A stretch of 64,000 bases of DNA, taken from the NCBI GenBank assembly GCA_038087875.1, contig CM075991.1, positions 6,138,001-6,202,000 on the forward strand. Direction: 5' to 3'. The notes beneath the pieces are model-generated. The model did no database searches and was not told the DNA's origin. It saw nothing but the letters and a program-made list of their open reading frames with translations. The stretch is from Malacoraja senta. Lineage: Eukaryota. Position 1 is the first letter of the stretch; each line of letters starts with the position of its first letter. Position numbers and translations under genes: made by a program. This document shows positions 1 through 64,000 of the stretch, piece after piece.

Positions 1-73
1 CTTTGGGGCACACATACTAGATGGACGGGAGGAGCCTCTGCAGACACAGCCAACAGTGACGGCGTCCTCAACT

Positions 74-303
74 CTATACCGTTGACTCGGGTATCTCGTC
101 CCGCCTCCGACTGTTCTTCTTCTCCCTGTACTCCTGCCAGTAGTAGCCAGTGAAGGTCGGGCAGATGGGCAGGTAACTGAACAGTTTGTATCGCCTGATA
201 TATTTCATGCCGATGGGCAAGTCATAGGTCACCTTGCTGTCAGAGGTCTTGAATCCAACGATTCCAATCTTAGACTTGCAAATGCCCCTCTCTTCAGTGG
301 TTC
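74..303 (-). CDS. SLC23A2: SLC23A2 last coding exon ([12 protein letters not shown]...[50 protein letters not shown])
   Basis: cag acceptor at 304-306, phase 1, TAG stop at 74-76. Matches SVCT2 C-terminal GTPEERG...YNLPFGM...YLPISPTF. Confidence 0.94.
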
Positions 304-3300
304 CTGCAATGGAGCAAAATGGGGAAAGAGGTCAATTAAAAGAAATGGCATTTCTATAGCGTAGCGGTAGAGTTGCTGCCTTACGGCGCCAGAGACCTAA
401 GTTCGATCCTGTCGTCTGCCTGGGGTTTGTACCTTCACCCCGTGACCGCGTGGGTTTTCTCCGAAATCTTCGGTTTCCTCCCACATTCCAAAGACGTACA
501 GGTTTGTAGTTTAATTGGCTTGGTAAAATTGCAAAAAAATTGTCCCGAATGTGCGTAGGATAGCGTGCGGCGCGGACTCGGTGGACCGAAGGGACAGTTT
601 CCGCGCTGTATCTCTAAACTAAACTATAGCATCTCAAAGTGCTCTGGTGCCAATGAACTGTGTACAGCAGGCTACCTAATAATAACCAGGTAACCTGCTG
701 TTTAATGATACTGAACGATTGCTCCCAAGAACACTGCTCTACTTGAAAGGACACAAGGTGGCGAAGGAACTCCCATGATGAGTGTTAGACTGCACCGCGC
801 CTCTACTCTCTGGAGTTTAGAAGGATCAGGGAGACCTCATTGAAACTTACCCAACAGTGAAAGGCCTGGAGAGAGTGAATGTGGAGAGGATGTTTCCACT
901 AGTGGGGAAATCTAGGACCAGAGGCTATAGCCTCAAAATTAAAGGACTGACCCATAGAAAGTTGATGAGGAATATCTTTAGCCAGAGGGTGGTGAATCTG
1001 TGGTATTCATTGCCACAGACAGCTGTGGAGGCCAAGCCAATCGGTATTTTTATTGCGGATATTGACAGGATTCTTGATTAGTAAGGCTGTCAGAGGTTAT
1101 GGGTAGAAGGCAGGAGAATGGGGCTGAGAGGGAAAGAAAGATCAGCCATGATTGAATGGCAGAGTAGACCTGATGGGCCAAATGCCCTAATTCTGCTCCT
1201 CTAACTTAAGAACTCAGCTGGTCTGTCTGCATCTTTGGAGAGAAATGGACCGACAGTATTTCTTTGGTCAGGGCTGCTCTTCCAACTGACACCTTCTTCA
1301 GTGGGGAGGAATTGTTCACGTTTCAGGTCCTGATGCGGGCGGGGGTCCCTATCCATAAAGTTAACAATTCTTTCCCTCTAANNNNNNNNNNNNNNNNNNN
1401 NNNNNNNNNNNNNNNNNNNNNNNNNNNNNNNNNNNNNNNNNNNNNNNNNNNNNNNNNNNNNNNNNNNNNNNNNNNNNNNNNNNNNNNNNNNNNNNNNNNN
1501 NNNNNNNNNNNNNNNNNNNNNNNNNNNNNNNNNNNNNNNNNNNNNNNNNNNNNNNNNNNNNNNNNNNNNNNNNNNNNNNNNGACTCGGTGTTAACAGAAC
1601 TTCCTGGAGAACACCAGAGGCTTGTGATTCTTAGAACAGGACAGCACAGGATCAGGCCCTTCAGCCCACGACTTCTGTGCTGTATATGATAGAAGCATCG
1701 AACAGTACAGCACAAGAGCAGGCCCTCCGGCCCACAATGTCTGTGCCAAACATGATGTCAAGAACATTACTTATCCACCTGCACATAACTCGTGTACCTC
1801 CATTCCCTAATGGTGGCTGCACATGTAGATAGTGTGGCAAAGAAGGTGTATGGTATGTTTGCCTTCATTGCTGGTGTTATTGAATATAAGACTCAGGATG
1901 TCAGGATGCAGCTCTATAATTAGGCTGCCGTTGGAGTATTGTGTGCAGTTCTGGTCACCCCATTACAGGAACGTTTCAGGATAAGGAGTCACCCCACTAA
2001 GATGAGAAGGAAATATTTCTCTGAGGGACAGGAATCTTTGGAATTGAGGGAGGACCGCATTGAAACATACAGCATAGTGAAAGGCTTGGATAGAGTGGAT
2101 GTGGAGACGATGCTTCCACTAGTGGGAGAGTCTAGGACTCTAGGAAATCATTGCCTCAGAATTATAAGACGTTGCTTTAGGAAGATGAGAAGGAATTTCT
2201 TTAGTCAGAGGGTGGTGAATCTGAGGAATTCTTTGCCGCAGAAGGCTGTGGAGGCTAAGCCAGTGGTCAGAGATAGAGAGATTCTTTTTTTTTAATTTTT
2301 TTTTTTTTAATTTTTTTTATTAGAAGTATTTTACATTACAGTTATCTGCAATAACATAACATAATTTTATACAATTCTTGTACCACTTCTGTTTTTCAAC
2401 TTTAATAGAAATAAGGATAGAAAGAGCTCGCAAAGATAGTCAGTGAGTGAATGAAAAAGTGGTCCAGGAACACTCTTGTGAACCTAAACCACAAGAAGTA
2501 GTTAAAGAAGAAAAGAAAAAAAGAGAAAAAAGAAAATAAGATAGGACAATATGAGAGGGATGTGTCTACTTATCTTTACTCACCCCTCGCCAGGTCCTAA
2601 AACCATTTACTATCAACATTTTGTTGCACCCTATGTTTGTAATAAGTCGATATATGGAGACCAAATCTTTTGGAATTGGTCTTGTTTACCTGCTAGGAGG
2701 AATCTCATATCTTCTAAATGTAACAATTCCGACATATTAGAAGTCCACATTTTTATTGTTGGCGTAGGGGCATTTTTCCAAAATTTCAATATCAGTTGTT
2801 TTGCTGTTATTAAGCCATAACTAAGAAAACTCCTTTGAAATAGATAGATTCTTGATTAGTACAGGTGTCAGAGGTTATGGAGAGAAGGCAGGGGAATGGG
2901 GTTCGGAGGGAGAGATAGATCAGCCATGATTGAATGGTGAAGTGGACTTGATGGCACGAATGGCCTAATTCCACACCTATTACATGACACAAATTCTCTA
3001 CCCTGGGAGTTGAGTATGTTCAGTTATTGAATGTATTCAAGAACAAATTAGATAGGGACTAACTGGGGGTTATCGGGAATAGTCAGGAAAATGGCATCGA
3101 ACCCAAGAATTTCCCAGGTATAAGGGTTCTACAGTTGATCCTTTCTTCTTAGTATTACAAAGAGGGCCCAGCCACTGCAAATCCCCAGTCGTAGTCTTAC
3201 CTTTGTGATTCCCAGTACTCCGATGTTGGGGCTGGAGGATGTGGACCCATTTCCGGTGCCAAACAGCCCGTCCAGTATACAGGAAAAACCTTCAACCATG

Positions 3301-4650
3301 ATGCCCCTGAAAACAAAGAAACGCCAAGGTGTAGGAACAATCACCTGGGTACCGCTGGTCAAATACAAAACAAACAGGCATCTGCCACCTTAGTTACCCG
3401 GGCAATTCAACAGTGGCGCAGCGGCAGAATTGATGGCTTAAAGCCCTGTCCCACGGTACGAGTTCATTCCAAGAGTTCTCCCGAGTTTGCCCTGATTCGA
3501 ACTCGGAGATTTACTATAATGGCCACTCGTCAGTACTCAGGGCTCTCGTGGACATTTTTCATCATGTTGAAAAATCTTCACGAGTCTTCCCGTGCTTACC
3601 TGCCGTTAGCGAGTCTTCCCGAGTACCTGCCGTTAGCGCTAAGAGGCGTCCCCGAGCTCCAACGCTACGTTCATTCTCCGTGCTTACCACGAGTTTGATT
3701 TTTGTTTAAACTCGGGAGAGCGTTTGGAATGAAATCGTACCGTGGGACAGGACCATAACAGCGTCAGAGACCTGGGTTCAATCCTGACTAAGGGGGCTAT
3801 CTGTACGAGGTTTGTACATTCTCCCTTTGACCCACCGAGTCCGCTTCTAAGGGCACACCGCACACTAATGCTATCCTTCACACTAGGGACAATTTACAAT
3901 TATACCAAGCCAATTAACCTACAAACCTGTACATCTTTGGAGTGTGGGAGTAAACTGGAGTGCCCAAAAAAATCTCACATGGTCACAAGCAGAACGTACA
4001 AACTCCGTACAGACAGCACCGGTTGTCAGGATCGTACCCACGTCTCTGGCGCTGAGGCAGCAACTCTACCGCTGTGCCACCCTAGTCGAATAGCTGTGGT
4101 CATTTTAGTGCCTCTGTCATTGATGCCCCGGTTTTACTGATGAATATCTTTTTAGTTGCACAACTCCTATGGCTGGTTTTGAACCTTGTCTTACTGTCCA
4201 CTGCACTGTTAGTGACTCGCACACCATGTTGCCACCTCTACACACAAAGGCGCGCACCCACACACAAAGACAGAAAGGCGCGCTTGCGTGCACACACACA
4301 CACAAAGAAACACCCACACACAAAGATGCGCACACACACAAAGACACACCCACACACACACAAAGATGCGCACACACACACAAAGTCACGCACACACACA
4401 CACACAAAGTCACGCACACACACATACAAAGACGCACACACACACACACAAAGTCACGCACACACACATACAAAGACGCACACACACACACACAAAGTCA
4501 CGCACACACACATACAAAGACGCACACACACACACACACAAAGACCAAGGCACGGTCGCGCACACACAAAGACACAAAAGCAGACACACACACACACACA
4601 AAGACTCAAAGGCATAAAAGCACATAATGGCGCACGCACACACACAAAGG

Positions 4651-4684
<34 letters not shown>

Positions 4685-4707
4685 GTCACGCACACACACA
4701 CACAAAG

Positions 4708-4750
<43 letters not shown>

Positions 4751-7700
4751 CACATACACACACAAGGACGCGCACACGCTTCAGACAGTGTTTGATTACC
4801 TGTTGATTGCGTGTACCGGCGGGGTTGGGGCACCGGACAGCCGGGCGCAGGCATAGTAATCGCCGATGGACTCGATAATACTGGCAATGACCGCACTCAT
4901 CATCCCGATCACTCCCGCTAGGGACACAGTGGGGAGCCCCCACTGTACTGTGAAGGGCGAGAACAAAATGATCAGTTCTGCTCGGGAAATAAGCTCTTCA
5001 ATATCACAACTGCCAAAAGACAAATCAATAAGGCTCAACTAAATAGCAAAGGATCAACTTCAAAAGAGTGCGGCCAAGTTGCAGACACGATAGGAAAAAA
5101 AAAGTGTGCTTTTAAAAATTAGAATAGTTTGCAAGAATCATTTGGACCCCCATTTCTGAGTTGGGAAAATAGCTTAAACATCATGGGAAGACACAAAGTG
5201 CTGGAGTAACTCAGCAGGTCAGGCAGCATCTCTGGAGAAAATGAATAGGTAACGTTTTGGGTCGAGACCTTGAAACATGCCGCCTGTTACTCCAGCATTT
5301 TGTGTCTATTGTCGGTGTGAATCTGCATCTCCAGTTCCTTCCCACACATATTGAATGATACTTTTGGTGGGAGCTTGCTCAGCACACCAACATAAAAATG
5401 ACACATCGAGAAGCCGAATACAAATTCAAGTTCTCCGCGTGATCCATCAGTAAAGTCTCAAAGAGCAGTGTATGGAAAGCTAATGGCTCCAATCAGCAAA
5501 GGGCCATCAGGAACTCACTGATGGAAACCATTCTTGCTATTGAGGGAGTGCAGCGTAGGTTTACAAGGTTAATTCCCGGGATGGCGGGGCTGTCGTATGC
5601 TGAGAGAATGGAGCAGCTGGTCTTGTGCACTCTGGAGTTTAGAAGGATGAGAGGATATCTCATTGAAACATATAAGATTGTTAAGGGCTTGGACACGTTA
5701 GAGGCAGGAAACATGTTCCCGATGTTGGGGGAGTCCAGATCCAGGGGCCACAATTTTAAGAATAAGGAGTAGGCCATTTAGAACAGAGACGAGGAAACAC
5801 TTTTTCTCACAGAGAGTGGCGAGTCTGTGGAATTCTCTGCCTCAGAGGGAGGTGGAGGCAGGTTCTCTGGATGCTTTCAAGAGAGAGCTAGATAGGGCTC
5901 TTAAAAATAGCAGAGTCAGGCGATATGGGGAGAAGGCAGGAACGGGGTACTGATTGGGGATGATCAGCCATGATCACATAGAATGGCGGTGCTGGCTCGA
6001 AGGGCCGAATGGCCTACTCCTGCACCTATTGTCTATTGTCACTTCAGAGAAAGTGGGCATGATAATAAGGAGTGCGTACTTACAGGGGTAAGGGACTTTG
6101 AACCACGGTGCCACATCGAGGACCCCTTTCTTTGCGTCGGTGCGGGCATAGTAACCGTACTGACTACTGTCTGGTGGGAAGACATCAGTCACCGTGAAAA
6201 TGAAGCACAGAAACCACGACACCAGGATGGCCAAAATAATCTACAGGAGCCAAACCAAGAGCAAAATTAGATATCACAGGAAGGAATGCAATTAGCTACA
6301 CTTGCAATTTCTTATCTCCGTGAAGGAACCAGAAGACTGATCTTCTGCAACTCAGAAAGGTGGCCAGCATCAAAGACTCACACCACCCTGGTCACGCTCT
6401 TGTTTCACTCTTACAACCAGGAGGTATACAAATCTGTAAACCGTGACCACGAGGTTCAAGAATAACTTCTTCCCAACAACCATTAGCCTCCACAACACTG
6501 CACATTATCTACATACTCTTCATTATCTCTCTACATCATCGTCTGTATCTCTTATTTCCCTTTCCCGTGGCATTCAGACTGAAGAAGGGTCTCGACCCGA
6601 TACATTACCCATTACTTTTCTCCACAGCTGCTGCCTGTCCCACTGAGTTACTTCAGCTTTTTGTGTCTCTCTTCAGTTGAAACCAGCATCTGCAGTTCCT
6701 TGGTAGACAAAAGTGCTGGAGAAACTCAGCGGGTGCGGCAGCATCTATGGACGAAGGAAATAGGCAACGTTTCGGGACGAAACCCTTCTTCAGACTGATG
6801 CAGGGTTGGGGGGGGGGGGCGGGAAGAAGAAAGGAAGAGGAGGAGCCAGAGGGCTGAGGGAGAGCTGGGAAGGGGAGGAGACAGCAAGGGCTTCTGTCCT
6901 GGGCCTCCTCCACGGCCAGAGTGAGCACCACCGGAAATTGGACGAGCAGCACCTCATATTCCGCTTGGGCAGTTTATACCCCAGCAGCTTGAACATTGAC
7001 TTCTCCAATTTCCGGTAGCCCTTGCTGTCTCCTCCCCTTCTCAGCTCTCCCTCAGCCCTCTGGCTCCTCCTCCTCCTTTCTTCTTCCCGCCCCCCCCCCC
7101 CCCCCCCCCCCACCCTGCATCCGTCTGAAGAAGGGTTTCGGCCCGAAACGTTGCCTATTTCCTTCACTCCATAGATGCTGCCGCACCCGCTGAGTTTCTC
7201 CAGTACTTTTGTCTACCTTCGATTTTCCAGCATCGGCAGTTCCTTCTTGAACATCTGCAGTTCCTTCCTACACTATACAACATTAACATATGACCTATGA
7301 ACTTCTTTGGTTGCAGTATGGACTTCAATCTTTTTTATGCACTGTCATTGGGGTTATTAATTTATTGATTTTTCGCTTATTATATATTATTATCTATGTC
7401 TATTGTGTTACAGGCCAGTTGTGCAGCTGCAATTAAGAACTTCATTACTTTGTTGTCGGTTAAATTAAAAACTTGATAATTTTACACACCTGGAATTTGC
7501 CTGGTTGGGCAGTTAGGTTTTACAGTGGGAAATTAAAGATTTAAAAAAAAATGCAATTCCAATCTGAAACAGAGGCAGAAAATACTGAAAGCTAACGTCA
7601 GATTAGGCAGTATTTGTGGAGTGCGATATCCGGCATTCCCTCTCACTTCATCCCTCCCCTACCCAAGTCGCACCAGCTTCTCGAATTCACCCAACTAACA

Positions 7701-10700
7701 GCTAACAATGGCCTGTTTCCTTTATCATCGTTACTTTCTTGCATATCTTTCATTCATTGTTCTTTATCTCTCTACATCATCGTCTATATCTCTTGTTCCC
7801 CTCTCCCCTGACTAGTCTGAAGAAGGGTCTCGACCTGAAATGTCACCCATTCCTTTTCCCCAGAGATGCTGCCTGTCCCGCCGAGTTACTGCAGCTTTTT
7901 GTGTCTATCACAGATTTGATCTTCCAGGACTAAAACCTGTGGTCAGAACCGATCTGAAACATTAACTGGTCCCCTATGTATAGATGCTGCTTGACCTAAT
8001 GAGTGTTTCCAGAATTTTTTGTTTTTGTTTTACAGTTGGACACAGCCCAGCGTTATCCAAGTTACTCTGATTGGTAGTGAGAACGGGGGGAGATGGGCAG
8101 CCATCTCTTTGGGCCAAGACACAAGGGTCAACCTGTTGGATCAAGGATCAAGCGCAAAACTTTAGCATCTGGACTCTGGCTCCAGGGTGGGGGGTACCAT
8201 ATTGTAGACAGGACGATCAACAAAAGCTTATCTTACTTGAGATGTCCTGCTGAGATACTCCCAAGAGGAGCAGGGGTGTTCCACCTTGTAATTGGGACCC
8301 AAGTCCCTCTGTGGTTTCCACCCTCCGAGTCCTCTGTGCTCCACTAATTACAAACTTTTGCCCTTCTTTAAATCGCTCTATCAATGGCGGACATGTCTTC
8401 AAGCTGGCATCAAACTCCTGAATTTTCTCCCCAAATCTCTCCGCTCCACTCCCTTCCGCCCCCCCCCCCAAGACGTTTCTCAAAACCAATTTCTTCAACC
8501 AACCCAATACTCACTGTCCGAATGTGTCTCAACAATCTCCTTTAGACTTTGCTTTAGCGATACTTACAAAGCCATTCTTCAATGTTCCCCTGTTAGCATG
8601 AGCCAACTAAAGCCTAGGATTTGCCAATTAGTGGCCACATTAGCCCATTATCACAGGTCAACAGTTACATCTCAACCATACATTCCACAGTAGGTGAACT
8701 TCCTAGCCCATTTTGCATTAAAAAAAGACCAACATGATAAGCTATCGTTGGCTGGCTGGCCAGGACAGTGTATTAAAGAGCTGGTAACCTTTGAGAAAGA
8801 ACGTTCAGGTCCCAACCATCCTAACAATAGATACAAACATTCGAAAGCCTCAATTCAAAGATGAATAGGGGAGTTATCTCAGACATCCCACGGAACACTT
8901 ATACTCAAAATATTGCCAAAGTTTAGAGGAGCATTTTTAAAAATAAGAAATATTGCGCGGAAACAGGCCCTTCCGCGATCCCCGCACACTGACCAACACA
9001 CACACACACACACATTTCTTACAATTGTACCAAGCCAATTCGCCTACAAACCTGTACATCTTTGGAGTGTGGGAGGTAACTAGGGCACCGAGTGAACCCA
9101 CACAGGTCACGGGGAGAATGTGCAAACTCCAAACAGACAGCGCCCGTAATCAGGATCGAACCGGGTCTCTGGCGCTGTAAGGCAGGAATTCTACCGCTGC
9201 GCCACCGTGCCACCCAAAATTTGTTTGCCCCCTTTCCTTTGTTACAAAACGGATCTCTCTGGCTGTGGAGATCTTAGGGGCACTCGGAGCTAATGCAAAT
9301 TGTAATGGACACTCAAGCCTCCCTTTTTATGACAAGCCTTCTAGCTTTCCTACTACTGAGGCAGGAGATGATGAGAAAGTGGCGGAAGTGTGGACATCCC
9401 ACGCTCTCATTATGCACCAGCCCATTGTTATCACGTTATTACCCCTAGGAGAGCAGCAACTTACCGGGAACATTTTGAATAGCTGCAACTTGTAGGCAGT
9501 CCACCCCTTTTTGTATTTGTAAATCGGAAGAGGCAGTTTGATGTTCCGAGCGTATTGAGAGAATATCAGCACCAATAATATTGTCCTGGAAGAGAAATCA
9601 GCAGTTTAAAAGTTCAGTTTAGTTCTGTTTATTATCACGTCTGCCAATATGCAATATATATTTCCATTTGCAAAGTGTAAAAGAATGTACCTACAGCATC
9701 GCGATGCCCCAGTGTTTGCCAGCTCGCTCCCCTGCTGCCTGGTAACCGGACAGGCCGATCAGTGTCACAGTTGGGGTGATGGTGAGGGGTCCAATGTAGT
9801 CGAGGAGCACTCCCGGTAGCCCCATGAAACCGATCACCACCTCCACGAGGGAAGATACCAGGACGGCTCCCTGGATCTGCAGAGAAGAGATTTGAATCAT
9901 TCGAATGTGCCATGACAAAATCACCACCAAACAGACGGCTCTTCTGCAGTCAAAGAAACACTCCTGAAGCAACAAGGGGGACCAATACGGAGAATTGCAG
10001 GCGAGTACAAAACAGAACAAACATCGAACAGTAAGGGTCAAGGAAAGAGCGTTCACGTCGCGGCCCTGTTTCCACCAATCTTTCCACCACCACGCACAAG
10101 AAGCGACAAGACAGACATCATTGTATGCAGATGCCGAGAAGTGTGTTCATCTCTGGCTGAACAACTTCTAATCTTGTGTGTGGACTCGATAAGAAGAAGA
10201 TCAAACAGTACAGCACAAGGACCCACAATGTCTGTGCAGAACACGATGCCAAGACCATCACTAAAGTGCTAGAGTAACTCAGCGGGTCAGACCGCAGAGG
10301 ATGGGTGAGGCTTCGGGTCGGAACCCTTCTTCAGACCTATGTCCATCTACCTGTACATAATCCAGATCCCTCCATATTCATTTGTACAAAAGTACAAGAG
10401 AAATTACAAAAAACGTCCTGTTCCCATCTCAGATGAGGATCCGGACTTACCGGAAAAATTGAACACTTTTTATGCACGCTTTGATAATGTCACCCCGCCA
10501 TCCATGCCTCCCCCCCCCCACCTAACTCAGCACCATTCACCATCTCTGAGGAGGTGGTGAGGGCGGCCTTCAAAAATCTTAATAAAAGAAAAGCGGCAGG
10601 GCCAGACGACCTCAGCCCCGCTGCCCTTAACCACTGTGCAGCTCAGCTGGCTCCTGTGTTCACCTCCATCTTTAACACTTCCCTCAGCCAATGTAGAGTC

Positions 10701-13700
10701 CCGCAGTGTTTTAAAGCATCCATTATCATCCCTGTGCCCAAGTCCTCCAAGGTGAGCTGTCTGAACGATTTTAGACCTGTTGCACTAACATCAGTTGCCA
10801 TGAAGGCCTTTGAGCACATAGTCCTCACCCATCTGAAAAACATACACTGTCCCCATCATGGACCCTTTTCAATTTGCATACAGCGCCAACCGGTCTGTGG
10901 AGGATGCTATCAACCTAGCTCTTCACTACTCCCTACATCATTTGGAATCACCGAACACTTATGCACGCATCATGTTTATAGATTTTAGCTCGGCCTTTAA
11001 TACTATACACCCAATTAAACTCTACAATAAACTGTTGGACATGGGCATTCACCTAGCCATGTGCCATTGGATTTTACATTTTCTGACAAACAGACAACAA
11101 AGAGTCAAGGTGGGTGAAAAACTCTCCAGCCCTCTGACTCTCAATACAGGAGCCCCTCAAGGGTGCGTTCTGTCACCTCAGCTCTTCTCACTTTACACCA
11201 ACAACCTCACATCCCAATGCAGCTCAGTTAAAATTTTCAAATATGCAGACGACACGACAATAATTGGCCTCATCTCAGACAACAATGAATCACAATACCA
11301 TCAAACAGTGGACAGCGCAGTCAAATGGTGCGCAGAAAACAACCTCCAGCTTAACACCTCAAAAACCTTAGAAACCATCATAGATTTCAGACGCAAACAA
11401 AACCTCAAACCCCCGGTCCATGTCAACTCCCATCCCATAACCTCCACAAACTTATTTAAGTTTCTGGGCACCTATATCTGCAATAATCTAAAATGGCACA
11501 TCAATGCTGACCACATCATTAAGAAAGGACAACAACGCCTATACTTCCTCAGACAGCTCAAGAAGTTCAGAGTCCACAAACACCTCCTGGTACGCTTCTA
11601 TCAATCCATCATTGAAAGCATCATCACTTCCTCAATCACAGTCTAGTACGGAAACACTGACAGTCACTCACTACACAGAATACAGCGCATTGTCTCCAAG
11701 GCCTCTGGGATCATCAACTCTCCCCTCCCCTCAATCCATTCCATTTACCTCCAACGTACCTCAAAACGGGCAACTAAGATCATCTCGGACCCCTCCCATC
11801 CAGCAAACCACCTTTTCCAGTCTCTCCCTTCAGGGAGGCGCCTTAGGTCACTTGCTACAAAATCCACCCGTTTTAAAAACAGTTTCTTCCCCTCAGCAAT
11901 AAGAACACTTAATTCCCTCCAATAACTTTTTGACTTTGATGTATACAGTGTCTTGTCTATGGTTTTTGTCTGTGATTTGTGATGTGCTTTATTATTATGA
12001 TCTGTGTTGTTATTAGTGTTAATGTGCTAAAGCAGTGTACCATCATGTACCGAACCCAATTACCACCAACCCTGGTCGTGTGGCAAATAAAGTTTCTATC
12101 TATCTATCTATCTTATGGGCCTGTCCCACGGGCATGCGACTCCATGCGGCAAGCGCGACCTAACCGGAAGCGGGAGCCGTGCGGGGGCCGCGCGGAGGTC
12201 GCGGGGCCGGTCCAACTTCGATCGCCGGAGCCGTATGGAGTTGTGCGGAGCTGGTCCCGACATCGCGCGGGGCTCCGAAAAACTGACACTGTTCAAAAAT
12301 TCCGCGCGGCACCGGCCTGCCGCCCCGCAGCCGCATCGAGGCCGTGCGCACCGCCTCAACGCCGTACGCACAGTCTTGACATCACTCGACCTCCGCGCGG
12401 CCCCCGCTTCCGGTTTGGTAGCGCTTGCCGCATGCAGCCGCATGCTGGTGGGACCGGCCCTGTACGGGGATCACTCGACCTCCGCGCGGCCCCCGCTTCC
12501 GGTTAGGTCGCGCTTGCCTCATGGAGTCGCATGCCCGTGGGACAGGCCCTTAATGGTCCCACCTCCTTTCTGCCGCTTAGCCTGACACTTGCAACTCAAA
12601 TTTGAAACCCTCAACAAGCTGCCACAGGCATGATGGGCCAAATTGCCTCTGTAATGCAGCAGGTAGTGGCACAGTGGTACAACGGTAGATCTGCTGCCTC
12701 AACTCCAGTGACCTGGGTTCAAGCCTGAACTCTGGTTTGTCTGTGTGGAGTTGGCACATTCATAAGTCATAGGAGCAGCATTAGGCCATTCAGCCCATTT
12801 AATCTATTCCGCCATTCAATCATGGCTGGTCATGGTTCATAACGTCATCAGTGAGAGTAGAATTCGACCATTCGGCCCATCAAGTCTATTCTGCCATTCA
12901 ATAATGGCTGATCTATCTCTCCCTCCTAACCCCATTTTTCTGCCTTCCCCCCATAACCTCTGACACCCATACAAATCAAAAATCTATCTTGGCCTCCACA
13001 GCCTTCTGTAGCAAAGAATTTCACAGATTCACCACCCTCAGAGTAAAGAAATGTCTCCTCCACTCCTTCCTAAAAGAATGTCCTTTCATTCTGAGGCTAT
13101 GACCTATAGTCCTAGACTCTCCCACTAGTGGAAACATCCTCTCCACATCCACTCTATCCAATCCTTTCACTATTCTGTATGTTTTAATGAGGTCCCTCTT
13201 CTAAACTCCAGCGAGTATAGGCGCAGTGCCAACAAACGCTCATCATAGATTAACCTACACATTCCTGGGATTATTCTTGTAAACCTCCTCTGGACCCTCT
13301 CTAGAGCCTGCACATCCTTCTTCAGATATGGTGCCCAAAATTGCTCGCAATATTCCAAATGCAGCCTTACCAGTGTCTTATAGAGCCTCAACATTACATC
13401 CCTGTTTCTGCATACAAGCCCTATTGAAATAAATGCGAGCATTGAGTTTGATTCTATAACTACGTGGGTTGCTCTAGGTGCTGGGATTCTGTGTACGAGA
13501 ATGTAGATCTCAAGTTGATAAAAACATAACGAGGAAAGGTCACTTACAAATTAGTGGAAGGACAGGATAAACTTGTGGGCCGAGTGGCCTCCTAGTATAT
13601 GATAAGGAAATATGAAATAAGTAATCCATGGCGATTGTTACCTCTCGTATCCTTGGGTGCCAAATATGTGACGTGTCCACATTTTCAGAGCTATTTGGAA

Positions 13701-16700
13701 AAGGGAGACCTGAAAAGAAAAGACAGGGATAGGAGTTAGTTTGGTTTTTGTTTTGTTTAATTGAGTAATACAGCACGGAAACAGGCCCTTCGGCCACCAA
13801 GTCCGCGCCGACCAGTAACCCCATACACTAGCACTGTACCTACACACTAGGGGCAATTTACAATCTTTACCGAAGTGAACTAGACAATAGACAATAGGTG
13901 CAGGAGTAGGCCATTCGGCCCTTCGAGCCAGCACCGCCATTCAATGTGATCATGGCTGATCATCCCCAATCAGTACCCCGTTTCTGCCTTCTCCCCATAT
14001 CCCCTGACTCCGCTATTTTTAAGAGCCCTATCTAGCTCTCGCTTGAAAGCATCCAGAGAACCTGCCTCCACCGCCCTCTGAGGCAGAGAATTCCACAGAC
14101 TCACCACTCTCTGTGAGAAAAAGTGTTTCCTCGTCTCCGTTCTAAATGGCTTACTATAAATGGCAGAAAATGAAATGCAGTTGCAAATGCTTTTAAGTTT
14201 GATCTCCAAACATATTAACGTCTGCACGGTGGCCAACGGGATCGCTCTCAGTCAAAACGTTGAACCTGTTGCCCTGCACCTAAGACCATCTGGTCAAACA
14301 GTGACAGCTCTGGGACCTGGCCAGGCCAGCACTTCCTTTCCCCTTCCCTGACGGCTACGCGCACGACCGGATCAGTTGAAGGACATTCCCTACCTGTGTT
14401 GTTGCATTTCCATTTATCCAAGGCCAGAATAGCTCGAGCAGGAGCCAGGAAAGCAAAGGCGCTGGCCTGGAACAAGGGCAGCCTGAGGAACACACAAACA
14501 AAAACCTGTTGTAAGAGGAACACGGCGTTGACGATTCTCCCGCTGGATTTGTGTCATTGGGTGCTCGGTCAGGACCTGATGGGCTAATGGGCCAGGCTCT
14601 GTGCTGCAACGGCTATACAAGTAAAAGCTCAGTGCAGAATTCAAAATGATATCAATTGCGTGCAACATTCAGTGTAAAAATATTTAGCAAAATTACCATG
14701 ATTAGTGCTGTAGGAAACAATGGATAAAATGGTTCCCTTCAAGTACTGAGATAGCAAATAGTTTACTCCAGTGGGGAAGAATTACACAGTGGTACAATGG
14801 TAGAGGTTGCTGCTGTACAGCTCCAGAGACCATGGTTCGATCCTGACGACGGGTGGTGTCTGTACGGAGTTTGTACATTTTCCCTGTGACCGCGTGGGTT
14901 TTCTACAGGTGCTCCTGTTTCCTCCCACATTCCAAAAACATGCAGTTTTGTAGGTTAGTTGGCTTCTGTAAATTGTCCTTAGTGCGTAGGATGGGACTAG
15001 TGTATTACGTGTAGGGAGGAACGGCAGATGCTGGTTTAAACCGAAGAGAAAACACTAAATGCTGGAGTAACTCAGTGGGACAGGCAGCATCTCTGGAGAG
15101 GAATGGGTGATGTTTTGGGTCGAGACCCTTCTTCAGACTGAAAGTCACGGGAAAGGAAAACGAGAGGTATAGATTGTGAAGTAGAGGGATATAGAACAAA
15201 TGACTGAAAGATATGCAAAAAAGTAACAATGATAAAGGAAAAAGGCCATTGCTAGCTGTTTGCTAGGTGAGAACGAGAAGCTGGCGTGACTTGAGTGGGG
15301 GAGGGATGGAGTGAGAGGGAATGCAGGGATTACTTGGAGTTAGAGAAATTAATATTCAACTAGTGTGTTACGTACTAGTGTGTTAAGTTAATTTGACTTT
15401 GATAAAAATTGTAAATTGTCCCTCGTCTGTAGGATAGTGCTAGTGTACGGGGATCACTGGTTGGCGCAGACTCGGAGGGTCGGTTTCTACGCTGTATCTC
15501 TAAAACTTTAAGCCCCCATCCCTTTGTACAGACAGTGGTCAGAATCTAAGTGAAATCTCCATGAACTATTTGTTCAAGAGTTGGACGTGGAGATAACAGA
15601 CGCCATGCGTAAGGCAATCAATTGGCACAACGGGACTAGACTCAAACATGATAAAAAAAAATGCAGACTTGAACTCTGACATACATCGGAAAATTTATGA
15701 GTAATTTTACACTTTAAAAAAAAAGAAGCAATTTGTAAGACAAACAACAAGCCAAGGATCTTCACTTCCTGGGCAAGATAAGATAGAAGATTGTTAACTA
15801 GTTACGGTCAAACACCATAAAACACACTGTGGTGCATTGTGTGTGTGGCACCAAAGCTAAAGCCCAGATTTTTTCCAAGTAACCACTTCCTTTATGCTTT
15901 GTGTTGAACACACAGATACAGTGAACACAGCTGGACTGAGAGGAAACGACACTTGACGTTTGTTGCTGATTACCAGACAATTCCAAAGCCAAGTAAATAA
16001 TCCAGTCATTAATTACTGGATCACCATTTTGTTTAGCGTCAACTGTATCTAAAACATTCCCTCTGCAATTATCTACAGTGGAACAGTGACGTCTTGTTCT
16101 ACCTGCACAAATGTACAACCAACTCCAAAATGCAATTTAAAGACAATTATTCAAGGTTTGATGGATTGAACCGATTGAAAGATACTGCACGGAAATGGGG
16201 ATTTCGACCCACCTCACTGAGCACTGATCACCCCTTCACATGAGTTCTATCTTATCCCACTCTCGCATCCACTCCCTACACACTAGGGGGAAACCTATCA
16301 GAGAACCATTAACCTACAAGCCCGCGCGTCTTTAGAAAGTGGGTGGGAACCGGAGCTCCCGAGGTACAAATTTAGAGGTAGAGAAGGTACAAATTTCACG
16401 CGAACGGCACCCGAAGTCAGGATCGAACCCCGGTTCCCTGGCACTGTGAGGCGGCAGCTCTACCACCTGCACCCGTGTCACACGCATACATTTTAAGGAA
16501 AGGCACACAATTCTGTGGAGGGTACGCAAGGTACTCTTTAAAACCTACAAGTTTTTAAATGATGAGAGGCATAGATAGGGTAGCTGGTCAAAAATGTTTT
16601 CCCAGGATGGAAAAGTCAAATAATTGCTTTAAGGCTAGAGGGGCAATGTTTAAAGGAGATGTGCGGGGCAAGTTTTTTGTTACACAGTGTCTGGAGTGGT

Positions 16701-19700
16701 GGTTGACGAGGATATGTTAGTAGCATTTAATAGACTTTTGGACAGGCATTATGGTTATACAGGGAATGGAGTGATATTGGTAATATGTAGTTAAGTGAAG
16801 GTCTTGGCATCATTTTCAGCACATCCATCTTCTATTTGGATACTTCGCTTACCTAAACAAATGCAAATGGTGCTCAGTTTTGGTTGACAACGCGTTTGTG
16901 GGCGGCCATGGTGGTGCAGCGGTAGAGTTGCTGCCTTACAGCGCTCGCAGCAACAGAGACCCGGGTTCGATCCCCACTACGGGTGCTGTCTGTACGGAGT
17001 TTGTACGTTCTCCCTGTGACCTGCGTGGGTTTTCGCCGAGATCTTCGGTTTCCTCCCACACTCCAAAGACGTGCAGGTTTGTAGGTTGGTGTATGCGTAA
17101 ATTGGCCCTCGCACGTGCAGGATAGTGTTAGTGTGCGGGGATCACTGGTTGGCGCGGACTCGGTGGGCCGAAGGGCCTGTTTCCGCTCTGTATCTCTAAA
17201 CTAAAGTAAACTAAAGCACAAGGAAAAACCTCGGGATGTCTTACGAAATATAAATTGAGTGACGTTGCGAAATTAGGTCAAAAGTAATCAACGAGAGTTA
17301 AGAGAGCTTTTCCTTCAGCTTGAGCTGGGTTTGAAACAAGGTCAATACAAGGCTTTAATCGGCTGTGCCATCCAGAGGGTCTCTCAGAAATCCAGGGATT
17401 AGCAGCTGTTATTCACTTGTTTTTACCACATCTATCTCATCTCACGAGGTACAATGATCCACCTCCAACTGAGACAGAAAGAGTAAATCATGGGAACTCA
17501 TCTCTCCGGGAATGGCCTGCCATCATTCAGTGCTTCTATATCATCGGCTAAATCATGGAATTCCCTGCCTTCCTGTGGTAGGGACCAAAGCAGTTCAAGG
17601 CAAACGCTGGCTGCCACATTCCAGGGCAGCTAACTAAGCAATGCCTCACAGTTTCTCTTGCTCTCTCTTTTGTTGATCTAACACTTTAAATGGGGCTTGC
17701 ATTTCTATAGTGCCCGCCAAGGCCTTGGGATGTCTCCAGTTGCTTTTCAGCCAAAGAACAACTTTGAAAGTACACGTCCTATGCACTACGAGTTAGAACA
17801 TAGAACAGTCCAGCACAGGAACGGGCCGGAGGTCAGATGGGCTGGCGGGCGGCGGGTGCCAGAGGTCGGTCTAGAATGCGCCGCCGAGGGAACAAAGAGG
17901 GACCCAGGCGCCAGGCGAACGCGGACTCCGCTCCCGGGTGGTACTAGAGAAGGGCACCCTGGGGAAGGATTTCCGGGACAGCTGGGGGATGGAATGCATC
18001 CTTGACAAGTATGGAGATATAGATGTATAATAGTATATACTTAATATTGAATAATATTTGTATTATGGCGGCGTGTTTTGTTTTGATTTATTTTGTACTG
18101 TACATATTATAGTAAATAATTTAATAAATTATTTTTGGTTTAAAAAAAAAGTGGGACTCAGCATGGGGGGGGGGGGGGGGGTAATGCCGACCCGGCGTGG
18201 GAGGGCCGCTGAAAACACTTTGTCACTTTGTCTGTGTCCTGTACGAGGCGACTCTTTGCATACATTGAGTATGGCACGCAAGACAAAGAATTTCACTGTG
18301 GCATATTACAGGTGATATTTTATCATGGTCTTTGGTCACGGTCACGGCAGATTGACCTCGGTTTCAAAGGCTGCTCCAAACCAGCTGCATTGTTGTCGTC
18401 ACCAGGTTAGTGCTTGGCAAGGGGCCTACCTGCATCCGAACGTGGTTTGCAGCAGCGTGGTCAAGCCCACGCAAAAGAAGATGGTCCCAATCAGTTGGCT
18501 GGTAGCCCATTGATCAAAGCCGACACACATGGCTTCCGCCAGCAGGAAGGGCACAGCGATGGTGCCACTGAAGCAGGTCAGGTAATGCTGGGGAGAAACA
18601 AGGAGGGAAAGAGAAGCGGAGGTCAAACTCACGGATCGCAGTCTGGAAATACTCAAACACCAGCGGCCCAACCCAACAGTATCACAAATGCCGAGCGGAT
18701 ATGCATAGCCGTCTCTGCATGGGCAAGGGAACAAGCAGCGTCTGTAGGTTTATAGAGGGTTCCTGCCACCCAACAAAAAGAAGAAGACACCAGAAGTCTG
18801 AAATAAAAACAGAAAATATTGATAAATACGCACAAGGCTAGTCGGCATCTATGGAGAGAAAAACAGCGTTAATATTACGTTATTGGCCTTTCCCCAGAAT
18901 AGAGAATAGATACAAATTAAATATGTATCAAGGTGTAGGGCATCTGTTCATACCAGTTCTCCATTATCCCACTCATATCCACTCCCGAGCACTCAGGCCA
19001 ATTCACTGAGGCCAATTAACCTACAATCTCGCACGTCTTTGCGATGTGGGAGGAAACCGGAGCACCTGGAGGAAAACCCACTTGGTCACAGGGAGGACAT
19101 GCAAACTCCAGACAGGCAGCATCCGAGGTCAGATTGGAACCCGGGTCTCTGATGCTGTGAGAGGCAGCAGCTCCATCAGCTGCACATGCTCTGATGTTTA
19201 TTGCAGTGTTTTGCATCTCACAGTTTCAGTGTTTAATTGCCTCTCCCTCCGATGCTGCCAATCACAGGCTATGTGTAAGAAGGAACTGCAGATGCTGGTG
19301 TACACCGAAGATGGACACAAAATGTGGGAGCAAATCAAAGGGTCAGTCAACATCTCTGGAGAAAGGGAAGAGGTGACGTTTCGGGTCGAGACCCTTCATC
19401 GGACCCGGGTCTCAATCTGAAACGTCACCTGGTCTTTTTCTCCAGAGATGCAGGCTCACCCAGAGTGACTCCAGCATTTCATGTCTAATCGCTGCACACA
19501 CTCCCTCCATTGAAGTCACAAGCCTTCATTGTCCCTCTCCCAGCAATCGCCACCATCTCCAATTTCAATCAGCCTCTCCTGTTCTCTGCCCCAACACAGA
19601 CACTCTTTGCTCTCCCGTCCTTTGCACCTTAAAATGTCTTTGATTTCTAACTTTACGCTGGCCTGGTTAAATGGCTGTTGAGCTCACCCACTTCACATCG

Positions 19701-22700
19701 ACGCTGGCTCCAAGCCCAGTGTGGTTTCCTTGGAGCCTGTTTAAGCCCCCACAGAAGGATCCCTTTTCAAAAGGAACATCAAGCGAGAAACCTTGAAAGG
19801 CCTCGGAACTCTTTGAAGGCTGGTGGCTGCAGCAAGACCTTGAGGAAAGGAAGGCTCCCCCAACAGGAAGGCAAGTAAACAAAGCCGGCAGTATTAAACA
19901 ATAAAGCCCTGTGGGAAGCCCGCTCTCCCACCTTGCCGTTCCCACTCCCACCTGTGTGACTCGACCATCAGCCGGCCATCGAAGCAGGCTGTCGCAGTGA
20001 GAAGAGATACACAGCAAGGAGGCTCCACAGTCCACACTCATAGACCATAGATCAGGCCCTTCGGCCCACTACATCTGTGCTGAATATGATGGCAAGATAT
20101 TCAAATTTATTTAGAGATGGATCATCGAAACCAGCCCTTCGGCCCACTATGTATGTGGCGAATATGACGCCAATATCAACTAGCTTGGAGATATCGAGGG
20201 AAACAGGCCCTTCGGCCCACCATGCCGTACACTAGTTCTATGTTGTCCCACTTGTGCATTCCACACAATTTGACAGAAGCCAAATAACCTACAAACCTGC
20301 ATGTTTTTGGAGGGTGGGAGGAAACCAGGGCACTCTGAGAAAACCCACGTGGTCACAAGGAAAATGTACAAACTCCGTGCAGACAGCACCCGTTGTCAGG
20401 ATCGAACCCGGGTCTCTGATTGCAACTCTACCGCTGTGCCACTGTGTTGGCCCCCACTAATCTCATCTGCCTCAATCTGTTGCATATCCATGCGACTATC
20501 GAAAAGCCTTTTAAATGGCACTATCTTTATGCTATATTTGACCCCACAAATGAGCAGGGCAGAGGGAGGATGCAAAAGAAAACTCCTATTGTTTGCAAAT
20601 TATGAACATTGAGGAACCCGCCCTCCATTTCCAACTACAGAGAACAATAGTGAACTTAGGGAACTTTGAGCAGATAAGATGTCCATGGGTTTTGCCCCAA
20701 ATCGGGAACACCACTCCTCTTTGCTTTGAGATCTGGATGGGTCTGCGTCTCTCTTTATTTCCCCGACGCTGCGTAAGTTCAACGTTTCAGCTGTGATTTA
20801 ATTTCCCCTTTTAGCGTTGCCCAGGTTACACGTTTACCAGACTGAGCCAGCGAGCAGGTTAATGATACGCTGCCAAGTAAACAGCGGCTGCATCTCTCCT
20901 CCGCAACTCTCTGCTGCTCAACTTTGCTCCCCTCGCTCAGCCTCCGCCGAGTCCTTGGTCAGCAAAGACATTCGGAAGGTGCAATCAACCTCACACCAAC
21001 GATGTGGCGGTCAAGCCGCAGCCTGAACTCTGGTCCTTCTCCTCATCGCTTCACCAGTTCTTGTGCTGCAAGATTGGACTTTGACTTATCAATGAGGTAG
21101 CAAACCAGGCCAGCGAACACCAACATCAGCCGAGGGGAACATTGCATTCTGTCTCACACTCACTCTTTGAGGCAGCACGGTGGCACGCCAGTAGTTCCTG
21201 CCTCACACAGCGTCAGATAACCAGGTTCGATCCCGCCAACAGGTACTGTCTGTGTGGAGTTTGTACGTTCTCCCTGCAACCTGCGTGGGTTTTCTCAGGT
21301 TCTCCGGTTCCCTCCCACGTTCCAAAGACGTGCAAGTTGGTAGGTTAATTAGCTTCTGTAAATTGCCCCCAGTGTGTAGGATGCGAAAGTGAGATAACAT
21401 GGAACTAGTGCATGGGTGATCGTTGGTCGGTATGGGACCTGTTGGGCCGAAGGGCCTGTTTCCACACTGTATCTCTAAACTAAACATCCTCCTCCACACC
21501 ATATTCCAGTTCCAGCCTATCTCTTCAAGTAACCCCGGCATTCCCTCTCACTCCATCCCTCCCCCACCCAAGTCGCACCAGCTTCTCGTTTTCGCCCAAC
21601 AAACAGCTACCAATGGCCTGTTTCCCTGAACATCGTTACCTTTTTGCATATCATTCATTCATTGTTCTTTATCTCTCTACATCATCGTCCCGTATCTCTC
21701 ATTTCCATTTCCTGTGACTTTCAGTCTGAAGAAGGGTCTCGACCCAAAACGTCACCCATTCCTTCTCTCCAGAGATGCTGCCTGTCCCGCTGAGTTAATC
21801 CAGCTTTTGTGTCTATCTTCAGTTTAAACCAGCATCTGCAGTTCCTTCCTACACATCTAGCCTATAGCTCAACTGGAGAGCATTTGAAGGCAATGATAAA
21901 GACACAAAAGCTGGAGTAACTGAGTGGGTCAGGCAGCATCTCTGGAGAAAAGTGGATGGGCGCCGTTTCGGGTCGGGACCTTTCTTCACCTGAAGCAGAA
22001 ATGTCACCTATCCATTTTCTCCAGAGATGCTGCCTGACCCGCTCAGTTACTCCAGCATTGTGTGTCTATCTTTAGTAAAAACCCAGCATCTGCGGTTCCT
22101 TTTAATTAGTCTTTGAAGGCAACCACATTACCCAAAACCCTCTTCATTTTGTGAAAGCAAGGAATTGCAGTTGCTGATTTACGTAAAAGAACACAAAGTG
22201 CTGGAGTCCACTCAGCAGACCAGGCAGCATCTTGGGAGAAGGTGGATAGGTGACGTGTCGGGTATTAACCAGTGTCTGCAGTTCTTTGTCTCTACACAGT
22301 CTCAGATCCCAGATTCAACTTGGAAACCTTTGTAATCCATTCAGGTGATGAGTGGACCGCTCGGTTGATGGGGTTAGCCCAGTAAACTCACTCCACAGAT
22401 GGAACCTCGTTTATTGTGCCTCAGAACCGATGCTCAACCGTGATCCAGCTCCCAGCTAACGGAGGGCGGTGGGTTTCCTCTCACTCACCTGTAGGCCCAG
22501 GAATATGCAGAGGTACCAGGGTGGAACATCCTCAATGGAGTAGATCATGTCCATCTCCCGGGGTTCCGGGCATCCCCTGCTGTTGGAGACATCAGTGAGG
22601 GAACCCTGCCAAAACAAAAAAGGATGAAATGTCAACCATCAAAACATAGGAGCAGAATTAGGCCATTCAGTCCATCAAGTCTACTCTCTCTTCAATCATG

Positions 22701-25700
22701 GCAGATCTATTTTCCGCTCTCGATCCTTTTCTCCTGCCTCTTACCCCCCCCCCCCCCCCCAACCTCGTAACCAGCACCAGAGACCAGAGTTCGATCCTGA
22801 CTAGAGGTGCTGTCTGTTCGGAGTTTCCACGTTCTCCCTGTGACCACGTGGGTTTTCTCCAGGTGTTTCGGTTTCCTCCAACATTCTGAAGATGTGCAGG
22901 TTTGGAGGTAAATTGTCCCTGGTGTGCAAGATAGAATGAGTGTAGAGGTGATCGCCGGTCGTAATGGACCTGGTGGGTCGAGGGGATTTTCCACCCCATA
23001 TCTCTAAACTAAACTAAATTCCTCCTCACCCAACTGCAGCAGGACACAATTATTTTTTATTTCTGCAAGTGTACATGAAAGTAATTGCACATCGTAATGG
23101 CGGCACAGAGTGTCTTGCTGGGCCAGTTCACAGGACAAGTAAGAATCCATCTCACCGAGCCAAATCACGCCAGCCACTTGTGTCTTAGGAGGATAGACAC
23201 AAAAAGCTGGAGTAACTCAGCAGGACATGCAGCATCTCTGGAGAGAAGGAATGGGTGACGTTTTGGGTAGAGACCCTTCTTCAGACTAGCTGGGGTCTTG
23301 GATTTCCCGAACACAGAGAATCAGATATATTGAGGGAAATAGATAGGCTGAATAGGCTCTAAAGCAAGGGTGGGGAACCTGCGGCCTTAAGGCCACATGC
23401 GACCTTCTAGGCCATTAAGTGCGGCCTTTTGAATGAATCCAAATTTTGTAGAACAAATCCTTTTATTTTTATTCGTCTTATATTATTTTTATTTTTATCT
23501 TAAAATAAACGTATTTAAAATACCAAAGAGTAAAAGATTCAACGAAATAATCCTCCCCGACTGACGGCCACAATTAAAAACATTATTAAGTCATGAGCGC
23601 TATTTTTACAAAATAACGTACATTTTGAAGTATATCTAATTGAAGTTTCTTGGATGCGGCCTTATTAGATTATAGCTAACATAATGCAGCATTCCAACAT
23701 GAAAAGGTTCCCCATCCCTGCTCTAGAGTGTGTGAATCAAGAACCAGAGGACATAGGTTTAAAGTGAGAGGGAAAAGATTTAACAGGAACCAGAGGGCAA
23801 CCATTTTCACTCAGAGGGTGGTGGATATACAGAAGGAGCTGCCAGAGGAGGTAATCAAGTACAATAACAACATTTAAAAAGGCACATAGACAGGAACATG
23901 GATAGGAAAGGTTTAGAGGGATATGGACAAATGCAGGCAATTGGGACAAGCATAGATGGGGCATCTTGGTCGGTATGGATGAGTTGGGCCTATTTTCGAG
24001 GTTGTACGACTCTAGGACTCTTTCCTAAATATAGGCGGCACATCTGGCTGTGCAATCCGACACAGAACCGACACGTCGAGGGAAGTCCAGATGTACCACA
24101 TCTTCTGCTCCGCTGTACAACAAAGGGAGGGCTGATGTGTGAGCAGCCATCCCATTCAGATGACCTTGCAAGTAGATCAGACGTCAAGCTATTGAAGGGC
24201 GAAACTGGTTCCTGGAGCCGACTCCCCTCCCCAATCTAAATTACATTTAGCTGAATGGGACCCTGTGTGGGAAAGAGCCCAGTGCAGATAAATGCTTTCC
24301 TTATCTTACCTTGTATAACTGCAATAGAAAGCATACTGACGGGTTGCATCACAGCTTGGTTTGGGAACAGCTCTGCCCAAGACCACAAGCAATTGTAGAG
24401 AGTTGGAGACAGAGCCCAGTCTAACCACACAGACCAGACTTCCCACCATTCACACCACCTACACTTCGAGCTCCTTGGAAAAGCAGCCAACATAATCAAC
24501 AACTTATCCCACCCTGGCCATTCCTTCTTCTCGCTGTTGCAGACCGGAAGAAGGTACAGAGGCTTAAAAATGCATAACCCCCCCCCCCCCCCCAGACTAA
24601 AGGGTGAAATGTCTCCCAGGGTGGAAATGTCGAGGACCAGAGGGAACAACTTTAAGACGAGAGAGCAAAGATTAAAGGGGGTGTGTGGGGCAAGTTTGTT
24701 TTTGAAAACACAGAGAGGGTGGGAGACGGGAATGCTCTGTCGGAGTCGTGACGAAGGAAGATAAGCGGCTTTTAGATAGGCACATGGACATGCAGGGAAG
24801 GGAGGGATATGGACAAGGTGCAGGCAGAGGAGACTGGTTTAACTTGGCATTATATCCGGCACGGACACAGTGGGCCGAAAGGCCTGTTCCTGTGCTGTGC
24901 TCTATGTTCTACATAGAGGTAAAAACTCTTTGATCTGGTGCACAGGATATCACATGTGCCAGACCACCAGACTATCAATGTTATTTTATCAATACTTAAT
25001 TATTTAACTATCCTTAACAAATGTCATAAGGTTGGTAAGTATAAAGGGGCGATCGAGGCCTGGTGGAGGGGTGACCTTAACTGGGGTACAAGTGAGAGCA
25101 CAAGACACAGTGGACATTACCTGGCAAGCTTGATGCTGAACCATCACGATTTCGAACGGCTGGATAATGAATAATCGGTTTTATTGCAGTTGGTTACTCC
25201 TACACTGATGCTGCGTTTCACTGGAGCGTTCACACACCATCCATTTGTCACAGTCTAATGTGAACTAAACTGAAGGCAGCAGCGTACAAAGTTGCAACAG
25301 TAAAACATGTGACGCAAGATAAATGTAACCCACAATGACCCTAAAGTAGCAACTAAGCCCAACAGCAAATACACGCCAGCCACAAACCAACACGCACACA
25401 CACTGACATTAATGCTTGATTCCAAAATTAATTTGTTTGCTCGGATTCACGTATACCAGCTGCAGGAATCGAACTCCAGATGTTTAATCCTGCCCTCGGG
25501 TCCAATAAGTTAACCCGTTTGCTGCCGTGCTCCTGCAGTTCATCGGAGGCCATCAGAGGGAGGGGGTGGGGGGTGGGGGGTGGGGGGTGAAGAGCTTGCA
25601 AACACTTCCAGGTTCAGCAGACTGGCCATTCACCCGACAATGCAAATCCTGGACGCAGTGAATCATTGCAGACGTTTCTAACTCAACAATGCAAAGGTTA

Positions 25701-28700
25701 TAGTTGCATAACTTATAATACCTTAAATTAAAACCACTGACAGGTCATGCTCAGCCTCTTCATCTGAAGTGGGGGCCGGCACAGAGGGTAGAGCTGCTGC
25801 CTCACGGCGCCCGGGGCCTAGGTTCGATCCCGACCTCGGGTGCTGTGTGGAGTTTGCACGTTCTCCCTATGCACGTGTGGGCTCCCACCACATCCCGAAG
25901 ACGTGCGGGTTTGTAGGGTTAATTGGCCTCTGTAAAATTACCACTAACTGGAACCACTAACGTGGAGGAGAAAGTGGGACAACAGAGAACTAGTGTGAAC
26001 CGGCGATCGATACTCGGCCTGGACCTGGTGGGCCAAAGGGCCTGTTTCCGAGCTGAATCTCTAAAACGAACATTTTAATGTCCTCTGTAAAATTGCTCCC
26101 AGTTTGTACGCAGTGGATAAGAAAGCGGCATAACATAGAACTAGTGTAAACGGGTAATCAATGGACTTGGTGGACCGAAGGGCTCGTTTCCATGCTGTAT
26201 CTCTAAACTAAACCTCCTGCTATTGACAATGGGCGTGAACACCTCAAGGATTAGTGGAACACTCCCAGAATGGTCGGCCACCATTTTAAAATGTTCTTGG
26301 CAGCCAAATGCGAGTGATACGGATCAAATGTTTGTCTTGCAAGTGGCAATGTTTGAAGTTATAGAGAACTGTTTCACTAACAAATTGTTCAACAACAAAA
26401 AATGCATGCCATTGAAATCTTTGTAAGCTGAAGACACGTCCCCCAAAAGCAAGAGCACATTGTTGCAGTAAATAGAGCATTCATTGAGCAAGGAATGCCC
26501 GTGTCAGCAAAAAGCAAGGGGAATGCACAAAGGACAGAAGATAAAACAATAAATAGCATTGGTTGGCATTTACACAATATCTTCAATGTCGTGAAATATC
26601 AAAGGCGCATGTAATGAGTCACAAAGGGAAAATTCCACAAAACGTGAAAGCAGAGCAAAGAAGCTGGGTTTTAAAGAACACCTTAAAAGCAAGAGCGAGA
26701 AGTAGGGAGATGTTGGAAACTAGGACTAAAGAGTCTATGACGGAAGCTGGCGGATTTGCAGATGTTCAAGAAGTCAGAGTAGTCAACTGGAGGCTTCCAC
26801 TCTGGAATCTGTAGGTGGTACAGTGAAGCTGGTACATCTACTGATAGCCAGTACGTCCATGGTATCTCAAGGTGGTAGAATGCAGGTGGTACCTCTACTG
26901 GTATGTCTAGGTAGTACAGTGTAGGTGGTACTTCTACTGGTATCTCTGGGTGGTATAGTTTAGGTGGCACATCTACTGGTATCTCTGGGTGGTATAGTTT
27001 AGGTGGTACATCTACTGGTATCTCTGGGTGGTATAGTTTAGGTGGCACATCAACTGGTATCTCTAGATGGTAAAGTGCAGGTGGTGCACCTTCTGGTAGG
27101 AGGTACATCTTCTGGTTTCTCTAGGTGATACCTGATGTCCATTGGCGTCTGTATGGAGTTTGCATGCTTTCTCTGTGACTTTGAGAGATTCATTTGGATG
27201 CTCTGGATTTCCCCCCCCCCCTCCCCATATCCCAAAGATGGGTGGGTAGGCAGGTAAATCGGCTGCTGTAAATTGCCCTCAGTGTAAACGCGAGTGTATG
27301 AATGGGGGAGGGGGAAGAGGAGAAGGCATTGAAAGGAAAGTGGGGAGACCAAAAGATGGGAATAACACAGCACTGGAACAAATAATTGACGATCAGCATG
27401 GACCCGGTGGGCCGAAGGGCCCATTGCCATGCTGTATGTCTCTTTATGTATGTATGTCATTGGGCACAAGCACCATGGGACCATGCCCCGGAAGCTGGAG
27501 AATGGCAGGTTCATGCATCAGGTTTGGAGGGATATGGACCAAGCGCAGGCAGGTGGGACTCGTGTAGCTGTGACATGTTGGCCGGTGTCGGCAAGTTGGG
27601 CCGTAGGGCCTATTGCCATGCTGTATATCTCTTTATGTATGTATGTCATTGGGCACAAGACTAGTGTAGCTGGGACATGTCGGCCGGTGTGGGCAAGTTG
27701 GGCCGAAGGCCTGTTTCCGTACTGTATCACTCAATGACTCCAGGTCTCCCAGTTGGACAAGGGGCCAGAGATGACATTTGCCCCATGTTCTACTGATGTG
27801 CTTCCTCACAGCTACCAGCAACTGATTGGGCCTCAGATACAAAACATCTCACTGTCGAAACAAGGAACTGCAGATGCTGGTGACAGAAAGTGCTGGAGAA
27901 ACTCGACTCGGGCCAGGCAGCATCTCTGGAGAACATGGGACAGGCGACTCTTTGGGTCGGGACCCTTCCTCAGACCGATTGTAGGAGGGGGAGGAAAGCT
28001 GGAAGAGAGGAGAGGTAAGGACAAGGCGTGGCAGGTAATAGGTGGACACAGGCGAGGGAGGGGGAGGTTTGAGAGGCAGATGGTTGGAACAAAGGCCAGA
28101 GATGAAAGCAGGTGTGAGACAGGTAAATTGAAGAGTTGCAAATTGTGAAGCCAGAGGAAGGAACGTCGGAGGAGGGGGAAGGGAGAAATAGGTGCAAGTC
28201 CAGGTGGGGCACAGGTGTGCCTTGCTGATACTGTTAAATCAGGCTGGAATGGCAGCGCGGGTCTGTGTGTATATCCAGAGACCCAGCAGCTACTGTGGTA
28301 ACGCTGCTTGTTATCTTGCCCATTGCCCGACCAACAGGTGAAATCAGGTGAAGGCACTGGAAGAGATTCCATAGTGCCCGTGAACACAGAGAGTTCCTTG
28401 ATGCAGTATCCAGCTGCGTCTGTACATAGCCCACCTTGAGCACGAGCAACAGATTGAGGCAGTCCGCCAAGAAACGTCTCGTCAACAAGGACAAAAGGTT
28501 CCAAGGGAAACAGGGACAATCCCAACGCTCACCATTGTCCCAGGAGAGAGAACATCAGAAGGGCTCGAACAAAGGATCTACAGAAGCTAAAGCATCACAA
28601 GTGTGGGTCACAGAAACCAACAACCAGCCGTAGAAACTCCGGGACACTGGAGCTATTGATGGCTTGGAAACAGGGAAGAGCTGTGGCGACACGGTGGCGC

Positions 28701-31700
28701 TGCGGCATGAGTCGCTGCCTTACAGCACCAGAGACCCAGGTTCGATCCTCACAACGGCAGCTGTCTGCACCAAGTTTGAATGTTTTCCGCGTGACCGCGT
28801 GGGTGCTCCGGTTCCCTCCCACACTCCAAAGATGTACAGGTTTGTAGGTTCATTGGCTTCTGCAAATTGTCTCTAGTGTGTAGCATAGTTCTAGTGTACA
28901 GGGTGATCGCTGGTCGGCTCAGACTCGGTGGGCCAAAGGGCCAGTTTCCACGTTGTACTTCCAAAGACTAAAGGAAAAGCCATGGCAGACAGCACTACAG
29001 CTTCTAGAGAGGCATCGTTCACAGCAGCGGATAGTACAATACATGGGACAGGGCAGTAGCAAAGGAGTTAGTCTTTTTTTTTTGAGAAAGGACTACACAT
29101 GAGGGGGAATCATTTGCTGAGATATGGGGAAAGAATAGGATAGTGCAGGGGTCGGGAACCTACGGCCCCCGGGCCGAATGAGGCCCGTAACCCAAAATCA
29201 TCCGGCCCGCAGTCGTATTTTTTTTTCTGTAATCATCCAGCCCGCAGACTTTCATCATCTCCGGTACCTCACGGGCCCGAGGCCGGGGCGCGCAGGCACG
29301 GTGACGCAGCAGTGGCGGTAGCAATGGCGGAACCGCCAAGCGCCGGCCTCTGGCTGTACCGCAGCCTGCGCAAAGCCGCCAGCACGGCCGCGCACCTTCT
29401 GTGTCTGGGCTTCACTGTCGGGATCGGGGTTGTCAATAGGCCGGGGCCGTGTGAGTGTGAGTATTTGAGCCACCGCCTTCAGGACCGAGCCAAGGCAATG
29501 GTCCGTAGGTACGCCATGTTCGTGAGGGCCCGTAACTAGGGGCCAGTGGTCCGTCCTCGAAGGGGCCGGGATCTATGTGAACACGTGAACACGTGATTTG
29601 ATGCCTGTCATCCGTGGGCGGGATGGGAGCGGGATCCGTGTGTACATGTGATAGATGTGGCCCGCCATCCGCTCACAGACATACTTCCTGGCCCCTATGC
29701 AGAACAAGGTTGCCGACCCCTGGGATAGTGGGATGAATTAGAAAAAGGCGCGAGACTATGCTGTGAATGAACTCCTGCCGAGCTTCACTCTATTATGGGC
29801 TGGAAGATAATGGGCAGCAATGCAGCAGAGCTGTCCACTCACAGCTCCAGTGATTCAGGTTCAAGCCCAGCCTCGGTGTACAGATTGCATGTTCTCCCAA
29901 CTTTCATGAGTTTCCCTCAGGTGTTCCAGTTCCCTGCCGCATCCCAAACATGTGCAGATTGCGTTAATTGATGGCGTGAACTGTCTGTTGTGAGCGGGAG
30001 AATCTGGGGGGAGTTAATGGGGAGTGTGTAAACCAGGCTGGGGTGGGATTGGTGTACATGGGTGATCGATGGGCAGCATGGGTCTGGTTGGGTAAAGAGT
30101 CTGTTTCCATGCCGTAAAACTACAGGCAAGACTTCCGAAGAAGGGTGCCGACCCGAAACGTCACCCATTCCTTCTCTCCAGAGATGCTGCCTGTCCCGCT
30201 GAGTTACTCCAGCTTTTTGTATCTTTTTATAGGCAAGTCTTGTACTTTTCCATATAATGCTTTTGGCTCGTTTTGTATTGGAATTTCATTCGGGGAACAT
30301 ACAAGTAGCCTGAACTGCTTCAATTCTAACACACAACTGGCAGGGTGGCACAGCGGTAGAGTTGCTGCCTTACAGCGCCAGAGACCCAGGTTCCATCCGG
30401 ACTACGGGTGCTGTCTGTGCGGAGTGTGCACGCTCTCCCCCGGGATCTGCAGGACGATTCTCCAGGAGCTCTGGTTTCCTCCCACATTCCACAGAGGTAC
30501 AGGTTTGGTAGGTTAATTGGCAACGGTAAAATTGTAAATTGTCCCAAGTGTAGGAAAGTGCTAGTGTGCAAGGACTATCTGAAGTTAGAGAAGTCAATGC
30601 TCATACCGCTGGGGTGTAAACTACCTAAGCGAAACATGAGGTGCTGTTCCTCCAAAGTGTAGTGTGCAGGAATTATGTTCATCTACACGCTATAATTAAA
30701 CTTTAAAATAAATCTGAACTCGGGGCATACCTGGAGCCGTGACCATGTGCTGGTCAGTGCGGACTCGGTGGGCCAAAGGGCCTGTTTCCACTTTGTATCT
30801 CTAAACTCAACTGAACAATCCAGTGGAATATTGCATAAGGGTGATACCAAAGCCATCACTACTCCACCTAGTGATCTTTGTGTACAATGCACAGAGGACC
30901 AAGAACAATTCCTCCAAGTATGCTCCCAGATCAGATTTCTATTAAAGTTTAATTGCGGCGCGGAGATGAACACAATCGAATTTCTAGGCCAAACGATCAT
31001 CTTACCGTCTCACATTCCTGCAACATTTCAGAGAAATAATGAGCTGGCTGCCAGGACTCACATCAGCACCCGAATAGATCACCGAAATTGGTGATCAATC
31101 AATATAACCAGACTCTGAAGAAGGNNNNNNNNNNNNNNNNNNNNNNNNNNNNNNNNNNNNNNNNNNNNNNNNNNNNNNNNNNNNNNNNNNNNNNNNNNNN
31201 NNNNNNNNNNNNNNNNNNNNNNNNNNNNNNNNNNNNNNNNNNNNNNNNNNNNNNNNNNNNNNNNNNNNNNNNNNNNNNNNNNNNNNNNNNNNNNNNNNNN
31301 NNNNNNNNNNNNNNNNNNNNNNNNGGTCTCGACCCAAAACGTAACCCATCCCTTCTCTCCAGAGATGCTGCCTGTCCCGTTGAGTTACTCCAGCTTTTTG
31401 TGTCCATCTTCGGTTCAAGTTCAAGTTCACATTTATTGTCACATACACCAATTGGCAGTGAAATTTGACTTGCCGTACAGCCATACAAATAAAAAGAACA
31501 CAATACCAGATAGAGTTTAACATAAACATCCCCCACAGCAGAATCAACGTTTCCCAATGTGATTGAAGGCGATAAAGTTCAGTCATCTTCCTCTTTTGTT
31601 CACCCGTGGTCAGGGCCTTTGAACCCTCTCGCCGGGGTGATCGGAACTCCGTCGTCGTAACGGATCGGAACACACTCGTGGCTTGGAGTTTCCGAACCGG

Positions 31701-34700
31701 CCGCTTCTTACCGGAGACCGCGACTTCCGAAGTCCACAGGCCGAGCTGGGCGGAGCTCCAACACTGGCGACCCCCGGCAAAAGATCCCAGGCCTCCGCGA
31801 TGTTAAAGTCAGTGTCGCGCCGGCGCTGGAAGCTCCGCAAACCACAGCTCCACGGTGTTAAAGTCAGCAGGCCCAACACTCCGGAGCTCCAACACAGGCG
31901 ATCCCCGGCAAGGCATCGTCCCACTCCTCGATGCGCCGCTGCTGAAGCTCTGGGCCGGTCTCCGGTAGGAAAGGCCGCGCCAATCCAGTTAGTAGGCCGC
32001 GAGGGGGAGGCAAAGATGCGACACAGAGAAAAGACGCATCTCCGTCCAGGTAAGTGACTGAAAAACGGTTTCCCCCATCCCCCCCCCCCCCCCACATAAG
32101 ACATATTAAGAACATTTAAAACATACAATTAGACACACTAAAAATAACAAAAAGGGCAAAAGGACTAACAGCAGCTGGCGAGGCAGCCATTGCTGGCGCC
32201 ACCCGGTGTTCGGTTAAATCTTCGGTTCAAATTTTCCCAAATGTATCATCTATTTGTGATAAATGTCAATCCCAAGAAGCTACTATAGCGCACTCATTCG
32301 TTTTCTGTACAAAAATTCAAAAATTTTGGAATGAATTTTTGAAATCTTTACAAAGTTATTTAAAACAAGACTGATACCCAAAGCAGAATGGATTATCTTC
32401 GGAATAACGGAAGATGGTCCAGAACTAAATGTGTTTCAAAAGAAACTAATGGACTATGGGTTAATAATTGGAAAAAGCTAATTCTAAAATTTTGGAAGAA
32501 GGCTCCAATACAACTATAAATATGTGGATTTCAAATATGTTTGAAACATTACACCTAGAAGAGATAAGACTCCTCCTAGCAGGTAAACCAGTTCACTTCC
32601 ACCTGACGTGGTCTGCATTTATAGAATTATTACAAACATAGGGTGCAAAAGTACTTTAAAAAAAAAAAAAAAAATTGAGGTCAGGTAAGGGGGGATGATA
32701 GTTGAAGAGTTGTATGTCCCATTTACGTAATGCTCATAAAAATATTTGTTTCTCTCTTTTTCCTCTTTCTCTCTCTCTCTCTCTTTCTTCCTAGGGTCTA
32801 TTTCTTAACTCTTTTTCTTTCGTTTTTAATTTTGCTCTTATAGGGTCTTCGTCCTTTTTTGTTGTCACATTTCCTACACTTTCACTTTTTCCTTCCACTT
32901 TCTTCTTTCTTTCATCTTTTCCTTTTCTAGTGTAAAAAATAAATGGAGTCCATTAATTGTAAGAAGATATAAATGACGAGTATATGTATGTGGTTGTAAT
33001 GTAATGTACTTCTAATAAATAAAAATTAAAAAAAAATCTTCGGTTAAACCTGCATCTGCAGTTCCTTCCTACACAATATAACTAGAGTAACAACTGTCCC
33101 ATCTCTGCCGGTCATAAGGTAAGCTCAATACCCACGTCAAGGTATCTTGACCAATCTTAAATCTAACAACCGCTAGGCGACTTGGACATGATTATGGAGG
33201 CCAGTGTGTTAGCACCGTGCTCAAACAACTCTTACTTTCTCTGGAGTGTTGTTCTCGTTCCCGTACACCGCCATCAGCTCGGTGACCTCCGTGTCCTGCT
33301 CGCTGCTGGCTGGAACCGCACCGTTCATCACCACCTAAGAGGACCAACAAGAGACAGGGACTCAGAAGAGGGTAGAAGCAAGGCGACTGACGGAGCTCCT
33401 AAAGCGGCAGGAACGGTTTAGGCTTATTGGTGTCACGCGTACCGAGACGGAGTGGTTTTGCCATGCTTTCCAATCAGATCAGATAACACTGTACATAAAT
33501 ACAAGTCAAGTCAAATCCAAGCACGATAGGAAGAGCAAAGGGGAAAATACGGAGGGCAGGATATAGCACTCGGCATTGTAGCGCATCAGCTTCATAGAGT
33601 TTAACAGCAAAGAAAAAAAGAGTTAAATATCCGACAATGTGCAAGGCTTGCAATACAAAGCACACATGAAGCTGTAGGGAATATGTGGCTCTAGGGCCCT
33701 AGAAAGAACAATAGTGGCCAGTTCCCCTCAGCAACTTGAGCGCCCTAAAAGACTACAAAAAGTGGTAAACACTGCCCAGTCCATGATCGGCTCCAACCTC
33801 CCTTCCATCGAGGGGATCTATCGCAGTCGCTGCCTCAAAAAGGCTGGCAGTATCATCAAGGACCCCACACCATCCTGGCCACACACTCATCTCCCTGCTA
33901 CCTTTGGGTAGAAGGTACAGGAGCCTGAAGACTGCAATGACCAGGTTCAGGAATAGCTACTTCCCCACAGCCATCAGGCTATTGAACTTGGCTCGGACAA
34001 AACTCTGAACATTAATAGCCCATTATCTGTTATTTGTACTTTATCGGTTTATTTATTCATGTGTGTATATATTTATATAATGGTATATGGACACACCGAT
34101 CTGTTTTGTAGTCAATGCCTACTATGTTCTGTTGTGCTGAAGCAAAGCAAGAATTTCATTGTCCTATCAGGGACACATGACAATAAACTCACTTGAACTT
34201 GAACTTGAGTTCACCACTTTGTCATGAGTTTCACATTCAGATGACTCAATTGAAATCCTTTGGCAACGAGTACCAAACCAATATCGCAACTGTCAACATG
34301 CTCTACACACTGAATCATTAGGCGTGTGTCTGATAGCAGCAAACATTCATGACATAATAAGGGTCTTAAAACACGTGACTGCAAATTCTGTATCAGTCTG
34401 TAGTAACTCCCGTTACCTGAAGGAACAAAGATTGAGCAAAACGTTTAACTTTGGGATTTGATAACAGGCCAACCTCTTGCCTGAACTTGGCATGTTATGG
34501 TGCCCACCTTTCGCTTCTGGTCACTCGTGGAGGAAAGGGGAGCAGATCTACAACTTGCCACCAGGTAATAGAAACCCGGCAACTGCAGATGCTGCTTTAC
34601 AAAAGAAGAACACAGTGCCGTGTTGCATCCGACACCATCGCAGGAGAATATGGATAGGCGATTTTTCAAGTCAAGATGCTTCTTCAGACTGACTGCATTG

Positions 34701-37700
34701 GGGGTTGGGTTGGTTTGATTGGCAAAAGGTTGGAAGAAAGATTAAACACAGAAGGTGTAAAACAAGAGGATTGAAGAGCTGCAAATTGTGAAGTCAGAGG
34801 AAGGAATGTGGGGAGAGGGGTGGAGAAATAGGTGCGAGTCCAGGCGGGGCACAGGGGAGGTGATGAGTGGGAAGAAGTTATGAGAGGTTATCTAAAATTG
34901 CAGAATTCAATGTTGATACCGTTGGGTTGTTAGGTCCCCAAGCTAGCAAGCCCTGTTCTGAAGGAGTATTAAACCCGAGGTTATTGTCACGGTCAAATGG
35001 GCTAGTTAAAGGTCTGGTGCTAGATCGTAACTCACAGGATCCTGCACTGGTCAGCACTTAACCAACCGTAATATCAAAATTGTTCCAGCCAGTTCTTGTC
35101 CAATAGTGAAGTCATAATCGCCCATCTTCGACAAAATTCCATTACAGAATGTAGGGGATGTGATTTGATCCATAATGTTTGGGACAAAGACCCATCATTT
35201 ATTTATTTGCCTCTGTACTCCACAATTTGATATTTGTTATAGAAAAAAAAAAATCACATGTGGTTGTCAGATTAAAATAAAGGCAATTTTTATACATTTT
35301 GGTTTCACCATTTTGGTTTCACCATGTAGAAATTACAGCAGTGTGTATACATAGTCCCCCCCCCCCCCCCATTTCAGGGCACCATAATGTTTGGGACCCA
35401 GCAATGTCATGTAAATAAAAGTAGTCATGTTTAGTATTTTGTTGCATATCCTTTGCATGCAATGACTGCTTGAAGTCTGCGATTCATGGACTTCACCAGT
35501 TGCTGAATGTCTTCTCTGGTGATGCTCTGCATGGTCTGTATTGCAGCCATCTTTACCTTATGCTTGTTTTGGGGGCTAGTCCCCTTCAGTTTTCTCTTCA
35601 GCATATAAAAGGCATGCTCAATTGGGTTCAGATCGGGTGATTGACTTGGCCACTCAAGAATTGACCATTTTTTAGCTTTGAAAAACTCCTTTGTTACTTT
35701 AGCGGTATGTTTGGGATCATTGTCTTGCTGTAAACGCTGGCCAATGAGTTTTGAGGCATTTGTTTGAACTTGAGCAGAACTTTGTTTGAACTTGAACTTG
35801 TGGCTATACACTTCAGAATTAATTATGCTACTACCATTAGTAGATGTATCATCAATGAAGATAAGTGAGCCCGTTCCTTCAGCAGCCATACATGCCCAGC
35901 CCATAACCAACTCCGACCACCGTGTTTCACAGATGAGGTGGTATAGAAACATAGAAACATAGAAAATAGGTGGAGTAGGCCATTCGGCCCTTCGAGCCTG
36001 CACCGCCATTCAATATGATCATGGCTGATCATCCAACTCAGTATCCCGTACCTGCCTTCTCTCCATATCCCCTGATCCCCTTAGCCACAAGGGCCACATC
36101 TAACTCCCTCTTAAATATAGCCAATGAACTGGCCTCAACTACCCTCTGTGGCAGAGAGTTCCAGAGATTCACCACTCTCTGTGTGAAAAAGTTTTTCCTC
36201 ATCTCGGTCTTAAAGGATTTCCCCCTTATCCTTAAGCTGTGACCCCTTGTCCTGGACTTCCCCAACATCGGGAACAATCTTCCTGCATCTAGCCTGTCCA
36301 ACCCCATAAGAATTTTGTATGTTTCTATAAGATCCCCTCTCAATCTCCTAAATTCTAGCGAGTATAAGCCAAGTCTATCCAGTCTTTCTTCATATGAAAG
36401 TCCTGACATCCCAGGAATCAGTCTGGTGAACCTTCTCTGCACTCCCTCTATGGCTATAATGTCCTTCCTCAAATTTGGAGACCAAAACTGTACGCAATAC
36501 TCCAGGTGTGGTCTCACCAAGACCCTGTACAACTGCAGTAGAACCTCCCTGCTCCTATACTCAAATCCTTTTGCTATGAAGGCCAACATACCATTCGCTT
36601 TCTTCACTGCCTGCTGCACCTGCATGCCTACTTTCAATGACTGGTGTACCATGACACCCAGGTCTCGCTGCATCTCCCCATTTCCTAATCGGCCACCATT
36701 TAGATAATAGTCTGCCTTCCCGTTTTTGCCACCAAACTGGATAACCTCACATTTATCCACATTATACTGCATCTGCCAAACATTTGCCCACTCACCCAGC
36801 CTATCCAAGTCACCTTGCAGTCTCCTAGCATCCTCCTCACAGCTAACATTGCCCCCCAGCTTAGTGTCATCCGCAAACTTGGAGATGTTGCTTTCAATTC
36901 CCTCATCCAGTTCATTAATAAAAATTGTAAATAGCTGGGGTCCCAGCACTGAGCCTTGTGGTACCCCACTAGTCACTGCCTGCCATTGTGAAAAGGACCC
37001 GTTTACTCCTACTCTTTGCTTCCTGTTTTCCAGCCAGTTCTCTATCCACATCAATACTGAACCCCCAATACCGTGTGATTTAAGGTTGTATCCTAATCTC
37101 TTATGTGGTACCTTGTCGAAAGCCTTCTGAAAGTCCAGATACAACACATCCACTGGATCTCCCCTATCCACTCTACTAGTTACATCCTCGAAAAATTCTA
37201 TAAGATTCGTCAGACACGATTTACCTTTCGTAAATCCATGCTGACTTTGTCCAATGATTTCACCACTTTCCAAATGTGCTGCTATCCCATCTTTAATAAC
37301 TGACTCTAGCAGTTTCCCCACTACCGATGTTAGACTAACTGGTCTGTAATTCCCCGTTTTCTCTCTCCCTCCCTTCTTAAAAAGTGGGGTTACGTTTGCT
37401 ACCCTCCAATCCTCAGGAACTACTCCAGAATCTAAAGTTTTGAAAAATTATCACTAATGCATCCACTATTTCTGGAGCTACTTCCTTAAGTACTCTGGGA
37501 TGCAGCCTATCTGGCCCTGGTGATTTATCGGCCTTTAATCCATTCAATTTACCCAACACCACTTCCCCCGACTAACCTGGATTTCACTCAGTTCCTCCAT
37601 CTCCTTTGACCCGCGGCCCCCTGCTATTTCCGGCAGATTATTTATGTCTTCCTTAGTGAAGACGGAACCAAAGTAGTTATTCAATTGGTCCGCCATATCC

Positions 37701-40700
37701 TTGTTCCCCATGATCAATTCACCTGTTTCTGACTGCAAGGGACCTACATTTGTTTTAACTAATCTCTTTCTCTTCACATATCTATAAAAACTTTTGCAGT
37801 CAGTTTTTATGTTCCCTGCCAGTTTCCTTTCATAATCTATTTTCCCTTTCCTAATTAAGCCCTTTGTCCTCCTCTGCTGGTCTCTGAATTTCTCCCAGTC
37901 CTCTGGTATGCTGCTTTTTCTGGCTAATTTGTACGCATCATCTTTTGCTTTGATACTATCCCTGATTTCCCTTGTTATCCACGGATGCACTACCTTCCCT
38001 GATTTATTCTTTTGCCAAACTGGGATGACCAATTTTTGTAGTTCATCCATGCAGTCTTTAAATGCCTTCCATTGCATATCCACCGTCAACCCTTTTAGAA
38101 CTAATTGCCAGTGAATCTTGGCCAATTCACGTCTCATACCCTCAAAGTTACCTTTCTTTAAGTTCAGAACCGTTGTTTCTGAATTAACAATGTCACTCTC
38201 CATCCTAATGAAGAACTCAACCATATTATGGTCACTCTTGCCCAAGGGGGCACGCACAACAAGACTGCTAACTAACCCTTCCTCATTACTCAATACCCAG
38301 TCTAGAATAGCCTGCTCTCTCGTTGGTTCCTCTACATGTTGGTTTAGATAACTATCTCGCATACATTCCAAGAAATCCTCTTCCTCAGCACCCCTGCCAA
38401 TTTGATTCACCCAATCTATATGTAGATTGAAGTCATCCATTATAACTGTTTTGCCTTTGTTGCACGCATTTCTAATTTCCTGTTTGATGCCATCCCCAAC
38501 TTCACTACTACTGCTAGGTGGCCTGTACACAACACCCACCAGCGTTTTCTGCCCCTTAGTGTTTCGCAGCTCTACCCATACCGATTCCACATCCTCCAAG
38601 CTAATGTCCTTCCTTTCCACTGCCTTAATCTCCTCTCTAACCAGCAACGCTACCCCACCTCCTTTTCCTTTCTCTCTATCCCTCCTGAATATTGAATATC
38701 CCTGGATGTTCAGCTCCCAGCCTTGGTCACCCTGGAGCCATGTCTCCGTGATCCCAACTATATCATAATCATTAATTGCTATCTGCACGTTCAACTCATC
38801 CACCTTATTACGAATGCTCCTTGCATTGAGACACAAAGCCTTCTGGCTTGTTTTTACAACGCTCTTACCCCTTATACAATTATGTTGAAAAGTGGCCCTT
38901 TTTGATTTTTGCCCTGGATTTGTCTGCCTGCCACTTTTACTTTTCACCTTGCTACCTATTGCTTCCGCCCGCATTTTACACCCCTCTGTTTCTCTGCTCA
39001 CCCATTTAAGAACCCCACCACCTCTTATTCTCTGTTTATTATTGTTTTCTTCTTTCCCCCCTACATGTTGGGTCTGAGTGCTTTCCTTCTCTGCCTCCTG
39101 CCTCACACACTGTCTAATAGCATTCTCTATTTGAGTCCCTCCCCCCAACCATTCTAGTTTAAAGTCTCCCCTTTGGATCTTGGCCAGTTCCTTATCTCCT
39201 CCATACTTTGCTCTTGCCATCACTCTGATATAAGTTAATCTTCATCTAATCTGTCCACAAGACCTTTTTCCAGAACTGCAATTGCTCTTATACGTACTTC
39301 TTGGCAAACTGTAACCTGGCCATCCTATTTCTGCGGCTAACCAGTGGTTTGCATCTTGCAGTGTCGCCTCTGTATTTCTGTTCATGAAGTCTTCTGTGGA
39401 CAGTGGTCATTGACAAATCCACACCTGACTCCTGAAGACCTTTTCTAATCTGTCGGACATATAAGATTGTTAAGGGCTTGGACACGCTAGAGGCAGGAAA
39501 CATGTTCCCGATGTTGGGGGAGTCCAGAACCAGGGGCCACAGTTTAAGAATAAGGAGTAAGCCATTTAGAACGGAGACAAGGAAACACTTTTTCTCACAG
39601 AGAGTGGTGAGTCTGCGGAATTCTCTGCCTCAGAGGGAGCTGGAGGCAGGTTCTCTGGATGCTTTCAAGAGAGAGCTAGATAGGGCTCCTAAAAATAGCA
39701 GAGTCAGGGAATGTGGGGAGAAGGCAGGAACGGGGTACTGATTGGGGATGATCAAGATTTAAGATATACCTTTAATAATCCTTTGCAGGAAATTACAATG
39801 CCACGACAGCTTCAAGACATACATAACACCACAAATAGCTTCCATACTTAACAAGTTAAAATACAAGTTAAAATACAAGTTAAAATACAATTAATTTAAA
39901 AAAAGTGCAGTTATTTATGCGCATTGTATAACCTTATCGCAGCTGGTAAACAGGACTTCCTATGTCTCTCCGTTTTGCACATTGGTGCAATCAGTCTCTG
40001 ACTGAAGCTGATCAGCCATGATCACATTGAATGGCAGTGCTGGCACGAAGGGCCGAATGGCCTACTCCTGCACCTATTGTCTATTGTCTATTGACAGGTG
40101 TTTGGGGATTTTTCTTTATTATAGAGATAATTATTCTGTCATCTTCTGTGGAGGTCTTCCTTGGCCTGCCAGTCCATTTGCAATTAGTAAGCTCACCAGT
40201 GCTCTCTTTCTTCTTAATGGTGTTCCAAACAGTTGATTTTGGTAAGCCTAAGGTTTGGCTGATGTCTCTAACAGTTTTATTCTTGTTTCTCAGTCTCATA
40301 ATGGCTTCTTTGACTTTCATTGGCACAACTTTGGTCCTCATGTTGATAAACAGCAATAAAAGTTTCCAAAGGTGACTGGAGGAAAGACTAGGTGCTGAGA
40401 ACTCTCTTATAACAGCATTAAGGAAGCATTTAAACACACCTGAGCAATTACAAACACCTGTGAAGCATGTGTCCCAAACATTATTGCACCCTGAAATGGG
40501 GGGGACTATGTACAAACACAGCTGCAATTTCTACATGGTGAAACCAAAATGTATAAAAATACCATTTAATAAAATCTGACAATGTGCACTTTAATCACAT
40601 GTGATTTTTTCTATTACAAATCTCAAATTGTGGAGTATAGAGGCAAATAAATAAATGATGCGTCTTTCTCCCAAACATTATGGAGGGCACTGTACCAATG

Positions 40701-43700
40701 AGGATGAGGACCATTAATTTAGTTCTTGCCTCATGCGCTGTACATTTCTTTTGCTATACATTCCCATTTGCTTATCTCCCGAGAACATTCCAAAAACCAC
40801 CCAGCAACATCCCAAACCAAAAATATTCCACTCTTTATTCTGGACAATTTACGGAAGCCAATTATCCCACAAACCTGCAGGTTTTTGGAACCGGAGCACA
40901 TGGACGGAGAAAACCCACATGGTCACAGGGAGAACGTACAAACTCCGTGCCGACAGAACCCTTAGTCAGGTTCGAACCCGGGTCTTTGGCGCTGTAAGGC
41001 AGCAACTCCATTGCTGCGCCACCCTAGTGCTGCCAACCTGGAGTTTGCATGTTCTCCGTGTGACTGAGTCAGATTCCTCCAGGAGTTCTAGTTTCCTCAT
41101 GTGTCCCAAATGTGTGCAGGTTATTAGAATAACTGCTGTGGAGGTGGACAGTAAAATTCAGGGGAGTGGATGGAAATATGGGAAGAACAAGTTACGGGCA
41201 ACAATTCGTTGGACAGGATTTCTCTGTGAGCTGGCATTGACTAGATAGGCCAAAATGGCTTCCTTTTTTAGTTTGAGTCTGAAGAAGGGTCTCGACCCGA
41301 AACATCACCCATTTCTTCTCTCCAGAGATGCTGCCTGTCCGGCTGAGTTACCCCAGCTTTTTGTGTCTATCCTTTTTAGTTTAGTTTAGTTTGGAGATAC
41401 AGCACGGAACAGGCCCTTCGGCTCATCGAGTCCGTGCCGACCAACGATCCCCGCACACTAACACCAACGCGACCCGAAACGTCACCTATCCACTTTCTCT
41501 TGAGATGCTGCCTGACCCACTGAGTTATTTTGTGTCTATGCTTATATTGCACTGATGGCTCACGTGGCTTCACTGTTGAAGAGCTAGTTGAGTGTTGCTG
41601 CTGAGCGCAAGACAAACAACAGAAGAGAAGCTATCAACAAAATATCCTTCCAATCTACACTTTAAAACAAATGGGAACAGATCTACGCTTCACAAGACTT
41701 GGTTTTTCTTTTAAGGATTCATTCAAGTCATTTCCAACACTCGGTATACCCAACGGAAACCAAGGATCACCAATGATGTGACAACCATAAGAGGTAGAGA
41801 GAAAGCTGTTTTCATTCCCAGGCTGGGGAGAGAGAGACCAGAAAGCGGAGCCTGCGTGCAACTGCTGCGTCGGCTGGCACATGACCACAATCTCGAGTCC
41901 GCTATTTTAATCTAAAGACTTCGGAACGTGGAACAAATTGGGGGAGGGTTCAGGAAGTCTGCTGAGCTGCGAAGTTCTGAGGAGAACAAGAGGAAATCAA
42001 CCCTTTCAGCACACATACACAAACAACGAGGGAGGGAGGGCCTCATTGAAGCCCACAGAATAATGAAAGGCATAGAGTGGATGTGGAAAGCATGTTTCCA
42101 CTAGTGCAGAGAGTCTAGGACCAGAGGTCATAGCCTCAGAATTAAAGGGCGCTCTTTTAGAAAATAGGTGAGGAGGAACCTCTTTAATCAGAGGATAGTT
42201 AATCTGTGGAACTCATTGCCCCAGAGGGCTGTGGAGGCCATCAGTGGATATTTTTAAGACAGAGATAAACAAATTCTTGATTAGAACAGGTGTCAAGGGT
42301 TATGGGGAGAAGGCAGAAAAATGGGATTAGGAGGTAGAGATCAGCCATGATTAAATGGTGGAGTAGACTCGATGGGCCAAATGGCCTAATTCTACTCCTA
42401 TAATTTGTGAACATTCACAAACTCTCCCCAAACACTCACAGCCTATCCCTCCAATGCAGTGCCACAGCCTCAATGATAGCTTCTGCGGGAAGGAACTGCA
42501 GATGCTGGTTTACACCGAAGGTAGACACAAAATGCTGAAGTAACTCAGCAGATCAGGCAGCATCCCTGGAGAAAAGGAATAGGTGTTGTTTCAGGTCGAG
42601 ACCCTTCTTCTGACGTCTGAATGAAGGGTCTCGAACCAAAACGTCAGCTATTCCTTTACTCCAGGGATTCTGCCTGACCGCAATGATTGCTTCCTTCCTT
42701 GAGCACGAGGCAGTCACTGTGCACCAGTTATTGACAGAGCAATGTCTTTATGGTTTAGAGACCCAGCGTAGAAACAGGCTCTACGGCCCATCGAGTCCAT
42801 GCCAACCAATGATCAGCCATACACTGGTTCTGTCCTACACACCAGGGAGGATTTACAGAAGCTAATTAACCTTCAAGCCTACACGGAATATGGGAGGAAA
42901 CTGGAGCACATGGAGGAATGTTACACGGTCACGGGGAGAATGTACAAACTCCGTACAGACAGCACCCATAGTCAGAATCGAACCCGGGTCTCCGATGCAG
43001 TAAGGCAGCAACTCTACTGCTGTGCCACCGTGCCTCTCAATGCAAAGGCGTGAAGACCCGGACACAAATCGTGGCCAAACCCCCTTTACCTCATCCTGTT
43101 CCCCTCAGTGATTCTTTCACCTCCGCACACCTCACTTTGCCCCTGTCTCCTCCTTCCTCTGCAGCTTCAAGACTCTCCCCTCCCATCTAAAACAACCCAC
43201 CCATCGCTACCGCTCGCCCTTTTCGGTGTCCCTCCTCTAAGTTCCCCATGCCTGGTCCAGCTCCCACTCTGCCCTAGAGTCACCAGCCTTGCCCAGGATC
43301 TCCCCCACACAAAAAAAACTCAGGGGGAGCATCAGGGATGTTGGATTCTTCCCCGCCCGACTATCGGAAGCAGATTCATCTAGTGGGAATCCAAATATCG
43401 ACCTGGTTCTCCATCATCACTCAACACATACAATCACCCTGAAACGCTGTCATATAGAGATACAGCATGAGCCAGGAATTTTGGCCCACCAAGTCCGCAC
43501 TGATAAGAACCACCAACCGACACACACTTTTCCCAATTGTCTATCACAAATATAGCAGAAAACCGCATGCCTTAGAAGTCAGCTACATGGGTGGTCCTGT
43601 ACATGTTCCCTTCATCTACAAGAAGGCTTTACTTCCTCTTGTTAACATCAGAGCATTGCAGTTTCCACGACAGAGGAAACCTCTTTGAAAACATCTCAAA

Positions 43701-46700
43701 GCAAGGACTCGTAATCACAGAGTGCTCTCCACAATCTCATGCTATCGTCTAGCCCTTAACAATAAGATACTTTTGAGGTGCTTTGAACTGAGACGTCAAT
43801 TTGTGCAGAGACATTTTCCAGAGATGTGCGATGAGCGGCACAGAGGGGCAGCGGTAGAGTTGCTGCCTTACAGCGCCAGAGACCCTGGTTCAATTCCGAC
43901 TCCCGGTGCTGTCTGAATGGAGTTTGCAAATTCTCCCTGTGACCGCGTGGGTTTTCTCCCGGTGCTTCGGTTTCCACCCACATTCCAAAGACGTGCAGGT
44001 TTGTAGGTTAATTGGCTTCTGTAAATTGTCCCTAATGCTTAGTACAGAACCAGTGGGCAGGTGATCGATGCCCACATGGACTTGTTGGGTTGAAGGACCA
44101 GTTTCAACGCTGTATCTCTTAACTAAACTAACCTGTTTGGCACTACAGCACCAGGGTCTGCACCTTGGACCTGCAGTGAAGCACGGCAAGTCATGAGAAC
44201 GGCACAGAGGTACAGCACGTAGTGCTGCTGCCATACAGTTGTTTCTGAAGAAGGGTCTTGAACCAAAACGTCATCTATTCCATCTCTCCAGAGATGCTGC
44301 CCAAAGATGATAGAGCACCCGCTGAGTTATTCCAGCTTTTTGTGTATCTCTTTGTGCTACATAGCATGTTAATCACTTACTGCAAATTACTGTTGGCACT
44401 GGGGAACACAAGGTGGTTCCACAGGGTGGAACCGTTTGGCATTGCGTGCGTGGAAATAATTTGCAGGGATTAAGTAGCCGACAGTGATTAACAAGGAATC
44501 AACATTAAATTTCTCAGGAATCACTGGATTTAAAAAGGGAGGCGGAGAAAGATTTTTTCTGATCCAGATTCGAGGCTTTGATCATTATATAGAATCGGGA
44601 GCATGGAAGCAGACCATTCAGCCTAACTATAGATAGACACAAAAAGCTGGAGTAACTCAGCGGGACAGGCAGCATCTCTAGAGAGAAGGAATGGGTGACG
44701 CTTCGGGTCAAGACCCTTCTTCAGCCAGCATCTGCAGTTCATTCTTACACATTCAGCCCGATGAGTCAGTGCTTGTATGAGTCTAAACCCCATCCCCACC
44801 CCCCTGGACAACTGCCTCATTGGTAGTGGAGTGGTTTCGCACAGGGCGATGTTCTAGAAACACCAGTGTTGAGAGTTTTCTGCACATGGACACACTAGGA
44901 CTGAACCACCAATTTCTATGTTATCGCAACTTCTCATCCACTCTTTGCACATTAAGGGTAAAGTTACAGAGGCCAATTAACCTGCAAACCCGCACGTCTT
45001 TAGGATGCGGGCGGAAACTGGAGCACCGGGAGGAAACCTAAGCGGTCACCGGGGGAATATGCAAATTCCACACAGAGAACGCCCAAGCTCAGGATCGAAC
45101 CAGGATGTCCGGCGCCGATAGGCAGCGGCTCCAACAGTCGCGTCACCGTGCCAAAGATAAGCAAATGCAAACTTTTCTGTTGCGTTTTCAGCAAAGTCAA
45201 GGGTGGATTGCTATCTGCTGTTCACAGTTACCGCCCCTTGAAAATGGTGACGAGATACACTTGCCTTTTTACTTATAGCTATGGAGGCTTGGCTCACTGG
45301 CTTTCGTGCAACAGTTCCACCCTTATAATGGTTACACAAAAACTTCAGATGAGGGAGAACATTGACCCTCCAAACCTCATCTGCTATTCAGCGATATCCG
45401 AGCCAGACTCCAAAGGCTCAGTTCTGCTCCTATAATGCCTTACACAGAGATTCCCTCAGTATCTCTGGTAATTTCCCAAAGAAACAATGCAGTAGAGGAT
45501 AACACTGCACATAAAATCAATATCTGAAGAAGGTTCTCGACCCGAAACATCACCGATTACTTCGCTCCATAGATGCTGTCTCACCCGCTGAGTTTCTCCA
45601 GCATTTTTGTCTACCTTCGATTTTTCCAGCATCTGCAGTTCTTTCTTAAACATAAAATCAATATCAATCGCTTAAAGCAGTGCGGCCACCATGTTCGTTG
45701 ATGGGTGAGTTATACAAGTATCTCTACTTTGGTTGTCCACTCATTATCCCCAGGAGAAACTGTTTATAACACACAGGCCATTCATCCCTCTTTGCTGGTA
45801 CTGGCTCTTTGATTTTGCGATCCACTTATTCCCATACTCCAAACTCCTGTCAACAGTATGTGCAGGAAGGAACTGCAGATGCTGGCTTACACCAAAAAAA
45901 GACAAAAAGGCTGGAGTAATTCAGCAGGTCAAGCAGCATCCCTGGAGAAATGGAATAGGTTACGTTTTGGTTCGAGAACCTACTTCAGTCTGAAGAAGGG
46001 TCTCGACCCGAAACGTCACCTATTCCTTTTCTCCAGAGATGATGGCTGACCCGCTGAGTTACTCCAGCTTTTTGTGTCTATCTTCCTGCAAACAATATAC
46101 CAAATCCATTTTGGAATTTACCATCGAATCTGAAACCCCCTTCATTGCATGCAGTACCTTGTAGGTGACGGGAATCTTCTCGGTCTAAAATGGCTGCTCT
46201 GGCTCGACTTACCAATCTCCTTAACATGGTGTCCCCTGCATTATCTTGCGCCTCAGGACGCACTTTCTCCTCATTTTATCAAAGAGCTGCGAAGTCACTG
46301 TTCACATCAGGTAGAATTGCAAAGGTGGACTGTGTAACCATGTGACAATGTGGTCCCCACCAGATCGGGTAGTTGGGGAGAGAAAATGCAAAGACTCGAG
46401 ACTTTGTCATTAGAGGTCCAAATGACCATGGTACAGAACCTCGGACACCAGCATCTTTAGCCTCTGGATAATTGAATGTAAAATTTGGTTGGCATAGACA
46501 TGGTTGGCCGAAGGGCCTGTTTCTGGACTCTAATGTCCAGCAATGGGCCTACCTTGGCACAAATAAATCAAGCAAAGAACCTGCTTTAAATATAGCAAAC
46601 CGTCCCAAACAACGTCATGGCTTCACCTGTGCCTCAGGAGATCTCAGGATAGTGTGTTGGTAAGATTTAAGGAACACTTTTAAGAGAAAAGTAGGAGAAG

Positions 46701-49700
46701 CTTAGTGAGAGAGTGCAGACCTCAGGGCAGTGATAACGGAGTGTACGGCCATAAGTGACGAGATCAATAACCTGCCAGGAACATATCATAGAAAGACAAA
46801 CTCAGAACTAATTAAAACAAAATGCTGGAGTCTGAAGAAGGATCGCAACCAAAACGTCACCTATCCATGTTTTCCAGGGATGCTGCCTAACCCGAAGAAT
46901 TACTCCAGCACTTTATGCCTTTTTTTTTTTGCAAACCAGCACCTGCAGTTCCTAGTTTCATCCTACCACAACCAGAGAGCAGTGCTGAACTACTATTTAC
47001 CTCTTTGATGACCCTCGGACTATCCTTGATCGGACTTTGCCGGCTTTACCTTACACTATCATGTATCTTTACACTGTAAATGGATCGATTGTAATCACGC
47101 ATTGTCTTTCTGCTGACTGGTTCGCATGCAACAAAGGCTTTTCATTGTGACACGTGACAATAAACTAAACTGCTGATGAAGCAACTCAGTACATCAGGCA
47201 GCATCTGTGGAGGAGATGGATAGGCAACGTTTCGGGTCAGGAACCTTCTTCGGTTTGAAAAGGTGGCATTCCCACATGCTGCTTGACCCCTGAACTCCTC
47301 TGGCACTTTGTTTTGCTCAGTAACGATTAATTTGGGCAGGTTTTAAATCACACGCTAACATCGTCAACACTCATTGGTAGCTACAAGGATCAGAATGATC
47401 AAGGACTGTGGCCTATATGTGGTTGGCAGAAAGTAAACATTCTTGACTTTCTCCAATGTGAAAAATGCTGGAAGCAGAGATGTGCCCACAGTTATTATTA
47501 ATGGCACAATTTCACAATATTAATCATCTGGGCCCTTGTGAGCGAATTTTGTAAAACTTTTACAGTCCTGCTTGTTGTCACCTATTGCAGGACTAGAGAA
47601 GCCGCATTGTTATTTTGGAGAGCCATCGGTTCCTTAATGCATGAATTTGTTATCTGTTAACTGCTAAATCAACAGCACAGATATCGTCTGTATCTTTGTG
47701 AGCGATGTTGTTACATAGAAAATAGGTACAGGAGTAGGCCATTCGGCCCTTCGAGCCAGCGCCGCCATTCAATATGATCATGGCTGATCATCCAAAATCA
47801 GTACCCCGTTCTGGCTTTTTCCCCCCATATCCCTTGATTCCCTTAGCCCTAAGAACTAAATCTAACTCTCTCTTGAAAACATCCAGTGAATTGGCCTCCA
47901 CTGCCTTCTGTGGCAGAGAATTCCACAGATTCACAACTCACTGGGTGAAAAAGAATGTCCTCATCTCATTCCTAAATGACCTACCTCTTATTCTTAAGTT
48001 TAAGAAAGAACTGCAAATGCTGGAAAAATCGAAGAGAGATAAAAATGCTGGAGAAACTCAGCAGGTGAGGCAGTATCTATGGAGCGAAGGAATAAGTGAC
48101 GTTTTGAGTTGAGACCCTTCTTCAAAACTGATGAAGGATCTCGACCCGAAACGTCACCTATTCCTTCGCTCCATAGATGCTGCCTCACCCGCTGAGTTTC
48201 TACAGCATTTTTATCTACCTCTTATTCTTAAACTTTGACGCCTGGTTCAGGACTCCCCCAACATCGGAAAAAAAATTCCTGCATCTAACCAACCCAATCC
48301 AATCCTCTAAGAATTTTATAAGAATCTAAGAATGTTATTTGTTTTCATTGTCTGCCTCACTAAGTATGGGTCTGAGTGGAGCTTAAGGAGCTGTCTCTCG
48401 GGGCAGTTTCTCCGTGATATTACGTAATAAAGTCTCGCTCTCCCCGAGTCAGAGTCCTCGATTGATTTCTCTGACAGCCCCATACTGAATAGCAATTATA
48501 AAAGCATAAACCCTCACACCATCAAATATTAATAACCAATAAACTCAATAGGCCATGGGCAAATAACACTCTTTGGCAACCAAACACCTTAACCCATTAA
48601 ACATGCTTTATCCAGATACATGCAAGGTTTCCTGTATTTGTAGCAGGATTTGAACAGTACGCCCGTTCCAGAAAACTGACAGGAAGGATGGTTACTGCGC
48701 AGTGAAATGTATTTAATAACAGCCATTGCTTTTTAATTTGGACCTCATGTGATGTGTTATTTTCCACGTTTGAGTTTTGGGTTGACGAGGTGAGTGGATA
48801 GATTCTTGGTCATGGAGCTATATGGCATGAAAGCAGGCCCTTTGGCCCACCTTGTCCATGCTGACCAAGTTCACATACTAGGCTAATCCTCCTTGCCTGC
48901 ATTTGGCCCACAACTGTCGAAACCCTTCCTCAGTTGTATCAACTCATCTTTCTACGACCCAAAACATCACCTATTCCTTTTCTCCAGAGATGCTGCCTGA
49001 CCTGCTGAGTTACCCCAGCATTTTGTGTCTATCTTTTCTACTGAGCCTACTTGCCTCCTCTTTAAACTCCCAATACTCCTCCTTTCGAAACAGCAGCTAC
49101 TTAATTTTGACTCCTGTGGGCTGATGCTTCCAACCATTTGCAGGCCTTAAAGAAATGTTGATATTTGTAGAATGTTGAAACAAGACCAAAGCAGAAAGAA
49201 AAAAAATACAACTTTAATGTGGAACTTAAAAGAAAATCTCCAATATTAAATACACAGCTGCTGTTAATTAACGCTTTGCCCAATTAGGTTCTGAATAATC
49301 CATATTTCATAGCAACTGGAGAGGCACAGAACACCAGCTGTGATCAAAATGCCAAAATTCACCCACGTAATGGGGATTTGTCTTAGAAGGTGCCGTCTCA
49401 AAACTCCCAAGCTAGTCTGATCTTGAGTTTGCGCTTATAAGCTCCTCTTAATTAGAGTTCTAAGGATGGTTGGCAAATCACCAGCCAAGTCCAACGGTAG
49501 AGTTGCTGCCTTACAGCACGTGCAGCTGTGGAGACCCTGGTTCAATCCCGACTACGGGTGCTTTCTCTACGGAGTTTGTACGTTCTCCTGCGTGGGTTTC
49601 GGCCGAGATCTTCTGTTTCTTCCCACACGCCTAAGATGTACAGGTTTGTAGGTTAATTGGCTTGGTAAATGGAAAAAATTGTCCTTCATGTGTGTTGGAT

Positions 49701-52700
49701 AGTGTTCATGTGCGGGGATCGCTGGTCGGCACGGACCCGGTTGGCTGAAGGGCCTGTTTCCACGTTATACCTCTAAACTAAACTAGAAGGGAAACATCTC
49801 CTCCATAGTCAAGCTGCTGAGTAGCATGAGACAGCAGCAGAGAGTTCAGAAGGAAACACAGCCTGGAGGAAGGACATTACATTTTATTTTATGTGTGTAT
49901 TGTGTTCTTTTCACTTAGTATGGCTGTATGGTAACTCAAATTACATTGTACCAGATTGATACAAATACATCTATAGATGCTCCTGAACACATCATCAGTG
50001 GGGTCATTGGGAGTTTCGGGTCTTTCAACATCAGACACCCTCGCCCAGGCGACCCAGCCGTGGTTGATCAGACCACGATTTGTGTTCAGGTGGCATTCGC
50101 TCCTCCCCATGGACCTTCTCTCCTGATCCAGAGCCATCTCGAGGCCTTCTCCGCTGCCTCTGTAGTGTTCTTGATGGCTCTTCTCCTCGCCACTCCGTTG
50201 ATGCCCAGTGCACTCAAGGCTTTGTGGAGCGATTGCCCTGCAAAACCTCTGCAGCCAACCTCGATGGGCATACACCTTGCCTTCCAGCCCTGCTTACGGC
50301 AGTCTATGACCAGCTCTTCATGCTTGGCCATCTTCCTTTAGTGGGCCTCCTCCAGACGGTTTCCCACGGCACTGTCAGTTCCAATAAGACAATGTTTTTG
50401 GTCGCCTCTGAGACCAGGAGGATATCTGGCCTCAGGGTGATCGTGGCAATGTGCTGTGGGAACCTCAGCTGTTTCACCAGGTCTACGGAAAGCTGCCAGT
50501 CCTGCGCAGTCGCCAGGATACCTTAGTTGATTAAGTGACAATAAATGCGAACTTGAACTTAATACTAAAAAATGGGAAGTTGTAGTTTCAAAGCAAGAGT
50601 GTAAGGGGTTTACAGATCACATTTAGGGACAGGAGAAAAGGAAATCTCAGCGGAAAGACGAGTTGCAAACAGATCTAGAATGTATACACTAAGTACATAG
50701 ATTAGATCAACAACTACAGCTAACTCATTGTATCAAAGTTCAAAGAGGGGAAAGCAACAACTCACATGATGTCCAATTTCAAAATCTAGGGCAATTATTC
50801 AATTTCTGTATACATCAAACAAGATGACACTTAGGTAAGGGTTTGTGAGAGTGCGATTGTATCACTGCACATAAGGAGGAAAAACTACTTAAGACATATT
50901 GTCTCGATGTACTATTCCTCGACACTTGCACTGTATCCAAGATGAGCTATGTATAATAATACTTGTACTAAATGTGTAGTAAGGAACTGCAGATGCTGGC
51001 TTACACTGAAGATAGACACAAAATGCTGAAATAACTCAGTGGGACAGGCGGCATCTCGGCACAGAAGGACTGGGTGACGTTTCGGGTCAAATCTATTTAT
51101 CTAGCAATGGCAGGAATTCCTGGGCATAATCCAGAAGATGCAGGATCATTTCATTCCAAAGAGGAAGAAAGATTCTAAGGGGAGTAAGAGGCAACCGTGG
51201 CTGACAAGGGAAGTTAGGGATGGAATAAAACTAAAAGAAAAGGTGAATAACATAGCAAAGAGTAGCGGGAAGCCAGAGGATTGGGAAACTCTCAAAGGAC
51301 AACAGAAGGCAACAAAAAGGGCAATACGGGGTGAAAAGATGAAGTACGAGGGTAAACTGGCCAAGAATATAAAGAAGGATAGTAACAGCTTGTTTAGGTA
51401 CGTTAAGAGAAAAAAATTAGTAAAGACAAATGTGGGTCCCTTGAAGGCAGAAACGGGTGAAATTATTATGGGGAACAAGGAAACGGCAGAAGAGTTGAAC
51501 AGGTGCTTTGGTTCTGTCTTCTCTAAGAAAGACAATCTCCCAGACGTACTAGGGGACAGAGGAACTAGAGAGACAGAGGAACTGAAAGAAATTTACCTTA
51601 GGGGAGAAATAGTATTGGGTAGACTGATGGGACTGAAGGCTGATAAATCCTCAGGGCCTGATGGTCTGCATCCCAGGGTACTCAAGGAGGTGGCTCTAGA
51701 AATCGTGGATGCATTAGTGATCATTTTCCAATGTTCTATAGATTTAAGATCAGTTCCTGTGGATTGGAGGGCAGCTAATGTTATCCCACTTTTCAAGAAA
51801 GGAGCGAGAGAGAAAACAGGGAATTATAGACCAGTTAGCCTGACATCGGAGGTGGGGAAGATGCTGGCGTCAATTATTAAAGAAGTAATAATGGCACACT
51901 TGGATAGCCGTAAAAGGATTGGTCCAAGTCAGCATGAATTTATGAAGGGGAAATCCTGCTTGACTAATCTTCTGGAATTTTTTGAGGATGTGACAAGTAA
52001 AATGGATGAAGGAGAACCAGTGGATGTAGTGTATATGGACTTTCAGAAAGCCTTTGATAAGGTCCCAGGAGCTTAGTGGGCAAAATTAGAACACATGGTA
52101 TTGGGGGTAGGGTATTGACATGGATAGAGAATTGGTTGGCAGACAAGAAACAAAGAGTAGAAATAAATGGATCCCTGTCAGAATGGCAGGCAGTGGCGAG
52201 TGGAGTGCCGCAAGGTTCGGTGCTAGGGCCGCAATATATATTAATGATTTAGATGATGGAATTAAAAGTAACACTAGCAAATTTGCAGATGACACAAAGC
52301 TGGGTGGCAGTGTGAAATGCGAAGAGGATGCTAGGAGGTTGCAGGGTGACTTAGACAGGTTGAGTGAGTGGGCAGATGTAGTATAATGTAGATAAATGTG
52401 AGGTTATCTACTTTGGCGGCAAGAACAAGGAGGCAGATTATTATCTCAATGGTGTCAGATTAGGAACAAGGAAAGTGCAACGAGACCTGGGCGTCCTTGT
52501 ACACCAGTCACTGAAAGTAAACATGCAGGTACAGCAGGCAGTGAAGAAAGCTAATGGCATGTTGGCCTTCATAATGAGAGGATTTGAGTATAGGAGTAAA
52601 TAGGTCCTCTGTAGTTGTACAGGGCCCTGGTGGGACCACATCTGGAGTATTGTGTGCAGTTTTGGTTTCCTAATTTGAGGAAGGACATCCTTTCTATTGA

Positions 52701-54289
52701 GGCAGCGCAGCGTAGGTTCACGAAGTTAATCCCCGGGATGGTGGGACTGTCATATAAGGAAAGATTGGAAAGATTGGGCTTGTATTCACTGGAATTTAGA
52801 AGGATGAGAGGATATCTTGTAGAAACGTATACAATTATAAAAGGACTGGACAAGCTAGATGCAGGAAAAATGTTCCCGTCGTTGGGGGAGTCCAGAACCA
52901 GGGGCCACAGTCTAAGAATAAAGGGGAGGCCATTTAAAACTGAGATGAGAAAAAACGTTTTCACCCAGAGAGTTGCGAATTTGTGGAATTCCCTGCCACA
53001 GAAGGTAGTAGAGGCCAATTCACTGGATGAATTTAAAAGTGTTAGATAGAGCTCTAGGGGCTGGCGAAATCAAGGGATATGGGGAGAAGGTAGGCATGGG
53101 TTACTGATTGTGGATGATTAGCCATGATCACAATGAAGGGCCAAATGGCCTCCTTCTGCACCTACTTTCTATGTTTCTATGTAAGGCTGTCAAAGGTTAT
53201 GGGGAGAAGGCAGGAGAATGGGGTTGAGGGGGGGTGCAGATCAGCCATGATTGAATGGTGGAGTAGACTTGATGGGCTGAATGGCCTAACTCTACTGTGT
53301 CTTATGATCTTATTACCAGATACTATCAATCTAAAGGAGCCATCAGAATAAAAAGGTGGTGCAAAGAGAATTTTCTTCTGACGGGGGAAGTTAAGAGTTG
53401 AAATATGCTGCTTCTTGGAACACACTATCAAAAGCATTCCACAGGATCATTCTTAAAAGATGCACTTCTATTGGAGTCCTTACATCCCTTTCAGACATAG
53501 AGTGCTTTTGTAAAGCAGTCAGTGTTACATACAAAAGTTGGCAGACAGTGAAACTCAGCAAGCTGGCACAAACTACACCATAATAGTGACAAGGCAATCT
53601 GCTTTTTTCTTCTGTAATGTTTATCAAGGGATACTTATTAACAGGTATCACGGTATAACCCTTCTATTCCTCACAATATTGCCACAGAAAATGTTATGTC
53701 CATCTTTGGCATAAAATGTCATGACAGGATTTGCACTGGAGTGTCAGAGGATGATTTTTCTGCTCGTTGTCTGGAGCGGGTCTCGAACCCACCACCTTCT
53801 GACTGCTAACAACCCACCTTCAGCAAACATCCAGAGATGGTGTCTGACCCGCAGAGTTACTCCAGCATTGCATCTATCTTGCCAAAGACAATTGGGTTTG
53901 CACTTGTGTAGCTGGCTAATGGGGAAGGGCTGCAGTGTGGAGGATAGATCATATAATTCTTTCAAAAGACCATATTGGGGGAGTTCAGAACCAGGGGTCC
54001 CACAGTTTAAGATCTGTGGAATTCTCTGCCACAGAAGGCAGTGGAGGCCAATTCACTGGATGTTTTCAAGTAAGAGTTAGATATAGCTCTTAGGGCTAAC
54101 GGAATCAAGGGACATGGGGAGAAAACAGGAACGGGGTACTGATTTTAGATGATCAGCCATGATCATATTGAATGGCAGTGTTGGCTCGAAGGGTCAAAAG
54201 GCCTACTCCTGCACCTATTTTCTATGTTTCTATGATACGCTGAATCGATCCTGTCATTCTTTTTAGGGGATTGAGTGTCCTACTGTTGG

Positions 54290-54324
<35 letters not shown>

Positions 54325-55612
54325 CACTCACACATAGAAACACAGAGGTCCCAAACATAGGATTGAATGCTTTCTCCACTGGAACTCATGCAGGATCTAA
54401 ACACTCTTTTTCGGCCGCCACAAATGCTACCCAACTCCACCGAGTTCCTCCAGCAGCTCGTATTTTGTTCCCTCTGGGACTAATCTCCGACATCTCTGCG
54501 CAACTTCTACCTAGCGTCTACTGCATGTCAGAATTTAATCATTCCCACCATTGGCAGCCATTCAATCATTCATCAGCCAAGCCTGGAATTCAGGGCAGCA
54601 CTGTCTCGCAGCGCTAGAGATCCGGGTTCGATCCCCACCTCGGGCGTGTCTGCGCGGAGTTTGTACGTGCTCCCTGCGACCAGGTGGGTCTCCTCCGGGT
54701 GCTCTGGTTCCCTCCCACATCCCAAATACGTGCAGATTTGTAGGTCGACACAAAGCGCTGGAGTAACTCAGCAGGTCAGGCGGCACCACTGGGGAAAAAC
54801 CTTGGATGACGACAGAGTCTGAAGAAGGGTCCTGACCCGAAATGTCACCGATCCTTTCTCTCCAGAGATGCTGCCTGACCCGCCGAGTTATTCCAGGACT
54901 TTGCGTCTATCTTTTAATATAAGCCAGCATCTGCAGCTCCTTGTTTCTACAGACTTGTAGGTGGAGTGGTGCTCCCCCAGGCGTGGAAGGGGTGTACGCG
55001 AAAGTGGGATAACATAGAACCAGTGGGAACGGGAGATCGATGGTCGGCACAAAGCCGGTGGGGCTGAAGGGCCTGTTTACATGCTGTATCTTTCAATAAA
55101 AAAAATCAATGAATTCTCTCCTTAAATCTCTCTCCTTTGCTCAATGACACTCCTTATGTCAGCTAGACCTTGCCTCATGTGCCCTGTTACAGGGCAATGT
55201 GACAAATATTGCTTCCCTCACGCTCAGTACAGAACGCCACAGGAGATCCTTCTTCCCTGTGGCTATCAAACTGTACAACTCCTCCCCCCTTCTGTCGTGG
55301 AGTAGACCGACTCCCCACCCCTCCAATCTTTGCACATCCCCAATCCTTTCCACTCGTCACTTTAATTTCATGTTTCATGTATTTTGTGTTTTATAATTTC
55401 CCTCCTGGGATAAATAAAAGTTCTATCTTCTCGTACTCAGGCTGCTATCTAAATGGGTACAAGGTGCTACATGAATGCATGTTGACGCTTTGGTCGACTC
55501 TTACCGGCACTGGGTAGAATGAAGCTGAGTGTTTCTCATCCTCGTACTTGCTATCGGATGCGCTCCCGGGCTCCATGCTGCCCTTGGTGGTTGTATTTCT
55601 GCCGTTTCCCAT
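74..55612 (-). CDS. SLC23A2: Sodium-dependent vitamin C transporter 2 (SVCT2), multi-exon gene span (12 coding exons visible, 3 missing)
   Basis: Spliced exons translate to [17 protein letters not shown]...ELMAVY...[32 protein letters not shown]...[13 protein letters not shown]...YDLPIGM...YLPICPTF. This is colinear with recalled human SVCT2. The long N-terminus with EQDTE/ELMAVY distinguishes it from SLC23A1. The NAT signature is the ascorbate-type P-N-x-G-xxxx-T-K. Confidence 0.95.
800..1212 (+). mobile_element. CR1 3' fragment
   Basis: SRTRGYSLK...FSQRVVNLW peptide and 3' UTR. Confidence 0.8.
1382..1581. other. Assembly gap (200 N)
   Basis: Run of N. Lies where three SLC23A2 exons are expected. 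Confidence 0.99.
2286..2835 (-). mobile_element. L1/Tx1-clade LINE 3' fragment inserted in a CR1 tail
   Basis: Poly-T (polyA on the minus strand) at 2286-2318. [15 protein letters not shown]...PTIKMW...QFQKIWSP peptide. CR1 resumes after a duplicated gattct motif. Confidence 0.75.
3201..3306 (-). CDS. SLC23A2: SLC23A2 coding exon 11 (106 nt; [35 protein letters not shown])
   Basis: cag/gtaag boundaries, phase 2/0. NAT signature motif. Confidence 0.96.
3441..3755. mobile_element. PIF/Harbinger-type MITE inserted into the head of a V-SINE
   Basis: TIRs cctgtcccacggtacga..ttcattccaa..ctcccgagttt and its inverse. tta/taa flanks. The SINE sequence continues on both sides. Confidence 0.72.
4238..4780. 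repeat. Compound CA-rich micro/minisatellite
   Basis: (CA)n runs interspersed with aaagtcacg / aaagacg units. Source of the spurious HT/CV ORFs. Confidence 0.95.
4800..4947 (-). CDS. SLC23A2: SLC23A2 coding exon 10 (148 nt; [49 protein letters not shown])
   Basis: cag/gtaat boundaries, phase 1/2. [10 protein letters not shown] motif. Confidence 0.96.
5521..6040 (+). mobile_element. CR1 3' fragment
   Basis: [13 protein letters not shown]...[12 protein letters not shown] peptide and (CTATTGT)n tail. Near-identical to copies at 13880-14153 (minus) and 39457-40093. Confidence 0.88.
6084..6240 (-). CDS. SLC23A2: SLC23A2 coding exon 9 (157 nt; [52 protein letters not shown])
   Basis: tag/gtaag boundaries, phase 0/1. 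Confidence 0.96.
6702..7251 (+). mobile_element. Penelope-like element: GIY-YIG endonuclease C-terminus with inverted pseudo-LTR
   Basis: 6893-7018 encodes [28 protein letters not shown]. Arms 6702-6892 and 7017-7217 are inverted copies. 15-bp TSD catctgcagttcctt at 6687-6701 and 7252-7266. Confidence 0.85.
9465..9585 (-). CDS. SLC23A2: SLC23A2 coding exon 8 (121 nt; [40 protein letters not shown])
   Basis: cag/gtaag boundaries, phase 2/0. Confidence 0.96.
9695..9876 (-). CDS. SLC23A2: SLC23A2 coding exon 7 (182 nt; [16 protein letters not shown]...[10 protein letters not shown])
   Basis: cag/gtagg boundaries, phase 0/2. [11 protein letters not shown] motif. Confidence 0.96.
10390..12113 (+). 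mobile_element. Rex1/Babar-clade LINE, 5'-truncated RT
   Basis: [59 protein letters not shown] and KYADDT motifs. aataaa plus (CTAT)n tail. Frameshifts and a stop are present. Confidence 0.9.
12116..12550. mobile_element. PIF/Harbinger-type palindromic MITE, CpG-rich
   Basis: Long TIRs starting gggcctgtcccacgggcatgcgactccatg. tta/taa flanks. Confidence 0.75.
12775..13445 (-). mobile_element. CR1 3' fragment(s)
   Basis: [10 protein letters not shown]...ERVQRRFTR peptide and CR1 3' UTR. Confidence 0.85.
13642..13709 (-). CDS. SLC23A2: SLC23A2 coding exon 6 (68 nt; [23 protein letters not shown])
   Basis: cag/gtaac boundaries, phase 1/0. HIWxPRIRE motif and a second sequon NSS. Confidence 0.94.
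14394..14482 (-). CDS. SLC23A2: SLC23A2 coding exon 5 (89 nt; [29 protein letters not shown])
   Basis: cag/gtagg boundaries, phase 2/1. N-glycosylation sequon NNT retained. Confidence 0.96.
16901..17216 (+). mobile_element. tRNA-derived V-SINE (HE1-like), full-length representative; about 20 further copies on both strands (e.g. 358-627, 8955-9215, 21175-21485, 28688-28970, 43836-44130, 49495-49783, 56010-56300)
   Basis: Pol III A box (tggtgcagcgg) and B box (ggttcgatccc). V-domain ctgtctgtacggagtttgtacgttctcc...tttcctcccaca. CR1-like tail ending tgtatctctaaactaaa. Confidence 0.88.
18430..18587 (-). CDS. SLC23A2: SLC23A2 coding exon 4 (158 nt; [53 protein letters not shown])
   Basis: cag/gtagg boundaries, phase 0/2. 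Near-identical to SVCT2 TM1-TM2. Confidence 0.96.
22489..22605 (-). CDS. SLC23A2: SLC23A2 coding exon 3 (117 nt; [39 protein letters not shown])
   Basis: cag acceptor, gtgag donor, phase 0/0. Conserved [15 protein letters not shown] motif. Confidence 0.95.
23365..23720. mobile_element. hAT (Charlie-type) MITE
   Basis: TIRs caagggtggggaacct / cagggatggggaacct. 8-bp TSD ctctaaag / ctctagag. AT-rich interior. Confidence 0.85.
26808..27140. repeat. 39-bp minisatellite, about 8 degenerate copies
   Basis: Unit ggtatctctgggtggtatagtttaggtggcacatctact. Confidence 0.85.
29146..29722. mobile_element. Non-autonomous hAT (Charlie/Buster-type) element with captured host exon
   Basis: TIRs caggggtcgggaacct / caggggtcggcaacct (15 of 16 identical). 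Perfect 8-bp TSD ggatagtg at 29138-29145 and 29723-29730 with central TA. Subterminal ggcccg motifs. Confidence 0.93.
29324..29450 (+). pseudogene. CYB561D2: Captured first coding exon of a cytochrome b561 D2-like gene ([42 protein letters not shown] + 1 nt)
   Basis: Ungapped match to the recalled human N-terminus [42 protein letters not shown]. The 42 codons + 1 nt are followed by a consensus donor gtgagt at 29451. No downstream exons were seen in the window. Confidence 0.8.
31125..31324. other. Assembly gap (200 N)
   Basis: Run of N that splits a Penelope-type motif (ctgaagaagg | ggtctcgaccc). Confidence 0.99.
32228..33036 (+). mobile_element. L1/Tx1-clade LINE 3' fragment
   Basis: ORF2 C-terminal CCHC (CDKC...HSFVFC...FW). 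aataaa plus polyA tail. Flanked by the duplication aaatcttcggtt. Confidence 0.8.
33236..33334 (-). CDS. SLC23A2: SLC23A2 coding exon 2 (99 nt; [33 protein letters not shown])
   Basis: tag acceptor, gtaag donor, phase 0/0. Matches human [33 protein letters not shown]. Confidence 0.93.
33725..34208 (+). mobile_element. Rex1/L2-type LINE 3' fragment
   Basis: [10 protein letters not shown]...[13 protein letters not shown] peptide and (CTTGAA)n tail. Near-identical copy at 58567-59190 on the minus strand. Confidence 0.8.
35946..39170 (-). mobile_element. CR1 LINE, near-complete ORF2 (APE endonuclease + RT), 5'-truncated, nested in Tc1
   Basis: [23 protein letters not shown] and SDH endonuclease motifs. 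[23 protein letters not shown] and KFADDTK RT motifs. (TATGTTTC)n tail. Frame disruptions around 37320-37560. Confidence 0.95.
39457..40093 (+). mobile_element. CR1 3' fragment inside Tc1, itself interrupted by a Rex1/L2-type 3' fragment (39755-40008, minus)
   Basis: ESRTRGHSL...FFSQRVV peptide and (CTATTGT)n tail. The inner insert is flanked by a tgatca duplication and encodes [17 protein letters not shown]. Confidence 0.85.
45990..46017 (+). ncRNA. Minimal type I hammerhead-ribozyme-like motif of Penelope pLTR (representative of about 20 copies)
   Basis: CUGAAGA-A-GGGUC(UC)GACCC-GAAA-CG-UC: core boxes, a 5-bp stem II, and a palindromic ACGU in place of stem III. Confidence 0.55.
47998..48214. 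mobile_element. Short palindromic Penelope pseudo-LTR insertion within a CR1 fragment
   Basis: Head-to-head inverted copies of the pLTR. Flanking duplication ctacctcttattcttaa at 47981-47997 and 48215-48231. Confidence 0.8.
49975..50522 (-). mobile_element. HERO-type (restriction-like endonuclease) non-LTR retrotransposon 3' fragment
   Basis: [26 protein letters not shown], then [27 protein letters not shown]. This is a PD-(D/E)xK RLE domain of the Hero-clade pattern. Confidence 0.8.
51105..53175 (+). mobile_element. CR1 LINE ORF2 (RT) fragment, decayed
   Basis: [39 protein letters not shown] and LEYCVQFW motifs with frameshifts. CR1 3' tail. Confidence 0.92.
55505..55612 (-). CDS. SLC23A2: SLC23A2 first coding exon (108 nt coding; [36 protein letters not shown]); 5' UTR part probably extends to an acceptor at 55794
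   Basis: ATG at 55612, donor CCG|gtaag, phase 0. Resembles human [35 protein letters not shown]. A polypyrimidine tract plus cag lies just upstream of 55794. Confidence 0.92.
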
Positions 55613-56775
55613 CGGTTTCCACAAGGAACAGAGGCGGAGGGGGTTGAGCGTCTGGTACGAAAATACACCAGGGAGTAGGCTGGGGGGGGGAGGTCAGTTT
55701 TCCCACACACCGGCCCCCAGGGAAGTCAGGTATCAATCAGACGCTCTGCTGACATGACTTGACAATCCAGACGAGTCTGCATACGTCACTAGGTCTGAAA
55801 ATCAAATAAAAAATAAAACAGAATACGTTTCAATTTGAGAATCTGGAACCTGCCTACCATGCAATTACAGACTGGCAAGATGACACTACGCCCAGGAATG
55901 ATCTTAATAAATGCCATCATTTCACCATACAATAGGCAAGGAAAGAAAATTCCATCTGTCAGTCTACAAAGCAATATTTCATACATCTCCGATCTGGGCA
56001 GCACTGTTTCAAGCAGTAGAGTTTCTGCCTTACAGCGGCAGAGACCCAGGTTAGGTCCGAACTATGGGTGCTGTCTGTACAGAGTTCATACGTTCTCCCT
56101 GTCTCCACCTGGGTTTTCTAGGGGTGCACTGGTTTTCTCCCACACTCCAAAGACACACAGGCAAACGCAGGTTAATTAGCTTTGGTAAGTTGTAAAAATA
56201 TTTGTCCATAGTGTGCGTAGGTTAGTGTACAGGGTGATCGCTGGTTGGCACGGACTCAGTGGGCTGAAGGGCCTGTTTCAAAGCTGTATCTCTAAAGTCT
56301 AAAGGTCTGTTTAACAATATCAATTCACATCACAGGCAGGTACGATAGTGGCGTTTACGAGGCTTTTAGATAGGAACATGGGTGTGCAGGGAATGGAGGA
56401 ATATGGATTGTGTACAGGCAGATAAGTGTTGGCCGGGAAGGACATTGTGGGTCAAAGAGCCTGATCTTGAGCTGGACTGCTTCACATGGTGTGGTTTGAG
56501 TTCCCAGTTTCTACAGGATCATGTACAGGCAGATGAGAGCAGTTTAACTCGGCATCATGTTCGACAAAAAGCATTGTGGGCCGAAGTGCACCTTCCCGTG
56601 TTGTAACTGTTGTCAAAGTTCAGCCTTCTTCCACATGCTGCCGGTAACAAAAGCAAACACGTTGCTTGAGCACTAACTACGTAATCTCAGTTACTCCAGG
56701 CGCCATGAGTTTGCAAATTTAAGGTATTTGAAGTGAACAGTGGGATGATGAAGACATATCCTTCTCACGGGAAAA

Positions 56776-56794
56776 GTGTGTGTGTGTGTGTGTT

Positions 56795-56826
<32 letters not shown>
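56776..56826. repeat. (GT)n(GA)n compound microsatellite
   Basis: Direct reading. Confidence 0.9.
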
Positions 56827-56830
<4 letters not shown>

Positions 56831-57189
56831 GGGGACATGTCTGTATACGCGCGTTTAGAAAGGCTTATGGTGTTTAGATATGAGCCCTTGAAGTGCACAC
56901 GAGAAGCCGCCATGAAAATAAAGCCCACGCCACCCCTCCCCCCAAAACATATTTATAAAACATCCACACAGCCTCTACCGCCAATATATCTTGTGTAACA
57001 CAATTTAACAGCAAACGGGGAAAGCGCTGGATCTGACAACAGGAGAGAGGGATCAATGCATGTAAATAGAAGGGGGGGGGAGAGTGGAGGTCACTGCGAT
57101 CCGTGGCATTGTCTTCTTAACCCCTTCCATCTTCACAGCCCGCTGTCATTCCCTCAATGCAGGGACATCATCCCCATTTATGAAATCTG

Positions 57190-57668
57190 CTTTTCTCATC
57201 TCCCCTTCCTTCTCCCTCTCCTTCCTTCTCTCTCCCCTCTTCTTTCTCCCTCCCCTTCTCTCTCCCCTCTTCTTTCTCCCTCCTCTCTCTCTCTCCTTCC
57301 TTCTCCCTCTCCTCTCTCTCCCTCCTCTCTCTCCTTCCTTCTCCCTCTCCTCTCTCTCTCTCTCTCCCTCCCCTCTCCCATCTTCTTTCTCCCTCCCCCC
57401 TCTCTTCCTCCTCTCTCTCTCCCCTCTTCTCTCTCATTCTCTTTCTCCCTTCTCTCTCTCTCCCACCCCCTCTCTCCCCCTCTTCTCTCTCATTCTCGCT
57501 CTCCCACCCCCCCTCTATCACCCTCTTCTCTCCCACTCCTCTCTTCTCTCTCATTCTCTCTCTCCCTTCTCTCTCCCACTCCCCTCTTCTCTCTCTCCCT
57601 TCTCTCTCTCCCACCCCCCCCCCCTCCCCCTCTCTACCTCCCTCTGTCCCTCTCCTTCCCGCTCTCTA
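57190..57668. repeat. Polypyrimidine/polypurine (CT-rich) low-complexity tract
   Basis: About 480 nt almost entirely C/T on the plus strand. Confidence 0.95.
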
Positions 57669-57669
57669 T

Positions 57670-58210
57670 AATTGCTGCGAGCCGTGGCCGGGGGAAGGAA
57701 GGCCAGAGAGGGGGAAGCTTGCGATGCAAATCCATCCACCTCCAGGCTCCCGTCTGCAAAGCTCCCAGCGGAGGCCAACGCAACCTTCCAACAAGCGGGT
57801 GAAAGTGACATGAAAGCCGCACCGTGGAGCCTCTGCAATAACGGGAAAGGGCAAAGCTTGCTCTGGTTGGTGCAAGCTGCATGGGGGGTGGGTGGTGCAG
57901 CTGCGGCGGATGAACCGGCTGGCCGTGCATGGAGAGAGAGCTCCTTACCTTGCCAGCGAGGCCTCTCACCGCTCCAGCAACCCCACTGCCGGCTGCTACC
58001 GTGCCGGCTCCGCGCTCCACAACCCGGGCTTCTCAGCCACTGCTGTTCCTGCACTGTGTGCTGGTTTGCAGCCGGAAGACATCACCCGACCCAGCTCTGC
58101 TCAACGTCATTCACAGGAGAACAGAACCAATTGCAGCCGCCTTCCAACGTGCACAGCCACTCACTTGGCAAACAAAAAAAAGCGCCATCTGCAGTCACCC
58201 TCTGATGTGA
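57670..58210 (-). promoter_or_regulatory. Candidate CpG-rich promoter / non-coding 5' exon of SLC23A2
   Basis: Non-repetitive GC/CpG-rich stretch about 2 kb upstream of the ATG exon, with a consensus minus-strand donor AAG|gtaagg at 57949/57948. Confidence 0.4.
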
Positions 58211-58566
58211 ACAGCTAACCTGTTCATTGCACAGAAAGTCCTGGAGGCAGTCCTCTAGGATTCATGATTTTACGGGAGAATTAAAAAAAATCCCCCTGTA
58301 GGAATAGGCAACTCAAGCCACACTGTGTACACGCAGAACAGCACAACACAAGATTGGGCCCTGATCTTGTATCTCTATCTCCCTCTGCCCTGACTAACAG
58401 TCTGAAGCAGGGGATAGACACAAAATGCTGGAGTAACTCAACGAGACCCTGCTTCAGACTCAGTTCAGATTTAGTCTGAAGCAGGGTCTCGACCCGAAAC
58501 GCCCCCCATTTCTTGTATCCAGAGATGCTGCCTGTCCCGCTGAGTTACTCCAGCATGTAAAATTTT

Positions 58567-59190
58567 CAAGATTCAAGAGAGTTTATTGTCATGTGTCCCT
58601 GATAGGACAATGAAATTCTTGCTTTGCTTCAGCACAACAGAACATAGTAGGCATTGACTACAAAACAGATCAGTGTGTCCATATACCATTATGTAAATAT
58701 ATACACACATGAATAAATAAACTAGGGGAACTGATGAAGTGCAAATAACAGATAATGGGCTATTAATGTTCAGAGTTTTGTCCGAGCCACGTTTAATAGC
58801 CTGATGGCTGTGGGGAAGTAGCTATTCCTGAACCTGGTCGTTGCAGTCTTCAGGCTCCTGTACCTTCCACCTGAAGGTAGCGGGGAGATGAGTGTGTGGC
58901 CAGGATGGTGTGGGTCCTTGATGATACTGCCAGCCTTTTTTGAGGCAGCGACTGCGATAGATCCCCTCGATGGAATGGACGTCAGAGCCGATGATGGACT
59001 GGGCAGTGTTTACTACTTTTTGTAGCCTTTTCCTCTCCAGGGCGCTCAAGTTACCGAACCAAGCCACGATACAACCGGTCAGCATGCTCTCTACTGTGCA
59101 CCTGTAGAAGTTAGAGAGTCCTCCTTGACAAACCGACTCTCCGTAATCTCAGGAAGTAGAGGCGCTGATGTGCTTTCTTAATAATTGCTA
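58567..59190 (-). mobile_element. Rex1/L2-type LINE 3' fragment
   Basis: ESMLTGCIVAWFGN...[10 protein letters not shown] peptide. Same 3' UTR as the 33725-34208 copy. Confidence 0.8.
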
Positions 59191-60184
59191 AATTTTGTGT
59201 TTATCTTCGGTTTAAAGCAGCATCTGCAGTTCTTTTCTACACAAGCCGGTGCTGAACAACAGCGCGGCCGGTGCTGAACAACATCGCGGAGTCCTGGGGC
59301 CCTTTACCGAGGGCCGCCAGCGTTGAATCTCCGCCCAGCATGGCCTGTGGACTTTGGGAGCCGCGGAACCCGGTAGGAGGTGGCCGACTCTGATGTCCAG
59401 GCCGCTGAGGACCCCAGCCCCGACGTCGGACTTGCATCACCCCGGCGAGCGGGCCTGAACATCGGGCCGCCCGTAGCGGCGACTGCGGTGGGCTCGGGGA
59501 GGCCCCGACCACGGGTGAACATTGGGGAACATTAGAGGAAGATGACTGACTTTGGTGCCTTCCCTCACAGTGGCTAACTTTGATTCTGCTGTGTGGGGAT
59601 GTTTTATGTTGAACTCTATCGTGTGTTGTGTTCTTTATTTTTTATTGTATGGCTGTATGGTGACCACACATTTCACTGTGCCAACCGGCACATGTGACAA
59701 TAAATGTATCTTGTATCTTGTAAGATCAGGCCCGTCTGCCCATAATGTTTGTGCCAAATGTGCTCATGATCATTGGATATGTAGGGAATGGGGAGATATG
59801 GATCATGTGTAGGAAGAGAAGATTTAGTTTATCTTGGCTTCGTGTTGTACATGCACATTGTGGGCAGAAGGCCCTTTCCCTGTCCTACAAAACTTAAATC
59901 TTCAGGGGAATTAAAAACAATTCTGGAGGGTGAGAGGGAACAGAGTGTAACATGTACATGAAGCACCCTCTTACATGAACCAGCACATTACCCCAGGTAG
60001 AAAAGAGGTTAGATTAACTTGGCATCATGTTGGGTGCCGACATTGTGGGCCAAAGAGACTGTTACCATGCTGTACTTTTCTGTGTTCTTTGATAAGATCC
60101 AAGTCAAAATTCGTCTCTCCTCTCCAGTGTAATCACATGTTCCTGTAATGTGACTAGATCTGTCCATTAGGCTTAAGCTGTGGC

Positions 60185-61010
60185 AAGATACAAGATACAT
60201 TTATTTGTCACATGTACCAATTGTACAGTGAAATGTGTGGTCGCCATACAGCCATACGAATAATAAAGAGCATAGAACACGATAGTCCCCACACAACGGA
60301 ATCAACGTTTCCCACTGTGAGGGAAGGCTCCAATCATCCTCCTCTGTTGTTCACCCGTGGTCGGGGGGCTCCGAACCCCTCGCAGTCGCCGCTATGGGCG
60401 GCCCGATGTTCAGGCCCTCTCGCCGGGATGATGGAACTCCGACATCGGAACGGGAGAACCACCTCAACGGCTTCGACATCCAAATCGGCCACTTCCTACC
60501 GGAGTCCGCGGCTCCCGAAGTCCACAGGCCGCGCTGGGCGGAGATTCAACGCTGGCGGCCCTCGTCAAAGGGTCCCAGGACTCCGCGATGTTGAAGTCAG
60601 CGCCGCCCGCGCTGGGTGCTCCGCAAACCACAGCTCCCCGATGTTGAAGCAGCAGGCCCAGCACTCCGGAGCTTCAAACGGCGATCCAGGTAGGTATTGC
60701 ACGCTCCGCGGTGAATCCAGTGCTGCGCCGCCGCTGCTGAAGCTTTGGCCGGTCCCCGGCAGGAAAGGCCGCTCCAATCCAGTTGGTTGGTCGTGAGGAG
60801 GGGGGCGAGGACGCGACTCGGAGAATAGTCGCATCCTCGCCAGGAAGTGACTGGGCAACGGTTTCCCCCTTACCCTACCCCCTCCCCCACATAGAAAAAC
60901 AAAAGAAACCTCCAAAACCCACTTTTAAAACAGACTAAAAATTTAAAAAAGATAGAAAAACAGACAGACTGGAGGCAGAGGCAGCCATCAATGCGGCGCC
61001 CCTAGTGGTA
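60185..61010 (-). mobile_element. GC-rich non-autonomous retroelement of about 0.8 kb (related copies at 31416-32207 and 59240-59720)
   Basis: Shared CpG-rich body. 3' end tgtgacaaataaatg plus (TATCTTG)n tail. Flanking gcaagata duplication. Confidence 0.6.
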
Positions 61011-61296
61011 GCAAGATAAGCATTGTAACAACTGTAGCATAACCTCCATGCTGTTATGTTCAGTTTTGTTTATTGTCACGTGTACCGAGGTACAGTGATA
61101 AGCTTTTGTTGCATGCTAACCAGTCAGCAAAAAGACAATACATGATTACAATCGATCCATTTACAGTGTATAGATAGATGATAAGGGAATAATGTTTAGT
61201 GCCAGGTATAGCCAGCAAAGTCCGATCATGGATAGTCCAAGGGTCATCAAAGAGGTGGATAGTAGTTCAGCACTGCTCTCTGGTTGTGGTAGGATA

Positions 61297-62369
61297 GAAA
61301 CATAAAAACAGAACATAGAAAATACGTGCAGGAGTAGGTCATTTGGCCCTATGAGCCAGCACCTTCATTCAATATGATCATGGCTGATCATCCAAATTCA
61401 GTACCCCATTCCGGCTTTTCCCCATATCCCTTGATTCCCTTAGCCCTAAGAGCTAAATTTCACTCTCTCTTGAAAACATCCAGTGAATTGGTCTGTGGCA
61501 GAGAATTCCACAGATTCACAACTCTCTGGGTTGAAAAGTTTTTCCTCATCTCAGTCCTAAATGGCCTACCCCTTATTCTAAACTGTGACCCTGGGTCATC
61601 GGGAACATTTTTCCTGCATCTACCCTGTCCAATTCTCTAAGAATTATATATGTTTTTATAGGATCCCCTACCATCCTTCTAAATTCCATTGAATACAAGT
61701 CCAGTCAACCCATTCTTCATTATACGTCAGTCCCGCCATCCTGGGAATTAACCTGGTAAACCTACGCTGCATTCCCTCAATAGCAATAATGCCCTTCCTC
61801 AAATTAGGAGACCAAAATTGCACACAATACTCCAGGTGCGGTCCCTAACAGGGTCCTAAACAACTGCAGTAGGACCTCCTTGCTCCTAAATTCAAATCTT
61901 CTCGCAATGAAGGCCAACATGCCATTGGCTTTCATAACTGCCTGCTATACCTGCATGCTTACTTTCAGAGACTGATGTAAAAGCACACCCAGGTCTCATT
62001 GCACCTCCCCTTCTCCTAATCTGACACCATTCAGATAATAATCTACCTTCCTGTTCTTGCCACCAAAGTGCATAACCTCACATTTATCCACATTATACTG
62101 CATCTGCCATGCTTCTGCCCACTCATCCAACCTATCCAAGTCACCCTGCAGCCTCATAGCATCCTCATCGCAGCTCACACTGCTACCCAGCTTTGTGTCA
62201 TCCGCAAACTTAGAGATGTTAAATTTAATTCCCTCGTCTAAATCGTTAATATATATTGTAAACAACTGGGGTCCCAGTACCGAGCCTTGCAGCACACCAC
62301 TAGTCACTGCATGCCATTCTGAAAAGGACCCGTTAATTCCTACTCTTTGCTTCCAGTCTGCCAACCAGT
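61297..62369 (-). mobile_element. CR1 LINE 3' fragment
   Basis: [10 protein letters not shown] and KFADDTKL peptide. (TATGTTTC)-like tail at about 61297-61320. Confidence 0.9.
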
Positions 62370-63666
62370 CTGCCACAGAAGGTAGTAGAGGCCAATTCAC
62401 TGGATGAATTTAAAAGTGTTAGATAGAGCTCTAGGGGCTGGCGAAATCAAGGGATATGGGGAGAAGGTAGGCATGGGTTACTGATTGTGGATGATTAGCC
62501 ATGATCACAATGAAGGGCCAAATGGCCTCCTTCTGCACCTACTTTCTATGTTTCTATGTAAGGCTGTCAAAGGTTATGGGGAGAAGGCAGGAGAATGGGG
62601 TTGAGGGGGGGTGCAGATCAGCCATGATTGAATGGTGGAGTAGACTTGATGGGCTGAATGGCCTAACTCTACTGTGTCTTATGATCTTATTACCAGATAC
62701 TATCAATCTAAAGGAGCCATCAGAATAAAAAGGTGGTGCAAAGAGAATTTTCTTCTGACGGGGGAAGTTAAGAGTTGAAATATGCTGCTTCTTGGAACAC
62801 ACTATCAAAAGCATTCCACAGGATCATTCTTAAAAGATGCACTTCTATTGGAGTCCTTACATCCCTTTCAGACATAGAGTGCTTTTGTAAAGCAGTCAGT
62901 GTTACATACAAAAGTTGGCAGACAGTGAAACTCAGCAAGCTGGCACAAACTACACCATAATAGTGACAAGGCAATCTGCTTTTTTCTTCTGTAATGTTTA
63001 TCAAGGGATACTTATTAACAGGTATCACGGTATAACCCTTCTATTCCTCACAATATTGCCACAGAAAATGTTATGTCCATCTTTGGCATAAAATGTCATG
63101 ACAGGATTTGCACTGGAGTGTCAGAGGATGATTTTTCTGCTCGTTGTCTGGAGCGGGTCTCGAACCCACCACCTTCTGACTGCTAACAACCCACCTTCAG
63201 CAAACATCCAGAGATGGTGTCTGACCCGCAGAGTTACTCCAGCATTGCATCTATCTTGCCAAAGACAATTGGGTTTGCACTTGTGTAGCTGGCTAATGGG
63301 GAAGGGCTGCAGTGTGGAGGATAGATCATATAATTCTTTCAAAAGACCATATTGGGGGAGTTCAGAACCAGGGGTCCCACAGTTTAAGATCTGTGGAATT
63401 CTCTGCCACAGAAGGCAGTGGAGGCCAATTCACTGGATGTTTTCAAGTAAGAGTTAGATATAGCTCTTAGGGCTAACGGAATCAAGGGACATGGGGAGAA
63501 AACAGGAACGGGGTACTGATTTTAGATGATCAGCCATGATCATATTGAATGGCAGTGTTGGCTCGAAGGGTCAAAAGGCCTACTCCTGCACCTATTTTCT
63601 ATGTTTCTATGATACGCTGAATCGATCCTGTCATTCTTTTTAGGGGATTGAGTGTCCTACTGTTGG

Positions 63667-63701
<35 letters not shown>

Positions 63702-64000
63702 CACTCACACATAGAAACACAGAGGTCCCAAACATAGGATTGAATGCTTTCTCCACTGGAACTCATGCAGGATCTAAACACTCTTTTTCGGCCGCCACAA
63801 ATGCTACCCAACTCCACCGAGTTCCTCCAGCAGCTCGTATTTTGTTCCCTCTGGGACTAATCTCCGACATCTCTGCGCAACTTCTACCTAGCGTCTACTG
63901 CATGTCAGAATTTAATCATTCCCACCATTGGCAGCCATTCAATCATTCATCAGCCAAGCCTGGAATTCAGGGCAGCACTGTCTCGCAGCGCTAGAGATCC
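62370..64000 (+). repeat. Direct duplicate of 52993-54623 (offset 9,377 bp), running off the window end
   Basis: Identical ORF sets (53124 vs 62501, 53398 vs 62775, 53721 vs 63098, 54363 vs 63740) and identical (CT)n length. Confidence 0.95.

Follow-up and report, generated by a model that had tools for sequence, protein, structure and literature searches.

Capture of host genes by hAT transposons is known in plants, with Pack-hATs found in maize (PMC8903248, in the portions available), and in vertebrates it is described, for hAT-class elements, only at few copies. The main survey of animals, as far as its available portions go, reports 370 Pack-TIRs in 100 genomes, 208 of them hAT and four of them multicopy (Tan et al. 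2021, PMC8277862), and treats those of vertebrates as almost all single-copy by-products of gap filling. The multicopy case that it illustrates, Pack-hAT-N8_XT of Xenopus tropicalis, has three copies with 5'UTR cargo, and the elephant shark, the sole chondrichthyan found in its supplement, has 0 Pack-TIRs there. The survey pipeline required annotated TE flanks and a unique best match, and would probably miss a family like the one described here. Its FoSTeST model of capture predicts template-switch scars, a parent TE spatially near the donor, and a founder locus that lacks the Pack element.

The window analysed here, a 64,000-nucleotide stretch of Malacoraja senta DNA, contains such an element in an intron of SLC23A2. 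I consider it very probable that the element belongs to a high-copy Pack-hAT family into which the 5' end of CYB561D2 was copied, which was then amplified and decayed neutrally, and in which capture is recurrent. Like the animal Pack-TIRs in the available part of the survey, it has hAT ends round a host fragment, a TE-free parental copy, distinct TSDs, GC-rich 5' cargo, and short microhomology; unlike them, the skate family reaches ~600-1,100 copies with a coding first exon and splice donor, and has made two captures. Among the gene-capturing bat Helitrons, HelibatN3 shows the same cargo anatomy at about a thousand copies (Thomas et al. 2014, PMC4224331, available portions); these Helitrons are rolling-circle elements with another capture chemistry and without TIRs or an 8-bp TSD, whereas the skate element is a cut-and-paste hAT with both.

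Plant Pack-MULEs and Pack-TYPE elements, as the available text describes them, are likewise non-autonomous TIR elements with GC-rich gene 5' fragments and are often multicopy (PMC8903248, PMC8277862), except that plant elements carry hundreds of cargos, mostly at low copy, whereas the skate family has two identified cargos, one of them at very high copy. The analogy with Pack-MULEs drawn in an earlier note on this DNA is therefore apt for how the element works and not for its class: the long TIRs and 9-11-bp TSD of Mutator ends are absent, and a 16-bp TIR, an 8-bp TSD and a hAT partner are found in their place. The combination of no TIR, no TSD and a 3' hairpin that marks Helitrons is also absent. 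No multi-gene chimera inside one hAT was seen among the skate elements examined. The same note's description of such capture as rarely documented in vertebrates needs narrowing, since 370 animal Pack-TIRs are published (PMC8277862) and it is high copy number that is rare. Among the papers listed in searches of largely open-access literature there was no description of the skate family or of a high-copy vertebrate Pack-hAT; Repbase or Dfam may hold an uncommented family consensus.

The element at the SLC23A2 locus and its donor gene

The element spans 29146-29722 (577 bp), its TIR arms are complementary at 15/16 bases, and both the sequence and a repeat scan bear out the length, the 16-bp TIRs and the perfect 8-bp TSD that had been reported (Table 1). 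The exon begins with the ATG at 29324 and counts 42 codons including that ATG (to 29449) and 1 nt, with GTGAGT at 29451; the exon and splice donor of the earlier reading thus stand, and its count of an ATG plus 42 codons was one codon too many. The first 3 bp of the upstream donor piece are microhomology common to TE and donor, and that piece is followed by a ~95-bp internal deletion relative to a long form of the Pack element.

Table 1. Features of the element and its host intron (positions in the window)
Feature	Position	Strand	Basis or remark
Left 8-bp TSD, GGATAGTG, central TA	29138..29145	.	sequence, repeat scan
Left TIR, 16 bp, 1 change relative to the family TIR	29146..29161	+	repeat scan
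hAT left arm, subterminal motif twice; matches left ends of transposase-bearing parents	29146..29257	+	comparison with parents
First 12 bp of captured donor DNA (from donor -207)	29258..29269	+	donor alignment
Captured CpG-rich upstream/5'UTR of CYB561D2, donor -101 to -1	29267..29323	+	donor alignment, CpG content
Captured CYB561D2 first coding exon, 42 codons + 1 nt	29324..29450	+	translation, donor alignment
Splice donor and ~155 bp of CYB561D2 intron 1, to donor +282	29451..29605	+	donor alignment
Junction scar: short TE-like piece, then second donor-like piece	29606..29649	+	presumed template switches
hAT right arm, 73 bp, including right TIR 29707-29722	29650..29722	+	repeat scan, parent match
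Right 8-bp TSD, GGATAGTG	29723..29730	.	sequence, repeat scan
SLC23A2 intron between coding exons 2 (33334-33236) and 3 (22602-22489), bounds approximate	22603..33235	-	cargo antisense to host

One exon of the host gene shows 97% identity to SLC23A2 of Leucoraja, and the present copy is a passive antisense insertion in intron 2 of that gene. With SLC23A2 as host and the cargo antisense, the arrival of a b561 gene fragment in an ascorbate transporter gene looks coincidental, as had been supposed.

The donor was traced with the PF03188 profile, which placed a D2-like last exon on contig C4 and D1-like exons on contig C5. The best matches of the C4 exon were all named CYB561D2 (top 89%, to stingray), in agreement with the donor originally proposed, and 6.6 kb upstream of it lies the donor exon-1 stretch (C4:64767810-64767427), which aligns to positions 122-467 of the family consensus (84% with gaps). 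The native gene is made up of three coding exons in an open frame, with GT/AG sites; its exon 1 is 124 nt (41 codons + 1), one codon shorter than that of the element family, and a 221-aa protein of spliced length (P0259) opens with the same exon-1 peptide. The D1-like paralog on C5 was rejected as donor at a peptide identity of only 55% and with no DNA match. CYB561D2 forms a single, TIR-free locus on C4 in the skate assembly (1.94 Gb), with no TIR match in the 40 kb scanned around the native exon, and the possibility that the window itself is the native locus falls away.

The element peptide shows 76% identity with the stingray CYB561D2 N-terminus (P0003) and 88% with the product of the native skate exon. 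The expectation that a protein search would return CYB561D2 was borne out in part: a blind database search for which the 42-aa peptide was the only query gave no match (5 candidates, none scored), and a second protein database search gave 3 matches, one of them named CYB561D2. The other two (P0243, P0244) were taken as chance, with 43-44% identity in 6-8 stretches, P0244 being a tandem-repeat protein, and a MauE identity for the peptide was discarded since the Pfam match lay below threshold.

Both the parent locus and the capture breakpoints could be found, as had been anticipated. The piece taken runs from -207 to +282 around the ATG (~490 bp) and comprises the CpG-rich 5' region, coding exon 1, the splice donor and ~155 bp of intron. 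Long-form copies (L087, L059) hold this whole stretch and the common form lacks ~95 bp of it, keeping its first 12 bases, which makes the long form the probable founder. Around the donor ATG (-400..+200) GC content is 61-65% and CpG o/e 0.56-1.09, and this CpG content suggests that the captured upstream region is a promoter.

Transposase-bearing parents and size of the family

hAT elements are defined by an 8-bp TSD, TIRs of 5-27 bp and a length < 4 kb, with nnnTAnnn as the Buster-type target site (PMC3517528, available portions). In all, 148 loci from five kinds of query gave 85 distinct two-TIR elements, whose TSDs match at 8/8 positions in 44, 7/8 in 18, 6/8 in 15 and fewer in 8, that is, at >=6/8 in 77/85. 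Position 4 is T in 156/170 flanks and position 5 is A in 157/170, and nnnTAnnn also marks the TSDs at loose element ends of two relatives. One right-arm locus led to a 1733-bp parent: its ends are those of the cargo family, its TSD is perfect and its transposase is broken. The interior of this parent matched ~30 loci (40 of 48 candidates scored); both ends are also present on longer copies, of 2288 and 2447 bp, and the parents thus measure 1.7-2.4 kb. The TE share of the family consensus is 1-~112 and 511-583.

All inspected parents are decayed and both translated copies are broken, so that the autonomous hAT sought with the same TIRs exists as transposase-bearing elements, with no intact transposase among the inspected copies of the hAT family. 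A C-terminal piece of the parent scored 0.95-0.97 in the Atlas to hAT-dimerisation/FAM200A/ZBED5 clusters (hAT dimerisation family on 17-52% of members), the best at 0.97 with 211 shared features, and 23/30 matches lay in PF05699-bearing clusters. Pfam gave no direct PF05699 match on parent pieces, and the Spin-doc zinc finger PF18658 matched at E=9e-5, under the Pfam cut-off. I take FAM200A/ZBED5 and the Spin-doc finger to be of Buster origin and to hint at a placement of the transposase in the Buster clade. In its left arm the cargo family combines traits of two parent subfamilies, and none of the parents inspected matched both. An approach through PF05699 and PF14291 covered 30 of 150 and 30 of 92 matches, and none of these 60 loci matched the arms.

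With same-ended partners that carry relic hAT transposase, the family is, on the sequence of its ends and target sites, best classed as a non-autonomous Buster-type hAT. Buster MITEs such as Drosophila Mar likewise have the 8-bp nnnTAnnn TSD, short TIRs starting CAGGGG and a related relic transposase (PMC3517528, available portions). Ordinary MITEs are internal deletions of their parent, whereas the interior here is host-gene DNA: 346-490 bp of CYB561D2 lie between parent-matching arms, within the 100-5000 bp of non-TE interior by which Pack-TIRs are recognised, the parental copy is unambiguous and TE-free, retrocopying does not fit (intron kept, exon 2 absent), and the distinct TSDs are those of a multicopy Pack-TIR. 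Presumably the ends also resemble those of mammalian Charlie/Cheshire-type MITEs.

The whole element as genome query gave 2408 first-look candidates, and the 40 scored included near-full-length matches at 79-91% identity, so the element is not a chance arrangement. CYB561D2 cargo is present in 79/85 two-TIR elements, at distinct sites, and further deletion variants of the Pack element were also transposed. Exact 23-mers were matched genome-wide 225 times for the cargo exon and 332 times for the right arm, with 0 matches for reversed controls. On contig C1, 12 of 65 cargo 23-mer matches pair with one of 85 right-arm matches, which gives ~1,800 right ends (1,100-3,350). Thirty right-arm loci divided into 10 with near-full cargo, 9 with shortened cargo and 11 without CYB561D2 sequence. 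The recapture estimate is ~600 full-cargo copies and ~1,140 with any cargo (range ~500-2,000), as extrapolated from chromosome C1 in an assembly that holds some duplicated loci (L106/L107, L031/L032, L231/L233); three other estimates of full-cargo copies were 500-590, and the 1168 candidates of a cargo query agree with the recapture figures. A left-arm search found cargo-derived copies in 29/29 non-self loci, and was left out of cargo-free counts because family-specific letters bias that query. Genome-wide amplification of the cargo, raised earlier as a possibility, is upheld at hundreds to ~1,100 estimated copies.

A second cargo and the fate of the copies

One further locus (L222, C1:77.717 Mb) has the same hAT ends and a 7/8 TSD around a different GC-rich interior, which as genome query gave 577 candidates. 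Among these, L257 (C1:311.501 Mb) matches the interior without TE ends and has an intact ATG-exon-GT; L222 aligns over 460 bp to this TIR-free exon with its GT donor. An in-frame PF03567 exon lies 6.7 kb downstream (E=1.9e-62), and L257 is on this gene structure assigned to a two-exon carbohydrate sulfotransferase (Sulfotransfer_2) gene, which I take to be CHST14-like. Attempts to name it gave Atlas scores only < 0.8, to ion channels, and no PDB match. L222 holds about -180..+281 of the sulfotransferase gene, of which 36 bp are intron; ahead of this stretch stands a short segment from the vicinity of the ATG, which reads as another switch scar. The left breakpoint of L222 in the TE is within ~5 bases of that of the CYB561D2 capture. 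The same hAT has thus captured a second CpG-rich gene 5' end, and capture recurs in the hAT family. As an intact Pack element the second cargo has one copy, L222 itself (1/30 right-arm loci). Among 13 other sampled second-cargo matches the left TIR was found in 8 and the right TIR in 0, and three matches examined lie inside a different ~1.45-kb TIR element, from which it appears that the truncated second cargo spread mainly as a passenger of a second TIR transposon.

A CYB561D2 cargo tree of 57 rows is star-like, with 2/54 inner branches well supported and the donor within the polytomy. Outside CpG, divergence of the copies from the consensus is ~3.5% for exon and intron alike (median 5.1% over whole elements), and the native sequence differs from the family consensus at 2/97 exon and 13/152 intron sites. 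The captured exon evolves neutrally across the pooled copies: pN/pS was 0.94 in 42 copies not chosen by exon and 0.96 in 67 copies, after 16/58 and 18/85 elements with < 80 exon bases or < 75% identity had been dropped. An unfiltered pN/pS of 1.11 (subset 1.37) was discarded because that set included misaligned cargo-free loci. Change was equal at the three codon positions and frameshifts occurred in 14/67 copies, and with a pooled-copy pN/pS of ~1 the family does not behave as a functional new gene of the Ssk-FB4 type.

Thousands of records among the DNA contigs of two related organisms contain the family. A contig of organism B extends from the element interior through the right TSD into unique flank (68 bases inside the element; 22 differences in 456); it bridges the right TIR/TSD junction and means that the insertion predates the split from organism B. 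The empty site that had been hoped for in relatives was not found, the sole relative bridging the right junction having the insertion; the DNA run of a second relative overlaps the element by 29 bases, under the 31-base minimum, and was not counted. Upstream cargo, a copy number of hundreds to a thousand, a second captured gene and an exon without selection were all points absent from the earlier note.

An explanation compatible with the preferred one is that the CpG-rich promoter, ATG and splice donor aided amplification, or that copies act as host promoters or first exons. In its favour, 19/30 sampled right ends carry cargo, the GT donor is intact in 57/67 copies, each of the two cargos identified is a gene 5' end rich in GC and CpG, and bat Helitrons with 5' ends are more numerous than those with other gene parts (PMC4224331, available portions). 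I nevertheless regard it as unlikely, given the equal change at codon positions with pN/pS near 1, CpG sites that have changed in ~12-17% of cases and decayed ~3x faster than other sites, as in methylated DNA, the antisense position of the present copy in SLC23A2, and the lack of a chimeric protein among 3 matches of a representative protein search. In two runs presumed to be RNA of relatives, pieces of the family occur in 239 and 110 contigs, with no legible splice joint at the donor; the readable part of one contig stops 11 bp before the splice donor, the contig itself extending further.

Routes of capture

At the left junction the switch point has three bases in common between TE and donor. 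Across the right junction, donor sequence continues to +282 and gives way to a short TE-like stretch, then to donor-like sequence again and finally to the TE arm, with switches at 3-4 shared bases that were read by eye and are at such lengths weak singly. A simple tandem duplication was rejected here, as its two units end differently, the first as the donor does and the second as the parent does, and I infer repeated template switching during synthesis, as in FoSTeST.

The sequence of events would then have been as follows. In an ancestral skate, the transposase interior of a Buster-type hAT would have been replaced by ~490 bp of the CYB561D2 5' end, most likely by DNA repair or replication synthesis that switched template between TE and gene at 3-4-bp microhomologies; since the donor is intact, its DNA was copied and not excised. 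The product retained both ends and, as the TSDs and shared ends suggest, was moved in trans by the family's transposase. The variant lacking ~95 bp became the main amplifier. The burst of amplification was short and is over, given the star-like tree, copies ~3.5-5% from the consensus outside CpG, and the broken state of all inspected parents, and the exon has been decaying neutrally after it.

End-bypass or composite transposition, in which hAT ends once flanked the CYB561D2 5' end and moved the intervening DNA as a unit, is improbable. In its favour, the donor has a decayed, transposase-bearing relative at a distance of 133 kb (post-hoc chance ~0.004 for ~30 loci) and a weak 72% left-arm match 22 kb upstream; neither breakpoint, however, has a TIR or arm remnant, the donor is intact, and the donor-TE-donor-TE scar is not expected from simple flanking excision. 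The right end of the relative is that of a sister subfamily and differs from that of the cargo family, so its nearness is only a hint, and template switching accounts for it equally well.

Capture at the RNA level, by reverse transcription of a partial or unspliced CYB561D2 transcript into a MITE, is highly improbable. The cargo would be solely 5' transcribed region if the start site lay upstream of -207, but it includes ~155 bp of intron after the donor site, lacks exon 2, poly(A) and an internal TSD, and the second cargo also keeps intron; retrocopies are normally spliced and 3'-anchored. The intron in the cargo instead places capture at the DNA level, as had been argued from the window alone. 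The reverse direction, a native CYB561D2 exon 1 derived from the transposon, may be dismissed: just 2 of the 97 exon sites compared separate the native exon from the family consensus, yet sharks, birds, amphibians and mammals all conserve the exon-1 peptide, which already refutes it, and the transposase-bearing parents lack the exon.

The skate family shows that vertebrate cut-and-paste elements can amplify host exons at Helitron scale, and it suggests that similar families go unnoticed within the consensuses of repeat libraries. Since both captures took a CpG-rich gene start and broke into the left arm at almost one position, the capture mechanism and the bias toward 5' ends become directly testable. 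A bolder view, which I hold to be doubtful, is that skates harbour the vertebrate counterpart of Pack-MULEs: a hAT capture hot spot ~95 bp into the left arm would repeatedly copy CpG-island gene starts (CYB561D2, the CHST-family gene, perhaps a third repeat interior), and the cargos would outcompete empty MITEs and pass to other transposons, leaving more than a thousand portable promoter-ATG-splice-donor cassettes, some of which would now start chimeric transcripts.

A practical consequence is that the first exon of a genuine gene is turned into 'repeat'. In two skates the RefSeq models of CYB561D2 are without exon 1, which repeat masking could explain.

A second captured gene

The hAT that carries CYB561D2 has a second Pack element in the skate assembly (G000), and the cargo of this one derives from a Sulfotransfer_2 gene, presumably CHST14-like by name (see table; L-numbers are loci extracted from that assembly). 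Both cargos, CYB561D2 and sulfotransferase, are 460-490 bp long and end ~282 bases past the donor ATG; this common end point and length is probably a coincidence. A distinct TIR element of ~1.45 kb contains the left portion of the sulfotransferase-bearing Pack-hAT, and this portion appears to have been amplified by it. TTAGGG-like repeats lie inside this TIR element.

Coordinates of the elements, donors and window features
Feature	Location	Strand	Remarks
Second Pack element, same hAT	L222:877-1534		Cargo: from a Sulfotransfer_2 gene, the 5' region with exon 1 and the beginning of the intron
Sulfotransfer_2 donor of L222 cargo	L257:530-991 and L271:5837-6655
TIR element, ~1.45 kb, distinct from the hAT	L272:944-2359, L273:938-2414, L274
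Transposase-bearing relative	G000:C4:64628700-64634109 (L252, L253)		Decayed and interrupted; 133 kb from CYB561D2 donor
Long LINE ORFs, presumably CR1/L2-like	window 36041-39241	-	565 and 469 aa; in the SLC23A2 intron preceding the one with the CYB561D2 element
Transposase pieces flanking LINE ORFs, presumably Tc1-like	window 35434-36009 and 40084-40530	-

The native CYB561D2 gene, its models and a paralog

Immediately 5' of the native CYB561D2 ATG lies a ~24-bp stretch (G000:C4:64767735-64767712, locus L061) which the element family lacks, and which includes an out-of-frame upstream ATG. Exon 1 is missing from the RefSeq CYB561D2 models of Leucoraja and Amblyraja (proteins P0248 and P0256; 171 and 163 aa, respectively), and this could be due to repeat masking of the captured exon; among the species listed, six further batoids, including one skate, have models of 221-222 aa. 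The CYB561D1-like gene occurs twice in the assembly, 54 kb apart (L031 and L032, C5:39.90 and 39.95 Mb) and at 98.6% identity, and the pair is either a recent tandem duplicate or an assembly duplication.

Sister and derived subfamilies

A sister MITE (L201, L202, L213, L217, L224, L226, L230) shares its ends with the CYB561D2 hAT family and retains a small remnant of the 3' end of the transposase, while its GC-rich ~37-bp tandem interior is not found in the parent; it may be a third capture. A short-cargo subfamily retaining only exon positions +8 to +76 (L103, L146, L150, L151, L164, L204, L207, L208, L227, L229) carries a small palindromic repeat as an insertion, continued to transpose, and is abundant in two relatives too. 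In another subfamily (L053, L062, L064, L073, L077, L079), a minisatellite has grown from 31 bp of the captured intron, and at L072 the right end occurs in a tandem run.

Identical ORF translations in the window

The ORF translations at window positions 53715-54614 and 63092-63991, ~9.4 kb apart, are identical, which points to a segment duplicated in or near SLC23A2.
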